This document shows, piece by piece, positions 1 to 64,000 of a stretch of 64,000 bases of DNA. How positions within the stretch are numbered: the stretch's first letter is position 1; every line of letters starts with the position of its first letter. Under the pieces are notes generated by a model, which was not told where the DNA came from, searched no databases, and worked only from the letters and a program-made list of their open reading frames with translations. The stretch lies in the NCBI GenBank assembly GCA_963834265.1, contig CAWIAU010000001.1, forward strand, positions 263,572-327,571, in the 5' to 3' direction. Origin of the DNA: an uncultured bacterium (GTDB taxonomy: Bacteria; Patescibacteriota; Saccharimonadia; Saccharimonadales; 2-12-FULL-41-12). The translations under genes and the position numbers were made by a program.

Positions 1-1
1 C

Positions 2-1279
2 GTTGAAGAAGCATCAGAAAACCTTATTAAGAAGTTTAAGTTGTCCGATATTCAGGCCAAAGCTATCCTGGCGATGCAGCTGCGGACCCTGACCGGATTA
101 CAGCGCCAGGAGATCGAAAAAGAGCTGGCCGAACTGCTTAAACTCATCGGGGAACTGGAGAGTATACTGGCTGACGAAAAGAAAATCCTGAAGATTATCA
201 AGACTGAACTACAGGAAATGAAAAAGCAGTTCGGTGATGAGCGACGAACAAAAGTCATACCCGGCGAATTAGGCAAAATGAGCGACGAAGATTTGATTCC
301 TGATGAACAAGTCGTTGTAACTCTGACATCAGCAAATTATATAAAACGCAGCCCGATAGGTGAATATCGCAAGCAAAATCGCGGCGGTAAAGGCAAGCGC
401 GGTATGGCTACACGCGAAGAAGATGTAATTGAGCATGTAGTCAACGCCAGCACCCATGACTTCTTACTATTCTTCACTAATAAAGGCCGCGTATTCCGGC
501 TCAAGACTTACGAAGTCCCGACAGTGGGTTTGAACGCTAAGGGTATAGCTATCGTTAATCTGTTACAGCTCCAACCGGAAGAGATGGTTAGTGCTGTTAT
601 AAACATCAGTAAGCAGGATGATGCAGCGAATCTGATCATGTGTACGGTCAGAGGTGTTGTCAAGAAAACTCCATTTGAACAGTATAAAAATGTGCGCAGC
701 TCGGGCCTGATTGCTATCAACCTGGATGATGGGGACGAACTCAAATGGATCCGAATGACAACCGGAGATAATGAAGTGGTTATCTCCACTGCCGGCGGTC
801 AGGCTATCCGGTTCCACGAAAAGGGAGCCAGACCAATGGGTCGGGTTTCCCGTGGAGTACGCGGTATTCGCCTGCGACCGAATGACCATGTGATAGGCAT
901 GGATATCGTAGAGGAAGGTTCCAGTATTTTTGTTATCAGCGAGTACGGTTATGGCAAACGCACCAAAATATCTCAGTTTACGGCTCATGCCCGTGGCGGT
1001 GTTGGTATACGATCTGCAGTTGTAAATTCCAAGACGGGCCCGCTTATTGGTGTGAAAGCACTATCCGGTGATGATACTCAGGAGATAATTCTTATTTCAG
1101 CTGTCGGTCAGACAATTCGTCTTGGCCTCAAGGATATACCCGGGTTAGGCAGAGCTACACAAGGCGTACGCATAATGCGCCTGAACGACAAAGACAAGGT
1201 TGTCTCGCTGGCTCTAGTCGATAAGGCCGAAGAAGAAGTGCCGGATGAAGAAGAACCAGCCGCAAAACCAGAAAAATAA
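2..1279 (+). CDS. gyrA: DNA gyrase subunit A, C-terminal part (5' end upstream of window)
   Basis: The frame is open from the window edge. Translation ..QAKAILAMQLRTLTGLQRQEIEKEL.. is followed by repeated GyrA C-terminal blade-like segments (GRVFRLKTYEVP, GVRGIRL, QGVRIMRL) and an acidic tail. Stop at 1277-1279. Confidence 0.95.
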   Translation, partial: VEEASENLIKKFKLSDIQAKAILAMQLRTLTGLQRQEIEKELAELLKLIGELESILADEKKILKIIKTELQEMKKQFGDERRTKVIPGELGKMSDEDLIPDEQVVVTLTSANYIKRSPIGEYRKQNRGGKGKRGMATREEDVIEHVVNASTHDFLLFFTNKGRVFRLKTYEVPTVGLNAKGIAIVNLLQLQPEEMVSAVINISKQDDAANLIMCTVRGVVKKTPFEQYKNVRSSGLIAINLDDGDELKWIRMTTGDNEVVISTAGGQAIRFHEKGARPMGRVSRGVRGIRLRPNDHVIGMDIVEEGSSIFVISEYGYGKRTKISQFTAHARGGVGIRSAVVNSKTGPLIGVKALSGDDTQEIILISAVGQTIRLGLKDIPGLGRATQGVRIMRLNDKDKVVSLALVDKAEEEVPDEEEPAAKPEK

Positions 1280-2066
1280 GTTCTGGGATGGAGCAAAATT
1301 TCCTATAGCGGTTGCCCATAGGGGTGGAGACGCCGCCGGTATTGAAAAAGAGAATAGTTTGATGGCATTTCAAGCCGCATATGACTTAGGCTACAGATGG
1401 TTTGAGACTGATGTAGTTCCGACCCGAGACGGCAAACTATTAGCTATCCATGGCCGTGGGTACCAAAGACACCCCAATAAAGATCTGCCATCGAGACTTA
1501 CTATCCAGAGCATGACATATGCCGAAGTTCTGGAAACTATTAATGTGGGGGGTGAGAAAATACTTACTCTTGATGAGCTGCTCGATACTTTTTCTGATGT
1601 TAAATTCTTTCTGGACCCTAAGACGCTCAAAGCTGCTCCCGCATTAGCCCGCAGCCTCATTGCGAGGCCTCAGGACCTGGGCAGAGTATGGATAGGTTCA
1701 TTCATCCCTTTTAACAATGCACGGGTCTACAGGGCAATTAGGCATGCTACAGGTCAAAAAGTGGGTCTTGCCATTCTTGGCCCTATGAAATCCATGCCTG
1801 TTAAGCTGGCGGCACTTTTTCCTGCTCTGACACCAGTAGCCCAAACATATGTGAGATGGACCAAAGCCGGATGCATCACGGTTCACCATAGCTGGATAAC
1901 TGGAGCCAATGGCCGGAAATTCGTACAATTATCCCATTCATTAGGTCTCAAAGCAGGGGTCTATACACCGAATAGCAAAGCAAGTATAGAGCAATCACTG
2001 GCCGCTGGTGCAGACGTTATAATGTCAGATAACGTGAAGCTCCTGGCTGCCCCCGTTAAACCGTAA
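1245..2066 (+). CDS. glycerophosphodiester phosphodiesterase (GDPD) family protein
   Basis: ATG at 1245. Motifs FPIAVAHRGG..ENSLMAFQAAYDLGYRWFETDVVPTRDGKLLAIHG match the GDPD catalytic core. The gene overlaps the gyrA end by 35 nt. Confidence 0.8.
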   Translation: MKKNQPQNQKNKFWDGAKFPIAVAHRGGDAAGIEKENSLMAFQAAYDLGYRWFETDVVPTRDGKLLAIHGRGYQRHPNKDLPSRLTIQSMTYAEVLETINVGGEKILTLDELLDTFSDVKFFLDPKTLKAAPALARSLIARPQDLGRVWIGSFIPFNNARVYRAIRHATGQKVGLAILGPMKSMPVKLAALFPALTPVAQTYVRWTKAGCITVHHSWITGANGRKFVQLSHSLGLKAGVYTPNSKASIEQSLAAGADVIMSDNVKLLAAPVKP

Positions 2067-2110
2067 CCGGAATGCTGTAAGTACTACTACAAATAATGCT
2101 AAATTACCCC

Positions 2111-2140
2111 TTGACCCGAGGGGGCAAAGTACGCTATGCT
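2111..2140 (+). promoter_or_regulatory. candidate sigma70-type promoter for 16S rRNA
   Basis: TTGACC (2111-2116), an 18-nt spacer, then TATGCT (2135-2140), about 145 nt upstream of the 16S 5' end. Confidence 0.5.
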
Positions 2141-2285
2141 AGTCCGAATGGCTTGACGTGGGTCTCTATGAGTCTCTCTGAAATAGTCCATTTTGTTCGT
2201 TAAAAATTTAGATAGTGCAAATCAACGTCAGTTTTTGAATTTGTTTTTTGAATGTCAGTTTACTGACGCTAAGAATTAAATTCTT

Positions 2286-3754
<1,469 letters not shown>

Positions 3755-3944
3755 CTAGGGAGAAAACTAGCACAAAATCGTAGCAATACATTTTGGAGCT
3801 AGGTCGGTCTTGGTACATCGTGAAATCAGTACTGACGATGTACATTTCCTTCATTATTGCTTGCGAGAATGAAGGACGAGATATCAGTTTCTGTAATATA
3901 GACTCGCACGTTTGATTTGCACTATCCAGATTTTTAACTAATAA

Positions 3945-3971
3945 GCGCCCCATGCGATAGGGTGCTTTTTT
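3945..3971 (+). terminator. rho-independent terminator downstream of 16S
   Basis: Stem GCGCCC (3945-3950) pairs with GGGTGC (3960-3965, one G-U pair) and is followed by T6 (3966-3971). It lies just after the 16S 3' processing-stem strand. Confidence 0.6.
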
Positions 3972-4015
3972 AGTACTCATGGTTAGCGGATAAAAATTTG
4001 CTATGCTGAGCCTAA

Positions 4016-4498
4016 ATGGCAGAGATAACACCCACTCCCCGAAAGCATAAATGGCATAATCTGGGAACTGATTTACTAAAAGTTACGGTAGCTGCCTTTT
4101 CAGATAGAATTGGTGATCAGCCGGGCGATTTATCTTTGGAGAGTTACGAAGCTAGCTTATTAAAGGCACTCCCAGATGCCGCACACCGGAGGCAGCAATT
4201 AATTGCGGGGCTTCAAGACCAGGCATTTGCCCAGCGGTTTCGTGCGCTTCCTTGGAGCAACCAAAATTTCATTGCTGCCCACTTGGCGCAAGCAGGCCCA
4301 ATGAGGGTAGGCCATTTAGCAATCAGGTTAGCGCAATTAGCGGGCGGCGAAACAGAGCACCTTAATGATGCGCATGTAGTTATAAATTTCTACGACACTA
4401 TCCACCGTGCCGATGTCATACCTGCTTTGCAAACCCTCAGTACATTAGTTGTTGCCAACAGTATGGATTTGCCGTCTCGGCATCCTGCTAATTCTTAA
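4016..4498 (+). CDS. hypothetical protein (160 aa)
   Basis: ATG ORF with no competing frame and no family I recognise. An extended -10 (TGcTATGCT, 3999-4007) sits 8 nt upstream of the ATG, suggesting a leaderless transcript. Confidence 0.45.
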   Translation: MAEITPTPRKHKWHNLGTDLLKVTVAAFSDRIGDQPGDLSLESYEASLLKALPDAAHRRQQLIAGLQDQAFAQRFRALPWSNQNFIAAHLAQAGPMRVGHLAIRLAQLAGGETEHLNDAHVVINFYDTIHRADVIPALQTLSTLVVANSMDLPSRHPANS

Positions 4499-4642
4499 GA
4501 AGTTAGCTTGATTTGGCGCTGGCTAGAATTTTAACAAGAAAAGTTCTCTCATGCAGGATGTTTTTAAAATTTATAACGGATCCAAAACTGAAATTATGTT
4601 TCTATACGTGCTACCCTGAACATACGCTCAGCATTTCGAAGA

Positions 4643-4837
4643 TTACAGTGGGCAACTAAATAGATACCTACCTTTATCTTTTATTAATCGTTTACGGTGA
4701 TATTGTGCGAAAGTAACTTCACCCTTAAAGTCCTTGTACTTGATGGGTATTTGACCATTTCTTTTTAAGGCGCTAGATATAAGGCTAATTTTACGCGATA
4801 ATGTACAATCTTTACCATAAATTATCATTTGCATCAA
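4643..4837 (-). pseudogene. degenerate duplicate of the HNH-nuclease C-terminal module
   Basis: Translation ..GKDCTLSRKISLISSALKRNGQIPIKYKDFKGEVTF..RLIKDKGRYLF is about 85% identical to residues ~118-160 of the upstream HNH protein. It lacks the HNH core. Confidence 0.6.
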
Positions 4838-5103
4838 AGTTTCTACTAAAAATTTTTAGATAATTTTATTCTCATTTGCAATAACTTCTCGCAAAAACAG
4901 TTTATCTTTTATTAATCGTTTCGGTGATATTGTGCGGAAAGTAACTTTACCCTTAAAGTCCTTGTACTTGATGGGTATTTGACCATTTCTTTTTAAGGCG
5001 CTAGATATAAGGCTAACTTTACGCGATAGTGTGGGATCCTTGCCATAATTATCATTGGCATCAAAGTCTCTACTGAAAATTTTTAGATGATCTTTATTCT
5101 CAT
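4648..5103 (-). repeat. tandem duplication, 2 x 228 bp (~90% identity)
   Basis: Segment 4676-4875 aligns with 4904-5103 at an offset of 228 bp. The unit covers the 3' third of the HNH gene. Confidence 0.8.
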
Positions 5104-5368
5104 GGCAGTTCTTGCAAAGAGTCGTTAAGTTGGCAAATGTATTACTGCCACCCAAACTCAAAGGTGTCTTATGGTCTACGGTAAGCTCATAATTTTTACC
5201 GCAACTTGTGCATCTATGTCCATCACGTTCCAACACCTTTTGACGAATAGTATCCCAGTAGCCACCTTTCGTAAGTCCTTTACCCTCTACGGGTTGCGTC
5301 CAAATATTAGACGAACTTTTTTCTGAAGCTATAAGGGTCTGCTTTTTTACTGCTGGCTTTGTGGCCAT
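4856..5368 (-). CDS. HNH endonuclease
   Basis: RDGHRCTSCGKNYELTVDHKTPLSLGGSNTFANLTTLCKNCHENK matches the HNH (His-Asn-His) signature with Cys pairs. A basic C-terminal module (IPIKYKDFKGKVTFRTISPKRL) is probably DNA-binding. Confidence 0.85.
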   Translation of the reverse strand: MATKPAVKKQTLIASEKSSSNIWTQPVEGKGLTKGGYWDTIRQKVLERDGHRCTSCGKNYELTVDHKTPLSLGGSNTFANLTTLCKNCHENKDHLKIFSRDFDANDNYGKDPTLSRKVSLISSALKRNGQIPIKYKDFKGKVTFRTISPKRLIKDKLFLREVIANENKII

Positions 5369-5448
5369 TCTAAATTAGTTGCTTTACCACCGTATAGCTC
5401 TTTATTGTCAGCTTCTTCCAGTCGTATGACAGTATCCATTTGTGGTTA

Positions 5449-5939
5449 TTATAGCTGAACCACGGGCTTTTGATAGAGAGCGGAGGTTGGTAAGTATTGT
5501 GTGAATTCTTTTGTGGCGATTTGTTTGAAGCCTTGGCTTGCGTAGTAGGTGCAAAGACTTATATTCTTCACATTGCAGTCTAGCCGCAGGTATTTTCGCT
5601 TCTTGCTTGTAACCTGCTCGGCTGTCCACTCGATGATTTGTTTGCTAAGTTGCTGGCCATGGTAACCGTCAGCGATGGCGAGACGGTGAATGTATCCGGC
5701 ATTATTTTCCTGATCATCCTCCCATGCATCCTCGTTCCACTCTAACGCTACTGTTCCTGCAAGATTATTTGTACGATAAGTACGCGCAAAAATGTGCTGC
5801 TGACAATCAAACGTATAATTCCATCGTTGCTAGAGCCATTTTTCCACAATCATCGTATTTATGATTGTATTTTGCACTTGTTACGAAAAGCTAATATAGT
5901 TTTTATATCATGAATACTCGCAGGTAGAACATTAATCAT
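5449..5939 (-). pseudogene. GNAT N-acetyltransferase, disrupted
   Basis: The N-terminus MINVLPASIHDIKTILAF.. starts at ATG 5939 and hits a stop at 5859-5861. A second in-frame stop lies at 5830-5832. The downstream frame reads ..AGYIHRLAIADGYHGQQLSKQIIEW..LRLDCNVKNISLCTYYASQGFK.. (GNAT acetyl-CoA motif) to the stop at 5449-5451. Confidence 0.7.
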
Positions 5940-6360
5940 ACTTTTAGTATACAAAAATAGCTGGTGAATATGCTTCTGCACGATGTAGACAGTTGGCTGG
6001 AGCTTAACAGCAGAATAGAGAGCCTCCGTGACCCGCAAGGACAATTCGATCTTTTTGCTCCCGTATTTTTGTAGTGTATTTGTCGTAGCAGGTAGCAAGG
6101 AGCATCCAGATGTCGGAATCGCTTCGCTTTCTTCCGGATAATCTGTAGATGTAGCGGCGACTGTGCCGTAACAATTTTGTCAACTTCGGAAAGCATTCTA
6201 TAATGTATTGTTCGGCCAGTGCTTCAGTTATCATTTCTTCTGTTTCGCCACCGTGAGTTCGCTCTAATTCAAGTTCTTCAGCCTCTGTTAAGCGCTCGTT
6301 GGAAAGCTTAAGTTGATAACATCTTTCCGTGACTTAAGACCCTGCCGTATTATGCTAATG

Positions 6361-6748
6361 TTAGTCGGCACATCCTTGACCGCCTTGGTTCGTTACAAAA
6401 GCAAAGTCAAAGTGATTGTCTTCGAATGGAATGTTTAGGATTGTACCTTGCTGGTTGTGAAGCGATTTCCAGCCCCAGCCTGCCTGTTTTCTTCCTGACC
6501 CATCTCTACCAGAAATTCAAGAAGCTCGACCCCTTCAATGCGGCAGCCAGTGCGAGCTAAAAGTTTACGACTTAAACCACCATTGGCGCAGCCAATGTCT
6601 AGTACCGTCAATGTTTGCTAACACCGTGTTTTGCAGCGAGGTTTAATATTGTATCCCTGGGCGGGGGATTACAGCTGATATCTCCTTCGTCGTAAAGATC
6701 CCCAACTCCTTTGGAGTATACGTCTTTTGCTTCAATTTTATTTGTCAT
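6361..6748 (-). pseudogene. class I SAM-dependent methyltransferase, frameshifted and truncated
   Basis: ATG at 6748 gives MTNKIEAKDVY..AAKHGVSKH*. Motif I VLDIGCANGG lies in another frame. ILNIPFEDNHFDFAFV (post-II/III region) lies in a third frame. That implies at least 2 frameshifts. Confidence 0.7.
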
Positions 6749-6943
6749 AGCTAATTCAGCCTTTCTGAATAATTAAAAAAGTGTTTTCAATGAATTAGCT
6801 CTGAATCATGATGAGTATATTGTAACAGGGGACGATTAGAGAGTAAAAGTACATCTCTGCAATCATTTTCGGATGTTGACGTAATTCAGTAACTCTAAGC
6901 ATAATGAGTGCGGATGAAACAAGAATATTGATTTGAAGCTAAC

Positions 6944-7200
6944 GTGGAGCTTTTCACGCAGGATGACGGCTGGCACTACGCTAAAGTTGCAGCCAAACTC
7001 AGTAAACCCTGGAAATTCTGGCAGACCGTGGGTTGATTGCTGTTCAGGCTACCGTTGGCATGTCATCGTGGCTAACATCACTTTTGCCATACGGCGACGG
7101 TTCGCACTTTATTGCCCTGCCTGCCAAAGTACGTAAAAAAGAGAGTATCGGGTTAGGGGATATGATGAAGATCAGCTTTGAACTTCGCGAACGTAAATAA
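6944..7200 (+). pseudogene. DUF1905-like small protein, frameshifted
   Basis: One frame reads VELFTQDDGWHYAKVAAKLSKPWKFWQTVG*. Around 7025-7035 the reading shifts to ..VQATVGMSSWLTSLLPYGDGSHFIALPAKVRKKESIGLGDMMKISFELRERK*. The family assignment is from memory of the DUF1905 pattern. Confidence 0.5.
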
Positions 7201-7342
7201 GCAGGAATTAGGCGAAGAGGGACAAACTCAGTATGTTAAATGCTGATTCTTTAATTTGATAATTAAAGTATGAATGGAGTTTGTAGCTAAGAATTAAGAA
7301 ACACAAGAAAACGGATTTCAATGTTTATATTTAAATAACTTA

Positions 7343-7371
7343 TTGACAATTTATCCATTAATATATATAGT
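7343..7371 (+). promoter_or_regulatory. near-consensus sigma70 promoter
   Basis: TTGACA (7343-7348), a 17-nt spacer, then TATAGT (7366-7371). Confidence 0.55.
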
Positions 7372-7407
7372 TTGAATGTTATTTTAAGTATATTTTTGGA
7401 GATAGAA

Positions 7408-7872
7408 ATGGCTTTTAAAAGAGCAGATGCCGAAAGAAGAGGACTAGAAAAAGGTACAGTAGTTTACTTTATTGATGGAGAAAATGATTATATAGATTCC
7501 GATTCAGATCGGAAAGTTGTCAAAAAAGGAGTTTTGACCGAAGATCCATCCAGAAAACATTTTCCCTCGGTGATAATTCAAAAGTCACCCGAACAAGGAA
7601 TCAACGAAACTGGATTAGGAGTATCAAAATCTCACGATGAAATATTTACTGGTCATGAAATTATATCAGCTTTGAACCGCTATGGCAGACTACCAGTCAA
7701 CGGCGAACTACCCGATAATGCGGTAGGTGAAATAGACAATATCATTACCAACCCGCTAGGTAATTACATGTTAGTAATGGTTTTGGGCAGCATGGCGGCG
7801 ATAAGTCATCAAAGTGAGCATATCGGAATAGATGGGTTCGCCGAAACAGGTATGCCTAAGCTACCTAGCTAA
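7408..7872 (+). CDS. hypothetical protein (154 aa)
   Basis: ATG at 7408 is preceded by GGAGAT, 30 nt downstream of the promoter. The longer TTG-start ORF from 7372 would begin within or upstream of the predicted transcription start. AT-rich and no recognisable family. Confidence 0.5.
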   Translation: MAFKRADAERRGLEKGTVVYFIDGENDYIDSDSDRKVVKKGVLTEDPSRKHFPSVIIQKSPEQGINETGLGVSKSHDEIFTGHEIISALNRYGRLPVNGELPDNAVGEIDNIITNPLGNYMLVMVLGSMAAISHQSEHIGIDGFAETGMPKLPS

Positions 7873-7883
7873 TATTTTTGATT

Positions 7884-8009
7884 TGGTGGGCGATGAGGGA
7901 CTCGGTCACGTTCCGCGACCCCGAAACTTGCGTCTTTGAAAACTAGTTTCCAAGAGAATATTTCCTTGCGAAATGCCACTGGCATTTCTCACCTCCGGCC
8001 TCGTCATTA
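7884..8009 (-). pseudogene. 3' portion of a disrupted tRNA-Ile paralog (with an 86-nt insert in the T-loop)
   Basis: 7884-7904 is identical (21/21) to the 3' end of the intact tRNA-Ile (8057-8077). 7991-8009 matches the anticodon 3' stem, variable region and T stem at 18/19. The two pieces are separated by 7905-7990. Confidence 0.7.
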
Positions 8010-8056
8010 GCTCCGGATAAAGTACCGGATATATTTAACAATCAATGAATCTCAAC

Positions 8057-8133
8057 TGGTGGGCGATGAGGGACTCGAACCTCCGACCTCGTCATTATCA
8101 GTGACGCGCTCTAACCAGCTGAGCTAATCGCCC
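8057..8133 (-). tRNA. tRNA-Ile (anticodon GAU), CCA encoded
   Basis: Hand-folded cloverleaf: acceptor GGGCGAT/ATCGCCC, D arm GCTC-AGCTGGTTA-GAGC, anticodon arm CGTCA-CTGATAA-TGACG, T arm GGAGG-TTCGAGT-CCCTC, then ACCA. Confidence 0.93.
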
Positions 8134-8173
8134 ACAGTTGAGAGATATTGATTCTACATTGTTAAATAGCATC

Positions 8174-8204
8174 GACGCGCTCTAACCATCTGAGCTAATC
8201 GCCC
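8174..8204 (-). pseudogene. 5' portion (positions ~1-31) of the disrupted tRNA-Ile paralog
   Basis: The tRNA-matching part of this fragment has a single mismatch to its counterpart in the intact tRNA-Ile (8103-8133). With 2 nt of flank, 8174-8206 vs 8103-8135 is 32/33. Similarity ends at the anticodon stem. Confidence 0.7.
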
Positions 8205-8496
8205 ACGTTTTTGTGAAGTAATGTGGTGGAGACGCCAGCCTTGCGGCTAGCATCCCCATAAATTAATAGTGAGCGGCGGGACAGCTGACTTCGTCCTTTT
8301 CCACTGCAGCCATGCATCACTACGTTCTTCCCTGTGATGCTCGATAAAATTGAGTAAACTCCATTTTATCTGCGCTTCTCGTTCACCGGAGCGAGCTCCT
8401 GTGCGTGGCTTTGCTTCACCGAACCCCGTCCTTCGGACATTCGGGGTTCTCGTAACACTTAACCAAATTCTTTATGCCTGGGAGGCATATATAATT

Positions 8497-8573
8497 TGGT
8501 GGAGCGACGGGGACTCGAACCCCGGACCCCCTGCTTGCAAAGCAGGTGCTCTAGCCAACTGAGCTATCGCCCC
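8497..8573 (-). tRNA. tRNA-Ala (anticodon UGC), CCA encoded
   Basis: Cloverleaf: GGGGCGA/TCGCTCC with the G3-U70 identity pair, anticodon arm CCTGC-TTTGCAA-GCAGG, T arm CGGGG-TTCGAGT-CCCCG. Confidence 0.95.
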
Positions 8574-8774
8574 TCGTACCAAATATAGCTGTAATTGGGG
8601 TCTTAAGCCCAAAGTTACCTCAGTAATTCTACAGAAAAACCTCTGATACCACAAGGTAAGTCAATGGGAAGGTGGTCCAGGTGTTAAATTATATGCGCAG
8701 TATAACTAATTTATGCTTACCAGCCTAAATTGTAACAGCTACCAAACTGTAGTAATTTTGGCATCACAAAATGC

Positions 8775-8803
8775 TTGACCGCCCCTGTTATTCTTGCTAA
8801 GCT
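8775..8803 (+). promoter_or_regulatory. candidate promoter for the 23S-5S unit
   Basis: TTGACC (8775-8780), a 17-nt spacer, then TAAGCT (8798-8803) with a TGc extension. It shares the cTTGACC -35 with the 16S promoter. Confidence 0.45.
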
Positions 8804-9102
8804 ATAGGTTACCTTGAGTTTAGGCCCGAGATTTAGTTTCTAGACCTCCAGCGTAAACTTCAGGTTCAAGCAGTTAAGGGTGAGATTATTACCTTGTGCT
8901 CATAAGAATCCGGAGTTTTGTAACTTAAAAATTTGGCTGACATTAGTTTTAAGAGTTTACTAGAGCAGTAAACTCGAAATATAAACGGCATTGTTATTGG
9001 TTATTACCAATAACTAGTCAAATGCATAATGTAATGAGTCGCCGAAGGCAATCATCAAATCAAAGCGTTTTCGAATTTACTTCGAAAAAAGCTTTTCTTC
9101 TT

Positions 9103-9160
9103 AGGAAAAAGAGCAGCGCAGCGATGAGAAAAAACCTGAGGTTTTGTCTCATTATGTTCG
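9103..9160 (+). repeat. structured motif copy A (immediately upstream of the 23S 5' end)
   Basis: AGGAAAAAGAGCAGC-GCAGCGATGAGAAAAAACCTGAGGTTTTGTCTCATTATGTTCG. Homologous to copies B and C. Confidence 0.7.
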
Positions 9161-9439
9161 TAAAAAGTTAATTAAGCGCACAAAATGGATGCCTTGACGT
9201 AAGATACCGATGAAGGACGTAGAAGGCTGCGAAAAGCTTCGGGGAGCTGCCAATCAAGCTTTGAACCGAAGATATCCGAATGGGGAAACCCGGGTAGAGT
9301 AATGTCTATTCACCCGTAATTGAATTCATAGATTACGTGGCGGTAACCGTGGGAACTGAAACATCTTAGTACCACGAGGAAGAGAAAGTAAACAACGATT
9401 CCGGAAGTAGTGGCGAGCGAAACCGGAATAGCCCAAACC

Positions 9440-9655
9440 TTTTATTACTTTCGCACTCTTCACTCCGTGATTAAGCAATGAGAATTGCTGGTCCGTAGTG
9501 ATGAGTGTGAATAAGCTGGTAGGCGAATGTATAAGAGGGGTTGTGACATCACAAAAACCTTTTGTGGAAGTCCGGATTTATCCGGGTTTCTGCATAAGGG
9601 AGCAGGATCTACCATGTCCTGCATAAGGTTACAAATTGCTGAGCAAGTAGAACAG
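9440..9655 (+). other. 23S domain I expansion (~170 nt more than E. coli)
   Basis: About 215 nt lie between conserved GCGAAaccGGaatAGCCCA and GGAAAGacagGcc. My recalled E. coli alignment has about 45 nt there. Confidence 0.55.
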
Positions 9656-11040
9656 TTTGGAAAGACAGGCCAGAGACGGTGATAGCCCGGTATATTAAGT
9701 TTCAGCAACCTTATAATTTGTTTTGTCGAGTAAGTCGGGGCACGAGAAACCTTGACCGAATCCGGGACGACCACGTCCCAAGGCTAAATATATCTTACGA
9801 TCGATAGTGTACAAGTACCGTGAGGGAAAGGTTAAAAGAACCCCGTGAGGGGAGTGAAATAGATCCTGAAATTATGTGCGTACAAGGACTCGGAGCGGCT
9901 TTAGGGCTGTGACGGGGTGCTTTTTGTAGAACGATCCAACGAGTTACTGATATGTGCAAGCGTAAGTTATCTGACGGACGCGTAGTGAAAGCGAGCCTGA
10001 ATAGGGCGTGGAGATTTATCTCTTTAGTACATGTTAGTAGACCCGAAACCAAGTGACCTATCCATGGGCAGGTTGAAGCGTCGGTAAAACGACGTGGAGG
10101 ACCGAACCGTAGGGTGTTGCAAAACCCCCGGATGACCTGTGGATAGAGGTGAAATGCCAATCGAACTTGGAGATAGCTGGTTCTCCTCGAAATAGCTTTA
10201 GGGCTAGCGTTATGTTGTAGCAAGTGGGGGTAGAGCTCTGTTTCGGAATGGGGCCCGCAAGGGTACCCACCCTTGACAAACTACGAATACCATTTGTGTA
10301 ATCATGGCAGTTAGAACGTCGGTGCTAAGATCGGCGCTCGAAAGGGAAACAGCCCAGACCATCAGCTAAGGTCCCTAAATATACACTCAGTGGGAAACGA
10401 GGTGAGATTTCTTAAACAATGAGGATGTTGGCTTAGAAGCAGCCATTCATTTAAAGAGTGCGTAACAGCTCACTCATCAAGAGATCTTGCGCGGAAAATG
10501 TAACGGGGCTCAAGTGTATTACCGAAGCTATGGGTTCATATTTATATGAGCGGTAGAGGAGCGTTCCTCTCTGCGTTGAAGTGGAACTGTGAGGTTCTGT
10601 GGAGCGTGAGGAAGTGAGAATGTTGGAATGAGTAACCATAAGGCAGGTGAGAATCCTGCCCACCGAAAGAGCGAGGTTTCCTGGGCCACGATAATCGTCC
10701 CAGGGTTAGCCGGGCCTAAGCCGAGGCGCGTAGCGTAGGCGATGGACAACGGGTTAATATTCCCGTGCCGGCTGTGAATTGTTTGAAGTGCGCGGCATGT
10801 TAGCAAGAGCGGGTTCATGGTTATATCCGTCTAAACAGCGTAACAACTGTGAATGAAACGGTCTTTACTGATCGAATTCTTGTGAGGGTGCTGACCAGAA
10901 AAGCTTTCAAACGCGTGTTCACGGTTGACCGTACCGCAAACCGACACAGGTGCTCAGGTCGAGAAGACCAAGGTGTACGAGTGATTCTTCGTTAAGGAAC
11001 TCGGCAATACAGCGACCGTAACTTCGGGATAAGGTCTGCC

Positions 11041-11301
11041 CCGTCACAGTGTTTATCACTGCGGCTTGAGAATGTAGCGCCAGTTTTCTTTTCAGAAAAC
11101 AACAGAAGCGATGATGAGTTTTTAACTTCTCTAAAGTCGCCCTGTATAAACGAGTAAAAAAGATTCTGTCTGATACTTCAATTCCTTCGCCGGAAGCTTC
11201 GGCTTTGGCATGGAAGCGATAGTGTCCGATAGAATTTCATTGAGATTGAGAAGAAAGCTGACCTCTATAAGCACATACTTTGGTAAGTACTGTGACGGGG
11301 C
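11041..11301 (+). other. 23S helix-63-region expansion / possible intervening sequence (~260 nt)
   Basis: Closed by an 11-bp stem CCGTCACAGTG (11042-11052) / TACTGTGACGG (11289-11299). It replaces a helix of about 45 nt between GGGAtAAGG.. and ..AACTGTTTAccAAAAACACAG. Confidence 0.6.
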
Positions 11302-12181
11302 CGCAGCTAAGGAACCCATGGAACTGTTTACCAAAAACACAGGTCTCTGCTAACACGAAAGTGGATGTATAGGGGCTGACTCCTGCCCGGTGCCGGAAGG
11401 TTAAGGGGAGCGCTTTACGGTGCGAACTGAAGCCCCGGTGAACGGCGGCGGTAACTATAACCGTCCTAAGGTAGCGAAATTCCTTGTCAGGTAAGTTCTG
11501 ACCTGCACGAATGGAGTAATCATATGGGTACTGTCTCAACGAAGAGCTCGGTGAAAGTGCATTGACGGTAAAGATGCCGTCTGTCCGCAGCAGGACGAAA
11601 AGACCCTGTGCAGCTTTACTACAGCTTGACATTGAATCGAGCTGCAACATGTGTAGTATAGTTGGGAGACTTTGAAGCCCGGACGCTAGTCCGGGTGGAG
11701 TCGTTAGTGAAATACCAACCTTGTTGTAGTTTTATTCTTACCGAACCCTTTATGGGTAAATAAGATATTTATTTTGTTTATCTATACAGGGTTCGGAACC
11801 GTGTCTGGTGGGTAGTTTAACTGGGGCGGTTGCCTCCTAAAGAGTAGCGGAGGCGTTCAAAGGTTGGCTAGTTACGGATGGAAATCGTAATGATAGTGCA
11901 TACGCATAAGCCAGCTTGACTGTGAGGCCTACAAGCCAAGCAGGGACGAAAGTCGGAGTAAGTGATCCGCTGTCCTTACATTTATGTAAATGAACGTGGG
12001 ATCGACAGCGCAAACGGATAAAAGTTACGCCAGGGATAACAGGCTTATAGCGCCCAATAGTTCACATAGACGGCGCTGTTTGGCACCTCGATGTCGGCTC
12101 ATCTCATCCTGGAGGGGGAGCACCTTCCAAGGGTCCGGCTGTTCGCCGGTTAAAGAGGTACGTGAGCTGGGTTCAGAACGT

Positions 12182-12595
12182 AAATTACATTGCGTTCTAC
12201 TCTCGAGAGGGAGTAATGTGCTGATTAACATCGAATCATTAGCACTAAAACTAACTAAAATCGGTGAAACCCTATCTGGATTCGAACGTTCTAGAGGGCG
12301 ATACCGAGGGTAAGCGCCAGTGTAATGCTGGTTTGATCCCGTAGAGACTGATCTGGAAAACTTGCCTAGTAAGCATGTGGAACAGTGAGAATGATTGCTT
12401 TTGCAAGATTTCATACGTTAGCCCCTTAACTATTACAACTTAGGTTAAGGGTGAAGATATAGTCCACGCCAATAGTAATATTGGATAAAGCTCGCTCTTT
12501 GTCTTAATAGGGAAAAGGAGCAGCCCGACAAAATGTATTCCATTTTGCCGGCGCGATGAGGAAAAACCGCAGGTTGTTCCTCATGAGTGTACGTG
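12182..12595 (+). mobile_element. group I intron (414 nt, no ORF) inserted after 23S U2593 (E. coli numbering)
   Basis: The exon junction restores GGGTTCAGAACGT|CGTGAGACAGTTCGG. The 5' exon ends in U and the intron ends in G (12595). The internal guide GCGTTCT (12192-12198) pairs with exon AGAACGT, including a U-G pair. An S-element AAGATATAGTCC-like core (GAAGATATAGTCC ~12453-12466) and a P7 partner AGAGACTGA are present. Confidence 0.85.
12509..12595 (+). repeat. structured motif copy B (3' terminal domain of the group I intron)
   Basis: AGGGAAAAGGAGCAGC-[26-nt hairpin]-GCGCGATGAGGAAAAACCGCAGGTTGTTCCTCATGAGTGTACG. Confidence 0.7.
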
Positions 12596-13050
12596 CGTGA
12601 GACAGTTCGGTTTATATCCGCTGTGGACGTCAGGAAATTTGAGAGGATTTGCCCCTAGTACGAGAGGACCGGGGTGAACGCACCGCTGGTGTACCAATTG
12701 TCATACCAATGGCATCGTTGGGTAGCTATGTGCGGAACAGATAAGCGCTGAAAGCATATTAAGCGCGAAACTGACCTCAAGATTAGATTTCCCTATGAGG
12801 GCCCTGATAGACGATCAGGTTGATAGGTACACGGTGTACGCATAGCAATATGTTTAGCCTAAGTATACTAATAGCCCCACAGATTTTTTGTGAACCATGA
12901 GACCAATTTACTTCGGTGAGTTGATCTCATGGGAATGTATTTGGCTAGTTATTTGTAGTAACTAATAAACAACGTCCGTTTATATTAACTTTTGTCAGTC
13001 ATATCGACACCACATGGACACCGAGTGAGTGAGACTTACGCCTCCCTCCC

Positions 13051-13162
13051 TCGGTGCCCATGGCGCGAGGGAAACACCTGTTCCCATCCCGAACACAGCA
13101 GTTAAGCCTCGCAGCGGTTACAATACTTGGGTTTTAACCCTGGGAAAATAGCACGGTGCCGA
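13051..13162 (+). rRNA. rrf: 5S ribosomal RNA
   Basis: Helix I TCGGTGCC/GGTGCCGA. Conserved CCCATCCCGAACACAGCAGTTAAGCC (loop B/helix III region). 112 nt. Confidence 0.9.
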
Positions 13163-13173
13163 TTTATATAGAA

Positions 13174-13198
13174 GGAGACCTGAAAAGGTCTCTTTTTA
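13174..13198 (+). terminator. rho-independent terminator after 5S
   Basis: GGAGACC (13174-13180), loop TGAAAA, GGTCTCT (13187-13193, last position unpaired), then T5. Confidence 0.75.
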
Positions 13199-13361
13199 TA
13201 TAAATACGCGTCTTTGTGCTCACGCCAACGGCGGGACCTGCACGGCTTGTCCACCCCCAAATTCTGAAGCGAGAAGAGAGGAAATACCTCTATTTCGAGT
13301 ATCAAGGTTTTGGTGCTGGGTGCCGAATTTTGCGCTAAAGCCACCTGAGAGGGTGGCTTTT

Positions 13362-13443
13362 CGCTTTAATGAGAGAACCGGGATAGGTTCTCTCATCGCG
13401 CGGCGTGTGCGGATGAACCGCCCACTCCGGCTGCTCTTTCCTG
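13362..13443 (-). repeat. structured motif copy C (inverted, 200 nt downstream of 5S)
   Basis: The minus strand reads CAGGAAAGAGCAGC-[28-nt hairpin]-GCGCGATGAGAGAACCTATCCCGGTTCTCTCATTAAAGCG. Confidence 0.7.
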
Positions 13444-13506
13444 ACAGCGGAACCAAAAAGAGGGAAGTAAATTCCCACTTTTTGTAATTTATATTTTGAA
13501 ATCACC

Positions 13507-13815
13507 TTAAGTGCGGGGAGAAGGATTCTCTCTGTCGTGGAGTATTCTACTTCCTTCATCCACAAAATGGTCGAGTCTTGCTAATAAATCACGTCCTTCT
13601 CCAGTGGCTGTGCAATCAGGCAAATGAGTTTGATTCTCCAAAGCTCCCCCTACTACTCTAGATGGAACACCGCTTGTATTTCCTCGATCGTCTTCAGTTC
13701 TATACGCTTGAATAGCTAGACCACCCATATCACCGTTCGTGTTTTCAGGTAGAATGTCTGACTCTATTAAATCGCGTCTGATTTCTTCATCACCCAAAAG
13801 TCTTTTTCTAAACAT
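13507..13815 (-). CDS. hypothetical protein (102 aa)
   Basis: ATG at 13815 (MFRKRLLGDEEIRRDL..). The longer 128-aa ORF adds an implausible Phe/Cys/Tyr-rich N-terminus. Divergent from the Fic gene. No family recognised. Confidence 0.4.
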   Translation of the reverse strand: MFRKRLLGDEEIRRDLIESDILPENTNGDMGGLAIQAYRTEDDRGNTSGVPSRVVGGALENQTHLPDCTATGEGRDLLARLDHFVDEGSRILHDRENPSPRT

Positions 13816-14063
13816 AGTTACATAATAGCAGAAATAATTTTTGATTTGTTCTCCCAAGAAGCGGAAGCAAAAAATAGTGAAATAAATTCCCAATATCCTG
13901 CGATTTATAATGTTAAGAGATTATTCCGTAATTTAGCAAGAGTGTAATAAGTTTGTCACTTATTCTAGAATTAGGGTTGATTTTAGAATAAAGGCGTTTA
14001 TAATTCTATTTGAATAGACCAACCCCAAGGCTTATTCCACACGAAACTATCAATATTAGAATT

Positions 14064-15158
14064 ATGAAAAAACCACCATTTACACCGCCTCTATTACCAA
14101 TAGCTTTAGATATTTCTTCATCAATACCTTTAATAACGAGTGCTCGAGACGCAGTAGCACGTTATGATGAAGCCGTTAACAGATTGCCAAATCCTATAAT
14201 AATACGCCGTACTCTTGAAACAAAAGAAGCAGTTCTTAGCTCAAGAATCGAAGGAACACAAGCAACTTTTGAGGAAGTTTTAGAGTTCGATGCGGAGCAA
14301 ATAGAAACAGAAGAAAATGAGAAACAGCGAGATTATCGAGAAATATTTAATTATAGACAAGTTATTGATAGGGGGAGAGACATACTAAAAACTCGTCCAC
14401 TTGATGAAAATGTTTTCAAAGAGTTACACAAAGGGTTGTTAAATTCAGTTAGGGGAAAAAATAAGAACCCAGGAGAATTTCGAACACATCAGGTACATAT
14501 CGGTCCGCCAGGAGCAACAGTAGAAGAAGCTGCTTACGTACCTCCTCTACACACGGAAATACCTAACTTAATATCAAACCTTGCGAAATATATGAATAAT
14601 GATGACCAGCCAGATCGCTTAGTACAGGCCGCAATTATGCACTATCAATTTGAAGCTATACATCCGTTTGCAGATGGCAATGGGCGCGTTGGGAGAATAC
14701 TAATTCCTTTATACCTGTATGAAAAAAAAATTACAGCTCATCCAAATTTATACGTTTCTGAATTTTTGGAAAGGCACAGAAGGGATTACTACGAAAAGCT
14801 GAACGGCGTAAGCGAACGAGACGAATGGATAGAATGGATACAATTCTTCTTACGGGCTGTTCGCGAACAAGCTACTATTTCAAAGGCTCGTGTCGATAAT
14901 GTTGAAAAACTCTATAAATCTCTTCATGAACGACTACCAGAATTTAACTCAATTTATGCCTCATCATTTCTAGAGGCTTTATTTAGTCAGCCGACTTTTA
15001 CGCCACTTACCCTTGGTAAAATAGCGAAAATTCAAAATAATCAGACGACCTATAATCTAGTACAAAAATTTGTAAAAGCAGGATTAATTTCAGAGTTAAC
15101 ACCTGAACGAGAAAGGAATAAATTGTATTTCTTTGACCCATTATTTGAGATTTTATAG
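14064..15158 (+). CDS. Fic family protein (class II, with intramolecular inhibitory helix)
   Basis: HPFADGNGRVGRIL matches the Fic motif HxFx(D/E)GNGRxxR. The N-terminal SSRIEGT matches (S/T)xxxE(G/N). The C-terminal part resembles a winged helix. ATG 14064 (MKKPPFTPPLLP) is preferred over TTG 14010. Confidence 0.9.
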   Translation: MKKPPFTPPLLPIALDISSSIPLITSARDAVARYDEAVNRLPNPIIIRRTLETKEAVLSSRIEGTQATFEEVLEFDAEQIETEENEKQRDYREIFNYRQVIDRGRDILKTRPLDENVFKELHKGLLNSVRGKNKNPGEFRTHQVHIGPPGATVEEAAYVPPLHTEIPNLISNLAKYMNNDDQPDRLVQAAIMHYQFEAIHPFADGNGRVGRILIPLYLYEKKITAHPNLYVSEFLERHRRDYYEKLNGVSERDEWIEWIQFFLRAVREQATISKARVDNVEKLYKSLHERLPEFNSIYASSFLEALFSQPTFTPLTLGKIAKIQNNQTTYNLVQKFVKAGLISELTPERERNKLYFFDPLFEIL

Positions 15159-15292
15159 ACCTTGTTAGTGGGATGTAGAATGAGGGTGTGACGAAAATAG
15201 AGGAGAAATATCAGATTACAGTTTTTGGTTTGCGAGGGGAGGTTGCTATTGTTGAAGGTAGGGTGTATTAATTTAGGTGGAGGATTATTAAC

Positions 15293-15496
15293 ATGGCTAA
15301 AGATGATAAAAAAATTAGGATGGATCATAAGGGGCCGCCGCCGGCTTTTGGGTTCTATGTTTTAACTTATATTGGGGCGGCTGTTCACTTCGTTGGCAAT
15401 GTGGATGGGCTTTGGAATATCATAGTGGCACTAGCCAAAGCTGCTGTCTGGCCGGCATTTCTCATCAATAGAATCTTCGAACTCCTAAGAATCTAG
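15293..15496 (+). CDS. small membrane protein (67 aa, 2 predicted TM)
   Basis: RBS GGTGGAGGA lies 9 nt upstream of the ATG. Two hydrophobic segments are FGFYVLTYIGAAVHFVG and IIVALAKAAVWPAFLI. Confidence 0.5.
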   Translation: MAKDDKKIRMDHKGPPPAFGFYVLTYIGAAVHFVGNVDGLWNIIVALAKAAVWPAFLINRIFELLRI

Positions 15497-15949
15497 GTTT
15501 AATTCTTCTTCACTAGGTTTTTGGAACATTTTTGACCATTTCTCTAAGTCTTCTCTCTTGATTTGAAGAGTACCGGATCGGGATTCTGCACGGTTGGATA
15601 TTCTTTCCCAAAGTTCGTCCAAGCTTGCTTCTACGAATACTACTTTTGTAGCGACTCCTAGCTTTCCGGCTTCTTGTCTGTAGTGATCTCGCTCTGCTTT
15701 AGACCAAAACCCGAAGTCCAGGATTGCACTCTTGCCAGTTCTCAGCGCCTCTTTTGCCTGATTCCACAGAAGTTCTTCGGTGGGATAGCGAAATTTATCG
15801 CTTTGCTCGCGGTCTAGATTATTGCCATGATGTGCAAGTATCCACTCATCCGGAGTGAATCGAATAGCAGACTGATTTCGTTCTAGTTCTTTTGCTTCGG
15901 TAGTTTTACCCGAACCGGGCAATCCAACCATCAAATATAATGTTGTCAT
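15485..15949 (-). CDS. P-loop ATPase/kinase (AAA_33-like)
   Basis: Walker A GLPGSGKTT sits at the N-terminus. At 154 aa it is typical of small standalone nucleotide or zeta-like kinases. Confidence 0.8.
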   Translation of the reverse strand: MTTLYLMVGLPGSGKTTEAKELERNQSAIRFTPDEWILAHHGNNLDREQSDKFRYPTEELLWNQAKEALRTGKSAILDFGFWSKAERDHYRQEAGKLGVATKVVFVEASLDELWERISNRAESRSGTLQIKREDLEKWSKMFQKPSEEELNLDS

Positions 15950-15984
15950 ATCAAAATTATACCTTTCGGGTGTAAAATAACTTT

Positions 15985-16380
15985 ATGATAAAAATGAATA
16001 GTGTTTCGGGGATACTTTGTTTTGTCAGTGATTTGGAGCAAACGGTCGGGTTTTATAAGAAACTTGGCTTTCTTTTCAATGAGCGTACTTCTGCGGATTC
16101 CGCTACAGCGCGGCTAAATTGGTTTTGGATAGAATTCGTAGCCAAGGATAAAGCCGAACAAAGCGTATTCCAGAAAGAAAACGACATAGACAAGAGCCAG
16201 CTTAACGGTGCAGGAATGTTCGTGCATATAAGTGTGCAAAATGTAGATGAATTTCATGAAGCCTCGATGGCAAAAGGGCTCAAGCCATCATGTGAACCAA
16301 AGGACTTTCCGTGGGGCAGACGCGAATTCATAATCCGTGACCCCGACGGCTACAAATTAGTTTTCTTTAGCGAAGTGTAG
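15985..16380 (+). CDS. VOC (glyoxalase/bleomycin-resistance) family protein
   Basis: ..FYKKLGFLF.. and ..REFIIRDPDGYKLVFF are paired beta-alpha-beta-beta-beta module signatures. TGTAAAAT -10 lies 6 nt upstream of the ATG. Confidence 0.8.
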   Translation: MIKMNSVSGILCFVSDLEQTVGFYKKLGFLFNERTSADSATARLNWFWIEFVAKDKAEQSVFQKENDIDKSQLNGAGMFVHISVQNVDEFHEASMAKGLKPSCEPKDFPWGRREFIIRDPDGYKLVFFSEV

Positions 16381-16457
16381 ATTGACAGTGGACAAGACAT
16401 CTGTCAGTTGACATCACGCTCAATAAGTTATACAATGATATCAAATAGGAGCTGTTT

Positions 16458-16670
16458 ATGGATGACCGATTTGAAAGCTTGCCCAATGGACCGCTTACAC
16501 GAGAGGAGTTCGATAGTTTGAGCCTCTCTTATTACGATGCGTCGCGCTCTATTGCCCAGAGAGTTGCAGAGAGTCGGGGTGTCAACCCGGGAGATGCTAT
16601 GAGAGTCAGAATTGGTGAAATGCTGACAGATCAGGAATCGGGTGATCCTGTTCCACAGCAAGCAGAATAA
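16458..16670 (+). CDS. hypothetical protein (70 aa)
   Basis: RBS AGGAG lies 7 nt upstream of the ATG. Acidic and not recognisable. The antisense ORF 16428-16661 is judged spurious. Confidence 0.45.
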   Translation: MDDRFESLPNGPLTREEFDSLSLSYYDASRSIAQRVAESRGVNPGDAMRVRIGEMLTDQESGDPVPQQAE

Positions 16671-16719
16671 AATCCGAGGGGTTCACTTTTTTTGCATAAG
16701 CATGTACAATCGTGGGTGA

Positions 16720-17022
16720 ATGGAACAAAACAAAAACTTTTTCGGATATATTTTTGGTGACAAAAAATTAGACCTATCATTTGAAAAGCTGATGATTATT
16801 GCTGCTTTTGCTTATCCTGTCACCGGTATTCCGCAACTATTACAAGTCTTACAGGGAAATATAGCAGGCGTGTCCATAGCTTCATGGGCGGGTTTTGCAT
16901 TCTTTGTGGCATTATTTCTCGTGTACAGTATAAAAAAGCGTGTTAAACCCATGATTATCACCTACAGTATATGGCTGGCGATCGATTTGATGGTTGTATG
17001 GGGCGTTTTACTAAAGAGCTAG
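16720..17022 (+). CDS. PQ-loop / SemiSWEET-like 3-TM transporter
   Basis: 100 aa with three hydrophobic helices and a PQ motif (TGIPQLLQV) in TM1. Confidence 0.6.
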   Translation: MEQNKNFFGYIFGDKKLDLSFEKLMIIAAFAYPVTGIPQLLQVLQGNIAGVSIASWAGFAFFVALFLVYSIKKRVKPMIITYSIWLAIDLMVVWGVLLKS

Positions 17023-17247
17023 TTATTTCTTTTTGGGGTCAGGGACCCAGCCTTTTTGTTTGAATATTACCCAGACGGCCATAGAATGGCCATGGCCTAA
17101 TCCGAATTCTTCTTTTAGCCACACAGCCAGATCAGAGAACTTCATATCGTAGCTATATATGCCGGCCATTTCTGCAATCTGCTTCAGTTCCTCCGGTGTT
17201 TTACCGGTTTTAGCTTTGATAGTACTCAGATAAGCTTGAAATGTCAT
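17023..17247 (-). CDS. DUF4287 domain protein
   Basis: MTFQAYLSTIKAKTGKTPEEL..WLKEEFGLGHGHSMAV matches the remembered DUF4287 pattern. Its start overlaps the upstream gene stop by 4 nt. Confidence 0.7.
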   Translation of the reverse strand: MTFQAYLSTIKAKTGKTPEELKQIAEMAGIYSYDMKFSDLAVWLKEEFGLGHGHSMAVWVIFKQKGWVPDPKKK

Positions 17248-17612
17248 TTTTTCTCCCTCTGTTTACGTTTTACGCAGGCTTTTGTAATCCGACTTATTAA
17301 CCCGAGCGGAAGAGGCTTGTCGTGAGGGAACTGTACCGTACCTTTGGATGTTTTGTAGCCTGACAGTTCCTTCTCAAATTCCCTGATTGGTACCGATCCG
17401 GGGTAGAAACCTATATGGCCTTTGTAGCCGGCAAAATGCACCAGATTGCCGTTCAAATAAAATGTCGGTATGCCATAACTTATTTTCTCTGTAGCTTCCG
17501 CAGGTACAATTTCCCTGATAGTTTTTCTTATAATCTCCAGTCTCTTTCTTGTATCTCCCGGGAAATCAGCCAGATATTCATCTATTGTTTTATAATTTTC
17601 CATATTACTCAT
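17244..17612 (-). CDS. DUF1801 (YdhG-like) domain protein
   Basis: ATG at 17612 (MSNMENYKTIDEYLADFPGDTRKRLEIIRKTIREIVPAEATEKISYGIPTFYLNG..). The 212-aa ORF's extra N-terminus would overlap gpsA on the opposite strand. Confidence 0.75.
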   Translation of the reverse strand: MSNMENYKTIDEYLADFPGDTRKRLEIIRKTIREIVPAEATEKISYGIPTFYLNGNLVHFAGYKGHIGFYPGSVPIREFEKELSGYKTSKGTVQFPHDKPLPLGLISRITKACVKRKQREKK

Positions 17613-17658
17613 GAATTTGATTATACGCCCCAACGCCGGGGTAGAATAGAGGAGAGAT

Positions 17659-18534
17659 ATGAATATCGGGATTATAGGTGAGGGGAAATTCGGCCAGGCA
17701 ATCGGGTCGTTGCTGGAATACAATGATGTAGTCTTTGAATATGCCGATAAGGGCAAGCTACTTACTCGTTCGGCTAATCTGATATTTCTCATGGTACCAA
17801 CGCAGTTTATCCGGATATCAATCAATGATAATGCCGATTTTATCACTCCTGAAACTGTCATTGTTAACGGAGCGAAAGGCATTGAAGCGAAGACAAATCT
17901 ATTGCCCCGGCAAATTGTAAAAAGTCTTGGAGAGTTTCCATATTACTACAGCTTGATCGGACCGTCATTTGCCCATGGAATCAAGGCGAAGCACCCGACA
18001 ATTGTATCTCTGGGATATAATCAGCCGGAACATATCGGTATGATCAAAAAATTTTTACAGACGCCCTATTTCCGGGTTCACGAAACTCCTGGCTATAACG
18101 CCCTGGAACTGGCGAGCGCTATGAAGAACTTGTATGCAATTCTCTGCGGATATGCCCATGGCCTGAATTACGGCATGAATACTCAGGCGCTACTAATCTC
18201 TCTTGCAGTCCAGGAGTTCACGCAGTTATCTGATGCTATGGGGTTCAATCGCTACGATGTCATGGCGCCAGGGGTTATCGGTGATCTGGTTTTGACTTGT
18301 TCTTCCCGGCAGAGCCGCAACTTTACGTTTGGGTTATACCTGGCGAAAGTAGATGAAAGAACAGCTTTAGAAAAAATCGGTGATACTGTCGAGGGATATT
18401 ATACGAGTCAATCAGTCAGAACTCTGGCCCGGGAAAACAATGTTGACCTGCCCCTGGCCCGACTTACTCACAAACTTATAAGGCGAAATGACAAAGGACT
18501 TGCAGAGTTCTCATCGTTTATTAAATCTTTATAA
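17659..18534 (+). CDS. gpsA: NAD(P)H-dependent glycerol-3-phosphate dehydrogenase-like
   Basis: N-terminal Rossmann motif IGIIGEGKFG. Further motifs: GAKGIE, GPSFAHGI, NALELASAMKNLYAILCGYAHGL and GDLVLTCSSRQSRNFTFG. Confidence 0.85.
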   Translation: MNIGIIGEGKFGQAIGSLLEYNDVVFEYADKGKLLTRSANLIFLMVPTQFIRISINDNADFITPETVIVNGAKGIEAKTNLLPRQIVKSLGEFPYYYSLIGPSFAHGIKAKHPTIVSLGYNQPEHIGMIKKFLQTPYFRVHETPGYNALELASAMKNLYAILCGYAHGLNYGMNTQALLISLAVQEFTQLSDAMGFNRYDVMAPGVIGDLVLTCSSRQSRNFTFGLYLAKVDERTALEKIGDTVEGYYTSQSVRTLARENNVDLPLARLTHKLIRRNDKGLAEFSSFIKSL

Positions 18535-18732
18535 AAATACGATTTTTGCTGTGGATAAGCCATATTTTAAGCCAGACACAATACCACGTCAGGAATTGCA
18601 TAAATATATACAAATTTTAGCAATATAACAGACTAGAGTAGTAATTAGTGTTGTGCAAAAGTCTATGATTAATTTTATTCACTGTAAAAATCAACAGAGG
18701 CGGAATAGATACAAAAATGTATTCATTTTGGC

Positions 18733-18761
18733 TTGCACCTCTGTTTGAAAAGAGTCATACT
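18733..18761 (+). promoter_or_regulatory. candidate promoter of giant gene 1
   Basis: TTGCAC (18733-18738), a 17-nt spacer, then CATACT (18756-18761). An A-rich leader follows, with no clear SD. Confidence 0.4.
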
Positions 18762-18826
18762 GTTGGCAGTTATTTACTAATATAAATAGTAAAAACTAAA
18801 ACAAAAACCAAAAACAAAAACAAATA

Positions 18827-21800
18827 ATGCTTTCTCAGCGACCACGATTCTATAACCTGTTGGTTAGGGGTAAATCCCTGGCATTAGTTTTCCTGCTCCT
18901 GTTTCTGACAGGAGTTTTTTCTTATACGCGCACGCATACACCTACGCCCGTATACGCGGCTACCTCTGCTAATATCAATTTTCAGGCCCGGCTCCAGTCA
19001 GCCAGCGGAGCTATCGTTCCGGACGGCAACTATCACATGGAGTTTAAACTTTATACATCTGCCAGCGGTGGCTCAGCTGTTTGGACTGAGACCCGAAGTA
19101 CCGGTAACCTAGTCAGAACAGTAAACGGTTATCTGACAGTAAATCTTGGCAGCGTAAACGCCTTTCCTTCCGGAATGAACTGGGATCAGGAACACTGGCT
19201 GACCATGAATGTTGGCGGAAGTGGCGGCTCTCCGGTCTATGATGGCGAAATGACACCCCGGCTCAAACTTACAGCCACACCGTACGCCTTTAGTGCCGGC
19301 CAGCTTCGCAAAACCCTTGGTGCAAACACCAGTGTCCTGGACTTCCTGAACCCGACTGCTAACAGGACGCTTAATCTACCGGATCAGGACGGTACTCTTT
19401 GTGTTCAGGGATCACCTGATTGTGTTGATGTGGCTACCACAGGGACTACTGCCACGACATCAAGCAATTCCGGATTGGAGATCGGTATTGATGGATTACG
19501 GCTATTGGGAGGTTGTAGCGATAACCAGTCACTCAAATGGGATGCAACCGCAGAAGAGTGGAAGTGTACCTCAGGTAGCGGATCGTCAATCGGCGTCCGT
19601 GAAAGCGACGGATCGCCCAGCATGTCAGCCGATGTTATAGAGTTTGGCCCGTCAGGCGCATCTGACAGCGAATTTATTGTTACGAACGAAGGCAGTGGTG
19701 TCAGCAGGATACGATTAGGAAACGACGTACTATTGCTCACTAACTATGCCGCTACACTCGACGCTACCTACGTAAACGAATCCCAGTCGCCGGCCGCCGG
19801 CGATGTCTCCGGTTCATTCACAGCCGGTTTCAGTGTTAACGATGTCCAGAACAATGCCGTTGATCTGGGAGCCGAGACAGTCGGGGACTACATGGCCAAC
19901 CTCGGCACCGTAGTCGGATTAACTATTACAGGCACTAACAGTGGCGAAGGCAGTACGCCGGGCCTTAGTGTTACTTACGGATTCGGTGCTAACACCGCCG
20001 TACAGGGCAGCACCCAGCTTACCTGTGCTTCCGGCAGTGGTGATCTGTCCGGTGGCGGCACTGTCATAACTCTGGGCAGCGGCGGTACCTGCGGTGCCAT
20101 AACCATATCCGAAGCCCCCGTCTTTGATACCAGCGTTACCACCCCGCTTATTACTTACGGCGGCGCCCTGACCATCCAGACCACCGCTACCGGTGGCGCT
20201 GATGATCTGATCTTTAAAACCGCCGGCACGGAAGTTATGCGCCTGCTGGAAAACGGCAATATTTATCTGGAGAAAGGCACTAATGATGTCACCATAGCCG
20301 TAAATGCTCCCGGTGCCGCCGCCACCTACACCTTTGACGGAGCCAGCGGAACTATCCTGACCACTGCCAACTACGTTACTAACCTCGACGCTACCTACGT
20401 AAACGAATCCCAGTCGCCGGCCGCCGGCGATGTCTCCGGTTCATTCACAGCCGGTTTCAGTGTTAACGATGTCCAGAACAATGCCGTTGATCTGGGAGCC
20501 GAGACAGTCGGGGACTACATGGCCAACCTCGGCACCGTAGTCGGATTAACTATTACAGGCACTAACAGTGGCGAAGGCAGTACGCCGGGCCTTAGTGTTA
20601 CTTACGGATTCGGTGCTAACACCGCCGTACAGGGCAGCACCCAGCTTACCTGTGCTTCCGGCAGTGGTGATCTGTCCGGTGGCGGCACTGTCATAACTCT
20701 GGGCAGCGGCGGTACCTGCGGTGCCATAACCATATCCGAAGCCCCCGTCTTTGATACCAGCGTTACCACCCCGCTTATTACTTACGGCGGCGCCCTGACC
20801 ATCCAGACCACCGCTACCGGTGGCGCTGATGATCTGATCTTTAAAACCGCCGGCACGGAAGTTATGCGCCTGCTGGAAAACGGCAATATTTATCTGGAGA
20901 AAGGCACTAATGATGTCACCATAGCCGTAAATGCTCCCGGTGCCGCCGCCACCTACACCTTTGACGGAGCCAGCGGAACTATCCTGACCACTGCCAACTA
21001 CGTTACTAACCTCGACGCTACCTACGTAAACGAATCCCAGTCGCCGGCCGCCGGCGATGTCTCCGGTTCATTCACAGCCGGTTTCAGTGTTAACGATGTC
21101 CAGAACAATGCCGTTGATCTGGGAGCCGAGACAGTCGGGGACTACATGGCCAACCTCGGCACCGTAGTCGGATTAACTATTACAGGCACTAACAGTGGCG
21201 AAGGCAGTACGCCGGGCCTTAGTGTTACTTACGGATTCGGTGCTAACACCGCCGTACAGGGCAGCACCCAGCTTACCTGTGCTTCCGGCAGTGGTGATCT
21301 GTCCGGTGGCGGCACTGTCATAACTCTGGGCAGCGGCGGTACCTGCGGTGCCATAACCATATCCGAAGCCCCCGTCTTTGATACCAGCGTTACCACCCCG
21401 CTTATTACTTACGGCGGCGCCCTGACCATCCAGACCACCGCTACCGGTGGCGCTGATGATCTGATCTTTAAAACCGCCGGCACGGAAGTTATGCGCCTGC
21501 TGGAAAACGGCAATATTTATCTGGAGAAAGGCACTAATGATGTCACCATAGCCGTAAATGCTCCCGGTGCCGCCGCCACCTACACCTTTGACGGAGCCAG
21601 CGGAACTATCCTGACCACTGCCAACTACGTTACTAACCTCGACGCTACCTACGTAAACGAATCCCAGTCGCCGGCCGCCGGCGATGTCTCCGGTTCATTC
21701 ACAGCCGGTTTCAGTGTTAACGATGTCCAGAACAATGCCGTTGATCTGGGAGCCGAGACAGTCGGGGACTACATGGCCAACCTCGGCACCGTAGTCGGAT

Positions 21801-24800
21801 TAACTATTACAGGCACTAACAGTGGCGAAGGCAGTACGCCGGGCCTTAGTGTTACTTACGGATTCGGTGCTAACACCGCCGTACAGGGCAGCACCCAGCT
21901 TACCTGTGCTTCCGGCAGTGGTGATCTGTCCGGTGGCGGCACTGTCATAACTCTGGGCAGCGGCGGTACCTGCGGTGCCATAACCATATCCGAAGCCCCC
22001 GTCTTTGATACCAGCGTTACCACCCCGCTTATTACTTACGGCGGCGCCCTGACCATCCAGACCACCGCTACCGGTGGCGCTGATGATCTGATCTTTAAAA
22101 CCGCCGGCACGGAAGTTATGCGCCTGCTGGAAAACGGCAATATTTATCTGGAGAAAGGCACTAATGATGTCACCATAGCCGTAAATGCTCCCGGTGCCGC
22201 CGCCACCTACACCTTTGACGGAGCCAGCGGAACTATCCTGACCACTGCCAACTACGTTACTAACCTCGACGCTACCTACGTAAACGAATCCCAGTCGCCG
22301 GCCGCCGGCGATGTCTCCGGTTCATTCACAGCCGGTTTCAGTGTTAACGATGTCCAGAACAATGCCGTTGATCTGGGAGCCGAGACAGTCGGGGACTACA
22401 TGGCCAACCTCGGCACCGTAGTCGGATTAACTATTACAGGCACTAACAGTGGCGAAGGCAGTACGCCGGGCCTTAGTGTTACTTACGGATTCGGTGCTAA
22501 CACCGCCGTACAGGGCAGCACCCAGCTTACCTGTGCTTCCGGCAGTGGTGATCTGTCCGGTGGCGGCACTGTCATAACTCTGGGCAGCGGCGGTACCTGC
22601 GGTGCCATAACCATATCCGAAGCCCCCGTCTTTGATACCAGCGTTACCACCCCGCTTATTACTTACGGCGGCGCCCTGACCATCCAGACCACCGCTACCG
22701 GTGGCGCTGATGATCTGATCTTTAAAACCGCCGGCACGGAAGTTATGCGCCTGCTGGAAAACGGCAATATTTATCTGGAGAAAGGCACTAATGATGTCAC
22801 CATAGCCGTAAATGCTCCCGGTGCCGCCGCCACCTACACCTTTGACGGAGCCAGCGGAACTATCCTGACCACTGCCAACTACGTTACTAACCTCGACGCT
22901 ACCTACGTAAACGAATCCCAGTCGCCGGCCGCCGGCGATGTCTCCGGTTCATTCACAGCCGGTTTCAGTGTTAACGATGTCCAGAACAATGCCGTTGATC
23001 TGGGAGCCGAGACAGTCGGGGACTACATGGCCAACCTCGGCACCGTAGTCGGATTAACTATTACAGGCACTAACAGTGGCGAAGGCAGTACGCCGGGCCT
23101 TAGTGTTACTTACGGATTCGGTGCTAACACCGCCGTACAGGGCAGCACCCAGCTTACCTGTGCTTCCGGCAGTGGTGATCTGTCCGGTGGCGGCACTGTC
23201 ATAACTCTGGGCAGCGGCGGTACCTGCGGTGCCATAACCATATCCGAAGCCCCCGTCTTTGATACCAGCGTTACCACCCCGCTTATTACTTACGGCGGCG
23301 CCCTGACCATCCAGACCACCGCTACCGGTGGCGCTGATGATCTGATCTTTAAAACCGCCGGCACGGAAGTTATGCGCCTGCTGGAAAACGGCAATATTTA
23401 TCTGGAGAAAGGCACTAATGATGTCACCATAGCCGTAAATGCTCCCGGTGCCGCCGCCACCTACACCTTTGACGGAGCCAGCGGAACTATCCTGACCACT
23501 GCCAACTACGTTACTAACCTCGACGCTACCTACGTAAACGAATCCCAGTCGCCGGCCGCCGGCGATGTCTCCGGTTCATTCACAGCCGGTTTCAGTGTTA
23601 ACGATGTCCAGAACAATGCCGTTGATCTGGGAGCCGAGACAGTCGGGGACTACATGGCCAACCTCGGCACCGTAGTCGGATTAACTATTACAGGCACTAA
23701 CAGTGGCGAAGGCAGTACGCCGGGCCTTAGTGTTACTTACGGATTCGGTGCTAACACCGCCGTACAGGGCAGCACCCAGCTTACCTGTGCTTCCGGCAGT
23801 GGTGATCTGTCCGGTGGCGGCACTGTCATAACTCTGGGCAGCGGCGGTACCTGCGGTGCCATAACCATATCCGAAGCCCCCGTCTTTGATACCAGCGTTA
23901 CCACCCCGCTTATTACTTACGGCGGCGCCCTGACCATCCAGACCACCGCTACCGGTGGCGCTGATGATCTGATCTTTAAAACCGCCGGCACGGAAGTTAT
24001 GCGCCTGCTGGAAAACGGCAATATTTATCTGGAGAAAGGCACTAATGATGTCACCATAGCCGTAAATGCTCCCGGTGCCGCCGCCACCTACACCTTTGAC
24101 GGAGCCAGCGGAACTATCCTGACCACTGCCAACTACGTTACTAACCTCGACGCTACCTACGTAAACGAATCCCAGTCGCCGGCCGCCGGCGATGTCTCCG
24201 GTTCATTCACAGCCGGTTTCAGTGTTAACGATGTCCAGAACAATGCCGTTGATCTGGGAGCCGAGACAGTCGGGGACTACATGGCCAACCTCGGCACCGT
24301 AGTCGGATTAACTATTACAGGCACTAACAGTGGCGAAGGCAGTACGCCGGGCCTTAGTGTTACTTACGGATTCGGTGCTAACACCGCCGTACAGGGCAGC
24401 ACCCAGCTTACCTGTGCTTCCGGCAGTGGTGATCTGTCCGGTGGCGGCACTGTCATAACTCTGGGCAGCGGCGGTACCTGCGGTGCCATAACCATATCCG
24501 AAGCCCCCGTCTTTGATACCAGCGTTACCACCCCGCTTATTACTTACGGCGGCGCCCTGACCATCCAGACCACCGCTACCGGTGGCGCTGATGATCTGAT
24601 CTTTAAAACCGCCGGCACGGAAGTTATGCGCCTGCTGGAAAACGGCAATATTTATCTGGAGAAAGGCACTAATGATGTCACCATAGCCGTAAATGCTCCC
24701 GGTGCCGCCGCCACCTACACCTTTGACGGAGCCAGCGGAACTATCCTGACCACTGCCAACTACGTTACTAACCTCGACGCTACCTACGTAAACGAATCCC

Positions 24801-27388
24801 AGTCGCCGGCCGCCGGCGATGTCTCCGGTTCATTCACAGCCGGTTTCAGTGTTAACGATGTCCAGAACAATGCCGTTGATCTGGGAGCCGAGACAGTCGG
24901 GGACTACATGGCCAACCTCGGCACCGTAGTCGGATTAACTATTACAGGCACTAACAGTGGCGAAGGCAGTACGCCGGGCCTTAGTGTTACTTACGGATTC
25001 GGTGCTAACACCGCCGTACAGGGCAGCACCCAGCTTACCTGTGCTTCCGGCAGTGGTGATCTGTCCGGTGGCGGCACTGTCATAACTCTGGGCAGCGGCG
25101 GTACCTGCGGTGCCATAACCATATCCGAAGCCCCCGTCTTTGATACCAGCGTTACCACCCCGCTTATTACTTACGGCGGCGCCCTGACCATCCAGACCAC
25201 CGCTACCGGTGGCGCTGATGATCTGATCTTTAAAACCGCCGGCACGGAAAAAATTCGAATATTAGAAAATGGCACACTGGTATTTGGTACTGGTGCCAAC
25301 AGTGCTAATTTGTACTTGTCTGCAAATGACACTCTGAGGACGGATGATCTGTTTGTAGCAGGAGCAGGATTAAGCGTGTTAGCAAATGGTGCTACAATTG
25401 CTGGTGATTTCAGTATCGACGGACTGGTATTTGATCCAACAGGTAATCTTGTGCTAAACGACACCGTGGATATTGGCTCAGCTACAACAGGACTTCGGGT
25501 AAATACGGACGGGTCAATATTCGACATTGATGGTGTTCTTGTTTTAAACGATCAACTAAACCTAGGCTCATCCTCAACAGGTCTATTAATTACTACATCA
25601 GGAATAATTACGGATATTGATGGGGCAAGTGTTGTATTTGGTGAAAACATCACTGTAAATACAGGAGGTATTACCGTAACAGGCAATAGCACTATTAATG
25701 GGACGCTCGGGTCTTTGACCGGCTTGACTGTAATTAGTGGAGGAGCATCGATAAGTGGAGGCTTGAATAATAACAGTGGCGGACTGACTAACGCCGGATC
25801 TATTACAGGAGTAGGCGGTAATATAACAGGATCAGGAAGTATGACTATATCCTCCGGAGCTGCTGCGGCACTGACGCTAGATTCCGGAACAACCGGTGGC
25901 CTGAACATCGGCACCGGCAATAATGCCAAAACCATCAATATCGGCACCGGTACGGCCGGCAACGCTATCAACATCGGTACCAATAACACCACGGCCGACA
26001 CGATCCAGATTGGCTCGGCTCTGGATACGCTGACGCTCACGGGTTCCTCTTTAACTACATTTGTAATCAACGCAATAACCGTAGACGCTACCGAGTTTAA
26101 CCGGCTCGACGGCAAAAACGCAGCACTGGTTGATGAAAATGACTTCATCAGCGGGGACGGAACTGGCGGTACAAGCAATGGGTCCGGATTGGAAGCAGGT
26201 ACCGGTGGAATTGGGCTATTGCAAGGTTGCACCAACAATCAAATTTTGAAATGGGTAGATGCAAGTTCTGTCTGGAACTGCGCGGCTGACGCCACAGGTA
26301 TTTCTGATTCCCGGGTTAAGAAAAATGTCCAAACTGTCGAAGGAGCTATGCTGGATAAAATTAAGGATATTCGGGTAGTAGAATTTGACTATGACTGCAC
26401 CAGCCCGGCGTTTGCTTACCAGCACTGCGACATAGACCACCAAACAGGTGTTATCGCGCAGGAACTTGCTCAAATCTTTCCGGAACTTGTCACCCAGGAT
26501 GAGCACGGCTATTATAGCGTTAGATACGACGCATTAGCCATCTATAACCTCAAAGCCGTGGGAGAACTAGCACGTTCGTTAGATTCTCAAGGTAACGGTA
26601 AGTTTAATAATGTTTCATCAAATTCACTTGTTGTAAAAGGAGATATTATAGCTGGCACAATCCGTGCTGACAGGATAGAAGGCCTGGACTATGTTGGCCG
26701 GTTTGAATCTTTGGAAGAAAGAGTAGACCATCTTGAGAAAAATAATAACTTTCAGAATAATAACTTTGCGGGCACAGTAGAAGTTGGTTCATTGATTGCC
26801 AATAAAGAAGTTGACCTAAAAAATGATGTGCGAATTAACGGTAGCACAGACCTGCAGAGATTAAATGTAAATCTTGCTTTAATCGCCAAAGACTCCTTTG
26901 AAGTGCTAGGAAGATCTACCTTCAAAGAGGCGTCCGGATTCGAGAAAGATGTACATTTTGATGGCCAAATTAACGTGCTTGGTTACACGAATGTCCAGGG
27001 CCTAAGCGTAAACCTTGACTTGATTGTTAAAGGCTCATTGCAGCTCGACGGGCCGGCCACCTTCAAGGAGGCAGTCAAATTCGAGAAAGACGCTGAATTT
27101 GCGGGTAATGTGTCTGTAAAAGGACAGGCCACGTTCAACGGTGATACGGCGGGGTATGCCATCATTAAAAAAGGCGAAAAAAGCCTTGCGATTAAGTTTA
27201 AAAACCCTAAGCCACAAATACCGATCGTTACCATGTCGCTTGGTAATGGCAAGTTTGCCTCCTACAGTTACCAGAATGTAACAAAAGAGGGCTTCGAGAT
27301 TATTCTGGCTAATGCCGCTGACGAAGATCTTAGCTTCTCATGGATTGCTATTCTAACCCAAAGTGAGGAAATTTCTGCTATGCCGTAG
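18827..27388 (+). CDS. giant repetitive fibre/adhesin-like surface protein 1 (2,853 aa) with internal S74-type autoprocessing domain
   Basis: Uninterrupted 8,562-nt ORF. It has an N-terminal signal/anchor (LALVFLLLFLTGVF), 8.76 identical 209-aa repeats, G/T/N-rich repeats, ISDSRVKKNV..GVIAQELAQIFPELV..YSVRYDALAIYNLKA (S74/ICA pattern), and then 361 aa counted from the Ser to the C-terminus. Confidence 0.9.
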   Translation: MLSQRPRFYNLLVRGKSLALVFLLLFLTGVFSYTRTHTPTPVYAATSANINFQARLQSASGAIVPDGNYHMEFKLYTSASGGSAVWTETRSTGNLVRTVNGYLTVNLGSVNAFPSGMNWDQEHWLTMNVGGSGGSPVYDGEMTPRLKLTATPYAFSAGQLRKTLGANTSVLDFLNPTANRTLNLPDQDGTLCVQGSPDCVDVATTGTTATTSSNSGLEIGIDGLRLLGGCSDNQSLKWDATAEEWKCTSGSGSSIGVRESDGSPSMSADVIEFGPSGASDSEFIVTNEGSGVSRIRLGNDVLLLTNYAATLDATYVNESQSPAAGDVSGSFTAGFSVNDVQNNAVDLGAETVGDYMANLGTVVGLTITGTNSGEGSTPGLSVTYGFGANTAVQGSTQLTCASGSGDLSGGGTVITLGSGGTCGAITISEAPVFDTSVTTPLITYGGALTIQTTATGGADDLIFKTAGTEVMRLLENGNIYLEKGTNDVTIAVNAPGAAATYTFDGASGTILTTANYVTNLDATYVNESQSPAAGDVSGSFTAGFSVNDVQNNAVDLGAETVGDYMANLGTVVGLTITGTNSGEGSTPGLSVTYGFGANTAVQGSTQLTCASGSGDLSGGGTVITLGSGGTCGAITISEAPVFDTSVTTPLITYGGALTIQTTATGGADDLIFKTAGTEVMRLLENGNIYLEKGTNDVTIAVNAPGAAATYTFDGASGTILTTANYVTNLDATYVNESQSPAAGDVSGSFTAGFSVNDVQNNAVDLGAETVGDYMANLGTVVGLTITGTNSGEGSTPGLSVTYGFGANTAVQGSTQLTCASGSGDLSGGGTVITLGSGGTCGAITISEAPVFDTSVTTPLITYGGALTIQTTATGGADDLIFKTAGTEVMRLLENGNIYLEKGTNDVTIAVNAPGAAATYTFDGASGTILTTANYVTNLDATYVNESQSPAAGDVSGSFTAGFSVNDVQNNAVDLGAETVGDYMANLGTVVGLTITGTNSGEGSTPGLSVTYGFGANTAVQGSTQLTCASGSGDLSGGGTVITLGSGGTCGAITISEAPVFDTSVTTPLITYGGALTIQTTATGGADDLIFKTAGTEVMRLLENGNIYLEKGTNDVTIAVNAPGAAATYTFDGASGTILTTANYVTNLDATYVNESQSPAAGDVSGSFTAGFSVNDVQNNAVDLGAETVGDYMANLGTVVGLTITGTNSGEGSTPGLSVTYGFGANTAVQGSTQLTCASGSGDLSGGGTVITLGSGGTCGAITISEAPVFDTSVTTPLITYGGALTIQTTATGGADDLIFKTAGTEVMRLLENGNIYLEKGTNDVTIAVNAPGAAATYTFDGASGTILTTANYVTNLDATYVNESQSPAAGDVSGSFTAGFSVNDVQNNAVDLGAETVGDYMANLGTVVGLTITGTNSGEGSTPGLSVTYGFGANTAVQGSTQLTCASGSGDLSGGGTVITLGSGGTCGAITISEAPVFDTSVTTPLITYGGALTIQTTATGGADDLIFKTAGTEVMRLLENGNIYLEKGTNDVTIAVNAPGAAATYTFDGASGTILTTANYVTNLDATYVNESQSPAAGDVSGSFTAGFSVNDVQNNAVDLGAETVGDYMANLGTVVGLTITGTNSGEGSTPGLSVTYGFGANTAVQGSTQLTCASGSGDLSGGGTVITLGSGGTCGAITISEAPVFDTSVTTPLITYGGALTIQTTATGGADDLIFKTAGTEVMRLLENGNIYLEKGTNDVTIAVNAPGAAATYTFDGASGTILTTANYVTNLDATYVNESQSPAAGDVSGSFTAGFSVNDVQNNAVDLGAETVGDYMANLGTVVGLTITGTNSGEGSTPGLSVTYGFGANTAVQGSTQLTCASGSGDLSGGGTVITLGSGGTCGAITISEAPVFDTSVTTPLITYGGALTIQTTATGGADDLIFKTAGTEVMRLLENGNIYLEKGTNDVTIAVNAPGAAATYTFDGASGTILTTANYVTNLDATYVNESQSPAAGDVSGSFTAGFSVNDVQNNAVDLGAETVGDYMANLGTVVGLTITGTNSGEGSTPGLSVTYGFGANTAVQGSTQLTCASGSGDLSGGGTVITLGSGGTCGAITISEAPVFDTSVTTPLITYGGALTIQTTATGGADDLIFKTAGTEKIRILENGTLVFGTGANSANLYLSANDTLRTDDLFVAGAGLSVLANGATIAGDFSIDGLVFDPTGNLVLNDTVDIGSATTGLRVNTDGSIFDIDGVLVLNDQLNLGSSSTGLLITTSGIITDIDGASVVFGENITVNTGGITVTGNSTINGTLGSLTGLTVISGGASISGGLNNNSGGLTNAGSITGVGGNITGSGSMTISSGAAAALTLDSGTTGGLNIGTGNNAKTINIGTGTAGNAINIGTNNTTADTIQIGSALDTLTLTGSSLTTFVINAITVDATEFNRLDGKNAALVDENDFISGDGTGGTSNGSGLEAGTGGIGLLQGCTNNQILKWVDASSVWNCAADATGISDSRVKKNVQTVEGAMLDKIKDIRVVEFDYDCTSPAFAYQHCDIDHQTGVIAQELAQIFPELVTQDEHGYYSVRYDALAIYNLKAVGELARSLDSQGNGKFNNVSSNSLVVKGDIIAGTIRADRIEGLDYVGRFESLEERVDHLEKNNNFQNNNFAGTVEVGSLIANKEVDLKNDVRINGSTDLQRLNVNLALIAKDSFEVLGRSTFKEASGFEKDVHFDGQINVLGYTNVQGLSVNLDLIVKGSLQLDGPATFKEAVKFEKDAEFAGNVSVKGQATFNGDTAGYAIIKKGEKSLAIKFKNPKPQIPIVTMSLGNGKFASYSYQNVTKEGFEIILANAADEDLSFSWIAILTQSEEISAMP
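19757..25249 (+). repeat. in-frame tandem repeat, 8.76 x 627 bp, no differences seen between copies
   Basis: The landmark ACGCTACCTA recurs at 19761, 20388, 21015 and onward. GGCACGGAA at 20225 and 25241 are 8 x 627 bp apart. All translated units are identical. Confidence 0.95.
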
Positions 27389-27451
27389 AGAAGACTTGAT
27401 TAATTGTTGTTATTTTACTATGCTAAACATAAGAAAAAAGAAGGGAACACT

Positions 27452-27922
27452 GTGGCCAAAACCGATAAAGACAATGATGTTTCAATAAAAAAAACCAGAA
27501 GACTCAAGATGGAGATCAAAAAAGCCCACCTGATAATAATGGCTTTGTTGCTGATTATGGCCGGTGGCGCTTATTTTGGCTATCAGAAATACGATGAAGT
27601 AAACCAGGAGAAGCAGCGTTTATCTGATCCTCAGGAAGCGGCCCGTCAGGAAACCCAGCGAACTAAAGAGCAAGTTGCAAAGCTTATAGATGTACCCCAA
27701 GGCGAGGATCCGACAATCGCAAGTGTGGTCGATGCCTCAAAGTTATCCAATCAATCGTTTTTTAAGAACGCAAAAAATGGTGACAAGGTACTTATGTATG
27801 CCCAAGCCAAAAAAGCTATCCTGTATCGTCCTGACTCCAATAAGATTATAGAAGTCGCACCGATCAACATCGGTAACAACGAACAGCCAGCCGCACCAGC
27901 AGGTACTGAGACGCCACAGTAG
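27452..27922 (+). CDS. single-pass membrane protein, partner of giant 1 (paralog of 41342-41974)
   Basis: GTG at 27452 follows GAAGGGA. Alternative starts are TTG 27404 and ATG 27509. TM segment AHLIIMALLLIMAGGAYFGY. The C-terminal domain ..PTIASVVDASKLSNQSFFKNAKNGDKVLMYAQAKKAILYRPDSNKIIEVAPINIG is about 55% identical to its paralog. Confidence 0.65.
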   Translation: MAKTDKDNDVSIKKTRRLKMEIKKAHLIIMALLLIMAGGAYFGYQKYDEVNQEKQRLSDPQEAARQETQRTKEQVAKLIDVPQGEDPTIASVVDASKLSNQSFFKNAKNGDKVLMYAQAKKAILYRPDSNKIIEVAPINIGNNEQPAAPAGTETPQ

Positions 27923-28228
27923 GTAAACCGGTTCTTTCGATAAAGAGCCAAATCAGTGTTCTTCCGACGAAGAACCAAGTCGATACTTTTGTCTCCAGCA
28001 ACAAAAGTACCCAAAAACGCCGCAGGCGGCCGGAGATTCTTTATGATCTCATCGTCAAAACACACAATGCTCGGCAAACTCACCAATTTTTAACTATTTT
28101 CAATGAGAAATTGGCTTAAACACTGCCTCGGCTCTAATTGTGCTTATTGACACTCTTTCATCAGGAATCCCCAGCAAGCCTGAACAAATCCATGGACTAC
28201 GCATTTTACAGATGAGAACAAAACTATG

Positions 28229-28257
28229 CTTGCATATTTATAGTTTTTATGCTAATA
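28229..28257 (+). promoter_or_regulatory. strong candidate promoter (leaderless arrangement)
   Basis: TTGCAT (28229-28234), a 17-nt spacer, then TGcTAATAT (-10 at 28252-28257). The ATG lies 8 nt downstream, at 28265. Confidence 0.55.
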
Positions 28258-28264
28258 TGTATTT

Positions 28265-28669
28265 ATGTCTAAAAATTCAGCTCCCAACCAACTAAAACCC
28301 CTAACCATACATCCTGAAACTGCCGTAGAGCTTTATGGAGCCGGCGTCCGCCGACTTCGCAAACCTAAACCGATGACTACCCCTAATGGACTTGATACTA
28401 ACTCTTTAGATTTCCGTGGCGTTCGTGCTGCCATGGACGTTGTCGGCGTATTTCCCCATACATATGATGCTGACGGCCGTCGCAATCCAGTAGATCCAAA
28501 TGAAGTAAAAACTCATATGGACTCGAGCTTGGCCACAATTAGAGAAGCTGGCCGCGTTCCGTTGGCTGATGATTTCGTTGGAGGCTATAAACGTATGACA
28601 GAAGCGTTCACTCGTCCACAAGAGCCAATAACACCCGCAGAACAAATTCACATAACGCAACGGCAATAA
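28265..28669 (+). CDS. hypothetical protein (134 aa)
   Basis: ATG ORF directly behind the promoter. No recognisable family. Confidence 0.5.
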   Translation: MSKNSAPNQLKPLTIHPETAVELYGAGVRRLRKPKPMTTPNGLDTNSLDFRGVRAAMDVVGVFPHTYDADGRRNPVDPNEVKTHMDSSLATIREAGRVPLADDFVGGYKRMTEAFTRPQEPITPAEQIHITQRQ

Positions 28670-29680
28670 GCCTAAAACTTTTAGCACAATGTTTATCTCC
28701 AGATAAGTACTTACTTATTGATGACGAGCTTTAACCCAACAACGGGCGGGCTTTTGTATTCTCAGCTCCTCCGAAGTGACAAAAATCTTATAGATCAAAA
28801 CGTCTTATACTTGGTGTTGCGGGAAGAGTTTTTCAGAATCGTCGTGATTTAGACGGTCCAGCTGGGCAAAATCTACCAATGCCAGCCTAAGCCAGTTTGT
28901 GGGCAAGGATGTGGATTGATTGAGCGGCGTTCTAGAAGGTCGTACAATAATGTGGTTTACAATTTAGCAAAATGTTATTTGGTGAATACCTTTTGTGGTA
29001 TAACCGTAAATTCGGGTATACCAAATAATGTATAATTTTGGAAATCCATAATTTATTTAAAATTGATTTTGAGCTACTTTATTATGAATTTTAGTGTCCG
29101 GAATTTGTATTTTCGATATCTTAAATTCTAATTTCTTACCAGAAATAATTACAACGTTAAGATTTCGCAGTCTATTATTTTCGATCATTATCAAAATATC
29201 CATTTAATTCTGAGCAATTTTGTAATTAGCAACGTCCTCTACCGAGCTTAGTAGAGTAGTCTGTGGAAAAATCATAAAAAAAGACATTGTATAATATACT
29301 TTCTGATTCCGCAGATTGAACCAAACGATTATATACCTGAAGTAAATATACAAACACTTGAGGCTAAGTACTCCTATCTGTTATGGAATCTTTTGCCAAG
29401 TTCGAAACCAACCTAAACAACGGGTCATAGAAATAAAATTAAATACATGTTGAGTACAGCTGAAAATTCCTGCCGGAACAGGAATAATAGGTCAGTTCTG
29501 TCGTATAGGGTAGTCTGTGTACAAAAATATTTACCTCTGTTATGGAATGTAATGCTAATGTTTTCGTCTGAGTACAAAAGTAGTACATTGGTATTGCATA
29601 GGTCACCCCTAATGCTTACACTAAGCATTAGCTTTCATAACAGATTAAGCAGCATAAAGTTGAACACAAAATAAACTCAA

Positions 29681-32600
29681 ATGTATCAAGAAACTCAAAC
29701 CAAAAGCCGTTCCAGAGTGTACGTTACCGTAGGTGATGCGGCGGAGCTATTAGGTGTTTCTATCGATACTGTCCGACGTTGGGAAAAGAGCGGCAAACTG
29801 CATGCTAAACGATTAGATGGCAAGAATCGATACTTCCCCAAAGATGAATTAGAGCAATTCAGAGCTCATCAGCCCCTGTCTACAACAGAAGTGGCTAAGC
29901 GACTTAAGACCTCTGCTTCCAGCGTACGTCGTCTCGAAGCTAGTGGCCAGATAACGGCTGACCGTGCTGAGAACGGAAAGCGTCTTTACTCTTTGGCAAG
30001 TATAGTTGACTATTTGGAAAGTAAATCTGCTCCATTGCAACCAGCAATATCAGATAAACAGGAATTAGCGTCAGGTGTAGCCCTGAATCAGGTAACACCG
30101 ATGCCGGCACTGACTATCGCACCGCCACCGCGTCAACATACCCCGCGTCATGGATTAAAGCATCATTTACAGCAGCCTAAGAAGTTATGGGCTACTCATT
30201 CCGGCAGATTAAATTACCATATTTTTCAAAAAGTAATCATCTATAGTGCTACGGCATGTGTCTCCGTAGTGATGATATTGACGCTATTCTTTCTGATGTT
30301 TCCGGGAACTGCCCGCACGACATTTTATAATCAATCCCATAACAGTGGTAAACAGTTTGTTTCGAAACAAGCTGACGGTCTCTTAGTACGGGCCTTCAAG
30401 CCCTTTACAAATGCAGCCCTGGGCGTTGTCGAGGTAGTTAACCCGGAAGTCCGCAATACTATTCAGCCTAGGGCCATAGATGACGTGAATGAAGTATTCG
30501 CGCCTGACTCGCAGGGAAATATTATCACCAGGTACACCTTTAGCCCGCCGAACTCATCTTATCTGAAGATACCAGATCAGGGGTTAGTTACAAATCTGAA
30601 TAGTGAATTTGTCGGAGGCTATAAACCGGGCGAAAAGAAAGGAGATCTGGCTATCTTACCTCTGGGAGGTGATCAGCTTAAAGATAAGTCACTTAATGGT
30701 GACCAGCTGGCCGATGGAGCAATTAAGCTTAGCCATCTTTCTCCTACTTTGATAGCTTCTCTGAAGAGCGGAGGCACAGGAGGAAGTACTTTTGTAAGCG
30801 GTGCTGGCAGCGCCGGACCAGCAGGCCCATCAGGAGTTAACGGGGCGGCTGGAGCTGCAGGTGCCAACGGTGCTCCCGGTTCTCAAGGAGTAGCAGGTCC
30901 AGCCGGAGCAGCCGGACCTGCTGGATCACAAGGAGCTAACGGGGCACCGGGTGCTCCAGGAGCACAAGGCCCGACTGGTCCGCAAGGACCTCCAGGCGCT
31001 GGAGCTACGATAGCCTTGCAAGAGTCTGACGGTAGTCCGCTGGTTAGCGGCGTATCAAACATACAGTTTGGACCCACCAGCAACTCTTCTGACGAGTTTA
31101 TCCTGACAGACTTAACAGGAGGTCAGGTACGAATACAACTGGGCACTACGGTGCTTCTAACAACGAATTACACTACTACTCTGGATCCTATATATCTCAA
31201 TATTGGAGAATCTCCCGGGATCGGAGATATTACGGGCAGCTTCAGCGGGGGTTTGCAGGTAGCACCTGATGCGGTGGCGCTAGGTACCGATACCACTGGT
31301 AATTATTTAACTACTCTATCTGGCAGCACGGGTCTAATTGTCAGTGGATCGGGTTCAGAAAATGCGGCAGCTAGCATTGCTTTAGACGTAGTTACTACTG
31401 GTACAACAGGATTGTCCAGTGCCAACTCCGGGCTTGAGTTGGGTCCCGACGGTCTGCGTTTGCTTGGTGGATGCGCAACAAACCATGTATTGAAATGGAA
31501 CGGAACTACTTGGGCATGTGCTACCGATAACAGTAGTAGCGCTGCTGATGTTAAGGAAAATGGTGTAATTATTACTCCCACAGCAACAGCTATAGATTTT
31601 TTCGGTTCAGATTTTAATGTAACCAACAATGTTACGCAGGCAAATATAGCATTAGATTATATTAACTCGGGAATTACTCGTCGCACGGGGGCAGAGATAA
31701 TAAGCGGCAACTGGGCATTTAATGATAATAGCTTTACGCTGCAAGATAATGCTGACTCTAGTAAAAAACTTGCAATAGAATTATCGGGAATTACAACAGG
31801 AACAACGCGTACTTTAACAGCCCCAAACGCCAGCGGGACCATCATTAGCACGGGGAATTTAACTGACATTGTAAATGTGGGTACGCTCACAAGCGGTGTT
31901 TGGCAGGGTTCTGTTGTAGCCGTGCAGTATGGGGGAACAGGGGCCAACACCTTTACGTCTAACGGATTGCTATATGGAAATGGCAACAGTGCTGTACAGG
32001 CCACATCCGCGGGCACGGCCGGACAATTATTAGTTGCAAATGCTAGCAGTGTACCAACGTTTGCTACTCTATCGGGTGATGCGACCTTATCTGGCGCCGG
32101 CCTGCTAACATTAGCTAACTCGGGCGTTACAGCAAATACTTATGGAAGCTCAACTCAGGTACCGGTTTTTGCGGTTGACTCAAAAGGTAGAATCACTAAT
32201 GTAACTAATACAACAATAACAGGGGTCGCACCGGGTGGAACCGCCGGAGGTGATTTGAGTGGAACTTATCCCAACCCAAGCGTTTCAAGAATCAATGGAG
32301 TCGCTCTTGGTAGTACAACGGCAACGGGAGGAAATTTGCTGCTTGCCAATGGTACAAGCTGGGTCAGTCAAGCTCTTTCGGGAGATTTAAGTGTAAATGG
32401 GGCAGGCGTTGCCTCGATAGCAAACAACGCCATCAGTACCTCAAAAATTTTGGACGCCAATGTAACAAACATTAAATTAGCAAACTCCTCCTTAACAGTT
32501 ATGGCTGGAACAGGATTATCTGGCGGAGGAGCTATAAGTTTAGGTGGCACGACTACGCTTAACTTAGCTAATACGGCTGTATCGGCAGGGAGTTACGGCA

Positions 32601-35600
32601 GTAGCTCCGCGGTCCCTACTTTTACTGTAGATTCCCAGGGACGGCTGACAATGGCTGGTAATACAACCTTAGCTAATGCGGGACTGCAGAATTCAAGTTT
32701 GACCTTAACAGCGGGCAATGGACTAGCCGGGGGAGGAAGCGTTGCTTTAGGCGCATCTACAAGCCTTAACGTTCAGTATGGTGCTATCGCGAATACATCT
32801 GTCCAAGGCAATACTCAGATTACTTGTACGCCTGGTGCTGGTAATTTGTCCGGAGGGGGTACGGTTATAACACTGGGCTCAGGTGGAGCATGTGGTGCTA
32901 TTAATACGAATGCAGCGGTAAATTTTGCTACAAGTGTTACAACTCCACTACTTACGTCCATTGGTCCGATTACAATACAATCTGATCCCAGTGTTGGTAG
33001 TGACGACATAATATTCAATAGTGCCGGTAGCGAGATTTTTCGTTTACTTGAAACAGGGGAATTTAAGTTTGAACGCGGCTCAAACGATGCGTTCTTTTCT
33101 ATTGCAACTCCTAGTGGCGCGCCTGCTACTTATACTTTTTCCGGCGTATCCGGAACTGTCCTTACTAGTTCAAATTTCAGCAGTAGCTTAGACAGTTCTT
33201 ATGTGAACATAGGCGAATCCCCGTCAGCTGGCGACATTAACGGATCATTTGGGGGAGGTTTAAGCATTGGATCAGACGCAGTTGCTTTAGGGACAGACAC
33301 TACAGGCAACTATCTGGCTACACTTAGCGGAGGCACAGGATTGACAGTTACTGGATCTGGCAGCGAAAGTGCTGCGGTGACTTTAGCGCTCGATGTAATA
33401 ACTACAGGAACAACAGCTACTACAAACTCTAACTCTGGCTTAGAACTCGGTAGTGACGGGCTAAGATTGCTGGGGGGTTGTGCTTCTAATGAGATACTCA
33501 AATGGAATGGATCAACTTGGGCTTGCGCTGCAGATAATGGTACCGGAGCTGCTCCCACACTTCAAGAGAATTATGACAATGATCCCAATGGAGCGAATGT
33601 GATAATTGGATTGTCCAATGTTGACGGGGGTATATTTATTCGTGATAACGCGTCGCCAATTGGCGGTAACTTATTTGCCGTACAAAGCGACGGAGGTAGC
33701 ACTACTTATTTAGGTATCACTGCAAGTGGATCCAGCGTATCGGGAACTTTCTCGGCGACCGGTGCTATTAATGGCGCCACCATTTCTGGTGGCTCTCTAA
33801 ACTCTACTTCGGTTAATGGTCTTAGTGTTTCGGGGGGCATTATAACTGTGGGTACCTGGAATGGTACTGCTCTAACAGACTCTTATGTTTCTGATACTCT
33901 AACCTCAAGTATTTTCATAGGTTCAGGAAGTACATCAAATGCTGTAGATTTAGCTAGTGCCGAAGTAGCCGGCAGCCTGGCCGACGGAAATGTCTCAGAT
34001 ACCTTAACCATAGGTGCTTCCGGCAGCGTGGCTGACGGAGCTTTAAGTGTCAACGTGACTAAACTGGGGACTGCCATAGACCTGGCTACAGCTGAGGTAG
34101 CCGGTAATCTGAGAGCTAATAATCTGCAGAGTGCCGGAGCCGACCTTGGCGCGACTAATGTTAACATTGACCTGAGCAATACCAACGGAAGCTTCGTCAC
34201 CAACTTAACCGTAGACGGTACTATTACTGCCGCTACCTTTGCCGGCAACCTGACAGGTAATGTCACCGGCAACGCTTCAACCGCTACCGCTCTGGCTAAC
34301 AATCCGACAGATTGCGGAGCCAACCAGTTCGCCATTACCATTGCCGCCAGCGGTAACCTGACCTGCGCCGCGCTGACTGATGCCGATATACCGAATAACA
34401 TTACAATTGATCTGGCTGCCAACGCCACCACAGCTGTTAATCTGGTTGGTTCCGGCAGTACCACCAATGCCGTAGATCTGGCTACAGCTGAGGTATCCGG
34501 CAACTTACGGGCTAACAACCTGCAGAACGCCGCCGCCGACCTGGGAGGAGCTGACGTCAACATTAACCTCAGCAATACCAACGGAAGCTTCGTGACTAAT
34601 CTGACGGTTGACGGCACCATCACCGCCGCCACCTTTGCCGGCGCTCTTACGGGCAATGTCACCGGTAATGTCACCGGCAACGCTTCAACCGCTACCGCTC
34701 TGGCTAACAATCCGACAGATTGCGGAGCCAACCAGTTCGCCATTACCATTGCCGCCAGCGGTAACCTGACCTGCGTGTCCTTAACAGATCTGGATATACC
34801 GAACAACATTACAATTGATCTGGCTGCCGCCGCTACCGCGCTGGCTAACAACCCCACTGACTGTAGCGCTGATACTTACGCTACTACTATCGCTGCCAGC
34901 GGTAACCTGACTTGTGCTTCCATTACCGACGCTTCATTATCTGCTAACGTCACTAAACTGGGCAGTAGTATCCAAAACAGTGAAGTAGACGACGACCTGA
35001 CTATTAGTGCTTCCGGCAGCGTGGCTGACGGAGCTTTAAGTGTCAACGTGACTAAACTGGGGACTGCCATAGACCTGGCTACAGCTGAGGTAGCCGGTAA
35101 TCTGAGAGCTAATAATCTGCAGAGTGCCGGAGCCGACCTTGGCGCGACTAATGTTAACATTGACCTGAGCAATACCAACGGAAGCTTCGTCACCAACTTA
35201 ACCGTAGACGGTACTATTACTGCCGCTACCTTTGCCGGCAACCTGACAGGTAATGTCACCGGCAACGCTTCAACCGCTACCGCTCTGGCTAACAATCCGA
35301 CAGATTGCGGAGCCAACCAGTTCGCCATTACCATTGCCGCCAGCGGTAACCTGACCTGCGCCGCGCTGACTGATGCCGATATACCGAATAACATTACAAT
35401 TGATCTGGCTGCCAACGCCACCACAGCTGTTAATCTGGTTGGTTCCGGCAGTACCACCAATGCCGTAGATCTGGCTACAGCTGAGGTATCCGGCAACTTA
35501 CGGGCTAACAACCTGCAGAACGCCGCCGCCGACCTGGGAGGAGCTGACGTCAACATTAACCTCAGCAATACCAACGGAAGCTTCGTGACTAATCTGACGG

Positions 35601-38600
35601 TTGACGGCACCATCACCGCCGCCACCTTTGCCGGCGCTCTTACGGGCAATGTCACCGGTAATGTCACCGGCAACGCTTCAACCGCTACCGCTCTGGCTAA
35701 CAATCCGACAGATTGCGGAGCCAACCAGTTCGCCATTACCATTGCCGCCAGCGGTAACCTGACCTGCGTGTCCTTAACAGATCTGGATATACCGAACAAC
35801 ATTACAATTGATCTGGCTGCCGCCGCTACCGCGCTGGCTAACAACCCCACTGACTGTAGCGCTGATACTTACGCTACTACTATCGCTGCCAGCGGTAACC
35901 TGACTTGTGCTTCCATTACCGACGCTTCATTATCTGCTAACGTCACTAAACTGGGCAGTAGTATCCAAAACAGTGAAGTAGACGACGACCTGACTATTAG
36001 TGCTTCCGGCAGCGTGGCTGACGGAGCTTTAAGTGTCAACGTGACTAAACTGGGGACTGCCATAGACCTGGCTACAGCTGAGGTAGCCGGTAATCTGAGA
36101 GCTAATAATCTGCAGAGTGCCGGAGCCGACCTTGGCGCGACTAATGTTAACATTGACCTGAGCAATACCAACGGAAGCTTCGTCACCAACTTAACCGTAG
36201 ACGGTACTATTACTGCCGCTACCTTTGCCGGCAACCTGACAGGTAATGTCACCGGCAACGCTTCAACCGCTACCGCTCTGGCTAACAATCCGACAGATTG
36301 CGGAGCCAACCAGTTCGCCATTACCATTGCCGCCAGCGGTAACCTGACCTGCGCCGCGCTGACTGATGCCGATATACCGAATAACATTACAATTGATCTG
36401 GCTGCCAACGCCACCACAGCTGTTAATCTGGTTGGTTCCGGCAGTACCACCAATGCCGTAGATCTGGCTACAGCTGAGGTATCCGGCAACTTACGGGCTA
36501 ACAACCTGCAGAACGCCGCCGCCGACCTGGGAGGAGCTGACGTCAACATTAACCTCAGCAATACCAACGGAAGCTTCGTGACTAATCTGACGGTTGACGG
36601 CACCATCACCGCCGCCACCTTTGCCGGCGCTCTTACGGGCAATGTCACCGGTAATGTCACCGGCAACGCTTCAACCGCTACCGCTCTGGCTAACAATCCG
36701 ACAGATTGCGGAGCCAACCAGTTCGCCATTACCATTGCCGCCAGCGGTAACCTGACCTGCGTGTCCTTAACAGATCTGGATATACCGAACAACATTACAA
36801 TTGATCTGGCTGCCGCCGCTACCGCGCTGGCTAACAACCCCACTGACTGTAGCGCTGATACTTACGCTACTACTATCGCTGCCAGCGGTAACCTGACTTG
36901 TGCTTCCATTACCGACGCTTCATTATCTGCTAACGTCACTAAACTGGGCAGTAGTATCCAAAACAGTGAAGTAGACGACGACCTGACTATTAGTGCTTCC
37001 GGCAGCGTGGCTGACGGAGCTTTAAGTGTCAACGTGACTAAACTGGGGACTGCCATAGACCTGGCTACAGCTGAGGTAGCCGGTAATCTGAGAGCTAATA
37101 ATCTGCAGAGTGCCGGAGCCGACCTTGGCGCGACTAATGTTAACATTGACCTGAGCAATACCAACGGAAGCTTCGTCACCAACTTAACCGTAGACGGTAC
37201 TATTACTGCCGCTACCTTTGCCGGCAACCTGACAGGTAATGTCACCGGCAACGCTTCAACCGCTACCGCTCTGGCTAACAATCCGACAGATTGCGGAGCC
37301 AACCAGTTCGCCATTACCATTGCCGCCAGCGGTAACCTGACCTGCGCCGCGCTGACTGATGCCGATATACCGAATAACATTACAATTGATCTGGCTGCCA
37401 ACGCCACCACAGCTGTTAATCTGGTTGGTTCCGGCAGTACCACCAATGCCGTAGATCTGGCTACAGCTGAGGTATCCGGCAACTTACGGGCTAACAACCT
37501 GCAGAACGCCGCCGCCGACCTGGGAGGAGCTGACGTCAACATTAACCTCAGCAATACCAACGGAAGCTTCGTGACTAATCTGACGGTTGACGGCACCATC
37601 ACCGCCGCCACCTTTGCCGGCGCTCTTACGGGCAATGTCACCGGTAATGTCACCGGCAACGCTTCAACCGCTACCGCTCTGGCTAACAATCCGACAGATT
37701 GCGGAGCCAACCAGTTCGCCATTACCATTGCCGCCAGCGGTAACCTGACCTGCGTGTCCTTAACAGATCTGGATATACCGAACAACATTACAATTGATCT
37801 GGCTGCCGCCGCTACCGCGCTGGCTAACAACCCCACTGACTGTAGCGCTGATACTTACGCTACTACTATCGCTGCCAGCGGTAACCTGACTTGTGCTTCC
37901 ATTACCGACGCTTCATTATCTGCTAACGTCACTAAACTGGGCAGTAGTATCCAAAACAGTGAAGTAGACGACGACCTGACTATTAGTGCTTCCGGCAGCG
38001 TGGCTGACGGAGCTTTAAGTGTCAACGTGACTAAACTGGGGACTGCCATAGACCTGGCTACAGCTGAGGTAGCCGGTAATCTGAGAGCTAATAATCTGCA
38101 GAGTGCCGGAGCCGACCTTGGCGCGACTAATGTTAACATTGACCTGAGCAATACCAACGGAAGCTTCGTCACCAACTTAACCGTAGACGGTACTATTACT
38201 GCCGCTACCTTTGCCGGCAACCTGACAGGTAATGTCACCGGCAACGCTTCAACCGCTACCGCTCTGGCTAACAATCCGACAGATTGCGGAGCCAACCAGT
38301 TCGCCATTACCATTGCCGCCAGCGGTAACCTGACCTGCGCCGCGCTGACTGATGCCGATATACCGAATAACATTACAATTGATCTGGCTGCCAACGCCAC
38401 CACAGCTGTTAATCTGGTTGGTTCCGGCAGTACCACCAATGCCGTAGATCTGGCTACAGCTGAGGTATCCGGCAACTTACGGGCTAACAACCTGCAGAAC
38501 GCCGCCGCCGACCTGGGAGGAGCTGACGTCAACATTAACCTCAGCAATACCAACGGAAGCTTCGTGACTAATCTGACGGTTGACGGCACCATCACCGCCG

Positions 38601-41272
38601 CCACCTTTGCCGGCGCTCTTACGGGCAATGTCACCGGTAATGTCACCGGCAACGCTTCAACCGCTACCGCTCTGGCTAACAATCCGACAGATTGCGGAGC
38701 CAACCAGTTCGCCATTACCATTGCCGCCAGCGGTAACCTGACCTGCGTGTCCTTAACAGATCTGGATATACCGAACAACATTACAATTGATCTGGCTGCC
38801 GCCGCTACCGCGCTGGCTAACAACCCCACTGACTGTAGCGCTGATACTTACGCTACTACTATCGCTGCCAGCGGTAACCTGACTTGTGCTTCCATTACCG
38901 ACGCTTCATTATCTGCTAACGTCACTAAACTGGGCAGTAGTATCCAAAACAGTGAAGTAGACGACGACCTGACTATTAGTGCTTCCGGCAGCGTGGCTGA
39001 CGGAGCTTTAAGTGTCAACGTGACTAAACTGGGGACTGCCATAGACCTGGCTACAGCTGAGGTAGCCGGTAATCTGAGAGCTAATAATCTGCAGAGTGCC
39101 GGAGCCGACCTTGGCGCGACTAATGTTAACATTGACCTGAGCAATACCAACGGAGCCTTCGTCACCAACTTAACTCTGGATGGCAGCATAACCGCACCAA
39201 TAGTGCAGAATGCTGGAGCAATAACGCTAGGCACGACGGCAACAGCCGGAGGGGACGATATAGTACTACAAACAGCTGGAGTCGAGCGGTTTAGAATATT
39301 AGAAAACGGCAATATATCCAACGCCAATAGCTGGACAATAGATTTGTCCAGTACCTCTGCCAGGACGCTTACTGTAACCAATAGCAATACTGGTGTGGCC
39401 AGCTTGAGTGTCGAAGGAGGAGGTACTTTTGGCAATACGCTTACCGTATCGACTGGAGGACTGACAGTAACAGGGAACAGCACCATTACGGGTACACTTA
39501 CCGGTCTCACAGGTCTGACGGTGGCTTCAGGTGGGGCATCTGTTAGTGGCGGCCTAAATAATAATAGTGGAGGTATTACTAATGCCGGAGCAATCTCTGG
39601 CGCTACGACGATATCTGCATCAGGGGCAGTAACTGCCGCCACCGTCACCAATACAATAAATGGCCTGATAATTAATTCGGGCGCAGTATCGGGAGCCACA
39701 ACTATATCAGCTTCAGGCAACATTTCGATTAACGGAACTAATGTGTATACGCAAAACAGCCAGAACGGCATAACCGTAGCTGCCTGTGCAGCTGATCAAT
39801 ATATAGGTAATGGAGTAAGGCTATCCGGTGGAATTGTTACAGCTGGTTCTTGCAGGACTGATGCGACCGGTATTTCTGACTCAAGGCTAAAAGATAATGT
39901 ATCTGAGTACGATTCTTCAAACATATTAGATAAGTTAGCTCAACTTAAGCCAGTTACTTATAATTTTAATGACACGTATAAAGATCTAACTGGTAAACAA
40001 GAGGACCAAGGACTTCAATATGGTTTCTTGGCTCAGGATATGAGGAATATTTTTCCGGACTTAATTAGCGAATATAACGACAGTGGTTATTTGCAAATAA
40101 ATTACCATGCGCTCTATGCGATCCTGACTTCTTCTGTCCTGGAATTAGATAAAAAAGTTAAAAATCTCAGCATGAATAGCTTCACCGATCTTGATGGCAG
40201 CGGACTCGAGATTAAGCTAAAATACGACCAGAAATTTAGTATTAAAAATGAGCAGAACGAAGACAAAGCTGTTATTGATGCTCAAGGCAATGCGATATTT
40301 GACGGTGAAATTACAACAAGAAGTATAAATGCCGGATCAATCTTAACTTCTGGTGTTGGTCAGCGGTATGATGCTGCCGATACGGATCTTGAGACAGGGG
40401 AAGTCGTAATCGTTGATGATAACGGACAAGTGCACCGCTCAACTGCAGCCAACCAGAGAGGTCTTATTGGAGTAATTAGTAGCAATGGGGGACTTATGGT
40501 CGGCTCAAGTTCCAGTAGCAATAGTGTCAACGTAGCTGCGGCAGGAAATGTGAGTGTAAGAGTTTCTACGGAGAATGGTGTTATAAGTGCCGGTGATCCA
40601 TTAACTTCATCATCGATTCCAGGTGTGGCCATGAAATCCAGCGGCGGCTCCACAATAGGAGTGGCCACAAGCGGATTCAGCGGTTCCGGACAAGGGCAAA
40701 TTACAATGAGTGCGAGCAACAATAGCTCGAGCTTAGCAGGATTAGGTGATCTGAATAGTCTCGAAAATAAAGTTAGTGATCTGGAGGAGCAGGTTCAGAC
40801 TATCCAAAATGGGCTTCAAACAAACGGTGGACAAAATATTGACCTCACCAACCTAACCATAGGCCGAGCTACTATTACACTGGATATGTTGGTTGAGGGG
40901 GCTCTGATAGTCAATGGACCTGCTGAGTTCAAGGGTAGCACGATCTTTGATAGCATCGTAACCTTTGGAGACAGCATTATGGTGAATGGCGACCTAAGCG
41001 TCAAAGGTACAGCTACGTTTAATAATAATGCCGGGGGATATGCTGTTATTTCGGCTGGCAAACAATCCGTTCATGTTAGCTTCACTAAGCCTTATGCTAC
41101 TCCTCCAATTGTCAATATATCACTGGGCGGAGGTCAGTTTGCTCAATACGCCTACAACAATGTTACGGAAACAGGCTTTGATATAGTTCTGGCAATACCG
41201 GCATCATCGAACCTGCAGTTTACTTGGACTGCTATGAGCATCAACAGCGCCAACACCTTTGTTCAGAACTAA
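29681..41272 (+). CDS. giant membrane-anchored fibre-like protein 2 (3,863 aa): 2 x HTH, TM, collagen, repeats, S74-type domain
   Basis: Uninterrupted 11,592-nt ORF. Residues 13-60 and 66-113 are MerR/excisionase-type HTH (VTVGDAAELLGVSIDTVRRWEKSGKL..). The TM helix spans residues 184-207. There are about 22 Gly-X-Y triplets and 5.17 identical 331-aa repeats. ISDSRLKDNV..YGFLAQDMRNIFPDLI..LQINYHALYAIL is the S74 pattern, and 465 aa run from the Ser to the C-terminus. Confidence 0.9.
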   Translation: MYQETQTKSRSRVYVTVGDAAELLGVSIDTVRRWEKSGKLHAKRLDGKNRYFPKDELEQFRAHQPLSTTEVAKRLKTSASSVRRLEASGQITADRAENGKRLYSLASIVDYLESKSAPLQPAISDKQELASGVALNQVTPMPALTIAPPPRQHTPRHGLKHHLQQPKKLWATHSGRLNYHIFQKVIIYSATACVSVVMILTLFFLMFPGTARTTFYNQSHNSGKQFVSKQADGLLVRAFKPFTNAALGVVEVVNPEVRNTIQPRAIDDVNEVFAPDSQGNIITRYTFSPPNSSYLKIPDQGLVTNLNSEFVGGYKPGEKKGDLAILPLGGDQLKDKSLNGDQLADGAIKLSHLSPTLIASLKSGGTGGSTFVSGAGSAGPAGPSGVNGAAGAAGANGAPGSQGVAGPAGAAGPAGSQGANGAPGAPGAQGPTGPQGPPGAGATIALQESDGSPLVSGVSNIQFGPTSNSSDEFILTDLTGGQVRIQLGTTVLLTTNYTTTLDPIYLNIGESPGIGDITGSFSGGLQVAPDAVALGTDTTGNYLTTLSGSTGLIVSGSGSENAAASIALDVVTTGTTGLSSANSGLELGPDGLRLLGGCATNHVLKWNGTTWACATDNSSSAADVKENGVIITPTATAIDFFGSDFNVTNNVTQANIALDYINSGITRRTGAEIISGNWAFNDNSFTLQDNADSSKKLAIELSGITTGTTRTLTAPNASGTIISTGNLTDIVNVGTLTSGVWQGSVVAVQYGGTGANTFTSNGLLYGNGNSAVQATSAGTAGQLLVANASSVPTFATLSGDATLSGAGLLTLANSGVTANTYGSSTQVPVFAVDSKGRITNVTNTTITGVAPGGTAGGDLSGTYPNPSVSRINGVALGSTTATGGNLLLANGTSWVSQALSGDLSVNGAGVASIANNAISTSKILDANVTNIKLANSSLTVMAGTGLSGGGAISLGGTTTLNLANTAVSAGSYGSSSAVPTFTVDSQGRLTMAGNTTLANAGLQNSSLTLTAGNGLAGGGSVALGASTSLNVQYGAIANTSVQGNTQITCTPGAGNLSGGGTVITLGSGGACGAINTNAAVNFATSVTTPLLTSIGPITIQSDPSVGSDDIIFNSAGSEIFRLLETGEFKFERGSNDAFFSIATPSGAPATYTFSGVSGTVLTSSNFSSSLDSSYVNIGESPSAGDINGSFGGGLSIGSDAVALGTDTTGNYLATLSGGTGLTVTGSGSESAAVTLALDVITTGTTATTNSNSGLELGSDGLRLLGGCASNEILKWNGSTWACAADNGTGAAPTLQENYDNDPNGANVIIGLSNVDGGIFIRDNASPIGGNLFAVQSDGGSTTYLGITASGSSVSGTFSATGAINGATISGGSLNSTSVNGLSVSGGIITVGTWNGTALTDSYVSDTLTSSIFIGSGSTSNAVDLASAEVAGSLADGNVSDTLTIGASGSVADGALSVNVTKLGTAIDLATAEVAGNLRANNLQSAGADLGATNVNIDLSNTNGSFVTNLTVDGTITAATFAGNLTGNVTGNASTATALANNPTDCGANQFAITIAASGNLTCAALTDADIPNNITIDLAANATTAVNLVGSGSTTNAVDLATAEVSGNLRANNLQNAAADLGGADVNINLSNTNGSFVTNLTVDGTITAATFAGALTGNVTGNVTGNASTATALANNPTDCGANQFAITIAASGNLTCVSLTDLDIPNNITIDLAAAATALANNPTDCSADTYATTIAASGNLTCASITDASLSANVTKLGSSIQNSEVDDDLTISASGSVADGALSVNVTKLGTAIDLATAEVAGNLRANNLQSAGADLGATNVNIDLSNTNGSFVTNLTVDGTITAATFAGNLTGNVTGNASTATALANNPTDCGANQFAITIAASGNLTCAALTDADIPNNITIDLAANATTAVNLVGSGSTTNAVDLATAEVSGNLRANNLQNAAADLGGADVNINLSNTNGSFVTNLTVDGTITAATFAGALTGNVTGNVTGNASTATALANNPTDCGANQFAITIAASGNLTCVSLTDLDIPNNITIDLAAAATALANNPTDCSADTYATTIAASGNLTCASITDASLSANVTKLGSSIQNSEVDDDLTISASGSVADGALSVNVTKLGTAIDLATAEVAGNLRANNLQSAGADLGATNVNIDLSNTNGSFVTNLTVDGTITAATFAGNLTGNVTGNASTATALANNPTDCGANQFAITIAASGNLTCAALTDADIPNNITIDLAANATTAVNLVGSGSTTNAVDLATAEVSGNLRANNLQNAAADLGGADVNINLSNTNGSFVTNLTVDGTITAATFAGALTGNVTGNVTGNASTATALANNPTDCGANQFAITIAASGNLTCVSLTDLDIPNNITIDLAAAATALANNPTDCSADTYATTIAASGNLTCASITDASLSANVTKLGSSIQNSEVDDDLTISASGSVADGALSVNVTKLGTAIDLATAEVAGNLRANNLQSAGADLGATNVNIDLSNTNGSFVTNLTVDGTITAATFAGNLTGNVTGNASTATALANNPTDCGANQFAITIAASGNLTCAALTDADIPNNITIDLAANATTAVNLVGSGSTTNAVDLATAEVSGNLRANNLQNAAADLGGADVNINLSNTNGSFVTNLTVDGTITAATFAGALTGNVTGNVTGNASTATALANNPTDCGANQFAITIAASGNLTCVSLTDLDIPNNITIDLAAAATALANNPTDCSADTYATTIAASGNLTCASITDASLSANVTKLGSSIQNSEVDDDLTISASGSVADGALSVNVTKLGTAIDLATAEVAGNLRANNLQSAGADLGATNVNIDLSNTNGSFVTNLTVDGTITAATFAGNLTGNVTGNASTATALANNPTDCGANQFAITIAASGNLTCAALTDADIPNNITIDLAANATTAVNLVGSGSTTNAVDLATAEVSGNLRANNLQNAAADLGGADVNINLSNTNGSFVTNLTVDGTITAATFAGALTGNVTGNVTGNASTATALANNPTDCGANQFAITIAASGNLTCVSLTDLDIPNNITIDLAAAATALANNPTDCSADTYATTIAASGNLTCASITDASLSANVTKLGSSIQNSEVDDDLTISASGSVADGALSVNVTKLGTAIDLATAEVAGNLRANNLQSAGADLGATNVNIDLSNTNGAFVTNLTLDGSITAPIVQNAGAITLGTTATAGGDDIVLQTAGVERFRILENGNISNANSWTIDLSSTSARTLTVTNSNTGVASLSVEGGGTFGNTLTVSTGGLTVTGNSTITGTLTGLTGLTVASGGASVSGGLNNNSGGITNAGAISGATTISASGAVTAATVTNTINGLIINSGAVSGATTISASGNISINGTNVYTQNSQNGITVAACAADQYIGNGVRLSGGIVTAGSCRTDATGISDSRLKDNVSEYDSSNILDKLAQLKPVTYNFNDTYKDLTGKQEDQGLQYGFLAQDMRNIFPDLISEYNDSGYLQINYHALYAILTSSVLELDKKVKNLSMNSFTDLDGSGLEIKLKYDQKFSIKNEQNEDKAVIDAQGNAIFDGEITTRSINAGSILTSGVGQRYDAADTDLETGEVVIVDDNGQVHRSTAANQRGLIGVISSNGGLMVGSSSSSNSVNVAAAGNVSVRVSTENGVISAGDPLTSSSIPGVAMKSSGGSTIGVATSGFSGSGQGQITMSASNNSSSLAGLGDLNSLENKVSDLEEQVQTIQNGLQTNGGQNIDLTNLTIGRATITLDMLVEGALIVNGPAEFKGSTIFDSIVTFGDSIMVNGDLSVKGTATFNNNAGGYAVISAGKQSVHVSFTKPYATPPIVNISLGGGQFAQYAYNNVTETGFDIVLAIPASSNLQFTWTAMSINSANTFVQN
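30800..31006 (+). repeat. collagen-like Gly-X-Y tract (~22 uninterrupted triplets)
   Basis: GAGSAGPAGPSGVNGAAGAAGANGAPGSQGVAGPAGAAGPAGSQGANGAPGAPGAQGPTGPQGPPGAGA, with Gly at every third position. Confidence 0.9.
34013..39152 (+). repeat. in-frame tandem repeat, 5.17 x 993 bp, no differences seen between copies; each unit has degenerate internal sub-repeats
   Basis: TGCTTCCGGCAGCG occurs at 34015, 35008 ... 38980 (5 x 993). The antisense ORFs recur at exactly 993-bp spacing with identical translations. Confidence 0.95.
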
Positions 41273-41341
41273 AGTTCGCTTGCGGGTCACAGGTTAAAAG
41301 GCTACAATTACAAGCATAAACGAAAAGGGAGAAACAACATA

Positions 41342-41974
41342 ATGCCGAGTATTCACGTGGAAGAGCCAATACCAGAGAAAGAACCAAATGAGCCGAAATT
41401 GGAAACTCCGGATAAAGCAATAAAATCCGAACCAGAGGAAATTACACCGGAAACTAAATCTGAATCTGTGGCAGAACCAGCCACTGCGTCACCGGTTGCG
41501 CAAGCACCAGTCACTGGGCGTTCGCATTTGGACTACAAGAAGTTTATTTTTCCCGGAAGCTTTGTGATACTGCTGGCTCTTATTATTCTGGTTATTAGTC
41601 TTGTCAATGACAGGAGTCAGTTGAAGCAGGAGAATTCGCGGCTTTCAAGCCAAACGCAGAAATCTACCCAGGATCAGAGCAATAAAGAAGCAGAAGATCT
41701 CAAAAAAGAGATCAGCCAATATTTGGAATTGCCGGCAGATGAAGTACCTACTGTAGCTACCGTGGTGGATGCTAACAAAGTAAAAGGGCAGAGCTTCTTT
41801 GTGAACGCACAGAATGGCGATAAAGTATTGTTGTTTGCTACAAGTGGCAAAGCCATTCTGTACAGACCAGGTACTAAAAAAATTGTCGAAGTTTCTCCGA
41901 TTAATTTAAATCAAAACCAACAATCAGGCACTCCACCTCCGTCCACTACTCTCACCCCCAAAACGAGCCGATGA
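41342..41974 (+). CDS. single-pass membrane protein, partner of giant 2 (paralog of 27452-27922)
   Basis: RBS AAGGGAG. Acidic N-terminus. TM segment FIFPGSFVILLALIILVISLV. C-terminal domain ..PTVATVVDANKVKGQSFFVNAQNGDKVLLFATSGKAILYRPGTKKIVEVSPINL. Confidence 0.75.
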   Translation: MPSIHVEEPIPEKEPNEPKLETPDKAIKSEPEEITPETKSESVAEPATASPVAQAPVTGRSHLDYKKFIFPGSFVILLALIILVISLVNDRSQLKQENSRLSSQTQKSTQDQSNKEAEDLKKEISQYLELPADEVPTVATVVDANKVKGQSFFVNAQNGDKVLLFATSGKAILYRPGTKKIVEVSPINLNQNQQSGTPPPSTTLTPKTSR

Positions 41975-42041
41975 TATGAGTTGACAACATAAACGCAATG
42001 TGCTAGCATAAGTACATTCGAAAGAAGTAAAGCGAGGGTTT

Positions 42042-42069
42042 TCCGCTTAGAAGCGGGGAGCCCTTTTTT
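42042..42069 (+). terminator. rho-independent terminator
   Basis: Hairpin CCGCT-TAGA-AGCGG within GGG..CCC, followed by T6 (42064-42069). Confidence 0.55.
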
Positions 42070-42111
42070 ATTTCACTCGAGGCAGGAATAATTTAAGGGA
42101 GGCCAAATACA

Positions 42112-42309
42112 ATGGCAGGAACTAAGACCGGCGGCAAAGCAGCTGCTACTACTAACAAAACTAAATACGGTGCTGATTTTTATGCAAAAATCGGTGCTAT
42201 GGGTGGTAAAAAGGGTCGCACCGGCGGCTTTTACGCTAACCGCGAGCTTGCCCGCGAAGCTGGTGCAAAAGGTGGCCGCATAAGCCGCCGTACCAAAAAA
42301 ACAGTTTAA
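42112..42309 (+). CDS. KGG-repeat general stress protein (YciG-like)
   Basis: RBS AGGGAGG. Repeated GG(K/R)KG../..EAGAKGG motifs (GGKKGRTGGFYANRELAREAGAKGG). Confidence 0.75.
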   Translation: MAGTKTGGKAAATTNKTKYGADFYAKIGAMGGKKGRTGGFYANRELAREAGAKGGRISRRTKKTV

Positions 42310-42824
42310 GTTCTGTAAACTTTGGCTGCAGACAGAACCTTCCGTACGGAAGGTTCTGTCTTTTTGCGGTATACACGACAGAAACGATCATGTCCGACTT
42401 TCCACTGGTGGCCGCAGTTGATGCACTTATACTGACCACTTGATTGCTCCAGACCGGCTTGTGCACAAACCGTACATTTACTTCTCTCGTGGAGCCAATC
42501 CCGGTAGCTATCAATGCATTGCTCTATATGCTCTTCGTCGATATTATGACCATATGTGCCGGCAAGTTCTTTTGCTGTCTGCCAGGCCTCTGTTTCCATT
42601 TGTAACAGAGCTATGTCGGAGTTATAGGCTGAGTGAAGGCTAAGCATATGGCCCGTTTCGTGTAGTAAAGACCAGATATCATTCTCTGATTTTGGTGCAT
42701 AACAGACTGTTTTATCCTGAGGAGACCAACTGAAAATATCAGCTTCCACAAAATTAATATCAGGAAAATCCTTTTGCAGCTGATCAAGCAACGGTCTAAG
42801 CCCGGTGTTGTAGTGCGAACTCAT
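42306..42824 (-). CDS. putative zinc metallopeptidase (HExxH, ImmA/IrrE-like) with C-terminal zinc ribbon
   Basis: LLHETGHMLSLH contains the HExxH motif. CTVC..(x14)..CINCG gives a 4-Cys ribbon. The C-terminal ~20 codons run through the terminator hairpin. Confidence 0.6.
   Translation of the reverse strand: MSSHYNTGLRPLLDQLQKDFPDINFVEADIFSWSPQDKTVCYAPKSENDIWSLLHETGHMLSLHSAYNSDIALLQMETEAWQTAKELAGTYGHNIDEEHIEQCIDSYRDWLHERSKCTVCAQAGLEQSSGQYKCINCGHQWKVGHDRFCRVYRKKTEPSVRKVLSAAKVYRT
42331..42365. terminator. strong terminator hairpin between convergent genes
   Basis: 13-bp perfect stem GACAGAACCTTCC-GTAC-GGAAGGTTCTGTC followed by T5 (42361-42365). It lies inside the 3' end of the minus-strand ORF. 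Confidence 0.75.
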
Positions 42825-43611
42825 AACATCCGTAGATTACTGCTTCTTCCGGTCTCCGGGCAACGACAACGGGAGGAATTCTGTCGTGGCCTTCCCGGGA
42901 TAATTCTTTCAGCCAGTCTTGCAAAGGGGTCTCAAACTTCGGAAGATTAGCTCCGGCACCGCCACCGATTACTACGACATCCGGTGTCAGAATCAGACAA
43001 ATATTATATAAACCCATAGCAATGTCTTTGGTGATAGCATGCCATATCTCCGGATCAGTAATCTCGCTTGCCCGCTGCCCGTATTTAGCTACAATTGCTT
43101 TGCCTGATGCAAAGCTTTCCCAGGACTGAAACTTCCCGGAACGCTCATAAACCATCTGGCCTATTTCCGAATCAATTGTATTAACATCGATTACACCGTT
43201 TACAACCAATGCTCCGCCAATTCCTGTACTTATCGTAATATACAGCACTTTTTTATACTCATCTTTCAGCAGCATTGCTTCGCTTAAGCCGGCTAGTTTC
43301 GAATCATTTTCCAGTGAAATAGGGCAGGATACCATTGCCGACACGTCACTCACTAAAGACACGTTATCCCAGGCAAGCGCCGAGCCGCCGGAGATCAGAA
43401 TCCCTCCGGAACGATCAATATCCCCCCGACATCCAATTGCACAACCGGAAAATATTTTTGTGGTCATTTTTGCTACAGTATTTTCCAAAGTAATCAGGAA
43501 TTCTTCATATTTTTGTGATGTTTCGAACTTAATACTTTCCGTAACTTCACCCTCTGCAGAAAAGACTGCCAGTAAGGTTTTGGTGCCACCGATGTCGATT
43601 GCCAGATACAT
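42796..43611 (-). CDS. ROK family sugar kinase (glucokinase-like)
   Basis: ATG at 43611 (MYLAIDIGGTKTLLAV..). Also GIGGALVVNG and VVIGGGAGAN. The 289-aa ORF adds 18 unlikely residues. Confidence 0.85.
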   Translation of the reverse strand: MYLAIDIGGTKTLLAVFSAEGEVTESIKFETSQKYEEFLITLENTVAKMTTKIFSGCAIGCRGDIDRSGGILISGGSALAWDNVSLVSDVSAMVSCPISLENDSKLAGLSEAMLLKDEYKKVLYITISTGIGGALVVNGVIDVNTIDSEIGQMVYERSGKFQSWESFASGKAIVAKYGQRASEITDPEIWHAITKDIAMGLYNICLILTPDVVVIGGGAGANLPKFETPLQDWLKELSREGHDRIPPVVVARRPEEAVIYGCYEFALQHRA

Positions 43612-43766
43612 AATTAACAAGTATACAGGAGCCCGGAGCCGGGAACCAGCAGTTAGTAAAGACACCTCTCCTTTACTTTCAGGGGTAAAGCATTTATAAT
43701 TGCGTATAACACTGAACGGGGTACTGGCTTACGAGCTACCGCAGTAATTAAGGAGGCATGAAATTC

Positions 43767-44831
43767 ATGTCTAAAACAGCAATAACGATGGATGAGCTTC
43801 TCGAAGCAAATCCGGGGCAGCATATTAAAACGGGCGATGTCGTGGAGGGTGTTGTAAGTGGGGTACGCAAGCATGAGGTCTGGGTGGATCTGGGCGCTCA
43901 GGGCGTGGGCATTGTTATGCGCCGGGAAATCGGTCATGGCGTAGCGGTAGAAATCGGCCAGAAGATCACAACCAGCGTCGTAGATCCCGAAATGGACGAA
44001 GGTTACGCGCTGCTTAGTGTCAAGCGAGCCGTCAAAGATCGCGGCTGGGACGAGTTGCAAAAATTATTTGATGATCAGGAAATTATCGAACTTACTGCCT
44101 ATGACGCCAACAGAGGCGGCTTACTTGTTGAACTGGAAGGAATCAGAGGATTTCTGCCGGTTTCACAACTGGCTGCCGGACATTATCCCCGTGTTTCCGG
44201 AGCCGATAAGGATGAAATTTTGCAGAAGCTGAATTCTCTCATTAATCAGCCGCTGCGGGTTCGCATTCTCGATGTTAGTCGCAAGGATAACAAATTGATC
44301 TTTTCCGAGAAAGAAGCTATCAAGGACGACATGCAGGTTATGTTCTCCAGGCTTGCTGTCGGAGACACTGTGAATGGTGTGGTAACCGGTGTGATTGATT
44401 TCGGCGCTTTCGTAAATGTACAGGGTATCGAAGGCCTGATTCATATTTCCGAAATCTCATGGGAGCGGGTAGAAGATCCGCGTGATTACATCAAGACCGG
44501 ACAGGAAGTTGAGGCCAAGATTATTGCAATCGATAAAGACCGTTTATCTCTGAGCCTCAAGCAGACACAAGATGACCCGTGGCTCAACGAAGTTAAATCT
44601 TTCAAAGTCGGCTCTATGGTTGACGGCAAAGTAACCAGGATTACTCCTTTCGGCGCGTTCGTACAGTTGAGCCCGGCAGTCGAAGCTCTGGTCCATGTCT
44701 CAGAAATGAGCAGCGATGATTCAGTTGATCCCGAAAAAATCTTCCACCTCAACGAGAACAAAAAGTTCAAAGTAATCGATATTGATACCGAATCCCGCAA
44801 AATTGCACTCAGCCTTAAGGAAGCAAAGTAG
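43767..44831 (+). CDS. rpsA: 30S ribosomal protein S1 (4 S1 domains)
   Basis: Four S1/OB repeats (GDVVEGVVSGV.., ..LLVELEGIRGFLPVSQL, GDTVNGVVTGVIDFGAFVNV.., GSMVDGKVTRITPFGAFVQL). AAGGAGG lies 10 nt before ATG 43767. ATG 43758 is an alternative start. Confidence 0.9.
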   Translation: MSKTAITMDELLEANPGQHIKTGDVVEGVVSGVRKHEVWVDLGAQGVGIVMRREIGHGVAVEIGQKITTSVVDPEMDEGYALLSVKRAVKDRGWDELQKLFDDQEIIELTAYDANRGGLLVELEGIRGFLPVSQLAAGHYPRVSGADKDEILQKLNSLINQPLRVRILDVSRKDNKLIFSEKEAIKDDMQVMFSRLAVGDTVNGVVTGVIDFGAFVNVQGIEGLIHISEISWERVEDPRDYIKTGQEVEAKIIAIDKDRLSLSLKQTQDDPWLNEVKSFKVGSMVDGKVTRITPFGAFVQLSPAVEALVHVSEMSSDDSVDPEKIFHLNENKKFKVIDIDTESRKIALSLKEAK

Positions 44832-45040
44832 CCGGAAGCTTCCTGTAGAAGCACGGCAACCTGATTCATCACCATGGCACGTACAGTTAGACCTCATTTA
44901 CAATCCTCTCTGACCTACAATCTATTTTCAGGGCAATCCACTAATTTTTTGCTCCAAAAAGTAGGCGTAAGCTACTATTTTGATCAAAAAATTACCAGAT
45001 TACACCCGAAAATCGCTTTCGCTATCAGAGGAGATTATAA

Positions 45041-46795
45041 ATGAGGTCTATTGAAGTCGAAGATACTATTACCGTCGGAACGCTTGCTGAAAAGCTCCAG
45101 ATACCGGTGACGAGCCTTATCGGTGAGCTGATGAAAAATGGTGTTATGGCTACCGTCAATGAACGGATTGACTACGACACCGCGACGATCATTGTAGAAG
45201 AACTGGCTCTGGAAGTTACGTTGGAGCACAAGAAAGCAGAAGTCGAATTTAAGCGTGAAAAGAGTAAAGCTTCTACAGAGGGCACCTCCCGCCCGCCCGT
45301 AGTAGCGGTCATGGGTCATGTTGATCACGGCAAAACATCACTTCTGGATGCTATTTGCGGCTCAAAGGTAGTCAGCGGTGAAGCAGGGGGGATTACTCAG
45401 CACATTTCTGCCTATCAGGTAAAACACGGAGATCGCCAGATTACTTTTCTCGATACCCCGGGCCACGAAGCTTTCGCGGCTATTCGCGAGCACGGCGCTC
45501 ATTTAACAGATGTGGTAATTATAGTTGTAGCTGCTGATGACGGTGTGATGCCTCAGACTATCGAAGCAATTCGTTTTGCCCGCAAGGCTGGTGTAAAGAT
45601 TGTGGTGGCTGTAAACAAGATTGATAAACCGGGTGCTGACAGTAATCAGATCAAGCAGCAGCTTTCTGAGCAGGAGTTGTTGATCGAAGAATGGGGTGGT
45701 GACACCGTAGTGGTAGAAGTTTCTGCCAAAACAAAACAGGGCATTGATAAGCTACTCGATATGGTGCTTCTGGTGGCCGATGTTGAAGATCTACGTGCAG
45801 AATCGACAGGACCGGGACGCGGTCTTATTATAGAAGCTCACATGGAGCAGGGCAGGGGGCCGGTCGGAGTAGCCCTTATTGAGTCCGGCACATTGTACAC
45901 CGGGGATTTTTTGGTAGCGGGGGCTACATATGCCAAAATCCGCAACCTTGAGACTACATCAGGACAGTCAATAAAGCAGGCTGGTCCGTCTGTGCCGGTC
46001 GTCATTACCGGCTTTAAGTCTCTTCCGGAATTCGGTGATGAGTTCGAAGCTTCTCCGAATGAGAAGGATGCGAGAGCTCTGGCGGCTCAAAATGCCGCGG
46101 GGCGTGAGCAAAATGGCAGCCACAAAGATATCAGCGGTGGCGAGCTTATCCGTATGATCAATCGCAAAAATCAGATCAACGAGCTCAATATTATTATCAA
46201 AGCTGATGCTCAGGGTTCCCTGACATCTGTGATTGATAGTCTGAAAGCTCTGGATACCGAAGATGTAGCCGTACGTGTCGTAGGTAGCGGGATAGGCAAT
46301 ATAACCGAAAAGGACACTCATCTGGCTGCGACCAGTAATGCTATTGTTTATGGCTTTAATGTCGAAGCATCTACAAGCATCAAACGACTGGCCAATCAGG
46401 ACAAAGTATCGATCCGGCTTTATAACGTTATATATGAACTTATAGATGATGCCAAAGCAGAGATGGCCCTGTTATTGCCTCCGGAAATTATAAGAACGGA
46501 ACTCGGCCGATTGCTCGTCAAAGGAATTTTCAAAATTACCAAAACAGAGGTCATTTGTGGCGGTGAAGTGACAAAAGGCAAGCTGGTAGTACCGGCCAGA
46601 GCTATCATACTGCGCGACGACAAACAGATAGCTGAAGTGGAGGTAGTAGTACTGAAGCGCGGACCGCAAGAAGTCAAAGAAGTTCTGACAGGTGAAATGT
46701 GCGGGGTCAGCTTCAAATCAGAGTCGCGGGTTGACTTGCAGGAAGGTGACCGGCTGGAGTTCTATACTGAAGAAACAGTTGCACGAACTTTATAA
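45041..46795 (+). CDS. infB: translation initiation factor IF-2 (short form)
   Basis: G domain with VVAVMGHVDHGKTSLLD, DTPGHEAF and NKID. The C-terminal domains are conserved. RBS GAGGAG. Confidence 0.95.
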   Translation: MRSIEVEDTITVGTLAEKLQIPVTSLIGELMKNGVMATVNERIDYDTATIIVEELALEVTLEHKKAEVEFKREKSKASTEGTSRPPVVAVMGHVDHGKTSLLDAICGSKVVSGEAGGITQHISAYQVKHGDRQITFLDTPGHEAFAAIREHGAHLTDVVIIVVAADDGVMPQTIEAIRFARKAGVKIVVAVNKIDKPGADSNQIKQQLSEQELLIEEWGGDTVVVEVSAKTKQGIDKLLDMVLLVADVEDLRAESTGPGRGLIIEAHMEQGRGPVGVALIESGTLYTGDFLVAGATYAKIRNLETTSGQSIKQAGPSVPVVITGFKSLPEFGDEFEASPNEKDARALAAQNAAGREQNGSHKDISGGELIRMINRKNQINELNIIIKADAQGSLTSVIDSLKALDTEDVAVRVVGSGIGNITEKDTHLAATSNAIVYGFNVEASTSIKRLANQDKVSIRLYNVIYELIDDAKAEMALLLPPEIIRTELGRLLVKGIFKITKTEVICGGEVTKGKLVVPARAIILRDDKQIAEVEVVVLKRGPQEVKEVLTGEMCGVSFKSESRVDLQEGDRLEFYTEETVARTL

Positions 46796-46833
46796 AGAGT
46801 ATATTGTTAAGAATAAATTCAAGTAGAATTGTA

Positions 46834-47466
46834 ATGATCGAGAATCAACGCAGCTCCGGCATAAATCAGGTAAGAGAAGAAAACTCGCTCGACAGAGAAT
46901 TTTTTAATCGGTGGATTCGTCGTAAACATGAGAATTCATTGGGCCGGGGAGTACTAATCGACAGAGAACTGCATAGCACGAAGCAAACCGGATCTGCCTC
47001 ACGCTTTTCACGTCTGTTGCACAGACTTGAAGTTAATCCGAAGGAACTTGCCAGGTCTCACAGGACCGGACATGCTGTCCTGGGAGGTGAGTTACGTATC
47101 AATCATGAGCCGGGCTCATCGACGGAGAACTCAGAGAAAGAATTAGATAACAGGGAAGAAGCGATATTTGATATCAGACACGAAGCGCTGGACTCTGCAT
47201 CGTACGCAGCGAAGCCGGTAACTTCTGATTTATCTGACGGAAAAGAAGGAGAAACGGTTTCAGCGTCGGCTCAAATACCAACAGCACTCTCCAGCATACT
47301 TGCTGACAAATCTTATACTCAGGCCAAAGAACCAACTGTTCCCATAGCTGAGCCTTCGCCGACGCCATTAGAAATGCTAAAAGACCACAAAGCATATATA
47401 ATTTATGGATTCCTGGCCGGCATCACGGCTATAGTTGTAGTCGTCGTATTTTCTCTGGCAAGATAG
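46834..47466 (+). CDS. hypothetical tail-anchored membrane protein
   Basis: ATG 46834, with TTG 46804 also possible. The only feature is a C-terminal TM segment YIIYGFLAGITAIVVVVVFSL. Confidence 0.5.
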   Translation: MIENQRSSGINQVREENSLDREFFNRWIRRKHENSLGRGVLIDRELHSTKQTGSASRFSRLLHRLEVNPKELARSHRTGHAVLGGELRINHEPGSSTENSEKELDNREEAIFDIRHEALDSASYAAKPVTSDLSDGKEGETVSASAQIPTALSSILADKSYTQAKEPTVPIAEPSPTPLEMLKDHKAYIIYGFLAGITAIVVVVVFSLAR

Positions 47467-47583
47467 CAGTTTGCTTTATATATTCTTTTATTAAAAAAGT
47501 ACTTGATTATTCTATGCTTTTATGCTTAAATGTATAAGTAAATAACAAAAACATAAAAATTACAGATTAAAGAAGTATCAATT

Positions 47584-50493
47584 ATGGACAATGATCCCGG
47601 GCATAATCCCAAAGTACCAGATTCAGACCCCATAACAGACGGGGCAGCTAATAATGATGCCCTGGATAAGGCTATTGATGCAGCAGATGCAGAGAGAGCT
47701 ACTAGTACCGGACAGGACCAGCCTGCGGAGCCCGGAAATTCTCCTTCGGTTCCGGATGCGAACAACAAGGATTCTGCCGGCGAGAAAGCAACAGCTTTTA
47801 CGCCTTATGATATGACCCGATCTCCGACTGCTTCAAGCGGAGGTACAGTTAAAGTAACAGCATCTGTGACAGAACCTAAGCCCAAATCAGGTGTCCGTAG
47901 GTTGCGTGAGCGTGTGCCCTCCGGTGTCAAAGCGGATCAGGATACTCCCCAAAGCCCGGCAATTCCGTCGCCGCCTCCCGGGCCAACCCCCAAACCATTG
48001 CCGGGCAATCAGGGTATAGCTCCTCCGCCGTCTCCTCCGGGAGGCCGCAGGGTTGTAGGGATAGGTAGTCGTGGACCCAGGGCTGATGATTCGCCGCCTC
48101 CGCCACCCCCGCCACCTACTCCTCCAAAAGACGCAGATCCCAAAACGCCGGGATCTCATATACTTCCGCCGCCACCCCAACCGCCTGCCCCAGGACCAGC
48201 CCCATCTGCAGTGAATCCATCCCGGTCCTCAGGGGCCACCCCCGGCCTGACCCCTCATGATCCTGGCTCATCACGATTTAGCGGCACGGGACTGAGGCCG
48301 TGGGAAAAAAAAGGTCTGATTGCTCCTCCTGCTCCGGCCCCATCACAAGGCGCTCCGAATCCAGCCTCAGCTCCTGCGCCCCCGCCTACAGGCAGTGTTA
48401 TTCCTCCATCTGCTATTCCCCCAAGGCAAAGGCCGCTAACCCAGCCACCCCCAGCCGTTCCTCCTCCAACCGGAAATCTCAACAGAGGAGGAGCTCCATC
48501 TCAGGGACCAAATACGCCTCCATCTCAAACTCAAAATGCGGTACATAATGCGCCAACACTTGTTCAAAACGCTGACCCCGGTATTCCTCAGCTTTCTCCC
48601 GATTTAGCGACTAGAACCATAAGTATAACTGAATTTACCGGCCCTGCGCCGGGAGATAGAGATACTCCGCCAAGCGATGCAGAACTTCATCTGGCGGCTG
48701 AATATTTATTTCAGGGCGAAAACGGACAGGATAATTTACGGGCGTATAAGCAAATCCATGAGAATTATGTCAAGCTAGCTACGAAACACGAGCGTGGTCT
48801 GGGAATGGGTGCTATAAGTGGTGGCTTCCGCAAGATGCTTAAGATGGGGGCTCCGACCCGCAAAGAAGTCCTGGAGGCAGGAAATGTGTATGATGAAGCA
48901 CGCCTGGAGATAAGTGAGATGCTTGCAGATACCCTGTTACAGGCAGGATACAGCCACAAGCAGGCTCAGGCTGCCGTCAGAAAACATGATGAATTCCAGG
49001 TATCTCTAACCGGAGACGGAATGAGGACAGAGGCTGAATCACGCGCCAGAGTAGAATACACTGATCCTAATCAAAAGCCCGGTTTTATAGGTATGAGACG
49101 AGCAAAATACTACCAATCTTATATGAAAGCAGGCAAAATTAAGAAAGCCGCTATGGTCGGCGCAATCGGCGTGCCTATAGGCGTAGGCGCAGCCCTCGTT
49201 ACGCCAGCCGTTGGCGCAGCTGCAGCAGTAGCGGGCGTGGTGGGAGCATCAAGATTTGCCAAAGGTATCTTAGGAGCGAAAGTTAATTCAGAAGTCGGAG
49301 CCGTTACAAGGGCTGAAGACCGTCGTATTCACCGTGAAGGCATTTCCCGACAACTAATCGATAGCCAGTATGCTGGTCGTACAGGAAATGCCGGCGATGA
49401 ATTATATAAACCGGCATCAAGCATAACAGAAGCCTTCTCAGCTGGCGTAATAGAGGCTGCAAATAAGAACCGCAAACACACAATATTCAGACTGGGTGCT
49501 ATAGCTGCATTTGGTAGTGCCGGCGCAGCAGCTGCAGACTACTTGTCTGATAATAGTGGTGAAATAAGCAATATTTATAATAGTACTGTGGGTGACGTAT
49601 TTGGTGGCGGAGACGGAAAATCCTCTGCAACTATCAACACTGAAGATCTGTCTGATTTAGGCGATACTTTCGATAATCTTAGCGAAAAATCCTTAGGACT
49701 TACTGATCAGGAAGCAGAAGCACAAGCCGCGGACGCGTCTGCTCCTGAAGCTTCTGCCGAAAACTCTTTTGGCGATAAGGAAAGACACTTCCAGAGAACA
49801 GGGTTTAATAATTCGTTGTTTGGCCTCTCAGGGGACGAAAACGGAGCCAATCGCATTCAGCTTCATCAGACAGGCGGCAATATGGTTACTCTCAGAGAGT
49901 TTAACGGAGACGATATTGTGGAGCTGGAGCTGGATCCCGACGGCGGATTTACCGATGAAGCCAAAAATAAGCTGGAAGACAAAGGTTTTAAACTCATCCC
50001 TGTTGAAGCAGGTGATAGCAAATCGCCAAACGGCCGATGGGATATTGTAGATGAGCGGACTGATGCACAGCGCGGAAGCTCGCAGGACAATTCTTCAGAC
50101 TCAGCTCCGCAAACTGGTGATAGCTCATCCGCACATGCGGGCAATGATTCCCAAACCGGTGCTGCCGATCAGGAATCTGCAGGAACTTCGACAGCCGACC
50201 AGGGCGAAGGACTAACCGGTACTGCGGATTCAGGTGCTGTATCCACTGGCAGTATTGCAAGTGATGGCCTGACCGGAGGTACTATTAACGAAACAGGCAC
50301 ATCCATTGGAAGGGGCAGCGGATTGACAGGAGGAACATCTTTCTCAAGACCCGATACAGACGGTTTGAGCGGTACTGTCAGTAAGCTTACTCCTGAACAG
50401 ATAAGATTAATTGAAGAACATGAAAGAAATCTCCGCGCGCGAATCGAAGAAGAAGCAGCTAAGGGCTTAGTCGGTACTGCGGGCAGCAGATAA
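47584..50493 (+). CDS. proline-rich membrane protein (969 aa), function unknown
   Basis: The promoter-like TTGATT-17-TTAAAT lies upstream. The N-terminal ~330 aa are Pro-rich (PPPPPPPPTPP). Central hydrophobic segments are AAMVGAIGVPIGVGAALVTPAVGAAAAVAGVVGA and LGAIAAFGSAGAAAA. The tail is acidic and Ser/Gly-rich. Confidence 0.7.
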   Translation: MDNDPGHNPKVPDSDPITDGAANNDALDKAIDAADAERATSTGQDQPAEPGNSPSVPDANNKDSAGEKATAFTPYDMTRSPTASSGGTVKVTASVTEPKPKSGVRRLRERVPSGVKADQDTPQSPAIPSPPPGPTPKPLPGNQGIAPPPSPPGGRRVVGIGSRGPRADDSPPPPPPPPTPPKDADPKTPGSHILPPPPQPPAPGPAPSAVNPSRSSGATPGLTPHDPGSSRFSGTGLRPWEKKGLIAPPAPAPSQGAPNPASAPAPPPTGSVIPPSAIPPRQRPLTQPPPAVPPPTGNLNRGGAPSQGPNTPPSQTQNAVHNAPTLVQNADPGIPQLSPDLATRTISITEFTGPAPGDRDTPPSDAELHLAAEYLFQGENGQDNLRAYKQIHENYVKLATKHERGLGMGAISGGFRKMLKMGAPTRKEVLEAGNVYDEARLEISEMLADTLLQAGYSHKQAQAAVRKHDEFQVSLTGDGMRTEAESRARVEYTDPNQKPGFIGMRRAKYYQSYMKAGKIKKAAMVGAIGVPIGVGAALVTPAVGAAAAVAGVVGASRFAKGILGAKVNSEVGAVTRAEDRRIHREGISRQLIDSQYAGRTGNAGDELYKPASSITEAFSAGVIEAANKNRKHTIFRLGAIAAFGSAGAAAADYLSDNSGEISNIYNSTVGDVFGGGDGKSSATINTEDLSDLGDTFDNLSEKSLGLTDQEAEAQAADASAPEASAENSFGDKERHFQRTGFNNSLFGLSGDENGANRIQLHQTGGNMVTLREFNGDDIVELELDPDGGFTDEAKNKLEDKGFKLIPVEAGDSKSPNGRWDIVDERTDAQRGSSQDNSSDSAPQTGDSSSAHAGNDSQTGAADQESAGTSTADQGEGLTGTADSGAVSTGSIASDGLTGGTINETGTSIGRGSGLTGGTSFSRPDTDGLSGTVSKLTPEQIRLIEEHERNLRARIEEEAAKGLVGTAGSR

Positions 50494-50534
50494 TGTGGTA
50501 CCATAAAATAAATAACAAAAAGGAATACTAAATC

Positions 50535-50879
50535 ATGTTTAACCTCGACAATAAATTTCTGGAAGAGTTAGGCCTGGGCAGTTTGCCTGAGGATGAAAAG
50601 AAGAAGATGCTGGATCATATCTATGAGACGCTCGAGATGCGTGTCGGTATGCAACTGGCTAGCGGGATGAGCGATGCTCAGCTTGACGAATTTGAATCCT
50701 TTATTAACAACAATGACGAAGAGGGCGCACTGCGCTGGCTCGAGACCAACTTCCCTAACTACAAACAGGTAGTTGCTGAGGAGCTGGAGAAGCTAAAAGG
50801 TGAGATACAGGCAGCTGCACCACAGATTCTGGCCGAGTCCGGCCAAAGCGCTCCGCCACCCGTTGCACCACAGGGCTAG
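50535..50879 (+). CDS. hypothetical helical protein (114 aa)
   Basis: RBS AAGGAA. ..LGLGSLPEDEKKKMLDHIYETLEMRVG..DAQLDEFE.. suggests a small acidic helical protein. It may belong to a DUF family, but I cannot name it with confidence. Confidence 0.6.
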   Translation: MFNLDNKFLEELGLGSLPEDEKKKMLDHIYETLEMRVGMQLASGMSDAQLDEFESFINNNDEEGALRWLETNFPNYKQVVAEELEKLKGEIQAAAPQILAESGQSAPPPVAPQG

Positions 50880-52045
50880 CTTGAGAATCTCAAAACTAAA
50901 ATTTGCCGGGGTCCTGTCAAACGGTCCGCCCCATCTTTGTGCTCGCCTACTGGCTGCGCGCTAAGATGGGTGCTGCCCCGCCGTTCGCCACCCCATTTTA
51001 TCGGTTTTGAGACTAGCGTTTTACAATTTATAACCGGAGAGAAATGCCTGTACGGGCATTTCTTTTTTCCTGCCGGTTGCAGACGAAGTATCTCAAGCGC
51101 TTGTTCACCGCAAAATACTATAAGACTATCCTTTGACGTACGATAAGATCCGGGTTTTCCCAATTCATCAGTCAGCTGCGCAGCAGTAATTATCAGATCA
51201 TACCCACCCAGGTTGACCCTGCTGCGTGGCCAGCCGGCAAAAGCCCGGACTTCCCGTTCAATCTGCAAGGCCGGTTTATGCCAGTCAATCAGACCGTCAG
51301 ATTTATCAATAAGAGTGCTGTAAGTAGCCTTGCTATGATCCTGCGTGACAGGTCTGGCGTTTTCATTCAGAACAGAGGGAATATGTTCAATGAGAAGATC
51401 CCCACCTGTTTGTAATAGCTGGTCGGCAAGCTCCTGCTTGGTTTCACTGCCGTTCAGAGATATTTTTTGCTGTGCGTACACGGGGCCGGCATCCATCTCT
51501 TCCACAAGGCCCATAAGCGAGACGCCGGTTTCCTGTGTCCCACTCAAAATTGCCTGTTCTATAGGCGTGGATCCGCGGTTCAGCGGTAATAGAGACGGAT
51601 GGATATTGATAATGCCCTGAGGAAATAATTCCAGAATTGACGCAGGAATGATCCTGCCATAAGCAACCAGAATCCCGATCCGGGCCTCGTAGCTGCGTAG
51701 CTGGTCGATGATATCACTCGGATTGTCCGGTGTCAGAAGGGTAATGTTGTGAGCGGCAGCGATATCGGCAATTTCCAGCTGTCGGGCAGCGCGGGATTGG
51801 CCTGTTTCGTAGTTTGCTATAACCGCAACTACATCATAGCCGCTTCCCAGGAGTTTTTGCAGAGTCGGCGCACCGGTTGTTACTCCGGTCGCCAGCCGTT
51901 CATTACCAAAAAATACGATCGATGGCTTGTGAGGATGAGTCCTGGATTGTATACCTGTGCCTGACGGCTGCAACGAAGCATAATTCTCCGCAGCGTAACT
52001 ACGGTTAGGCTTTGTCGAATTCTGCTGGTTTCGCTCGCCAATCAT
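50876..52045 (-). CDS. fmt: methionyl-tRNA formyltransferase (3' end probably frameshifted; likely true stop at 51021-51023)
   Basis: Motifs IVFFGNERLA.., INIHPSLLPLNRGSTPIEQAIL and LRLQPAGKK. The gene starts 3 nt after the def stop. The last 61 codons look non-native (see finding). Confidence 0.9.
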   Translation of the reverse strand: MIGERNQQNSTKPNRSYAAENYASLQPSGTGIQSRTHPHKPSIVFFGNERLATGVTTGAPTLQKLLGSGYDVVAVIANYETGQSRAARQLEIADIAAAHNITLLTPDNPSDIIDQLRSYEARIGILVAYGRIIPASILELFPQGIINIHPSLLPLNRGSTPIEQAILSGTQETGVSLMGLVEEMDAGPVYAQQKISLNGSETKQELADQLLQTGGDLLIEHIPSVLNENARPVTQDHSKATYSTLIDKSDGLIDWHKPALQIEREVRAFAGWPRSRVNLGGYDLIITAAQLTDELGKPGSYRTSKDSLIVFCGEQALEILRLQPAGKKKCPYRHFSPVINCKTLVSKPIKWGGERRGSTHLSAQPVGEHKDGADRLTGPRQILVLRFSS

Positions 52046-52048
52046 CGG

Positions 52049-52639
52049 CTATCCAATCTCAGGACTTTTCCACAAGACATCGTTTGTCCTGATGTCTTTT
52101 TCATAATCGAGTGGTTTAAGGCTCCCGTCTTCTTGCAATTTGTAGAAAGCTTCCGGGTTATCTTTGATGTGATCAATAAATACTATGCCTTTAGTGTGGT
52201 CTGTTTCGTGCTGAAAGACCCGGGCCAGAAAGCCCTCGGCCGTCAGACGGATTTCTTTGCCTTTGATATCCTGAGCCTTCACGCGCACTTTGGTATGGCG
52301 GGGAACTTTGCCATAGACATTTTTGATGCTCAGGCAACCTTCGTAATCTTCTTCTATTTCTCCTTCCAGCTTGGTTATTTCGGGATTTATGAAAATCTGA
52401 AAAGTACGGTCTGTCTTGTCGTTGAAATTATTGCGTATGATTACTACACGCTCCATGCTATCGATCTGAACGGCCGCTAAGGCTACACCGATTTCATGGT
52501 CGCGTGAATCTTCCCAGTCAAGCGTAGCCGACTCCATATCTTTGATTAACTGATGGGTGGTATCCGTAATTATAGCTACGCGTCTGGAACGCTCACGTAG
52601 ATGTTTGTCGGGCAAAGTGATGATATCTTTGTGCGTCAT
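52049..52639 (-). CDS. def: peptide deformylase
   Basis: The three deformylase motifs are present: GVALAAVQI, EGCLSI and HETDH. Confidence 0.93.
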   Translation of the reverse strand: MTHKDIITLPDKHLRERSRRVAIITDTTHQLIKDMESATLDWEDSRDHEIGVALAAVQIDSMERVVIIRNNFNDKTDRTFQIFINPEITKLEGEIEEDYEGCLSIKNVYGKVPRHTKVRVKAQDIKGKEIRLTAEGFLARVFQHETDHTKGIVFIDHIKDNPEAFYKLQEDGSLKPLDYEKDIRTNDVLWKSPEIG

Positions 52640-52733
52640 GGATTTATTAGAGTATAGAGCATTTTCGAATTTTCAGGTACAAAACGCAGGACACTGACAT
52701 ACTGTTTTCAGAAACCGTCCTTAGTAACAAAGA

Positions 52734-54680
52734 TTAAAGGAGATGGCCCGGGTCGATATCAGCGGGAGTATTGCCCGGCAGAGTTCCGGCTATTTCGACA
52801 AGGACGGCGCGGTTTTTGGCCTTTATAATGAGCTGCCAGTGCCATTTATCTCCGTGTTTTTCGATAAAACCGGGGGAGGGTCCGACTATCTGTATGCCGG
52901 CGTGTGAATTCTGTATGGCGGCAGCTAGTTTTTCGGCGGCGTTTTTGGCACTAATGCGCGACTTGCGGGCAATATGTATTTTCATGACATGGAAGAACGG
53001 GGGAAAGCCAAATGATTTTCGCTGTGCCAGCTGGACAGTATAGAACTCTTCCCATAAGCCTTTCATAGCTGCCAGAACAGTAGTATTCCCGGGATCAAAT
53101 GTCTGTACGACGGCATGCCCCGGCCGGTGTCCGCGGCCGACCCGTCCCAGCAGCTGGTGAATAATCTGATAAGATTGTTCCTCAGCAGTATAGTCAGGAA
53201 AAATTAATCCGGTTTCGGCCAGCAAAATGCCAACCAGGCTCAGATTTGGCAGGTCATGGCCTTTGGTCAGGAGCTGAGTGCCGACCAGTATATCTATCGA
53301 TCCGTCTTTGACCTCAGCATGACGGGCTTCCAGCCGGTCAGCTTTTTTGTTATCTTTGTCGAACCTGGCAATCCGGGCCTGCGGAAAGAGGGATTTCAGG
53401 AATTCTGTGACTGCTTTGGTACCCGGACTTTTGAACAATATATCATTGGACCTGCATGACGGGCAGCTGGTCGGCGTCTGGTCTGATAATCCGCAGGTGT
53501 GGCAGTTGAGCAGGTGAGTATCCGCATGGTACACAAGGGGCAGATCACAGCGCGGGCATTGTGCCTGCCAGCCGCATGACTGGCAAACTATGGCTCTTGC
53601 ACTGCCTCTTTTGTTCAGGAATATCATCGATTGTTCTCCGCGGACCAGACAGGCAGTAAGCTCACGGATAAGTGTGTTGCTGATAAGAGGGTATCTGGTC
53701 CGCTCTTTCGAATCCGCCAGATCAACTATATAAGAGGTGATTTCGGTTTTGGCAGTTTGTTGTAATGCGGGTTTGAGTATCATCCGCAGGACAGGAATTT
53801 TCTTCTGCTGAGCGAAATAATATTCGCTGATAGAGGGGGTTGCTGAACCTAATATAAGCTTTGCCTTATGTATTGCAGCTAATTTGCCCGCAACCCTCAG
53901 CGCCTGATAATAAGGTGTATTCTCCTGCTTGTATGCCTGGTCGTGAAACTCATCGATCACTATAAGCCCTGTGCTATAGAGTGGCATGAATAATGCTGAG
54001 CGCGGACCGATTAATATGCGGGGTTGCCGGGTTTTTATCAGATCCAGCCAAAGCAGCTTGCGTTGCACTGGCGTGAGAGATGAGTGTGTCAGACTCACCA
54101 GATCACCAAATACATTTGTGAATCTATCGACAAGCTGTGGAGTCAAAGCGATTTCCGGCGTTAATATCAATACTGATTTGCCATCTTTTACAGCTTTTTT
54201 AGCTAGTTCTATATATAATCTAGTTTTTCCGCTGCCTGTTTCGCCGTGTACAAGGAATGATCCGGATTCCCGGTCGTTGATATAGCTCAAAGCTTCTTCC
54301 TGTTCCTGACTCAAAGATGGCAAAATAGCATGCTCGGATGATTCTGTAGCATGTGAAACCGGTACTTTGGAGTCAACAGATAAGTTGTCAGGCAAAAATT
54401 GCCCGGCCAATATCCCGGCCGGTCCGGGATAGTAGCTTTGCAGCCAATAAAAAAGCTCAAGACCTGACGCGGGAAGAATCAGTTCTTCAAAAACTTTATC
54501 GACAGGACGGGCTGCAAATCCGGGCTTACTGACTTTGGCCATAACAAAGCCTGTAACTTTGAGTCCCCGTATATCTATCACGACTACCTGTCCTGTTTTG
54601 AGAGTCTGCTCAGAGCTGTAAGTCAGACCCCCGGAACCATGATATTTGTTGGTGGCCGGCATAACCTCGTAATACTGCAT
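52734..54680 (-). CDS. priA: primosomal protein N' (replication restart helicase)
   Basis: Walker A GETGSGKT, DEFHD box, Cys-rich zinc insertion CQSCGWQAQCPRCDLPLVYH..CHTCG..CPSCRS, and GRVGRG. Confidence 0.93.
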   Translation of the reverse strand: MQYYEVMPATNKYHGSGGLTYSSEQTLKTGQVVVIDIRGLKVTGFVMAKVSKPGFAARPVDKVFEELILPASGLELFYWLQSYYPGPAGILAGQFLPDNLSVDSKVPVSHATESSEHAILPSLSQEQEEALSYINDRESGSFLVHGETGSGKTRLYIELAKKAVKDGKSVLILTPEIALTPQLVDRFTNVFGDLVSLTHSSLTPVQRKLLWLDLIKTRQPRILIGPRSALFMPLYSTGLIVIDEFHDQAYKQENTPYYQALRVAGKLAAIHKAKLILGSATPSISEYYFAQQKKIPVLRMILKPALQQTAKTEITSYIVDLADSKERTRYPLISNTLIRELTACLVRGEQSMIFLNKRGSARAIVCQSCGWQAQCPRCDLPLVYHADTHLLNCHTCGLSDQTPTSCPSCRSNDILFKSPGTKAVTEFLKSLFPQARIARFDKDNKKADRLEARHAEVKDGSIDILVGTQLLTKGHDLPNLSLVGILLAETGLIFPDYTAEEQSYQIIHQLLGRVGRGHRPGHAVVQTFDPGNTTVLAAMKGLWEEFYTVQLAQRKSFGFPPFFHVMKIHIARKSRISAKNAAEKLAAAIQNSHAGIQIVGPSPGFIEKHGDKWHWQLIIKAKNRAVLVEIAGTLPGNTPADIDPGHLL

Positions 54681-54880
54681 AGTATTATCAGTATAGCCTC
54701 CGTAATATCAAATACCTCTATTTGAGAGGATGAATCTTTTCGTCAAAAGCTTTTATTTCTGACTAAAACATAGCTCCTGATACATTGCAGGAGAAGTAAA
54801 AGCTTCAGATAGCACGAGGCGCGAATAAATCACAGGCATTTCATATTACGGATGCTAAATAGTCTTTGGACAATATGTCC

Positions 54881-54909
54881 TTGAAATGTTGTGACCATCG
54901 GCGTATACT
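54881..54909 (+). promoter_or_regulatory. candidate promoter
   Basis: TTGAAA (54881-54886), a 17-nt spacer, then TATACT (54904-54909). Confidence 0.5.
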
Positions 54910-54915
54910 AAAGCG

Positions 54916-55095
54916 TTGTTAGAGTAACATCGGGTTTCGTACTTTTCCGTTGATAACAGATTGCTCCTGGCTTGAGCGAAAACTCCCGGAGTGGTGGAGA
55001 GGTAGCCATAGCTACATCATCAACAGATCGGGAGTTTGCAGCCAGCTGGGTGCGATGTGGGGCAACTGAAAAGTACGAAACCCGATGTAAACATC
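54916..55095 (+). ncRNA. candidate structured RNA or leader: ~180-nt imperfect hairpin with a 20-bp perfect closing stem
   Basis: 54927-54946 (ACATCGGGTTTCGTACTTTT) is the exact reverse complement of 55069-55088. Inner helices are AAACTCCCG/CGGGAGTTT and CTGGCT/AGCCAG. The apical hairpin is GTAGC-CATA-GCTAC. Confidence 0.4.
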
Positions 55096-55104
55096 GAAAA
55101 ACTT

Positions 55105-55389
55105 ATGTTAGACGTATTTATAACCTCCCGTGTCCGGCGTAAAATCATTGTGGTGTATGCCAAGTACCCTGATTTTAAGACTCATGTCAGAGGCCTTGCG
55201 AAGCTTATCAAAGAAGATGCGGGTAATATTCAGCGTGAGTTGAAGCGCCTGGAAAAAGTAGGCTTCCTGTTGTCAGAAAAGCAGGCGAACACCAAAATTT
55301 ATTATACGAACAAGTATTTCCCTATATTTAAAGAACTTCAAAGTATCGTTTTGAAATCTCAGCGTGCTTCTCAGAAAAAACAACAGTAG
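55105..55389 (+). CDS. winged-helix transcriptional regulator (ArsR/MarR-like, 94 aa)
   Basis: ATG at 55105 (MLDVFITSRVRRKIIVVY..HVRGLAKLIKEDAGNIQRELKRLEKVGFLLSEKQANTKIYY). The longer TTG ORF would read through the hairpin. Confidence 0.7.
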   Translation: MLDVFITSRVRRKIIVVYAKYPDFKTHVRGLAKLIKEDAGNIQRELKRLEKVGFLLSEKQANTKIYYTNKYFPIFKELQSIVLKSQRASQKKQQ

Positions 55390-55500
55390 GATAGTGTTCT
55401 TTGATAAGAACCAAACTAAATGTTCCTGGTCTAAAGAAGTTGGACTTTATAAAAATAAAACAGCGCAGTGCTCAGTACCAAAAACAGGAACGCGCATCTC

Positions 55501-55529
55501 TTGTAATCAGATGTAAACTGGTGTAGAAT
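55501..55529 (+). promoter_or_regulatory. candidate promoter of rpsU (leaderless arrangement)
   Basis: TTGTAA (55501-55506), a 17-nt spacer, then TGTAGAAT (-10 at 55524-55529). The ATG lies 8 nt downstream. Confidence 0.5.
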
Positions 55530-55536
55530 TAACGCA

Positions 55537-55746
55537 ATGATACAGGTTACACGTAAGGATTCCCGCGAATCCACAGAAAATATGCTGCGGCGCTTCACCC
55601 GCAAAGTGCAGCAGTCAGGCGCTATCGCGATTGCCAAGCAAAACCAGCGCTTCGAGAAGCCGATGAGCAAGCGCGACCGTCGTTTGAAGGCTATCGTCCG
55701 GCGCGAGCGCAAGGCCATTAAGGTCAAGAAACTTAAACTCTCCTAG
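55537..55746 (+). CDS. rpsU: 30S ribosomal protein S21
   Basis: MIQVTRKDSRESTENMLRRFTRKVQQSG..KRDRRLKAIVRRERKA. Basic and 69 aa long. Confidence 0.9.
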   Translation: MIQVTRKDSRESTENMLRRFTRKVQQSGAIAIAKQNQRFEKPMSKRDRRLKAIVRRERKAIKVKKLKLS

Positions 55747-55759
55747 AATTTTTATACCT

Positions 55760-56215
55760 ATGATCAAGCAGACGATTGATCAGGATCTCAAGACCGCTAT
55801 GCTGGCCGGAGACAAACAACTGGTATCTGTTCTGCGGGGACTTAAAAGTGTGATTTTGTACAGTGAAGTAGCCGAATCCATGCGTGATAAGGGGCTGGGT
55901 GATCCGCAGATTGTCGCTCTGCTTCAAAAAGAGTCCAAAAAACGTCAGGAAGCTGCTGATCTATATGAAAAAGCCAGTAGTGCGGATCGTGCGCAGGCGG
56001 AACTATATGAAAAGCAAATCATCGACGGATATTTGCCGGCAGCGCCGGATGCTGAAGAATTAGGTAAAATTGTAGACAGTGTTATAGCAGACAGCGGAGA
56101 GCCGCTAACTACTCAGACAATGGGCAAAGTTATTTCCAAAGTAAAAGAAGAAACCGGCGGATCTGCAGATGGAGCAACAATCGCGAAATTAGTGAGAGAA
56201 AGACTTTCTCAATGA
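55760..56215 (+). CDS. GatB/YqeY domain protein
   Basis: MIKQTIDQDLKTAMLAGDKQLVSVLRGLKSVI..ELYEKQIIDGYLP. Confidence 0.85.
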   Translation: MIKQTIDQDLKTAMLAGDKQLVSVLRGLKSVILYSEVAESMRDKGLGDPQIVALLQKESKKRQEAADLYEKASSADRAQAELYEKQIIDGYLPAAPDAEELGKIVDSVIADSGEPLTTQTMGKVISKVKEETGGSADGATIAKLVRERLSQ

Positions 56216-56745
56216 TCTTACTGATGGGCATAGCGGGTTCCGGAAAAGGCACACAGGGCAAATTGCTGGCAGAGAAAGCCGGATACCATGTCATCTCAAC
56301 AGGAGATCTGTTAAGGAATTACGGGTCAGAGAAGCAGCATGCCCGTATGCAGAGGGGCGAAATTCTGGATGACGCCGAGGTAACGGCACTACTCGATCAG
56401 GCTCTGCAGGAGCTACCCGATGCGGACAAAGTTATTCTGGACGGTTACCCCAGGCGAATATCGCAGGCTGACTGGTTACTTGACCAGCAGGCGAAAGGCA
56501 AGCTGAATGTCAGTCAGGTAATGCACCTGGTAGCCTCCCCTAAAGCTGTCAAAGAGCGCCTGCATGCCCGTGGACGAATAGATGATTACGATGAGGCTAT
56601 AGATGAGCGATTCAGGGAATATGAGCGGGCTACCCTGCCTATTCTGACACATCTGGCTGAGGCAAATTTACCCGTAGTTCAAATAGATGCCGAGCGGTCA
56701 GTTGAAGTGGTACATAACGATATTATGAGTCAGTTAAAGGTATAA
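56212..56745 (+). CDS. adk: adenylate kinase (short, no zinc lid)
   Basis: P-loop GIAGSGKGTQ. Also ISTGDLLR and LDGYPR. ATGA start/stop overlap with the upstream gene. Confidence 0.9.
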   Translation: MILLMGIAGSGKGTQGKLLAEKAGYHVISTGDLLRNYGSEKQHARMQRGEILDDAEVTALLDQALQELPDADKVILDGYPRRISQADWLLDQQAKGKLNVSQVMHLVASPKAVKERLHARGRIDDYDEAIDERFREYERATLPILTHLAEANLPVVQIDAERSVEVVHNDIMSQLKV

Positions 56746-56754
56746 GGACGAAAG

Positions 56755-57510
56755 ATGTTAACCCGTATCAAAAATGATGCTGAAATTGTGGCAATGCGCG
56801 AAGGCGGCAAGATGCTGGCCGGCGTATTGGAGCTGCTCAGAGAATCAGCTGTAGTCGGTATTACAACCAAGGAATTGTCCGATATAGCTGCCAGGGAAAT
56901 AGCAGCAGCGGGCGGCAAACCGGCTTTTCTGGGCTATCAGGGCTTTCCGGAAGTACTTTGTATATCCCTGAATGATGAGGTTGTGCACGGTATTCCAAAA
57001 ACGAACAGGACCCTGCAGGCCGGCGATATCGTCAGTCTGGATCTGGGCATAACCCACAAAGGTATGATCGTCGATGCTGCTATATCTATGTTGCTGGACA
57101 GCGCTGATTCTAAAAAGACAGACTTAATTCAGACTACCGGGCGGTCATTGATGGCGGGGATCGCTGTAGTCCACGGGGGCTGTGCAACCGGTGATATTGC
57201 TGCCGCTGTTCAGAAAGTACTGGACAAGGGCCGTTATGGCATTGTGCGGGATCTGGTAGGTCACGGAGTCGGACATGCGGTACACGAAGATCCGAATATT
57301 CCGAACTATGGCAAGGCGGGCACAGGCTTCCGTTTGGAAGCAGGCATGACTGTGGCGATTGAACCGATGGCTACATTGGGCGGACATGAAGTGTTTATTG
57401 ATAGTGATCACTGGACCGTCAAAACAGCTGATCAATCACTAGCGGCTCATTTTGAACATACAGTATTGGTCACCGAAACCGGTTACGAAATTTTGACTAT
57501 TGTCGAATAG
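56755..57510 (+). CDS. map: type I methionine aminopeptidase
   Basis: Metal-ligand context is present: VVHGIP, DIVSLDLG..DAA, GHGVGHAVHE, TVAIEPM and HFEHTVLVT. Confidence 0.93.
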   Translation: MLTRIKNDAEIVAMREGGKMLAGVLELLRESAVVGITTKELSDIAAREIAAAGGKPAFLGYQGFPEVLCISLNDEVVHGIPKTNRTLQAGDIVSLDLGITHKGMIVDAAISMLLDSADSKKTDLIQTTGRSLMAGIAVVHGGCATGDIAAAVQKVLDKGRYGIVRDLVGHGVGHAVHEDPNIPNYGKAGTGFRLEAGMTVAIEPMATLGGHEVFIDSDHWTVKTADQSLAAHFEHTVLVTETGYEILTIVE

Positions 57511-57548
57511 TCTGTTCAACTCTGAAGATAAGCGGTATACTTTCACGT

Positions 57549-58778
57549 ATGCGTGAACAATCGTCCCCTTATTTTGTGGGACTTGATATCGGTACCAGCT
57601 CCGTGCGCTGCATTGTTGGCAGCGTCGATATGAACAGTGAAGATCCTCTGATATCGATCATTGGCTATGGCGCGGCTGTTAATACCGGTATGCGAAAAGG
57701 CCTGGTGGTGCATCTGGAAGAAGTAGCCGGTGCCATTAATCAGGCAATAGTTGAAGCAGAACGGATATCAGGAGTGCGTATCGAGGATGTGACCGTTAAT
57801 ATAAACGGCACCCATGTGAGTGGTCTTGATTCCAAAGGCGTCATAGCCATAAGCGCTGCGAACCGTGAAATAACACTGAATGATAAAAATCGCGTGGAAG
57901 AAGCAGCAACCATAGTTCAGATTCCTGCCAACAGGGAAATTATCCAGGTATTTCCTAAGAATTATCATGTGGACGGTCATGATACGATCAAAGATCCGGT
58001 CGGTATGCGTGGCGTCCGGCTGGAAGTAGATACTCATATTGTCACAGCAGCTACGCCAAATCTTCGTAATCTGGATGCCGCACTGGATAAAGCACGTATT
58101 CGGCCGCTGCATCGTACCGTATCAGGACTCGCTGCCGCCGAAGCGGTGTTGGAGCGCAAACAAAAAGAAGCCGGAACAGTCGTAGTTGATATAGGTGCCA
58201 GCACTATCAATGTTGCGGTTATAGAGGATGGTGAGGTTCAGCATGTGGCCATCATACCTATGGGTGGCATCAACATTACCAATGATCTGGCAATCGGGCT
58301 TAAGACAGATCTGGACATAGCGGAACAGGTAAAACTTCTCCGGGGTGGTGTAGCTGATAGTGTGAAAAAGGAGAGAGTAAGCGTGCAGCATAATAAAATC
58401 AATCATGTTTTCGACGGAGAAGAAGTATGCATGATAATTGAAGCGCGCATCGAAGAAATGTTCGAATATGTAGACAAAGAGCTGAAGAGAATCCATAAAT
58501 CCAGGAAATTACCGGGAGGAGTTGTTATTGTCGGCGGGACTGCTAATATACCTGGTATCGCATCACTTGCCAAAGAGAAGCTGGGGCTGGCAGCGCGCGT
58601 AGGCAAAGCCGGCAGACTCAGCGGTATTATAGAGGACATACAGGATCCGTCATTCATCACTGCCATAGGTCTGATGCAGCTGGATATGTTACTTGCGAAT
58701 CAGATGTTTTCTGCTCACGGATCTGCCGGTGATTCAAAAGGAATGCTAAGTGATTTCTGGCAAAAACTAAGGAACTAG
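57549..58778 (+). CDS. ftsA: cell division protein FtsA
   Basis: Actin-fold motifs GLDIGTSSVRCIVG, VVVDIGASTINVAV and VIVGGTANIPGI. TATACT -10 lies 7 nt upstream of the ATG. Confidence 0.93.
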   Translation: MREQSSPYFVGLDIGTSSVRCIVGSVDMNSEDPLISIIGYGAAVNTGMRKGLVVHLEEVAGAINQAIVEAERISGVRIEDVTVNINGTHVSGLDSKGVIAISAANREITLNDKNRVEEAATIVQIPANREIIQVFPKNYHVDGHDTIKDPVGMRGVRLEVDTHIVTAATPNLRNLDAALDKARIRPLHRTVSGLAAAEAVLERKQKEAGTVVVDIGASTINVAVIEDGEVQHVAIIPMGGINITNDLAIGLKTDLDIAEQVKLLRGGVADSVKKERVSVQHNKINHVFDGEEVCMIIEARIEEMFEYVDKELKRIHKSRKLPGGVVIVGGTANIPGIASLAKEKLGLAARVGKAGRLSGIIEDIQDPSFITAIGLMQLDMLLANQMFSAHGSAGDSKGMLSDFWQKLRN

Positions 58779-58890
58779 AGGCGACTGTATCTCATCTGAG
58801 GTTTAGTATATAATTGATCAACTATTCGTCCTGCTGTATACTCTCCTAGAGTACAGCAGGCGGCTTAGCGATAAAGGGAGAATAATTACA

Positions 58891-60204
58891 ATGCCTCAGG
58901 TTTCACCGGTTATAGAAACATTTGCCCGGATTAAAGTTATTGGCGTAGGCGGCGCAGGCGGCGCAGCGATAAATCGCATGGTAGAAGCGGGCGTAGGCGG
59001 GGTTGAGTTCATTGTTATCAATACCGATGCTCAGGCTCTTCATCATTCCAAAGCTCAGACAAAGATTCACATCGGACACGAAACAACCCGGGGACTGGGA
59101 GCCGGAGCTAATCCGACAGTAGGACAAAAGGCTGCTGAAGAATCCAAAGAAGAAATCAGCAAAGCAATTGAAGGCGCTGATATGATATTCATTACTATTG
59201 GTGCGGGTGGTGGTACCGGAAGCGGAGCTGGTCACATTGTCGCCAAAATAGCCAAGGAGATGGATATTCTTGTTGTAGGTTTTGCTACAAAGCCTTTTGC
59301 TTTCGAAGGTGAAAGACGCCGGATTAATGCCGATTCAGCCATTGCGAACCTGCGGGCATCTGTTGATACGCTTATTATCATCCCGAATGATCGGCTGTTG
59401 CAGACTATAGACCGTGCTACGCCTATACTGCAGGCTTTCAAAGTAGCGGATGATGTACTGCGTCAGGGAGTACAGGGAATTTCTGATCTGATTACTGTAC
59501 ACGGGCTGATTAACCTCGACTTTGCTGATGTGCGGACAGTCATGAGCAGTGCCGGGTCAGCACTGATGGGAATCGGTCGGGCCAGCGGTGATAACAGAGC
59601 CGTTGAGGCAGCCGCTCAGGCAGTAGAGTCACCATTACTGGAAGTTTCTATAGATGGTGCGCGGGGAATTTTGTTCAATGTCATCGGTGGCCATGATATG
59701 TCGATGCACGAGATCAATGTTGTAGCCGAGACCATAACCGCCTCAGCAGACAAAGATGCTAATATTATCTTCGGAGCCACCATCAATCCCGAGCTGGAGG
59801 GAGAGATCATAGTTACAGTGGTAGCTACAGGCTTTGACGACTCTTACTTTGCTAAACAGACTCCTTATTCTGATCCGAACGCTGCTGTCACAGATGAGCC
59901 TGTTCATCACGATAAGCCATCTATAAAATCCAAAGATACTCATGATTCTGATGAAGTACCAAATGATATTAATCTTGATTTGGATCAGTCATCTGACGAT
60001 CATGAAGACTTCCATAATGATCACAGCGGTACAAATATCTGGAACGAAGATTCCAAAGGAATAGATTCTGATGCGGATAAGCAGAGCGGAGAAGGAACTA
60101 TTTTTGCTCAGACTTTCGAAGACTCAGAACTCGAAAAACCCACATTTCTACGTCGCCTCAGAGACCGCAAAAACAAAAAAGACGATAAAAACAGCGAAGA
60201 TTAG
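58891..60204 (+). CDS. ftsZ: cell division protein FtsZ
   Basis: [17 protein letters not shown], the tubulin signature [18 protein letters not shown], and a long acidic C-terminal linker ending in a basic tail. Confidence 0.96.
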
Positions 60205-60502
60205 AGGAGTGTAATTAATACACCGTATTCTGCTTGCAATGCACCATAAGTGGGGCTATTATGCTTAGTGTAAGCGCTATATGTAGGAAAAAGGTATAGC
60301 GTACGTACGTTGAAATTGAATAGATCTCTTATGCAGTCCTGTTTGTCAGCGTGAGCTATTTTCGGGAGTGAGCTGGTAATTTTTATTCAAATAAAAGTAG
60401 CTTGTCTTACTTTTTTGAGAAAAAACTGACAGATTATCTTGAAAATAGAATGAAGATCAGACGGGAGGGTATGAGAGGTCTAATAAGGAAGGTGTGCAGA
60501 TT

Positions 60503-60970
60503 ATGAATTGCAGTCGTTGTCACGCAGCCGATACAAAAGTCATAGAATCGCGTGATGTCGCCAGTGGCAAATCAATTCGCCGGCGCCGGGTGTGCTCATC
60601 TTGCGAACATAGATTTACTACTTATGAACGCATTGAGAGACCGCAGCTGATAGTGGTCAAAAATAACGATGTGCGTGAAATATTTAACAGAGATAAACTA
60701 TTGGCAGGCTTGTATCGTGCATGCGAAAAGACACCAGTTACCAGCATTCAGCTTGAGCAGCTTGTATCAGAAGTTGAACAACAGCTGTATGAATGTAGCG
60801 AGTCAGAAGTATCTACCGCCAAAATAGGTCAGTTTGTTATGCAGGAGCTTGCTCCTCTTAACGAAGTTGCCTATGTACGGTTCGCGAGTGTATACAGACG
60901 GTTCAAAGATATTGCGAGCTTTGAACAGGAGCTGTCTGACATTCGTAAGAAGAAGACAGAAGTGCGCTAA
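60503..60970 (+). CDS. nrdR: transcriptional repressor NrdR
   Basis: ATG 60503 follows AAGGAAGG. Zinc ribbon MNCSRCHAADTKVIESR..RRRRVCSSCEHRFTTYE, then an ATP-cone. Confidence 0.93.
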   Translation: MNCSRCHAADTKVIESRDVASGKSIRRRRVCSSCEHRFTTYERIERPQLIVVKNNDVREIFNRDKLLAGLYRACEKTPVTSIQLEQLVSEVEQQLYECSESEVSTAKIGQFVMQELAPLNEVAYVRFASVYRRFKDIASFEQELSDIRKKKTEVR

Positions 60971-61131
60971 GGCTCAGAAATTTACAGGCCTTGGCGGCTG
61001 TCCCCGGTTTTTATGGGTATGAAGCCCGGGGAGAGCGAGGTTTATCCGGAATCAGAGACCCGGATCAGAGACCATAACTCTAAACAAAAATCAGATAGTA
61101 TCCATTAACAATAAACGAGGTGAGAACACTC

Positions 61132-63921
61132 ATGAAAACAACCAACTTAGGGGTCGGTCGTCTCTTTACAGACCCCAAAACGAAAGCATATGACCAGCTA
61201 ACCTGGGTTAAGCGTGATTCGATTATTACCAATCCTATGACGGCCAAACCGGTGTTTGAGCAGCGCGGGGTAGAATTTCCTGATAACTGGTCGCTCAATT
61301 CGATTAATATCGTAGCTCAGAAGTATTTTACCGGTACTCCCGGCACAAAAGAACGCGAAAGCTCGCTTAAAGACCTGATTAATCGTGTAGCTGACACTAT
61401 TACGCGTCAGGGACTTGCCGAAAATTACTTTGTATCTGAAGCAGAGGCCGAGGATTTCAACGAAGAGCTCAAGTATGTTCTGGCTACTCAGCGAGCTGCC
61501 TTTAATTCGCCGGTCTGGTTCAATATTGGTGCTGCTGACCGCGCTCAGCAAGCCAGCGCCTGCTTCATACTGGGTGTAGAAGATACGATGCCTGCTATTC
61601 TGAACTGGTACAAAGAGGAGGGAATGATTTTTAAAGGCGGATCCGGATCCGGTATCAATCTGAGTGTTATCCGTTCATCTGTTGAGCCACTGGGTAAGAG
61701 TGCCGGTACTGCCTCTGGTCCTCTCAGTTTTATGCGTGGAGCTGATGCTTCGGCCGGTGCTATCAAGAGTGGCGGTAAGACCCGCCGGGCTGCCAAAATG
61801 GTTATTCTGAATGCTGATCACCCTGATATCGAAGAATTCATCTGGTGCAAAGCCGTAGAAGAACGGAAAGCCCGCGTCCTGAGCGAAGCAGGCTTCGAAA
61901 TGGGTGTAGACGGTAAAGATATTCACTCAGTTCAGTATCAGAATGCCAATAACTCTGTCAGAGTAACTGATGAGTTCATGGAAGCCGTATTGAGTGACGA
62001 TGACTGGGATCTCAAAGCTGTTGGTACCGGTAAAACAGTCAAAACTGTAAAGGCCCGCGAGCTTTTCCGCCAGATTAACGAAGCTACATGGGAATGTGCT
62101 GACCCCGGTATGCAATTCGACACGACTATAAACAACTGGCACACTACCCCCGTAGCTGGCCGCATCAACGGCTCCAACCCCTGCAGTGAATACATGCATC
62201 TCGATAATTCGGCCTGCAATCTGGCCTCTATAAACCTGCTCAAGTATCTGCGCGATGATCACACCTTTGATATTGAAGCTTTCAGGCACACGGTGGAGCT
62301 GATGTTTACAGCTCAGGAGATTCTGGTGGGCTACTCATCGTATCCAACAGAAAGCATCACCAAGAACGCCAGGGCTTACCGTGAACTCGGCTTGGGATAT
62401 GCCAACCTTGGTGCGCTACTGATGGCTCAGGGTTTGCCTTATGACTCTGACGAAGGACGTGCTCAAGCCGCGGCTATCACTGCTCTGTTAACCGGCCACG
62501 CCTATGTTACCAGTGCCAGAGTTGCCCGCAAGATTGGCCCGTTTGCCGGTTACCACAAAGACCAAGAGGGCATGATAAAGGTTCTGAAGCAGCATCGTAC
62601 GGCAGTCAATGACATTGATGCCGGTTTAGTATCCGAGGGCCTGCTAAGCGCTGCTACCACGTCGTGGGACGAAGCTGTTCAGCTGGCCGAACTATATGGC
62701 GTACGCAATTCCCAGGCAACAGTTCTGGCTCCTACCGGAACAATAGGGTTGATGATGGACTGCGACACTACAGGCATCGAGCCTGATCTGGGACTTGTTA
62801 AGGTCAAGAAGCTGGTTGGAGGCGGTACGATGAGCATTGTCAACCAGACCGTACCTCGGGCACTCGAGGCATTAGGCTATACAAATGCTCAGGTAAAAGC
62901 GATTGTTGACTACATTGATGTAGAAAAAACTATTATAGGTGCTCCTGAACTGAAATCTGAACACCTTGATGTATTCGCCTGTTCTATGGGAGATAACTCT
63001 ATACACTACTTAGGACATGTCAAAATGATGTCAGCTGTACAACCTTTTATTTCGGGTGCTATTAGCAAAACCGTCAATATGCCCGAGGAAGCTACGGTAG
63101 AAGATATTGAACAGCTGCACATCGATGCCTGGAAACTGGGGCTCAAAGCAGTTGCCGTATATCGTGATAATTGTAAGGTGGGACAACCCCTCGCTATGGC
63201 CAAAAAAGACGGTACCGAAGAAAAGATTCCGGTCTTTACTTCTCCTGTGGTCAATGATGATGCTTTCCGGATTAAGGGTGCATCACGTCGCAAGCTGCCA
63301 AAAACACGCTCTGCCAGAACATTCTCGTTCACTGTTGCGGACTGCCATGGTTACTTCACTGTTGGCGAGTTCGAAGACGGCACTCCCGGGGAGCTGTTCA
63401 TGAGCATAGCCAAGGTGGGATCGACACTTGCCGGGCTGATGGATTCATTCGCGCGATCTATCAGCTACGGATTACAGTACGGAGTACCCCTGAAAGTTTA
63501 TGTCAAAGGTATGACCAATATGAGCTTCGTACCGGCAGGTATAACTGATGACGCCGAAATCCGGACTGCTTCATCGCTTGTAGACTATATTTTCCGGCGC
63601 CTGGCTCTGACTTATCTGTCATTTGATGACCGCTTAGAGTTAGGACTGGCTTCTATGGATGATATGCCTGATGCTCAGACAAGCCTTCTGGCTGTCGAAG
63701 ATCAGACACAGACAGACTTTACAATCATGCCGGAACTGACACCGGGGAAGCAAAAAGAACCGGAAGTTACAGAACCTCTTATGTCAGGCAGCAGACCCGC
63801 ACCCGCTAAGCCGGTATCTGATAGCACGGCACCGCTTTGCTATAACTGTGGCAACCAGACACAAAGAGCCGGCTCATGCTATGTATGCACAGCCTGCGGC
63901 TCCACAACCGGCTGCTCATAA
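61132..63921 (+). CDS. nrdJ: class II (adenosylcobalamin-dependent) ribonucleotide reductase
   Basis: The N-terminus ..YDQLTWVKRDSIITN..FEQRGVEFPDNWSLNSINIVAQKYF is typical of NrdJ. Active-site SNPCSEY and the C-terminal Cys cluster CYNCG..CYVCTACG are present. ATG 61132 follows GAGGTGA; GTG 61120 is an alternative start. Confidence 0.9.
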   Translation: MKTTNLGVGRLFTDPKTKAYDQLTWVKRDSIITNPMTAKPVFEQRGVEFPDNWSLNSINIVAQKYFTGTPGTKERESSLKDLINRVADTITRQGLAENYFVSEAEAEDFNEELKYVLATQRAAFNSPVWFNIGAADRAQQASACFILGVEDTMPAILNWYKEEGMIFKGGSGSGINLSVIRSSVEPLGKSAGTASGPLSFMRGADASAGAIKSGGKTRRAAKMVILNADHPDIEEFIWCKAVEERKARVLSEAGFEMGVDGKDIHSVQYQNANNSVRVTDEFMEAVLSDDDWDLKAVGTGKTVKTVKARELFRQINEATWECADPGMQFDTTINNWHTTPVAGRINGSNPCSEYMHLDNSACNLASINLLKYLRDDHTFDIEAFRHTVELMFTAQEILVGYSSYPTESITKNARAYRELGLGYANLGALLMAQGLPYDSDEGRAQAAAITALLTGHAYVTSARVARKIGPFAGYHKDQEGMIKVLKQHRTAVNDIDAGLVSEGLLSAATTSWDEAVQLAELYGVRNSQATVLAPTGTIGLMMDCDTTGIEPDLGLVKVKKLVGGGTMSIVNQTVPRALEALGYTNAQVKAIVDYIDVEKTIIGAPELKSEHLDVFACSMGDNSIHYLGHVKMMSAVQPFISGAISKTVNMPEEATVEDIEQLHIDAWKLGLKAVAVYRDNCKVGQPLAMAKKDGTEEKIPVFTSPVVNDDAFRIKGASRRKLPKTRSARTFSFTVADCHGYFTVGEFEDGTPGELFMSIAKVGSTLAGLMDSFARSISYGLQYGVPLKVYVKGMTNMSFVPAGITDDAEIRTASSLVDYIFRRLALTYLSFDDRLELGLASMDDMPDAQTSLLAVEDQTQTDFTIMPELTPGKQKEPEVTEPLMSGSRPAPAKPVSDSTAPLCYNCGNQTQRAGSCYVCTACGSTTGCS

Positions 63922-64000
63922 TCCATTCGTCATATCCATACACCCGGAACATTTCGGGCGAAAATCTCCGGCCCGTATTCACTGTATGTAAAATACGGCT

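Follow-up and report, generated by a model that had tools for sequence, protein, structure and literature searches.

The window, the 64,000-nucleotide stretch of DNA on which this analysis was made, carries the 16S, 23S and 5S rRNA genes, with the 16S and 23S genes 5.4 kb apart, and two giant open reading frames that lie among housekeeping genes (gyrA, gpsA, fmt, def, priA, ftsA, ftsZ, nrdR and the genes for S1, IF-2 and RNR). Homologues with a named source are mostly labelled Saccharibacteria or Saccharimonadales. Judged from its sequence, the window is core chromosome of a bacterium of the Saccharibacteria/CPR type. The two giant genes are paralogues, and each of them contains an in-frame tandem array of long units (Table 1). 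An exact look-up of the gene 1 product found no other record, and an exact look-up of the 172-aa downstream ORF found no match.

Table 1. Features of the giant-gene locus (positions in the window)
Feature	Position	Strand	Description
A-rich imperfect AAAAAC hexamer tract	18791..18824	+	5.5 copies (Tandem Repeats Finder); separated from the gene 1 start codon by 2 nt
Giant gene 1	18827..27388	+	Uninterrupted ORF of 2853 aa; predicted surface fibre protein containing array 1
Non-repeated N-terminal region of gene 1	18827..19756	+	aa 1-310; ends in a diverged module-end remnant
Array 1	19757..25249	+	Eight complete 627-bp (209-aa) units and the first 477 bp of a ninth; 0 differences
Reference unit (copy 1)	19757..20383	+	One whole family module; cysteines C90 and C112 (unit numbering) nearly invariant
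Right flank of array 1	25250..25345	+	'KIRILENGTLVFGTGANSANLYLSANDTLRTDD', the last module's diverged tail; counterpart of the M3 end in P0135
Peptidase_S74 domain of gene 1	26303..26494	+	Pfam PF13884, E = 1.1e-12, 48.5 bits against a cut-off of 22
C-terminal beta-sandwich domain of gene 1	27149..27352	+	H-type-lectin-like (AlphaFold2 and Foldseek)
Giant gene 2	29681..41272	+	3863 aa; paralogue and neighbour of gene 1
Array 2	34014..39154	+	993-bp (331-aa) unit, 5.18 copies, in frame in gene 2; 0 differences

Array 1 measures 5493 bp, or 8.76 head-to-tail copies of 627 bp, as determined by comparing the window with itself at an offset of 627. The self-match is exact over positions 19757-24622, and an exact match of 4866 bases makes a chance origin impossible. 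In a copy-by-copy comparison, copies 1-8 showed 0 differences and copy 9 was identical through unit position 477, after which it diverges. The array begins in phase 0 of the ORF 18827-27388 and spans aa 311-2141 of the 2853-aa protein. The exact period of 209 codons, the copy number, the lack of any nucleotide difference between copies and the position in frame inside the giant gene had all been read by eye in the original prediction, and all are borne out here; the self-comparison confirmed 100% identity. Tandem Repeats Finder, which was also run, reported neither array 1 nor array 2, because its longest period is 500; both were detected by offset self-comparison. A terminator-like hairpin that occurs once per unit was discarded, as it is a weak consensus match multiplied by the array and not independent evidence.

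The edges of array 1 had been described as sharp. This holds for the DNA, where offset-627 identity drops within a few bases outside both edges to about 25%, the random level, but not for the protein, in which both flanks keep diverged remnants of the module. On the left, 'LLLTNYAATLDAT', the diverged remains of a module end, aligns with the internal 'ILTTANYVTNLDAT'; 'KIRILENG' on the right pairs with 'VMRLLENG' inside the array, and the sequence of the orthologue P0135 that matches the right flank is 'AGTERLRLLENGQLIFGTGANSANLYLSANDTLRTDD'.

The N-terminal region of gene 1 and the N-termini of the orthologues P0127 and P0135 share 71.5-73.6% identity. In the translation of gene 1, the N-terminus has basic residues ahead of the hydrophobic stretch SLALVFLLLFLTGVF, after which comes 'VYA/ATS'. 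The hydrophobic segment could serve for export or as an anchor, and a cleaved signal peptide would fit as well; a Pfam search of gene 1 found no wall-anchor domain. The Pfam searches of both giant genes were run with the arrays collapsed, that of gene 1 being cut to 1.76 units, and in gene 1 Peptidase_S74 alone was matched, outside the array. This domain begins at the motif 'SDSRVK' (aa 2493, context 'GISDSRVKK'), and PHROG tail-fibre families match the same stretch. It is internal, with 361 residues between its first serine and the C-terminus. In both giant genes the region downstream of this serine includes a coiled-coil-like stretch and a lectin-like domain. The AlphaFold2 model of the last 125 aa of gene 1 has a mean pLDDT of 84 (core >90), and its best Foldseek matches in the PDB are the agglutinins of Helix pomatia and H. 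aspersa and the ends of pyocin or phage fibres (probability 1.0, E = 2e-3 to 1e-2; for the Helix agglutinins E = 2.4e-3 and TM about 0.42-0.5). Pfam gave no match to H_lectin (PF09458) in gene 1; the homologue P0009 has a precomputed PF09458 annotation. As modelled, the lectin-like domain is the probable binding end of the fibre.

Gene 2 contains two N-terminal MerR/HTH_17 domains, a hydrophobic segment, collagen G-X-Y repeats, a Peptidase_S74 domain (54.4 bits against the Pfam cut-off of 22) and a lectin-like end. Its S74 motif is 'GISDSRLKD' at aa 3399, 465 residues separating the serine from the C-terminus, and the C-terminal end scores below threshold for Pfam H_lectin (PF09458; 21.6 bits against a cut-off of 24, E = 2.4e-4). 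It also holds one diverged module of the gene 1 type, 50% identical to the gene 1 unit. The array 2 unit has an internal 408-bp sub-repeat, and the right edge of this array decays gradually. Minus-strand ORFs of 324 aa inside array 2 were treated as by-products of the repeated GC-rich sequence and not as genes.

The repeats were also sought in an independent assembly. The Logan k-mer assembly of run ERR12037361 contains contigs that encode flanking proteins identical to those of the window, and it breaks at, or within 5 nt of, the outer edges of the arrays. One contig stops 25 nt into array 1, which is 5 nt less than k = 31 predicts, and another starts 30 nt before the end of array 2, exactly as expected for k = 31. 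Since an independent k-mer assembly breaks at the array edges, the repeat is real; such an assembly cannot count copies. The caution that the copy number is provisional is thus upheld, and the number in this record should not be read as a fixed property of the organism.

The 627-bp unit is, by alignment, exactly one structural module of a wider family. Homologues align over unit positions 1-209 and contain one to six diverged copies in tandem with a period of about 200 aa; a profile of the module matched 608 representative proteins, with up to 17 matched stretches per protein, and the module alignment shows two nearly invariant cysteines and several invariant glycines. Three orthologues of gene 1, P0127 (L028), P0135 (L029/L030) and P0006 (L027), were found, all in syntenic loci. 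Both P0127 and P0135 were missed by the first homology search and surfaced only in the profile search of representatives. At the site of the array, P0006 has one module, and P0135 has three diverged modules that are 88.5% (M1), 84.2% (M2) and 71.0% (M3) identical to the unit. P0127 has an array of its own, 6.6 copies of 639 bp, in which near-identical copies form two blocks differing at 7 nt; stepwise duplication of adjacent copies would leave such a pattern. The module count across orthologues is thus 1, 3, 6.6 or 8.76.

Between the unit and the orthologous module M1 of L029, 24.6% of nucleotides differ; third codon positions account for 119 of the 154 differences. As the copies are identical here and L029 holds three modules that have diverged, the expansion or homogenisation is lineage-specific, which supports the earlier proposal that the array was either recently expanded or is homogenised. 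Other relatives added little. A scan of genome contigs reached only distant CPR fibre genes, through low-complexity peptide motifs, and no close relative; a metagenome scan found many module-bearing loci and no multi-copy array of high identity, the fetched loci being screened for long repeats by a k-mer distance scan. A word-indexed search with the unit alone gave no match at E <= 1e-20, common words having probably saturated the candidates, and no second genome of the source species was found by product look-up, homology search or the genome-contig and metagenome scans.

The comparison with P0135 suggests how the array may have arisen. The ancestral gene 1 would have contained about three diverged modules of ~210 aa in tandem. 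In this lineage the first module type would have expanded to 8.76 identical copies, overwriting module two and 159 aa at the start of the third. Adjacent copies would most likely have undergone unequal homologous recombination or replication slippage, and gene conversion may have contributed as well. Since one unit equals one complete module, and its length in bases is divisible by three, each gain or loss shifts the length by 209 aa and leaves the rest of the protein undisturbed. We consider it probable that array 1 is a real, lineage-specific expansion and homogenisation of one module in a giant surface-fibre gene of a CPR bacterium.

The base composition of the arrays was compared with that of their own genes. 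Third-position GC is 0.598 in array 1 and 0.439 in the remainder of gene 1; in array 2 it is 0.556, compared with 0.373 in the remainder of gene 2. It is raised in all three homogenised arrays (the two in the window and that of L028), by 0.16-0.28 over their own genes (Fisher p = 3.7e-5, 5.6e-10 and 5.5e-15), and is not raised in three orthologous modules that were not amplified (p = 0.12-0.61). This excess hints at long-running GC-biased homogenisation of the arrays, and weakly tilts the choice between a recent and a homogenised array towards the latter.

Both giant genes look like phage-tail-fibre-type surface proteins. The gene 1 protein would consist, in order, of an N-terminal export or anchor segment, a Gly/Thr/Ser-rich stalk that includes the array, a Peptidase_S74 chaperone and a lectin-like end. 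Peptidase_S74 is the intramolecular chaperone domain of tail fibres and endosialidases and marks trimeric fibres. The array is most likely an extensible spacer that sets the reach of the binding end from the cell, and in an epibiotic bacterium the length of this spacer would plausibly be the reach towards the host cell. The length-variable fibre that had been proposed, with 209 aa per unit, gains support from the whole-module unit, the orthologue counts, the Peptidase_S74 domain, the PHROG matches and the lectin-like end. The rod or spacer shape of the array is a hypothesis, the monomer model of the unit being of low confidence (pLDDT 70, pTM 0.48, mostly coil). The unit had no sequence or profile match and no significant structural match in the PDB; its top, non-significant fold matches are extended trimeric fibres and spikes. 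If Peptidase_S74 is self-cleaving, as in the phage proteins, it would cut off the lectin-like end, which is awkward for a simple stalk.

An assembly or polishing artefact, in which the repeat exists but its copies were mis-counted or real differences between them were erased by consensus polishing, is unlikely in our estimate. It would account for the finding that both genomes with multi-copy arrays are large contigs (720,390 bp here and 1.19 Mb for L028), whose long-read origin we infer and of which the L028 contig has a name that fits the pattern of a long-read assembler, while loci from two other scans, mostly of MAG or metagenome contigs, never show multi-copy arrays; the counting limit of the ERR12037361 assembly and the absence of the exact gene 1 product from other records point the same way. 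However, the graph breaks at or near the outer edges mean that the reads truly contain a repeat with these boundaries, both arrays are in frame and made of whole protein modules within ORFs of 8.6 kb and 11.6 kb that contain not one frameshift, an orthologous array is present in an independent genome, and this L028 array keeps its 7 copy-specific differences in ordered blocks, so that assembly did not flatten its copies. Insertion of array 1 by horizontal transfer, as a foreign cassette from a GC-richer organism or a phage, would fit the GC content of the unit (0.566, compared with 0.45-0.51 in the flanks) and the tail-fibre-like domains of the protein. It is nevertheless very improbable, and close to refuted by orthology and by how the differences fall on third positions: the unit and P0135 M1 are positional orthologues in a syntenic locus (88.5% identity in protein, 75.4% in DNA), its differences from M1 are concentrated at third codon positions, which is a signature of vertical descent, the array flanks retain remnants of the same module, and the neighbouring genes are core chromosomal.

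As for the age of the arrays, we tentatively propose that they are long-lived tracts kept identical by frequent GC-biased recombination within the array, and that ultra-small epibionts with minimal genomes run a periscope-like system of trimeric proteins of the phage-tail-fibre type, whose count of 209-aa modules would differ between members of the population and so adjust how far a lectin-tipped fibre reaches towards the host cell. In that reading, long-lived GC-biased homogenisation would explain why the arrays have a GC excess that the non-amplified modules lack. A single, very recent burst of amplification with no ongoing homogenisation, which would make the array young and transient and its GC content a product of codon selection or of the founding copy, is also possible. 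Zero differences over 5493 bp mean that, since the copies last shared an ancestor, at most about 5.5e-4 substitutions per site have accumulated (95% upper bound; our own calculation), and the third-position bias is weak once polarised, with 19 W>S and 12 S>W changes on the window lineage (outgroup L029-M2); the L028 unit was uninformative as an outgroup for this purpose, because it is itself GC-enriched. Against a burst, the GC shift is seen in three independent arrays and in none of the three non-amplified modules, and requires many substitutions fixed across all copies, hence repeated rounds of homogenisation; moreover, the array overwrote diverged neighbours, M2 and most of M3 being missing, and the gradual decay at the right edge of array 2 resembles that where a gene-conversion tract ends. 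A separate question is what selection acts on. The repeats might be mainly binding units, nine identical modules that provide multivalent attachment to the host or an immunodominant or decoy surface, with selection on the number of sites and not on length. The module matches no known fold or function (Pfam matched nothing within the array, and the PDB gave no match by sequence and no significant one by fold), it is highly conserved in its cysteines and glycines, and roles of such repeats beyond scaffolding have been called little studied (PMC9704523). We nonetheless find this improbable, given that hundreds of fibre-like proteins carry the module once or a few times, diverged and interleaved with other stalk segments, that a separate lectin-like domain occupies the C-terminus, and that extended trimeric fibres and spikes are the closest, if non-significant, folds.

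The closest known kind of protein is that of the variable-length Periscope surface proteins, of which the present case would be a phage-tail-fibre-like variant. Examples of the class are SasG/Aap, Rib/alpha C/R28, Sgo_0707 (SHIRT), Esp and CdrA (PMC8201768, PMC9704523). Gene 1 shares with them long in-frame tandem repeats of very high DNA identity in a large exported protein (here a predicted surface protein with a 209-aa unit in 8.76 copies that are 100% identical as DNA and as protein), a separate domain, lectin-like in the present model, at the opposite end, a repeat number that varies between related genomes (here between species: 1, 3 diverged, 6.6 and 8.76), homologous recombination as the proposed mechanism, and arrays that are visible only in long-read assemblies. 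However, the class comprises monomeric single-chain rods made of self-folding domains of 50-165 residues, multimeric stalks being excluded, whereas the units here have 209 aa and, in gene 2, 331 aa. The Peptidase_S74 domains and the collagen repeats of gene 2 point to a trimer, so that the evidence leans against a monomeric rod for gene 1. Modelled as a monomer, the unit gives no confident fold; neither a sortase motif nor a wall-anchor motif is present, and the organism is a CPR epibiont, whereas the Periscope survey covered cultured, mostly pathogenic bacteria.

A second comparison is with the S74 phage tail fibres, tailspikes and endosialidases of the endoNF/K1F type. Peptidase_S74 scores well above threshold and PHROG tail-fibre families match; a Gly/Thr/Ser-rich stalk lies upstream, and the domain at the C-terminus is similar to pyocin and phage fibre ends. 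Gene 1 also has the Ser...Lys motif, as 'SDSRVK', in agreement with S-D-x-R-x-K (a serine with a lysine five residues downstream), which we take to be the S74 cleavage-site motif of the endoNF literature. Unlike the phage genes, gene 1 is chromosomal, among housekeeping genes and not in a prophage, and encodes an N-terminal export or anchor segment. In the phage fibres the chaperone sits at the very C-terminal end and is shed by self-cleavage once the trimer is folded, whereas here it is internal, by 361 residues in gene 1 and 465 in gene 2. We know of no description of perfect multi-kilobase arrays in S74 phage proteins.

A further comparison is with the BclA-type exosporium filaments of Bacillus and the trimeric autotransporter adhesins, with which the present proteins share a probably trimeric fibre whose length is set by the repeat number and, for BclA, the collagen G-X-Y stretch of gene 2. 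The repeats of BclA and of the trimeric autotransporters are short (triplets, coiled-coil or neck motifs) and mosaic, in contrast to the identical modules of 209-331 aa found here. In the Pfam searches of the two giant genes with arrays collapsed, no YadA-type autotransporter anchor, BclA C-terminal domain or Rib domain was matched. The Periscope review mentions that trimeric autotransporters may serve a similar role.

A variable repeat count is a familiar bacterial way to change the length of a surface protein; what is unusual here is that the protein is phage-tail-fibre-like. A literature search for S74 together with Saccharibacteria gave no match, nor did one for the run accession ERR12037361. 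If the GC signal is general, it would be evidence for GC-biased conversion inside bacterial genes, and it would provide a practical marker of actively homogenised arrays that can be read from sequence alone. Short-read genome bins systematically miss or truncate such genes, and in relatives the contigs stop within them. Those Saccharibacteria that have been cultivated live in attachment to bacterial hosts, and transposon screens have shown that several surface adhesins are needed (PMC10633639, PMC11665869). The pair of adjacent giant fibre genes, each with a perfect multi-kilobase array, suggests an investment by these minimal genomes in surface fibres whose length can be adjusted.

The perfect tandem array in gene 1 is real. 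When the window was shifted by 627 bases against its own sequence, the match was exact from 19757 to 24622, so that the coordinates, period and 8.76 copies of array 1 in the original prediction were correct. The predicted absence of visible nucleotide differences was also confirmed by comparing the copies one by one: copies 1–8 showed 0 differences from copy 1, and copy 9 was the same through unit position 477 and diverged thereafter. The array starts in phase 0 of the gene 1 ORF, in frame as predicted, and encodes amino acids 311–2141 of the protein. Tandem Repeats Finder, run with a longest period of 500, missed array 1 for that reason only. The array edges had been described as sharp, which holds for the DNA, as identity at the 627-base offset falls immediately to about 25% in the flanks, the random level; at the protein level, diverged module remnants persist on the left (LLLTNYAATLDAT, similar to internal ILTTANYVTNLDAT) and on the right (KIRILENG, similar to internal VMRLLENG). 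The interpretation given with the prediction, a length-variable fibre with recently expanded or continuously homogenised copies, was judged sound. Upstream, only 2 nt separate the gene 1 start codon from an imperfect tract of AAAAAC hexamers; no obvious ribosome-binding site was seen at this tract, which could be a slippage-prone leader.

Gene 2, the neighbouring paralogue, contains a second perfect in-frame array (array 2), with an internal 408-bp sub-repeat. The right edge of array 2 decays gradually, with two mismatches followed by 20 identical bases. Five 324-aa minus-strand ORFs within it were rejected as by-products of the repeat.

Coordinates of the features in the window and, where a locus is named, in loci of relatives
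Feature	Positions	Description
16S rRNA gene	2285-3754	
228-bp repeat	4673-5103	1.9 copies
HNH endonuclease ORF	4856-5368	minus strand
23S rRNA gene	9161-12892	3732 nt (model, 2925 nt)
Group I intron match	12172-12485	sub-threshold, 38 bits (threshold 50)
AAAAAC tract	18791-18824	5.5 copies
Gene 1	18827-27388	2853 aa
Array 1	19757-25249	627 bp x 8.76; 5493 bp
Gene 1, S74 serine to C-terminus	26303-27388	361 residues
Gene 2	29681-41272	3863 aa
Gene 2, N-terminal part	29681-30991	
Array 2	34014-39154	993 bp (331 aa) x 5.18
Gene 2, S74 serine to C-terminus	39875-41272	465 residues
Third large ORF	47584-50493	969 aa
Both giant genes, L028	1-17911	
P0127 array, L028	10970-15185	639 bp x 6.6
Truncated gene, L029	20204-24004	broken off after 1267 residues
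Truncated gene, L030	13753-15489	broken off after 579 residues

The repeat itself was borne out by Logan, an independent k-mer assembly (run ERR12037361), the contigs of which break at or near the outer array edges. Contig one ends at 19781, 25 nt within array 1 and 5 nt short of the expectation for k = 31; this early end may reflect a variant close to 19782 that only some of the population carries. Contig two starts at 39125, exactly where the first 31-mer with the first flank-specific base (39155) begins. In Logan, the products of gpsA and of the 210-aa ORF that lies downstream of gene 2 do not differ from those of the window. From these breaks, repeats bounded in this way are present in the reads; the copy number of 8.76 and the absence of rare copy-specific variants were read from the assembly only. 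Copy-specific variants were retained in at least one such assembly, that of the L028 array. Loci fetched from two further scans, for the most part contigs of MAGs and metagenomes, contained no multi-copy array, and some relatives' contigs end inside these giant genes, both of which are expected if k-mer assembly collapses arrays.

Three syntenic loci were recovered (L029/L030, L027 and L028). L029/L030 shares the upstream DUF4287 and DUF1801 genes with the window, and its small downstream ORF is similar. The gene 1 orthologue at this locus, P0135 (2447 aa), contains three diverged modules, M1-M2-M3, to which unit 1, the 209-aa repeat of array 1, is 88.5%, 84.2% and 71.0% identical, respectively (73.6% for the N-terminal flank). 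M3 ends with ...AGTERLRLLENGQLIFGTGANSANLYLSANDTLRTDD, identical to the sequence that follows array 1. The L027 orthologue, P0006, has a single module and is followed by an orthologue of the window's 172-aa downstream ORF (62% identical in a local alignment of 100 residues). In L028, the orthologue P0127 (2636 aa) adjoins a gene-2-like protein, upstream of ROK, S1, IF-2 and fmt, and carries its own array, in which copies 1–3 are identical and copies 4–6, mutually identical, differ from them at seven clustered nucleotides. The left edge of this array lies at an LDA.YVN motif as in array 1, and the right edge lies elsewhere. The giant genes of L028 are in reversed order relative to the window, the gene-2-like P0126 (4334 aa, about ten diverged copies of the gene 1 module) preceding P0127. 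A JGI contig and a Logan contig (L029 and L030) both stop inside the gene downstream of the gene 1 orthologue, at the gene 2 position; a repeat array may break these assemblies too.

The module forms a wide family. BLAST of unit 1 against a first set of homologues detected one to six diverged copies per protein (25–66% identity), which align across unit positions 1–209 and often follow one another in tandem, roughly every 200 aa. At E <= 0.001, a profile built from an alignment of 35 modules matched 608 representative proteins, a single protein containing as many as 17 matched stretches; several glycines, as well as two cysteines (C90 and C112 in unit numbering), are near-invariant. Judged from these alignments and this period, the amplified piece is exactly one structural building block. 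In the simplest reading, the ancestral gene would have had about three diverged modules; in the window lineage, the M1 type would have replaced M2 as well as the first 159 aa of M3 while growing to 8.76 copies; and the L028 lineage would have undergone a separate homogenisation and expansion, its copy blocks recording stepwise duplication. A foreign origin of unit 1 was ruled out by comparison with the DNA of L029 M1, which is 75.4% identical with 119 of the 154 differences at third codon positions; on this comparison, unit 1 is native.

Adjacent identical copies of 627 bp lend themselves ideally to unequal homologous recombination and to replication slippage, and each such event would add or remove 209 aa with the frame kept. 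[quoted passage not shown] With no difference in 5493 bp, we calculate that the copies have diverged by at most about 5.5e-4 substitutions per site (95% upper bound) since they last shared a common copy; the divergence from L029 M1 is more than 100 times as large. Either a single recent burst of amplification or continuing homogenisation may be the cause, and the base composition of the arrays weakly favours the latter. Third-position GC was 0.598 in unit 1 versus 0.439 in the rest of gene 1 (Fisher p = 3.7e-5), 0.556 in the array 2 unit versus 0.373 in the rest of gene 2 (p = 5.6e-10), and 0.784 in the L028 unit versus 0.502 in the rest of the P0127 gene (p = 5.5e-15). It was not raised in the three non-amplified L029 modules (p = 0.12-0.61), and was 0.29 in the single unamplified module of gene 2. 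GC skew becomes negative inside the arrays. A third-position shift this large needs many substitutions fixed in all copies, which fits repeated homogenisation with GC bias better than a single young burst. With L029 M2 as outgroup, W>S changes stood to S>W changes as 19:12 on the window lineage, and the ratio for L029 was 8:18, leaning weakly in the direction expected of GC bias; a second outgroup was itself GC-rich and uninformative. Codon selection may also be the cause of the raised third-position GC.

The N-terminus of gene 1, as read from the translation, has basic residues, a hydrophobic stretch SLALVFLLLFLTGVF and then VYA/ATS, and would act as a signal peptide or else as a signal anchor. 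With the array collapsed, the sole Pfam match of gene 1 was Peptidase_S74 (48.5 bits, cut-off 22), beginning at SDSRVK (aa 2493); PHROG tail-fibre families matched the same region. Peptidase_S74 is an intramolecular chaperone of endosialidases and tail fibres. The S74 domains of both genes are internal, and the stretch that follows the conserved serine includes a lectin-like end domain. The model of the last 125 aa of gene 1 (pLDDT 84, core >90) best matched H-type lectins in the PDB (Helix pomatia and H. aspersa agglutinins, SLL-2, discoidin II), and also the ends of pyocin and phage fibres; these Foldseek matches had a probability of 1.0, but E-values of 2e-3 to 4e-2. If phage-type self-cleavage occurred at S74, the lectin-like end would be detached, which would be a problem for a simple spacer model.

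Gene 2 has the same C-terminal plan, and its N-terminal part encodes, ahead of the giant outer part, two MerR/HTH_17 domains, then a hydrophobic segment, then collagen G-X-Y repeats (aa 379–437; Pfam). It is odd for a giant surface fibre to be joined to a DNA-binding-type domain; the HTH and S74 plan is also found in at least P0002, P0018 and the longer P0126. As families, both collagen repeats and S74 domains are features of trimeric fibres. Unit 1 had no match in Pfam, nor by sequence in the PDB; its monomer model was poor (pLDDT 70, pTM 0.48, largely coil), and its best fold matches, all extended trimeric fibres or spikes, were non-significant. The fibre reading of gene 1 is supported by domain context, not by repeat structure. 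A third large ORF, downstream of IF-2, had no Pfam match; in GC content, high at the first two codon positions and low at the third, it resembles the non-repeated parts of the fibre genes.

From its gene content, the window was concluded to be chromosomal DNA of a Saccharibacteria-type (CPR/Patescibacteria) bacterium. Flanking proteins are recorded on one 720,390-bp contig in NCBI and ENA, and also in a Logan assembly. Within 2285-13164, the window contains 5S and unlinked 16S and 23S rRNA genes, the latter two 5.4 kb apart, tRNA-Ile and tRNA-Ala on the strand opposite the rRNA genes, and core genes (gyrA, gpsA, ribosomal protein S1, IF-2, fmt, def, priA, adk, map, ftsA, ftsZ, nrdR, ribonucleotide reductase); the giant-protein homologues with source names are labelled mostly Saccharibacteria or Saccharimonadales. 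A prophage origin was set aside on account of these genes and labels. The HNH endonuclease ORF and the 228-bp repeat lie between the rRNA genes, and the 23S gene, longer than its model, includes the group I intron match.

The closest described kind is that of the Periscope proteins, whose repeat number varies between strains and whose rods project a functional domain (PMC8201768, PMC9704523). Gene 1 has repeats of the length and identity that define them, but their definition also specifies monomeric, independently folding domains of 50–165 residues, which gene 1 probably does not have. Phage tail fibres with an S74 chaperone resemble gene 1 in this domain, whereas gene 1 is chromosomal and its S74 is internal. 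No description of such arrays in Saccharibacteria was found in the literature searched, and genetic work on these bacteria has established that several adhesins are needed for epibiotic growth, and nothing beyond (PMC10633639, PMC11665869). In conclusion, high-identity tandem arrays that give surface proteins a variable length are an already known kind; what is new here is a tail-fibre-like, probably trimeric CPR protein with unusually long repeat units, and the GC signature of homogenised arrays is the most original lead.

Follow-up and report, generated by a model that had tools for sequence, protein, structure and literature searches.

A giant fibre-like protein family of Patescibacteria with a predicted cytoplasmic pair of winged helix-turn-helix domains and an operator-like motif at its promoters

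A single open reading frame (ORF) within the 64,000-nucleotide stretch of DNA analyzed here (the window) encodes what we judge, with a probability of about 0.55, to be a membrane-anchored trimeric adhesin fibre whose cytoplasmic pair of helix-turn-helix (HTH) domains binds its own promoter. As the first-pass annotation of the window had reported, the frame is unbroken, with no internal stop in 3,863 codons. Its product carries, in order, two HTH domains, a basic linker, a transmembrane (TM) helix, a juxtamembrane module, a Gly-X-Y stretch, Cys-loops, tandem repeats, a Peptidase_S74 (S74) domain, a decoration-like domain and an H-type-lectin-like end (Table 1). The source cell is a tiny, probably host-dependent, Saccharimonadia-like member of the Patescibacteria. 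This group accounts for a large share of bacterial diversity, and those of its members that have been brought into culture live attached to the cells of a host. How Patescibacteria recognize their hosts, and how the switch between the free and attached states is regulated, have been described as unknown (PMC11665869). The neighboring genes are gyrA, rRNA genes, gpsA and those for S1, IF-2, PriA, Fmt, FtsA and RNR, and no phage gene was found among the genes flanking the fibre gene; this housekeeping neighborhood argues that the fibre gene is cellular and not part of a phage.

The family is widespread in Patescibacteria, and some of its genes are among the largest seen in these loci. The HTH-HTH-TM module is shared by at least 260 protein clusters (representatives at E<=1e-30), nearly all from Patescibacteria and reaching 5,145 amino acids. 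Species-representative genomes yielded 104 relatives, including 11 complete ORFs of 2,491 to 3,550 amino acids with the HTH pair at the start; short HTH-HTH matches of 120 to 220 amino acids look like contig-truncated fragments rather than soluble paralogs. When 14 giants were scanned at Pfam thresholds, MerR/HTH_17 was detected in all of them and S74 in four. A survey of related genomes for the same domain order, proposed at the outset, recovered it repeatedly: the identical end-to-end order recurs across many independent genomes, indicating that the architecture is beyond chance, and the in-frame HTH-TM-fibre order was found in dozens of independent genomes, one of them a closed chromosome (L001). 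The literature searched on S74, HTH, giant proteins and tail fibres in Patescibacteria/CPR, of which our coverage was incomplete, contained no description of an HTH-TM-fibre family, in keeping with the earlier statement that no characterized bacterial counterpart is known. In this family, a DNA-binding module is physically linked to a fibre that probably binds the host.

Table 1. Positions in the window of the fibre gene, its features and associated genes
Feature	Residues	Position	Strand	Basis or remark
Paralogous fibre gene, 2,853 aa		18827..27388	+	signal peptide instead of HTH-TM
Partner gene of 2,853-aa paralog, 172-aa ORF, single TM		27404..27922	+	same conserved C-terminal domain as 41342..41974
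Putative promoter/operator of fibre gene		29594..29643	+	conservation
-35-like TTGCAT		29594-29599	+	overlapped by family motif
Family motif TGCATAGGT		29595-29603	+	over putative -35 box
-10-like TACACT		29617-29622	+	after 17-nt spacer; conservation
Conserved block ACTAAGCATTAGCTTTCATAACAG		29620-29643	+	conservation
Whole fibre gene		29681..41272	+	ATG start, 3,863 codons plus stop
Winged HTH 1, BldC/MerR-like, recognition helix GVSIDTVRRW	14-62	29720..29866	+	Pfam HTH_17/MerR, model, BldC alignment, Foldseek
Winged HTH 2	66-115	29876..30025	+	second HTH_17 stretch, model
Disordered Pro/His/Lys/Arg-rich linker, predicted cytoplasmic	117-172	30029..30196	+	pLDDT below 50
Single TM helix (hydrophobic core)	184-207	30230..30301	+	model helix 173-214, pLDDT 86-92
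Conserved juxtamembrane module, predicted extracellular	about 228-340	30362..30700	+	three alignments of homologs
Collagen-like stretch, 22 Gly-X-Y triplets	376-441	30806..31003	+	Python check, Pfam, NCBIfam partial Scl-like match
Cys-loop motif 1, GLELGPDGLRLLGGC-x5-LKW-x4-W-x-C	584-613	31430..31519	+	Python check
Cys-loop motif 2	1253-1282	33437..33526	+	Python check
Tandem array, 5.21 copies of 993-nt (331-aa) unit		34003..39180	+	period analysis
Peptidase_S74/intramolecular chaperone autoprocessing domain	3399-3461	39875..40063	+	Pfam 1.2e-13
Ser3399 codon	3399	39875-39877	+	S74 catalytic motif
Lys3404 codon	3404	39890-39892	+	S74 catalytic motif
Beta-rich domain, like trimeric phage capsid-decoration/head-fibre base proteins	3554-3682	40340..40726	+	pLDDT 75-88, Foldseek
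Predicted long helix/coiled coil	3688-3709	40742..40807	+	model
C-terminal H-type-lectin-like domain	3763-3858	40967..41254	+	Foldseek, weak Pfam H_lectin
Partner gene of HTH-bearing fibre, 210-aa single-pass membrane protein		41342..41974	+	paralog of 27404-27922

The N-terminal segments had been assigned to the MerR/excisionase type, and both profile and structure comparisons bear this out. In the 3,863-aa protein, Pfam HTH_17 (9.3e-18; 64.7 bits against a cut-off of 27; best stretch 14-62) and MerR (3.1e-17; 62.5 bits against 28.2) each match two stretches. The AlphaFold model has a pLDDT of about 90 across residues 12 to 115, and its second domain shows the same strand-helix-helix-hairpin-helix pattern as the first. 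HTH 1 aligns in sequence to BldC, and HTH 2 to the MerR-type HTH of a cobalamin-binding protein. Foldseek matched the HTH model to BldC with a TM-score of 0.8 and an rmsd of 1.4-1.9 A, and the matches comprised RacA-DNA (the top match), BldC-DNA and MerR-DNA complexes, Xis, and the tandem-wHTH protein TraN. Of 158 family proteins, 110 contain the HTH 1 recognition-helix motif [GD]VS[IVL]DT[VIL]RRW, and the helix is nearly invariant even between very distant lineages. The C-terminal coiled-coil dimerization helix and effector-binding domain of classical MerR proteins are absent, HTH 2 leading directly into the disordered linker and the TM helix.

Almost all family members have one TM segment, at residues about 140 to 260, and the hydrophobic core in our protein lies where it had first been placed. 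No signal peptide was found at the N terminus of the fibre protein, and the TM helix is its sole membrane segment. Across 64 family members the mean K+R count is 3.48 on the N flank of the helix and 2.12 on the C flank, a positive-inside bias; paired cysteines occur only in the ectodomain, and the collagen, S74 and lectin-like modules likewise lie C-terminal to the TM helix. A type-II (N-in/C-out) single-pass topology, as earlier suggested, is therefore a reasonable reading. Alignments show that the outer end of the helix has an invariant Pro together with a conserved motif, followed by the juxtamembrane module (..DVNxVF..SSYLKIPDQGLVxNLNSxFVxGxxPG..GDLAILP), which matched no Pfam family. On the inner side, the linker differs in sequence and length from homolog to homolog. 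The proposal that fibre and HTH pair are mechanically coupled is not supported, because the 56 residues between HTH 2 and the TM helix are predicted to be disordered; so long and disordered a linker offers no obvious transmembrane signal route.

Beyond the juxtamembrane module lies a predicted stalk. Its uninterrupted Gly-X-Y run has the 22 triplets originally counted, as in bacterial collagen-like proteins, and in the profile searches that had been proposed Pfam Collagen (residues 379-437) scored 26.6 bits, just under its cut-off of 27.2, with HTH_17 and S74 both above theirs. No Scl/BclA-type head or anchoring signal (LPXTG, exosporium) was found, and the NCBIfam Scl models match the Gly-X-Y part only, far under their cut-offs. 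Both Cys-loop motifs are present as described, but the spacing in their second half is LKW-x4-W-x-C, not the x5 given before; the motif also occurs in homologs (P0004, P0016) and in the upstream paralog. The repeat array had been put at 5.17 identical copies, which is essentially right, although the copies are near-perfect rather than identical throughout: adjacent 993-nt copies differ by 10 mismatches in total, all close to either array end. Shorter sub-repeats and paired cysteines are found within each 331-aa unit. The copy number of such perfect 1-kb repeats may depend on the assembly and is perhaps an estimate only; since 993 is a multiple of 3, the reading frame is unaffected by it.

The S74 domain scored 51.6 bits against a Pfam cut-off of 22 and covers profile positions 1-56 of 58. 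Its SDxxxK motif (S3399-D-S-R-L-K3404, a Ser and a Lys five residues on) is intact and, as first noted, 465 residues run from the Ser to the C terminus. The motif recurs in the upstream paralog and in homologs P0161 and P0162, and the region has a PHROG match to a long tail fibre; autocleavage by Ser3399/Lys3404 is the expected activity. The domain is internal, with 402 residues after it, whereas in phage proteins it usually stands at the extreme C terminus; relatives share the internal position, and some of them have two or three S74 domains. Among 83 large family members, S74 is found in 20, the decoration-like domain in 22 and a terminal lectin-like domain in 37, and at least 19 combine S74 with the same lectin-like C-terminal end. 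The C-terminal structure model has a mean pLDDT of 50, and its S74 part, below 50, is an unreliable monomer model that is uninformative on the S74 fold. Foldseek matched the better-modeled decoration-like domain to HFTV1 8qsy_MJ (E 5e-4), TW1, Sf11 and the N base of phi29 gp8.5, and the C-terminal model also to premature phi29 gp12. The lectin-like domain (model pLDDT 65-82) resembles Helix pomatia agglutinin (HPA; 2ccv) with E 9e-4, probability 1.0, a TM-score of 0.57 and 13% identity, as well as SLL-2 and discoidin II; Pfam H_lectin matches weakly at 3797-3851 (19.4 bits, below the cut-off of 24). In characterized examples, the collagen, S74, decoration-like and H-type lectin folds all form trimers, which makes the trimeric fibre of the first-pass annotation plausible.

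Upstream of the fibre gene, conservation outlines a putative promoter whose layout is kept in Saccharimonadia-type relatives. A generic promoter scan did not flag it, and the putative -35 and -10 boxes are weak against the E. coli consensus. The -35-like box is overlapped by a family motif, T[GA]C[AC]TAGG(T), which occurs as 28-bp palindromes (for example, CCTATGCATTGATTAATCAATGCATAGG in a relative) or as repeats spaced by 22 bp, and is a candidate operator for the HTH pair. The 8-mer is present in 33 of 62 family upstream regions versus 6 controls, and ahead of family genes the motif reaches a density of 4.34 per kb, compared with 0.40 per kb in the remaining non-ORF DNA (about 11-fold enrichment) and 0.065 per kb within ORFs. 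Of 40 instances of the palindrome CCTAKGCA-N12-TGCMTAGG, 37 have a gap of exactly 12, and direct repeats are spaced by 22 nt in 14 cases. Sites lie over the -35 box, over the -10 box/TSS, or between promoter and start codon; the strict core is absent from 17 of 61 family upstream regions, and copies with two mismatches allowed occur at uninformative, chance-level counts. Within the 64-kb window, TGCATAGG occurs once, at the putative -35 box of the fibre gene, against a chance expectation of about 2.4 for the 8-mer; this copy, a single perfect 9-mer, carries weight through its position and the family-wide enrichment, not in itself. No operator-like site precedes the upstream paralog, which lacks the HTH. 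Sites found so far almost all precede family genes, suggesting autoregulation rather than a wide regulon, and the conserved motif makes the DNA-binding hypothesis concrete and testable by gel shift.

Other origins for the motif fared poorly. A general promoter element or genome-wide repeat is ruled out by the single occurrence of the sequence in 64 kb and the rarity of the motif in other non-ORF DNA. An RNA element was likewise rejected as the main reading: Rfam at permissive E-values gave no match in 28600-29760, RNAalifold detected no consensus fold among nine related leaders (-0.31 kcal/mol), and arm mismatches in the palindromes, read on the sense strand, comprise seven C.A against two U.G. 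The excess of C.A speaks against a selected hairpin and, together with the lack of a consensus fold, argues for a DNA-level element. The motif could be bound by another regulator. In Microgenomates-type members, palindromes located in the 5' leader would nonetheless fold into hairpins over the ribosome-binding site.

We propose that the protein most likely assembles into a long, trimeric, phage-tail-fibre-like structure on the cell surface, its ectodomain trimerizing via the collagen stretch, the S74 chaperone, the decoration-like domain and the H-type-lectin-like end. S74 would cut itself at Ser3399, giving a membrane-anchored stalk (1-3398) and a distal trimer of 465-residue chains that would be held non-covalently or shed, and the fibre would be an adhesin that recognizes a glycan on the host cell. 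In the cytoplasm, the two BldC/MerR-like winged HTH domains, on their flexible linker, would bind the T[GA]C[AC]TAGG(T) operator overlapping the gene's own promoter; the protein would therefore be a membrane-tethered regulator, most likely repressing its own gene. A tentative and rather doubtful extension is that S74-driven, collagen-zipped trimerization gathers three HTH pairs, with avidity for own-promoter operator arrays spaced by 20-22 bp and perhaps for a few others, such that transcription would report fibre assembly, integrity or host engagement. If true, this would be a previously unknown attachment-sensing route for Patescibacteria.

The HTH pair might instead be no transcription factor at all but a RacA-like chromosome-membrane tether or a RodZ-like protein-binding module that positions or anchors the fibre, with some other factor bound to the upstream motif. 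RodZ, a bitopic membrane protein whose HTH binds the protein MreB, is a precedent; RacA-DNA was the top structural match, and an almost invariant HTH 1 recognition helix fits one conserved partner better than diverse operators. However, that invariant helix is paired with an equally conserved DNA motif at exactly the promoters of these genes, as autoregulation predicts, and a tether should have numerous sites across the genome, whereas the motif occurs once in the window, so we consider this reading unlikely. Release of the HTH pair is also conceivable, with binding, pulling or distal loss of the fibre leading to regulated proteolysis near or within the membrane, after the manner of RsgI/anti-sigma or Notch, and the freed domains regulating genes as a host-contact signal; this would be a concrete form of the contact sensing suggested in the first-pass annotation. 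Such a sensor would suit a DNA-binding domain and a giant ectodomain joined on one chain by one TM helix, the invariant Pro with its adjoining conserved motif and juxtamembrane module, the conserved operator, and an attached/free switch whose regulation has been described as unknown (PMC11665869). Against it, no protease site, partner protease or released fragment was found, the S74 cut would fall outside the cell at a distance of some 3,200 residues from the membrane, nearly all operator sites precede family genes, pointing to autoregulation over a wide regulon, and ToxR-type regulators work without release; we regard it as quite improbable.

An origin as a prophage or tailocin tail-fibre gene, an assembly chimera or a pseudogene would account for S74, collagen and decoration-like folds, which are typical of phage fibres, and perfect 1-kb repeats are indeed difficult to assemble. 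Yet the flanks are housekeeping genes with no adjoining phage genes, the in-frame HTH-TM-fibre order stands in dozens of independent genomes including the closed chromosome, and the repeat length is divisible by three. Among IMG/VR viral contigs, the N-terminal profile retrieved only single-HTH excisionase-like genes, and the C-terminal module as query retrieved no relatives, a weak negative in that the single-protein mode detects close relatives only. We consider a phage or artefactual origin very improbable.

The membrane-anchored, self-regulating fibre that we favor resembles several known systems in part. To our knowledge, MYRF is the only characterized protein in which a DNA-binding domain and a TM helix are joined with an S74/ICA domain, and the comparison drawn in the first-pass annotation, including the different domain order, was correct. 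ICA-driven trimerization is central to MYRF function, and when the S74 region is aligned with the ICA domain of MYRF (7dc3), SDSRLK falls on the catalytic-motif residues ADLRAK. MYRF is ordered DBD-ICA-TM, with an Ndt80-type DBD, whereas here the order is DBD-TM-fibre-ICA (HTH-HTH-TM-...-S74), with a MerR/BldC-type DBD and the ICA predicted outside the cell. Cleavage releases the MYRF DBD because DBD and ICA are both cytoplasmic; S74 autocleavage could not free the HTH pair, since the two would lie on opposite sides of the membrane. If true, regulation coupled to fibre trimerization would be a prokaryotic counterpart of the MYRF logic, in which ICA-driven trimerization controls a DNA-binding domain, acting across a membrane. 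ToxR, CadC and TcpP likewise have an N-terminal cytoplasmic DNA-binding domain, one TM helix and an extracytoplasmic domain, and regulation while membrane-bound is what we propose here, but there is no homology: theirs are OmpR-type winged helices with small periplasmic sensors and no fibre ectodomain, in contrast to the MerR type here. The HTH domains share their wHTH fold, without MerR coiled coil or effector domain, with BldC, the RacA N-domain and phage Xis, and TraN of pIP501 also has two such domains per chain. BldC of Streptomyces binds direct repeats head-to-tail as multimers (PMC5859096), and family promoters carry direct repeats with 22-bp spacing. Unlike these small, soluble proteins, the tandem HTHs here, with their predicted DNA binding, are fused to a TM helix that is followed by a giant ectodomain.

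For the fibre part, the nearest characterized cellular analogue, compared by description, is the mosaic adhesive trimeric (MAT) family of Bdellovibrio bacteriovorus, whose members, such as Bd3182, are cell-encoded, phage-like, long and trimeric (PMC10769870). [quoted passage not shown] Both families comprise cell-encoded, phage-like long fibres (the trimer being predicted here), both would serve a bacterium living on other bacteria, and both have multiple paralogs with variable middles and tips and a subset with S74 SDxxxK. In contrast to MAT fibres, which lack both a TM anchor and a DNA-binding domain, the proteins described here begin with HTH-HTH-TM and reach 2,500-5,000 aa, and about 400 residues follow an S74 that is terminal in MAT. 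The phage endosialidase, T5 pb1 and phi29 gp12 spikes also use S74 or an analogous self-cleaving chaperone to nucleate trimer folding, as we suppose here, but they are virion proteins without a membrane anchor, with a terminal chaperone that is cut off and discarded. The family described here extends the cellular use of the phage S74 chaperone past Bdellovibrio and MYRF, and shows S74 domains at internal and multiple positions.

The window also holds a second giant fibre gene, ending 2.3 kb upstream of the HTH-bearing one. Its 2,853-aa product, which begins with a signal peptide, contains a 209-aa repeat in 8.8 copies and shares with the HTH-bearing fibre the Cys-loop motif, an S74 domain (here residues 2493-2556) and the lectin-like end. 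Directly 3' of both giant fibre genes lies a partner gene for a small membrane protein whose conserved C-terminal domain is about 70 aa long; the partner protein had no match in Pfam, NCBIfam or PDB sequences. The downstream small membrane protein is probably a fibre assembly or anchoring factor, and at eight other loci a partner homolog follows the family gene at a distance of 10-296 nt.

The giant fibre gene (29681-41272, plus strand) is one stop-free ORF of 3,863 codons with an ATG start. Profile searches recovered the HTH, collagen and S74 (Peptidase_S74, or intramolecular chaperone autoprocessing) segments named in the first-pass annotation, and direct inspection bore out the hydrophobic core of its transmembrane (TM) helix, its Gly-X-Y triplets and the SDSRLK serine with the residues following it to the C terminus. 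The two Cys-loop motifs are also present, with a small correction to their spacing. The only 10 mismatches in the long repeat array are confined to the vicinity of both array ends, and the repeat period is divisible by three.

Features of the giant fibre gene, its protein and its surroundings (nt, window position; aa, residue of the giant fibre protein)
Feature	Position	Strand	Detail
rRNA genes	nt 2285-3754, 9161-12892, 13050-13164
HTH-less paralog	nt 18827-27388	+	2,853 aa; cleavable-looking signal peptide in place of HTH-TM
Partner genes (mutual paralogs)	nt 27404-27922, 41342-41974	+	directly 3' of the two giant genes
-35-like TTGCAT (predicted)			overlapped by TGCATAGG copy at 29595-29602
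-10-like TACACT (predicted)			17 nt downstream of TTGCAT
Tandem repeat array	nt 34003-39180	+	period 993 nt; 5.21 near-identical copies (number assembly-dependent)
HTH_17	aa, two stretches		profile search, 9.3e-18
MerR	aa, N terminus		profile search, 3.1e-17
Hydrophobic core of TM helix	aa 184-207		direct inspection
Gly-X-Y run	aa 376-441		22 triplets; direct inspection
Collagen			profile search, 26.6 bits, slightly below 27.2 cut-off
Cys-loop motifs	aa 584-613, 1253-1282		LKW-x4-W-x-C; direct inspection
Peptidase_S74	aa 3399-3461		profile search, 1.2e-13
S74 catalytic motif	aa S3399-D-S-R-L-K3404		465 residues from Ser3399 to C terminus; direct inspection
H_lectin	aa, extreme C terminus		profile search, weak match

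Querying with residues 1-340 brought up metagenomic proteins that share the HTH-HTH-TM-juxtamembrane layout, several of which run on into collagen or the Cys-loop motif until their contigs end. A profile of this region matched 260 representatives of 50%-identity clusters at E<=1e-30 and 1,464 at E<=1e-10, the longest being 5,145 aa. Scanning species-representative genomes yielded 104 relatives, the best of which are labeled Saccharimonadia/Saccharibacteria, Daviesbacteria, Microgenomates, Levyibacteriota, Woesebacteria, Andersenbacteria or "Patescibacteria group" and nothing else. ORF extension gave complete genes opening with the HTH pair (2,491-3,550 aa) in eleven loci, and one more relative lies on a closed chromosome, its ORF still open at the edge of the fetched locus. 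A single TM helix, at residues ~140-260, is present in nearly every member. When HMMs for the C-terminal modules were run on the 83 members of 1,200 aa or longer, S74 was found in 20, some with two or three copies, the decoration-like domain in 22, and the lectin-like domain as the C-terminal end in 37, many of the remaining large members being truncated at contig ends. Pfam matched MerR/HTH_17 in 14/14 giants and S74 in 4/14. From these comparisons the end-to-end architecture of the giant ORF recurs and is under selection, which excludes a chimeric or decayed gene. No account of this family turned up in the literature that could be searched.

Family genes also occur in many "uncultured Gammaproteobacteria" MAGs (L013, L016, L025, L030, L033, L036-L038, L040, L042, L043, L048-L053, and others); these labels are probably wrong, because the DNA upstream of the gene is almost identical to that of Daviesbacteria or Levyibacteriota loci. 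Members with two or three S74 domains per chain (P0033, P0055, and L021) would imply cleavage into several pieces.

In the N-terminal structure model, residues 12-115 (pLDDT ~90) form two strand-helix-helix-hairpin-helix units, followed by a disordered linker (residues 117-172) and a confident long helix (residues 173-214). Foldseek matched the units to BldC-DNA (rmsd 1.4-1.9 A), RacA-DNA, and MerR-family-DNA complexes and to mycobacteriophage Xis, and the pair as a whole to the tandem-domain protein TraN. HTH1 can be aligned with BldC along its length, and its recognition helix, GVSIDT[VIL]RRW, is near-invariant in the family. The N-in/C-out topology proposed in the first-pass annotation is well supported as a prediction, because the giant protein lacks a signal peptide, Lys+Arg are biased to the N-terminal flank of the TM helix (3.48 versus 2.12 in 64 members; N>C in 39, N<C in 9), and 38 of its 39 cysteines, arranged as regularly spaced pairs, lie on the predicted outer side.

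When k-mers were counted in the 400 nt preceding each of 62 family genes, ATGCATAG/CCTATGCA appeared in 33 of these regions, compared with 5-6 in control segments. Counted on both strands, the core T[GA]C[AC]TAGG reaches a density of 4.34 per kb in the 300 nt leading up to a family gene, against 0.40 per kb for the remaining non-ORF DNA and 0.065 per kb where ORFs cover the sequence (across 916 kb). Paired copies make up 28-bp palindromes of the form CCTAKGCA-N12-TGCMTAGG, whose inner consensus is ttGaTTAAtCaa; of 40 instances, 37 keep the gap at exactly 12. In 14 cases the motif is repeated directly at 22-nt spacing. The motif appears to be an element of the DNA and not the RNA, since C.A mismatches outnumber U.G wobbles on the sense strand (7 to 2), the direct repeats are unable to base-pair with one another, RNAalifold found no structure common to related leaders and Rfam had no match upstream of the giant gene; an RNA element was rejected as the main reading. 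In the 64-kb window, the TGCATAGG copy at the predicted promoter of the giant gene is the only one. The block ACTAAGCATTAGCTTTCATAACAG follows and is kept in Saccharimonadia-type relatives, whose consensus, ACTATGCATAAGCTTTCWTAACAG, includes the palindrome CTTATGCATAAG across the -10/TSS region. In other lineages the palindrome lies between promoter and start codon, often ending 5-6 nt short of the ATG. The simplest reading is that the predicted HTH pair binds the motif and regulates its own gene, with the positions of the candidate operators pointing to repression. The HTH domains differ from each other and may read the two conserved blocks, ~11 bp apart. No motif site was found at the HTH-less paralog.

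The motif, written TGCATAGGT (29594-29643; upstream of L002-L061), is tied to the promoters of HTH-HTH-TM family genes across Patescibacteria lineages. Some relatives have several further copies 0.5-3.6 kb away on the 5' side of the family gene, in long stretches of non-coding DNA (L008 7425-8992, with five copies of GATCAAgcttTGCATAGGT; L014 ~9003-9085; L041 ~9190-9375). In L029, L030, L033, L035, L038, L042, L056, and L065, a divergent minus-strand gene, whose end lies ~300-1,100 nt short of the family gene, encodes a secreted protein of ~260 aa with the same decoration-like ("tulip") domain; because the two share the motif-bearing intergenic region, they may be co-regulated. At some Daviesbacteria-type loci a divergent excisionase-type HTH and PIN-domain (toxin-antitoxin-like) pair adjoins the family gene (L008 8992-9835 and L048 8634-9522, both minus strand).

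The S74 catalytic motif is intact, aligns with the ICA domain of eukaryotic MYRF and fits the SDxxxK motif that self-cleaves in Bdellovibrio MAT fibres (PMC10769870). Unlike in phage and MAT proteins, S74 is internal, the ~400 residues after it comprising a helix, decoration-like domain, coiled coil, beta-rich stretch and lectin-like end. The decoration-like and H-type lectin assignments come from Foldseek hits obtained with those parts of the C-terminal model that are confident, the model being poor elsewhere. Self-cleavage would leave a membrane-anchored stalk (residues 1-3398) and a 465-residue distal trimer, either retained or shed. Collagen and S74 are trimeric in their characterised examples, as are the decoration-like and H-type lectin folds.

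In the HTH-less paralog a 209-aa repeat is present in 8.8 perfect copies. This protein has the Cys-loop motif, S74 (as SDSRVK) and the lectin-like end in common with the giant protein; it looks like a secreted, module-sharing counterpart of the anchored fibre. Each partner protein has a single TM helix and a conserved ~70-aa C-terminal domain for which Pfam, NCBIfam and PDB sequences gave no match. At eight other loci (L003, L004, L005, L009, L023, L024, L027, and L066), a partner homolog lies 10-296 nt 3' of a complete family gene. Since the HTH-less paralog has a partner gene as well, the partner's role probably concerns the fibre, in assembly or anchoring, and not the HTH.

With architecture, recurrence, motif enrichment, and partner gene established, we favor, at a probability of about 0.55, a composite in which the giant protein would be a trimeric adhesin fibre anchored in the membrane, with a self-cleaving S74 chaperone assisting its folding, and its cytoplasmic BldC-like HTH pair would bind an operator within the promoter of the giant gene itself. 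Such a protein would be a membrane-tethered autoregulator, ToxR-like in logic only. We hold the architecture and topology with much more confidence than the other parts: the adhesin role is somewhat favored, and regulation by the HTH pair stands at even odds. Mechanical coupling of fibre to HTH, as first proposed, is opposed in its literal version by the disordered linker. The MYRF mechanism does not apply, because S74 is extracellular and its cleavage cannot free the HTH; that contact triggers proteolysis releasing the HTH seems quite unlikely. Slightly less doubtful is a RacA- or RodZ-like role for the pair as a non-transcriptional tether or protein binder. A phage or assembly artefact is very improbable: no phage genes adjoin the ORF among those annotated in the window, and its neighbours are chromosomal housekeeping genes (gyrA C terminus, gpsA, ribosomal protein S1, short IF-2, PriA, Fmt, FtsA, and class II ribonucleotide reductase).

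MAT fibres and phage S74 spikes work like the fibre half of the giant protein, BldC and TraN resemble its HTH half, ToxR-type regulators its layout and MYRF its domain set, but at least one defining feature of each is missing. The family matters as one widespread in Patescibacteria with a directly testable DNA-binding hypothesis.

The 16S and 23S genes are unlinked, 5.4 kb apart, with ORFs and two minus-strand tRNAs between them, and the 23S gene (3,732 nt, where the model has 2,925 positions) implies ~800 nt of insertions; together with the family relatives, these features point to a Patescibacteria (CPR) genome near Saccharimonadia. The ~1 kb of AT-rich DNA 5' of the giant gene (28690-29680) has no ORF of at least 80 aa and no Rfam match, and is unusually long for a small genome. 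A tandem AAAAAC repeat (18791-18824, 5.5 copies) abuts the start codon of the HTH-less paralog and could be a leader or phase-variation tract. A 969-aa ORF beside IF-2 (47584-50493, plus strand) lacks a Pfam or NCBIfam match, and a Fic/DOC family gene (14010-15158, plus strand) lies between the rRNA and fibre genes.

Follow-up and report, generated by a model that had tools for sequence, protein, structure and literature searches.

In ToxR, CadC and TcpP, membrane-bound one-component regulators of proteobacteria, the N-terminal DNA-binding domain lies in the cytoplasm and is connected by a flexible linker and a single transmembrane (TM) helix to an input part outside the membrane. These proteins bind DNA while still membrane-bound, and their activity depends on oligomerisation. 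Their DNA-binding domain is a single OmpR-type winged helix (Trans_reg_C), and their outside parts are small periplasmic sensors. BldC and Xis, which are small soluble single-domain proteins without the coiled coil and effector domain of MerR, bind direct-repeat arrays head-to-tail. TraN from Enterococcus pIP501 carries two MerR/excisionase-like helix-turn-helix (HTH) units in one chain, arranged as an internal dimer; it is small and soluble, has no TM helix or ectodomain and, according to the title of its structure entry (PDB 4p0z), binds double-stranded DNA. Finally, in the eukaryotic transcription factor MYRF/MrfA, a membrane protein of type II, one chain holds a DNA-binding domain, a TM helix and a trimerising, self-cleaving Peptidase_S74 domain of the phage-tailspike kind.

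Here, we analysed a gene of a Patescibacteria bacterium that shares features with each of these systems. Within the window, by which we mean the whole 64-kb stretch of DNA analysed, the ORF at 29681..41272 (+ strand, as are all features below) encodes a giant surface-fibre protein of 3,863 aa with the order tandem HTH, linker, TM helix, giant fibre. An earlier note had placed tandem HTH domains, tethered to the membrane, at the N-terminus of this fibre. Pfam, NCBIfam, AlphaFold2 (AF2) and a hydropathy scan all bear this out, and the coordinates it gave, 29717-30302, are right and correspond to aa 13-207. The layout is that of ToxR, CadC and TcpP, and by analogy we propose that this protein also binds DNA while membrane-bound, with an activity that would depend on oligomerisation. 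In contrast to those regulators, it has two tandem MerR/HTH_17 domains, with no Pfam match to Trans_reg_C, and its outside part is a fibre of 3,650 residues.

HTH domain 1 (aa 14-63; 29720..29869) is a MerR/HTH_17 winged helix by Pfam, NCBIfam, two family alignments (A1 and A2), AF2 and Foldseek. Domain 2 (aa 66-116; 29876..30028) is its paralogue, as judged by Pfam, alignment A1, AF2 and pairwise comparison, with 32% identity over 38 aa in a 53-aa register. The earlier note had allowed that these segments might fail against DNA-binding profiles; instead, both scored well above the curated cut-offs. Within the first 300 aa, HTH_17 (PF12728; E 1.7e-20, 73.4 bits against a cut-off of 27) matched two stretches, as did MerR (E 9.9e-20, 70.5 bits against 28.2), and the NCBIfam profile 'excise' (TIGR01764) also gave two matches (55 bits against 28.8). 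The best-scoring Pfam stretch is aa 14-62, and the second domain was placed at aa 66-116 by the AF2 model, in which both domains exceed a pLDDT of 90. The recognition region of domain 1, LGVSIDTVRRWEKSGK..R.DGKNRYF, is almost invariant across the family, and domain 2 follows the pattern L..S.S..RR....G.......R.Y. Both retain the MerR DNA-binding signature (..RRW/L E..G......R.Y). In the aligned N-terminal region, which is otherwise 26-40% identical, the invariant columns are those of the recognition regions.

Structure comparison led to the same group of proteins. The best Foldseek matches of the HTH model were DNA-bound MerR-family domains, RacA, BldC (6ama, 6amk) and Pukovnik Xis (4j2n), the last two with TM-scores of 0.79-0.84 and rmsd of 1.5-2.1 A, and they also included the tandem-HTH protein TraN. 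A sequence search of solved structures gave one weak match, to a CarH-like MerR HTH (E 0.008). The fold is that of BldC and Xis (TM-score ~0.8, rmsd 1.5 A, 27-32% identity), and the canonical MerR coiled-coil and effector domain is likewise absent: AF2 predicts disorder over aa 117-174, and Pfam finds no further cytoplasmic domain. The differences are that two domains are joined in one chain and that this chain is tethered to the membrane. The two units are also placed differently from those of TraN (rmsd ~11 A over 112 columns). We predict that the HTH pair binds double-stranded DNA, a prediction supported indirectly by conserved TGCATAGG boxes upstream of the gene, described below.

The HTH pair is joined to the membrane by a disordered linker (aa 117-184; 30029..30232), to which AF2 assigns a pLDDT of 44-63 over aa 117-174. 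The earlier note had described about 70 residues rich in K, R and H before a hydrophobic helix, and the composition agrees: aa 116-184 hold K5, R3 and H6 against D1 and E1, the membrane-proximal half is the K/R/H-rich one, and the final 36 residues contain no acidic residue at all. Across the family, the linker has a median length of 65 aa (range 27-149). It leads into VIIYSATACVSVVMILTLFFLMF (aa 185-207; 30233..30301), the only TM-grade segment that the hydropathy scan found in 3,863 residues, which largely coincides with a confident AF2 helix (aa 175-206, pLDDT >90). The same scan found no hydrophobic stretch N-terminal of the HTH pair, in agreement with the earlier statement that no signal-peptide-like segment precedes it. 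Its appeal to the positive-inside rule, which would put the HTH pair in the cytoplasm, holds modestly in this protein, with six K+R in the 30 aa before the helix and four in the 30 aa after it, and clearly across 168 family members (3.46 before vs 2.17 after; Wilcoxon p = 3e-15). Hydropathy, the AF2 model and the family charge bias strongly support a single signal-anchor helix with the N-terminus inside, which would make this a type-II (N-in, C-out) membrane protein with a cytoplasmic HTH pair.

The architecture is widespread. At E<=1e-30, 249 protein clusters (50% identity) matched, and nearly all of the best 150 of these have HTH motifs 53 aa apart and one TM helix at about aa 140-260, with tails reaching 5,145 aa in the longest proteins. 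Relatives are encoded in at least 125 species genomes, nearly all of them labelled as Patescibacteria (Saccharimonadia, Microgenomates, Andersenbacteria) or, implausibly, as 'Gammaproteobacteria'. Within the collections searched, we found the family only in Patescibacteria. A second protein search with the alignment as query gave at least 13 matches and added little.

This spread bears on whether the fusion is real. Start codons lying downstream of the HTH region, which the earlier note had named as a possible refutation, or a fusion created by frameshift or misassembly, would undo the architecture, and in-frame ATG/GTG codons do occur at aa 141, 197 and 198. However, the HTH-fibre fusion recurs in frame in 80 loci that were assembled independently and in over 140 representative proteins, and in many relatives' loci the ORF continues unbroken past 2,000 aa. 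Conservation is strongest on the HTH part itself, and the annotated ATG is preceded by both a promoter-like block and the box. Upstream of the start codon in relatives, one usually meets an in-frame stop after no more than ~60 nt (~150 nt at the most), and thus the HTH pair is their true N-terminus. We regard an artefact of start codon or assembly as effectively refuted.

We then considered the DNA upstream of the gene, which the earlier note had treated as a 1-kb leader. It is not a leader: a conserved promoter-like block lies 60-90 nt before the ATG, and Rfam gave no match in the upstream 1 kb even at E<=1. A putative -35, TTGCAT (29594-29599), is followed after 17 nt by a putative -10, TACACT (29617..29622); TTG is invariant in 16 aligned Saccharimonadia-type upstream regions, and TA.ACT is invariant in alignment A4. 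Based on the conserved TTG-N19-TAnACT spacing, the transcript would start ~50 nt before the ATG. This site was missed by a simple promoter scan, since TTGCAT matches TTGACA at only 3/6 positions, and the putative 17-nt spacer is not the over-long 19-20 bp spacer of MerR-type promoters. Overlapping the putative -35 is the box TGCATAGG (29595-29602; together 29594..29602), whose single exact copy in the window lies 86 nt upstream of the ATG. Conservation in alignment A4 is highest over a further box at the putative transcript start, AGCATTAGCTTTCATAACAGA (29624..29644), for which the consensus of relatives is TGCATAAGCTTTCTTAACAGA; this consensus contains a second, diverged TGCATAAG-type box, which in the window reads AGCATTAG.

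The transcript-start box also has an inverted copy, the TCTGTTATGGAAT... motif at 29536..29556, so that 29624-29644 and 29536-29556 form a 21-nt inverted repeat with 86% complementarity. The earlier note had suggested this repeated motif as a possible operator. It is real in the window, where it recurs exactly at 29377-29389 and none of the shuffled sequences held as many as two copies; it is not conserved upstream in 11 of 12 relatives, in which the inverted copy is non-significant (p ~0.007 in the window), and we rejected it as a conserved operator. We also dropped an occurrence of TGCATAAG at 16693, ahead of a 100-aa ORF, where there is no promoter-like context.

In contrast to TCTGTTATGGAAT, the TGCATAGG box is a property of the family. 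Over the 200 nt upstream of family genes, its density is 2.90/kb vs 0.40/kb in other non-ORF DNA and 0.029/kb in ORFs of the same 726 kb (Poisson p = 2.5e-25). The 8-mer shows a 38-fold enrichment in these 200 nt, and one of 7.3-fold relative to the other non-ORF DNA of the same loci. With at most one mismatch, the upstream 200 nt hold at least one box in 70 of 78 loci and at least two in 53 of 78 (10% and 1% in shuffled sequences), counts in which the upstream regions of close kin are not independent samples. The copies usually number two or more and lie 20-22 nt apart, direct or inverted, so that palindromes and also direct repeats 22 nt apart occur, the latter resembling the arrays that BldC and Xis bind. 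They sit at the -35 and the transcript start, or downstream of the promoter. Two independently retrieved loci also carry the box, which was not found upstream of the HTH-less paralogue in the window. We infer that the TGCATAGG box is the target of this protein's HTHs. In Saccharimonadia, the box may owe some of its conservation to that of the promoter, since it overlaps the putative -35.

A metagenome scan for CCTATGCA-N12-TGCATAGG proved uninformative as a test of specificity: a tandem-HTH gene adjoined the match in 4 of 80 loci, and generic, unrelated palindromes dominate the other matches. The informative matches were the four that adjoin an HTH gene, three of which have a GGTTAAYC-type spacer, and in addition locus L097, which has a similar spacer beside a small partner gene of the kind described below.

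The box might instead have nothing to do with the HTHs, being an RNA element that hides the ribosome-binding site (RBS) or another regulator's site, while the HTHs engage other DNA or a protein. Membrane-tethered HTHs can serve in protein binding, as in RodZ, which binds MreB. In Microgenomates, the right arm of the palindrome (..ATAGGa/t, which contains AGG) lies 6-12 nt before the ATG, the palindrome ending 6 nt before it, and could double as the RBS within a hairpin that hides it; moreover, the L097 palindrome stands upstream of the promoter of an HTH-less gene. However, among 129 non-consensus pairs between the palindrome arms, 7 are compensated, 15 are kept by wobble and 107 are broken. 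This lack of compensatory change favours a protein site over an RNA helix, and the direct-repeat variants are unable to form hairpins, so we judge the hairpin reading unlikely. The box also occupies a different place, at the promoter, in Saccharimonadia, it has no Rfam match, it co-occurs with the HTH module whatever the ectodomain, and both HTHs keep their DNA-binding signature in invariant columns. Overall, a box unrelated to the HTHs seems improbable to us.

The range of ectodomains is itself informative. The HTH pair and TM helix are fused to dCache_1 placed between TM helices (L081), to SH3_3 (L063, L064 and P0125), to LytR_C (P0099) and to a 10-TM protein (P0138), and in P0017 eight MerR HTHs precede the TM helix. 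As the same module joins SH3b, dCache_1, LytR_C and polytopic parts, it has the pattern of a cytoplasmic DNA-binding output shared by membrane-bound one-component regulators with swappable outside parts. The earlier note had called the HTH module an add-on. That describes its relation to the HTH-less paralogue in this genome, while the HTH-TM-fibre fusion as such is old and widespread (125 species, 249 clusters).

The same note had left two roles open, the fibre as sensor of a one-component regulator or the HTH pair as an anchor of the fibre base to the nucleoid. In the latter case, the HTH pairs would hold fibre to nucleoid, or chromosome to envelope, without a transcriptional role, much as in RacA-type anchors. 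Foldseek matches to RacA-DNA complexes and weak NCBIfam RacA matches fit this idea, as do the eight HTHs of P0017, which suggest multivalent holding of DNA. Cells of this group are tiny, and their nucleoid lies against the membrane. Yet RacA-type anchors follow their MerR-like HTH with a coiled coil that binds a polar protein, and the AF2 model shows neither a coiled coil nor a partner region of DivIVA type following the HTHs here. Such anchors also use many chromosomal sites, whereas the box is concentrated at the family's own promoters rather than spread along the DNA. An anchor explains neither this promoter box nor the fusions to ligand-sensing dCache, SH3b (SH3_3) and LytR_C domains, all of which speak for the sensor, and we consider it unlikely.

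Outside the membrane, the chain begins with a juxtamembrane module (aa 208-372; 30302..30796) that is conserved in alignment A1 with the pattern ..KPF..AL..SSYLKIPDQGLVxNLNSE..G..PG...GDLAILP. It has no Pfam match, and the AF2 model of aa 200-372 is too poor for a fold search (pLDDT 50.6). A collagen-like Gly-X-Y stretch follows (aa 379-437; 30815..30991), seen in the translation as a GAAGAAGANGAPGSQG.. run and matched by Pfam Collagen at 26.6 bits, slightly below the 27.2 cut-off. Within the fibre shaft, at 33883..39771, a unit of 993 nt (331 aa) is repeated in tandem about six times with hardly any change; here antisense ORFs recur at a 993-nt period, BLAST matches recur every 331 aa (aa 1755, 2086, 2417, 2748 and 3079) and the GC content is raised. 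Beyond it lie a Peptidase_S74 intramolecular-chaperone, self-cleaving domain (aa 3399-3461; 39875..40063; Pfam E 1.2e-13, 51.6 bits against a cut-off of 22) and a C-terminal domain with a weak match to H-type lectins (aa 3797-3851; 41069..41233; H_lectin 19.4 bits against 24), which is 43% identical to the C-terminus of the paralogue. The collagen-like and S74 domains suggest that the fibre is probably trimeric.

A shaft of collagen-like or repeat modules followed by Peptidase_S74 recalls the tail fibres and endosialidases of phages, and the paralogue shares this organisation. Unlike phage fibres, this protein is encoded by a chromosomal cellular gene, is anchored in the membrane, bears a DNA-binding head at its N-terminus and continues for ~400 residues after S74. 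The paralogue (18827..27388) shares the fibre modules, S74 and the C-terminus, and has no HTH; a hydropathy scan and sequence comparison verify the earlier description of its N-terminus as a plain signal/anchor. The HTH-fibre gene is followed by one for a small TM-anchored partner protein (41342..41974; 210 aa), a homologue of the ORF at 27404-27922 that follows the paralogous fibre gene (46% identity over 102 aa, E 3e-30). Partner genes also follow HTH-fibre genes in L009 and L077, and in L097 the TGCATAGG palindrome, with the family-type spacer, precedes one.

The S74 domain invites comparison with MYRF, in which S74/ICA lies in the cytoplasm between an Ndt80-type DNA-binding domain and the TM helix, and cleavage frees the factor. 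The S74 domain here contains ISDSRLK, with a Ser...Lys pair five residues apart, the spacing of the S578/K583 dyad of MYRF (PMC3742443). However, it lies outside, across the membrane from the HTHs, which are of the unrelated MerR type, and could process only the fibre tip. Because it stands ~3,190 residues beyond the TM helix, it is unable to free the HTHs.

Release could nevertheless come about by another route. If the fibre were pulled or shed, for instance when the cell meets a host, the stub might become accessible to a site-2 protease, in the manner of Notch or RsgI, and the freed HTH pair would then act at TGCATAGG promoters chromosome-wide. This reading shares its architecture with the one we prefer. 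It would make use of the conserved juxtamembrane module directly after the TM helix and of a long disordered tether like those of intramembrane-proteolysis substrates, and boxes do occur at other genes, at the density given above for other non-ORF DNA. RsgI has the same single-pass N-in topology, a juxtamembrane outside domain and long outside parts, and offers a precedent in the force-dependent signalling proposed to act via SEA-like domains (PMC10556640); it binds a sigma factor, not DNA. Against release, no cleavage site or SEA-like fold was recognised in the juxtamembrane region, the AF2 model of which is unusable, and the only recognisable self-cleaving domain is the distant S74. No site-2 protease was found among the scanned genes of the window or the conserved upstream neighbours, nor was there a universal upstream partner among the loci compared, where synteny was at clade level only (an HTH_17 antitoxin with a PIN toxin, and ATP synthase genes). 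Release followed by action across the chromosome is, in our estimation, unlikely.

Collectively, we favour, with moderate confidence, a membrane-tethered autoregulator in which fibre-driven clustering controls binding to the protein's own promoter. The HTH pair, still membrane-bound, would bind TGCATAGG-type boxes on or next to this promoter, and probably also boxes at a small number of further envelope genes, for instance that of the small partner. Binding strength would be set by the number of HTH pairs brought together, and trimerisation or assembly of the fibre outside would cluster them, so that the cell could gauge, and feed back on, the production of a very costly fibre. The sign of this regulation would be repression, as suggested by boxes that cover the -35 and the start of the transcript, or lie downstream of the promoter and ahead of the ATG. 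A more speculative and rather unlikely extension is that the fibre acts as a contact or force sensor, with host engagement, by pulling on the fibre or removing it, altering the clustering of three HTH pairs or causing their proteolytic release, and so switching a small TGCATAGG envelope regulon. If true, this would be direct fibre-to-gene signalling of a Notch/MYRF-like kind in ultra-small episymbiotic bacteria that otherwise have few regulators.

A full-text search found no description of this architecture within the searchable literature, and a preprint on giant genes makes no mention of HTH or MerR. This looks like an undescribed membrane-bound gene regulator with a fibre as its outside part. 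With it, the membrane-bound one-component regulators would gain a class of MerR type with tandem domains, and it is a bacterial protein with the three parts of eukaryotic MYRF (DNA-binding domain, TM helix and S74) in another order. Patescibacteria (the Candidate Phyla Radiation) make up a large share of bacterial diversity, live attached to other cells and have very small genomes with few recognised regulators. In at least 125 of their species, proteins of this family carry a DNA-binding head that a single membrane helix connects to surface structures or sensor domains, and the TGCATAGG boxes supply a candidate DNA target and, with it, a concrete, testable model of how the envelope may be linked to gene expression.

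The gene under study, an 11.6-kb ORF on the forward strand (29681-41272), encodes a fibre protein of 3,863 residues. Within its first 300 residues, two stretches match the Pfam families HTH_17 (E 1.7e-20) and MerR (E 9.9e-20) far over cut-off, and the excisionase model TIGR01764 likewise finds two, confirming the tandem HTH domains that the earlier note had proposed. The two units (HTH1, residues 14-63; HTH2, residues 66-116) are 32% identical in a 53-residue register, and an AlphaFold2 model of residues 1-215 folds both as winged helices at pLDDT above 90 (residues 11-116), followed by a disordered stretch (residues 117-174) and a confident long helix (residues 175-206). By hydropathy scan, residues 185-207 are the sole membrane-grade segment of the entire protein, and the linker before them is as basic as the earlier note described, with 14 K/R/H against 2 D/E. 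That note also placed the HTH pair in the cytoplasm. In the fibre protein the positive-inside charge bias is small, with 6 K+R in the 30 residues before the helix and 4 in the 30 after, but across 168 family members it is clear (3.46 before and 2.17 after, p = 3e-15). Given this bias and the collagen-like, Peptidase_S74 (S74) and lectin-like modules of the outside part, an N-in, C-out orientation is well supported, and we consider the architecture and topology described here very probably correct.

A paralogous fibre gene (18827-27388; 2,853 residues) begins with a plain signal/anchor and no HTH, as previously noted, and shares with the HTH-headed protein its fibre modules, S74 domain and C-terminus. 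In the S74 domain, a self-cleaving trimerising chaperone, the Ser-Lys spacing is that of the catalytic dyad in endosialidases and MYRF. About 400 residues follow the domain, so it is not C-terminal (residues 3399-3863; 2485-2853 in the paralogue), and both fibres end in a weak H-type-lectin-like domain (39875-41272 covers S74 to the end). Because so much lies beyond S74, self-cleavage would detach a sizeable, possibly functional fibre tip. The shaft (about 33883-39771) consists of about six near-identical tandem repeats of 993 nt (331 aa), each yielding a spurious 324-aa antisense ORF, with a GC content of 0.54, where nearby sequence has 0.40-0.48. Their period exceeds 500, which is why Tandem Repeats Finder did not pick them up.

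Searching with residues 1-350 returned proteins, 28-48% identical, whose parts come in the same order, and a profile run against 1.84 billion representatives yielded 249 clusters at E<=1e-30. In nearly all of the best 150, the spacing of the two HTH motifs is exactly 53 residues and a single membrane segment falls within residues 140-260; many of them are 1,000-5,145 residues long. A one-genome-per-species scan found a relative in 125 species, the named ones almost all Patescibacteria (Saccharimonadia, Daviesbacteria, Levybacteria, Woesebacteria, Andersenbacteria, Microgenomates), and the closest relatives of the gene come from Saccharimonadia genomes. Many third-party bins that carry the gene (for example at loci L018, L021 and L033) are titled 'uncultured Gammaproteobacteria', a label that looks implausible and is probably wrong.

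A true start downstream of the HTHs, or a frameshift artefact, would turn the fusion into an error of reading. In the 80 loci that we kept, no stop interrupts the frame between the HTHs and the end of the membrane segment, and many stay open for over 2,000 residues; upstream of the start, the nearest in-frame stop usually lies within about 60 nt and at most ~150 nt away. To the extent that sequence allows, both explanations are thus ruled out. In the family, the columns that do not vary are those of the HTH recognition regions, LGVSIDTVRRW.K.G...R.DGKNR.F in HTH1 and L..S.S..RR....G.......R.Y in HTH2, which we take to match the MerR DNA-binding signature. The recognition helices include R32, R33 and W34 in HTH1 and R83 and R84 in HTH2. 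Source annotations call the relatives merely 'excisionase family DNA binding protein' or 'hypothetical protein', and a full-text literature search found no published description of the tandem-HTH/TM/fibre architecture. These proteins form a widespread family of Patescibacteria, not described so far, of probable membrane-tethered tandem-MerR-type regulators; the member studied here carries a giant fibre and has a conserved candidate operator at its own promoter.

Searching solved structures by sequence alone gave nothing close. By Foldseek, the best PDB matches of the HTH pair are the DNA-complexed MerR-family domains of HiNmlR, MtaN and CadR, and also RacA-DNA; BldC-DNA aligns with a TM-score of about 0.8 and an rmsd of 1.5 A over 50 residues at 27-32% identity, mycobacteriophage Xis is among the matches, and so is TraN of Enterococcus, itself a two-HTH internal dimer. 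Since no coiled-coil or effector domain follows the HTHs in the model of residues 1-215, we class them as MerR-like binders reduced to the minimum, as in BldC and Xis, but with two copies on one chain, and the units qualify as HTH_17/MerR-like domains of that kind. Canonical MerR regulators have both a coiled coil and an effector domain; the fibre protein has neither, its putative promoter spacer is 17 nt, and it is not a member of that class. ToxR/CadC-type one-component regulators are closest in working principle, but their defining feature is an OmpR-type domain, which the fibre protein lacks, so it is not one of these either. That the head (the HTH pair plus TM helix) binds DNA is, in our judgement, distinctly probable.

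The head is not confined to fibres. The fibre version is its commonest form, including fusions to collagen plus S74 fibres (proteins P0042 and P0163), and relatives join the same head to bacterial SH3 domains, the proteins being short but complete at about 300 residues (L063, L064, P0125), to LytR_C (P0099) or to a ten-helix membrane protein (P0138). P0017, a metagenome protein of 623 aa, has eight MerR-type HTH units, arranged as four tandem pairs, and then one TM helix at about residue 501. At locus L081 (5977-10050, MAG JALYPT010000038.1), the head is followed by seven TM helices, dCache_1 and two further TM helices, and the gene carries the same upstream box as other family genes; this relative is a one-component sensor bound to the membrane that uses the same head. 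Signal-output modules are typically recognised by their fusion to classic extracellular sensor domains. Such a fusion is the strongest comparative argument that the head is the DNA-binding output of membrane-bound one-component regulators, and it favours the first of two readings in the earlier note, in which the fibre is the outside part of such a regulator. The second, an anchoring of the fibre base to the nucleoid or to DNA, would be a solely structural role like that of RacA, and it accounts neither for the sensor-domain fusions nor for a box specific to these genes.

This box emerged from k-mer counts over 79 upstream regions as TGCATAGG / CCTATGCA. The 200 nt before each gene (16.5 kb in all) hold 48 copies of it, against 53 in the other 710 kb, a 38-fold enrichment; relative to other non-ORF DNA of the same loci the enrichment is 7.3-fold (2.90 and 0.40 per kb, Poisson p = 2.5e-25), and relative to ORF DNA 100-fold. 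With one mismatch allowed, 70/78 loci have at least one box and 53/78 at least two, compared with 10% and 1% in shuffled controls. Two loci fetched by a different route are also boxed (L001 at -49 and -27, L002 at -15). The box is present whatever the outside part, dCache and SH3 forms included, and is absent upstream of the HTH-less paralogue.

Its arrangement varies. The usual Microgenomates form is a palindrome, ACCTATGCATTGGTTAACCAATGCATAGGT, in which aCCTATGCA-ttGgtTAAcCAA-TGCATAGGt has a fixed 12-nt spacer and sits downstream of a canonical TTGACA/TATAAT promoter and upstream of the ATG. Six other loci (L014, L041, L006, L020, L017, L001) carry two or three boxes in direct orientation at a 22-nt spacing. 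The Saccharimonadia form has one box over an invariant TTG located 17 nt before an invariant TA.ACT, and a second, TGCATAAG, follows at once, opening a conserved block, ATGCATAAGCTTTCTTAACAGA. We infer from this conservation that the three elements are the -35, the -10 and the transcript start. In the window, the putative -35 with the conserved TTG falls at 29594-29599, the only exact copy of TGCATAGG in all 64 kb at 29595-29602, the putative -10 with TA.ACT at 29617-29622 and, by alignment of relatives, the transcript-start block at 29624-29644. A simple promoter scan did not list the TTGCAT site, which matches TTGACA at only three positions. Transcription is predicted to start near 29629-29631; with the ATG at 29681, the leader would be about 50 nt, not the 1 kb supposed earlier. 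The ~900 nt of spacer DNA between ORF 28265-28669 and the putative promoter (28670-29590) have low GC (0.40), no convincing ORF and no Rfam match.

The earlier note had suggested another motif, TCTGTTATGGAAT, as the operator. Its repetition is real, with two exact copies in the window, but it is not found upstream of relatives; it is an inverted copy of the transcript-start block, in an arrangement peculiar to the window. Inverted copies of the block lie upstream of the promoter (29377-29389 and 29536-29556) and inside the coding region (30334-30358). The pair 29536-29556/29624-29644 brackets the promoter (21 nt, 86% complementary) and is not seen in relatives.

If the box acted as an RNA helix, changes in one palindrome arm should be matched in the other. 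Instead, arm changes leave 107 broken pairs against 7 compensated and 15 wobble pairs, direct-repeat boxes cannot pair, the element is placed differently relative to the promoter in different clades, and an Rfam search of it gave no match. These patterns make a DNA site bound by a protein the likelier reading, although the Microgenomates element may have an RNA role, as the right arm of its palindrome may double as a ribosome-binding site.

Both fibre genes are followed by homologous small membrane-anchored proteins (27404-27922 and 41342-41974; 46% identity, E 3e-30) with a conserved C-terminal block, PTVATV.DA.K..Q.FF.NA.NGDKVL....KAILY.P..KIVEV.PIN, and no Pfam family. This small partner also directly follows HTH-fibre genes in L009 (~6213-6455) and L077 (~11481-11798). 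Most matches in a metagenome scan for the palindrome are unrelated palindromes. One, in L097, is a TGCATAGG palindrome with the family-type spacer, just upstream of the TTGACA promoter of a small-partner homologue (7351-7929; 48% identity, E 3e-26). Other boxes away from the genes' own upstream regions precede predicted secreted or anchored proteins. This small sample hints at a small envelope regulon.

The window has the look of a Patescibacteria (CPR) chromosome. Its rRNA genes (region 2285-3754, 8060-8573, 9161-12892 and 13050-13164) are unlinked: the 16S (2285-3754) and 23S (9161-12892) genes are 5.4 kb apart, separated by ORFs and two opposite-strand tRNAs. The 23S gene spans 3,732 nt, about 800 nt more than its 2,925-nt model, and its insertion matches no intron family at Rfam gathering thresholds. 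The stretch from the rRNA genes to the first fibre gene holds a Fic/DOC-family gene (14010-15158) and an AAA_33/zeta-toxin-like kinase gene (15485-15949). Among relatives, a toxin-antitoxin-like pair (a single-HTH_17 protein and a PIN-domain protein) is a recurrent divergent neighbour at 14-16 loci, located in Microgenomates loci L012, L015, L064 and about 12 more on the opposite strand, at a distance of 100-1,500 nt before the HTH-TM gene; L064 also has direct repeats of ACCTATGCATT (4579-4620) just past the pair's 3' end.

We propose that the HTH pair binds the box because the two co-occur and the recognition helices are invariant, which is a correlation. Autoregulation by the head through TGCATAGG boxes is, in our judgement, slightly more likely than not. 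A cytoplasmic head would bind the boxes at its own promoter and, as these lie over the -35 and transcript start or between promoter and ATG, would most simply repress. The main rival in the same frame is that the head is released by intramembrane proteolysis once the fibre is pulled or lost, in the manner of Notch or RsgI; scans of the window genes and the conserved upstream neighbours found no protease partner, and the juxtamembrane AlphaFold2 model was too poor for a fold search. Eukaryotic MYRF has the same set of DNA-binding domain, membrane helix and S74 domain (PMC3742443), but its release mechanism cannot apply here, as the S74 domain of the fibre protein lies on the other side of the membrane, about 3,190 residues beyond the TM helix. 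Since the HTHs are the first part of the protein made, they could conceivably also bind in cis while transcription and translation are coupled. For a head that stays tethered, the outside part is expected to trimerise, which would gather three HTH pairs beneath each assembled fibre and give them a much higher avidity for a box array spaced 20-22 nt. The assembled product would thereby feed back onto its gene, an arrangement that would suit a gene of 11.6 kb.
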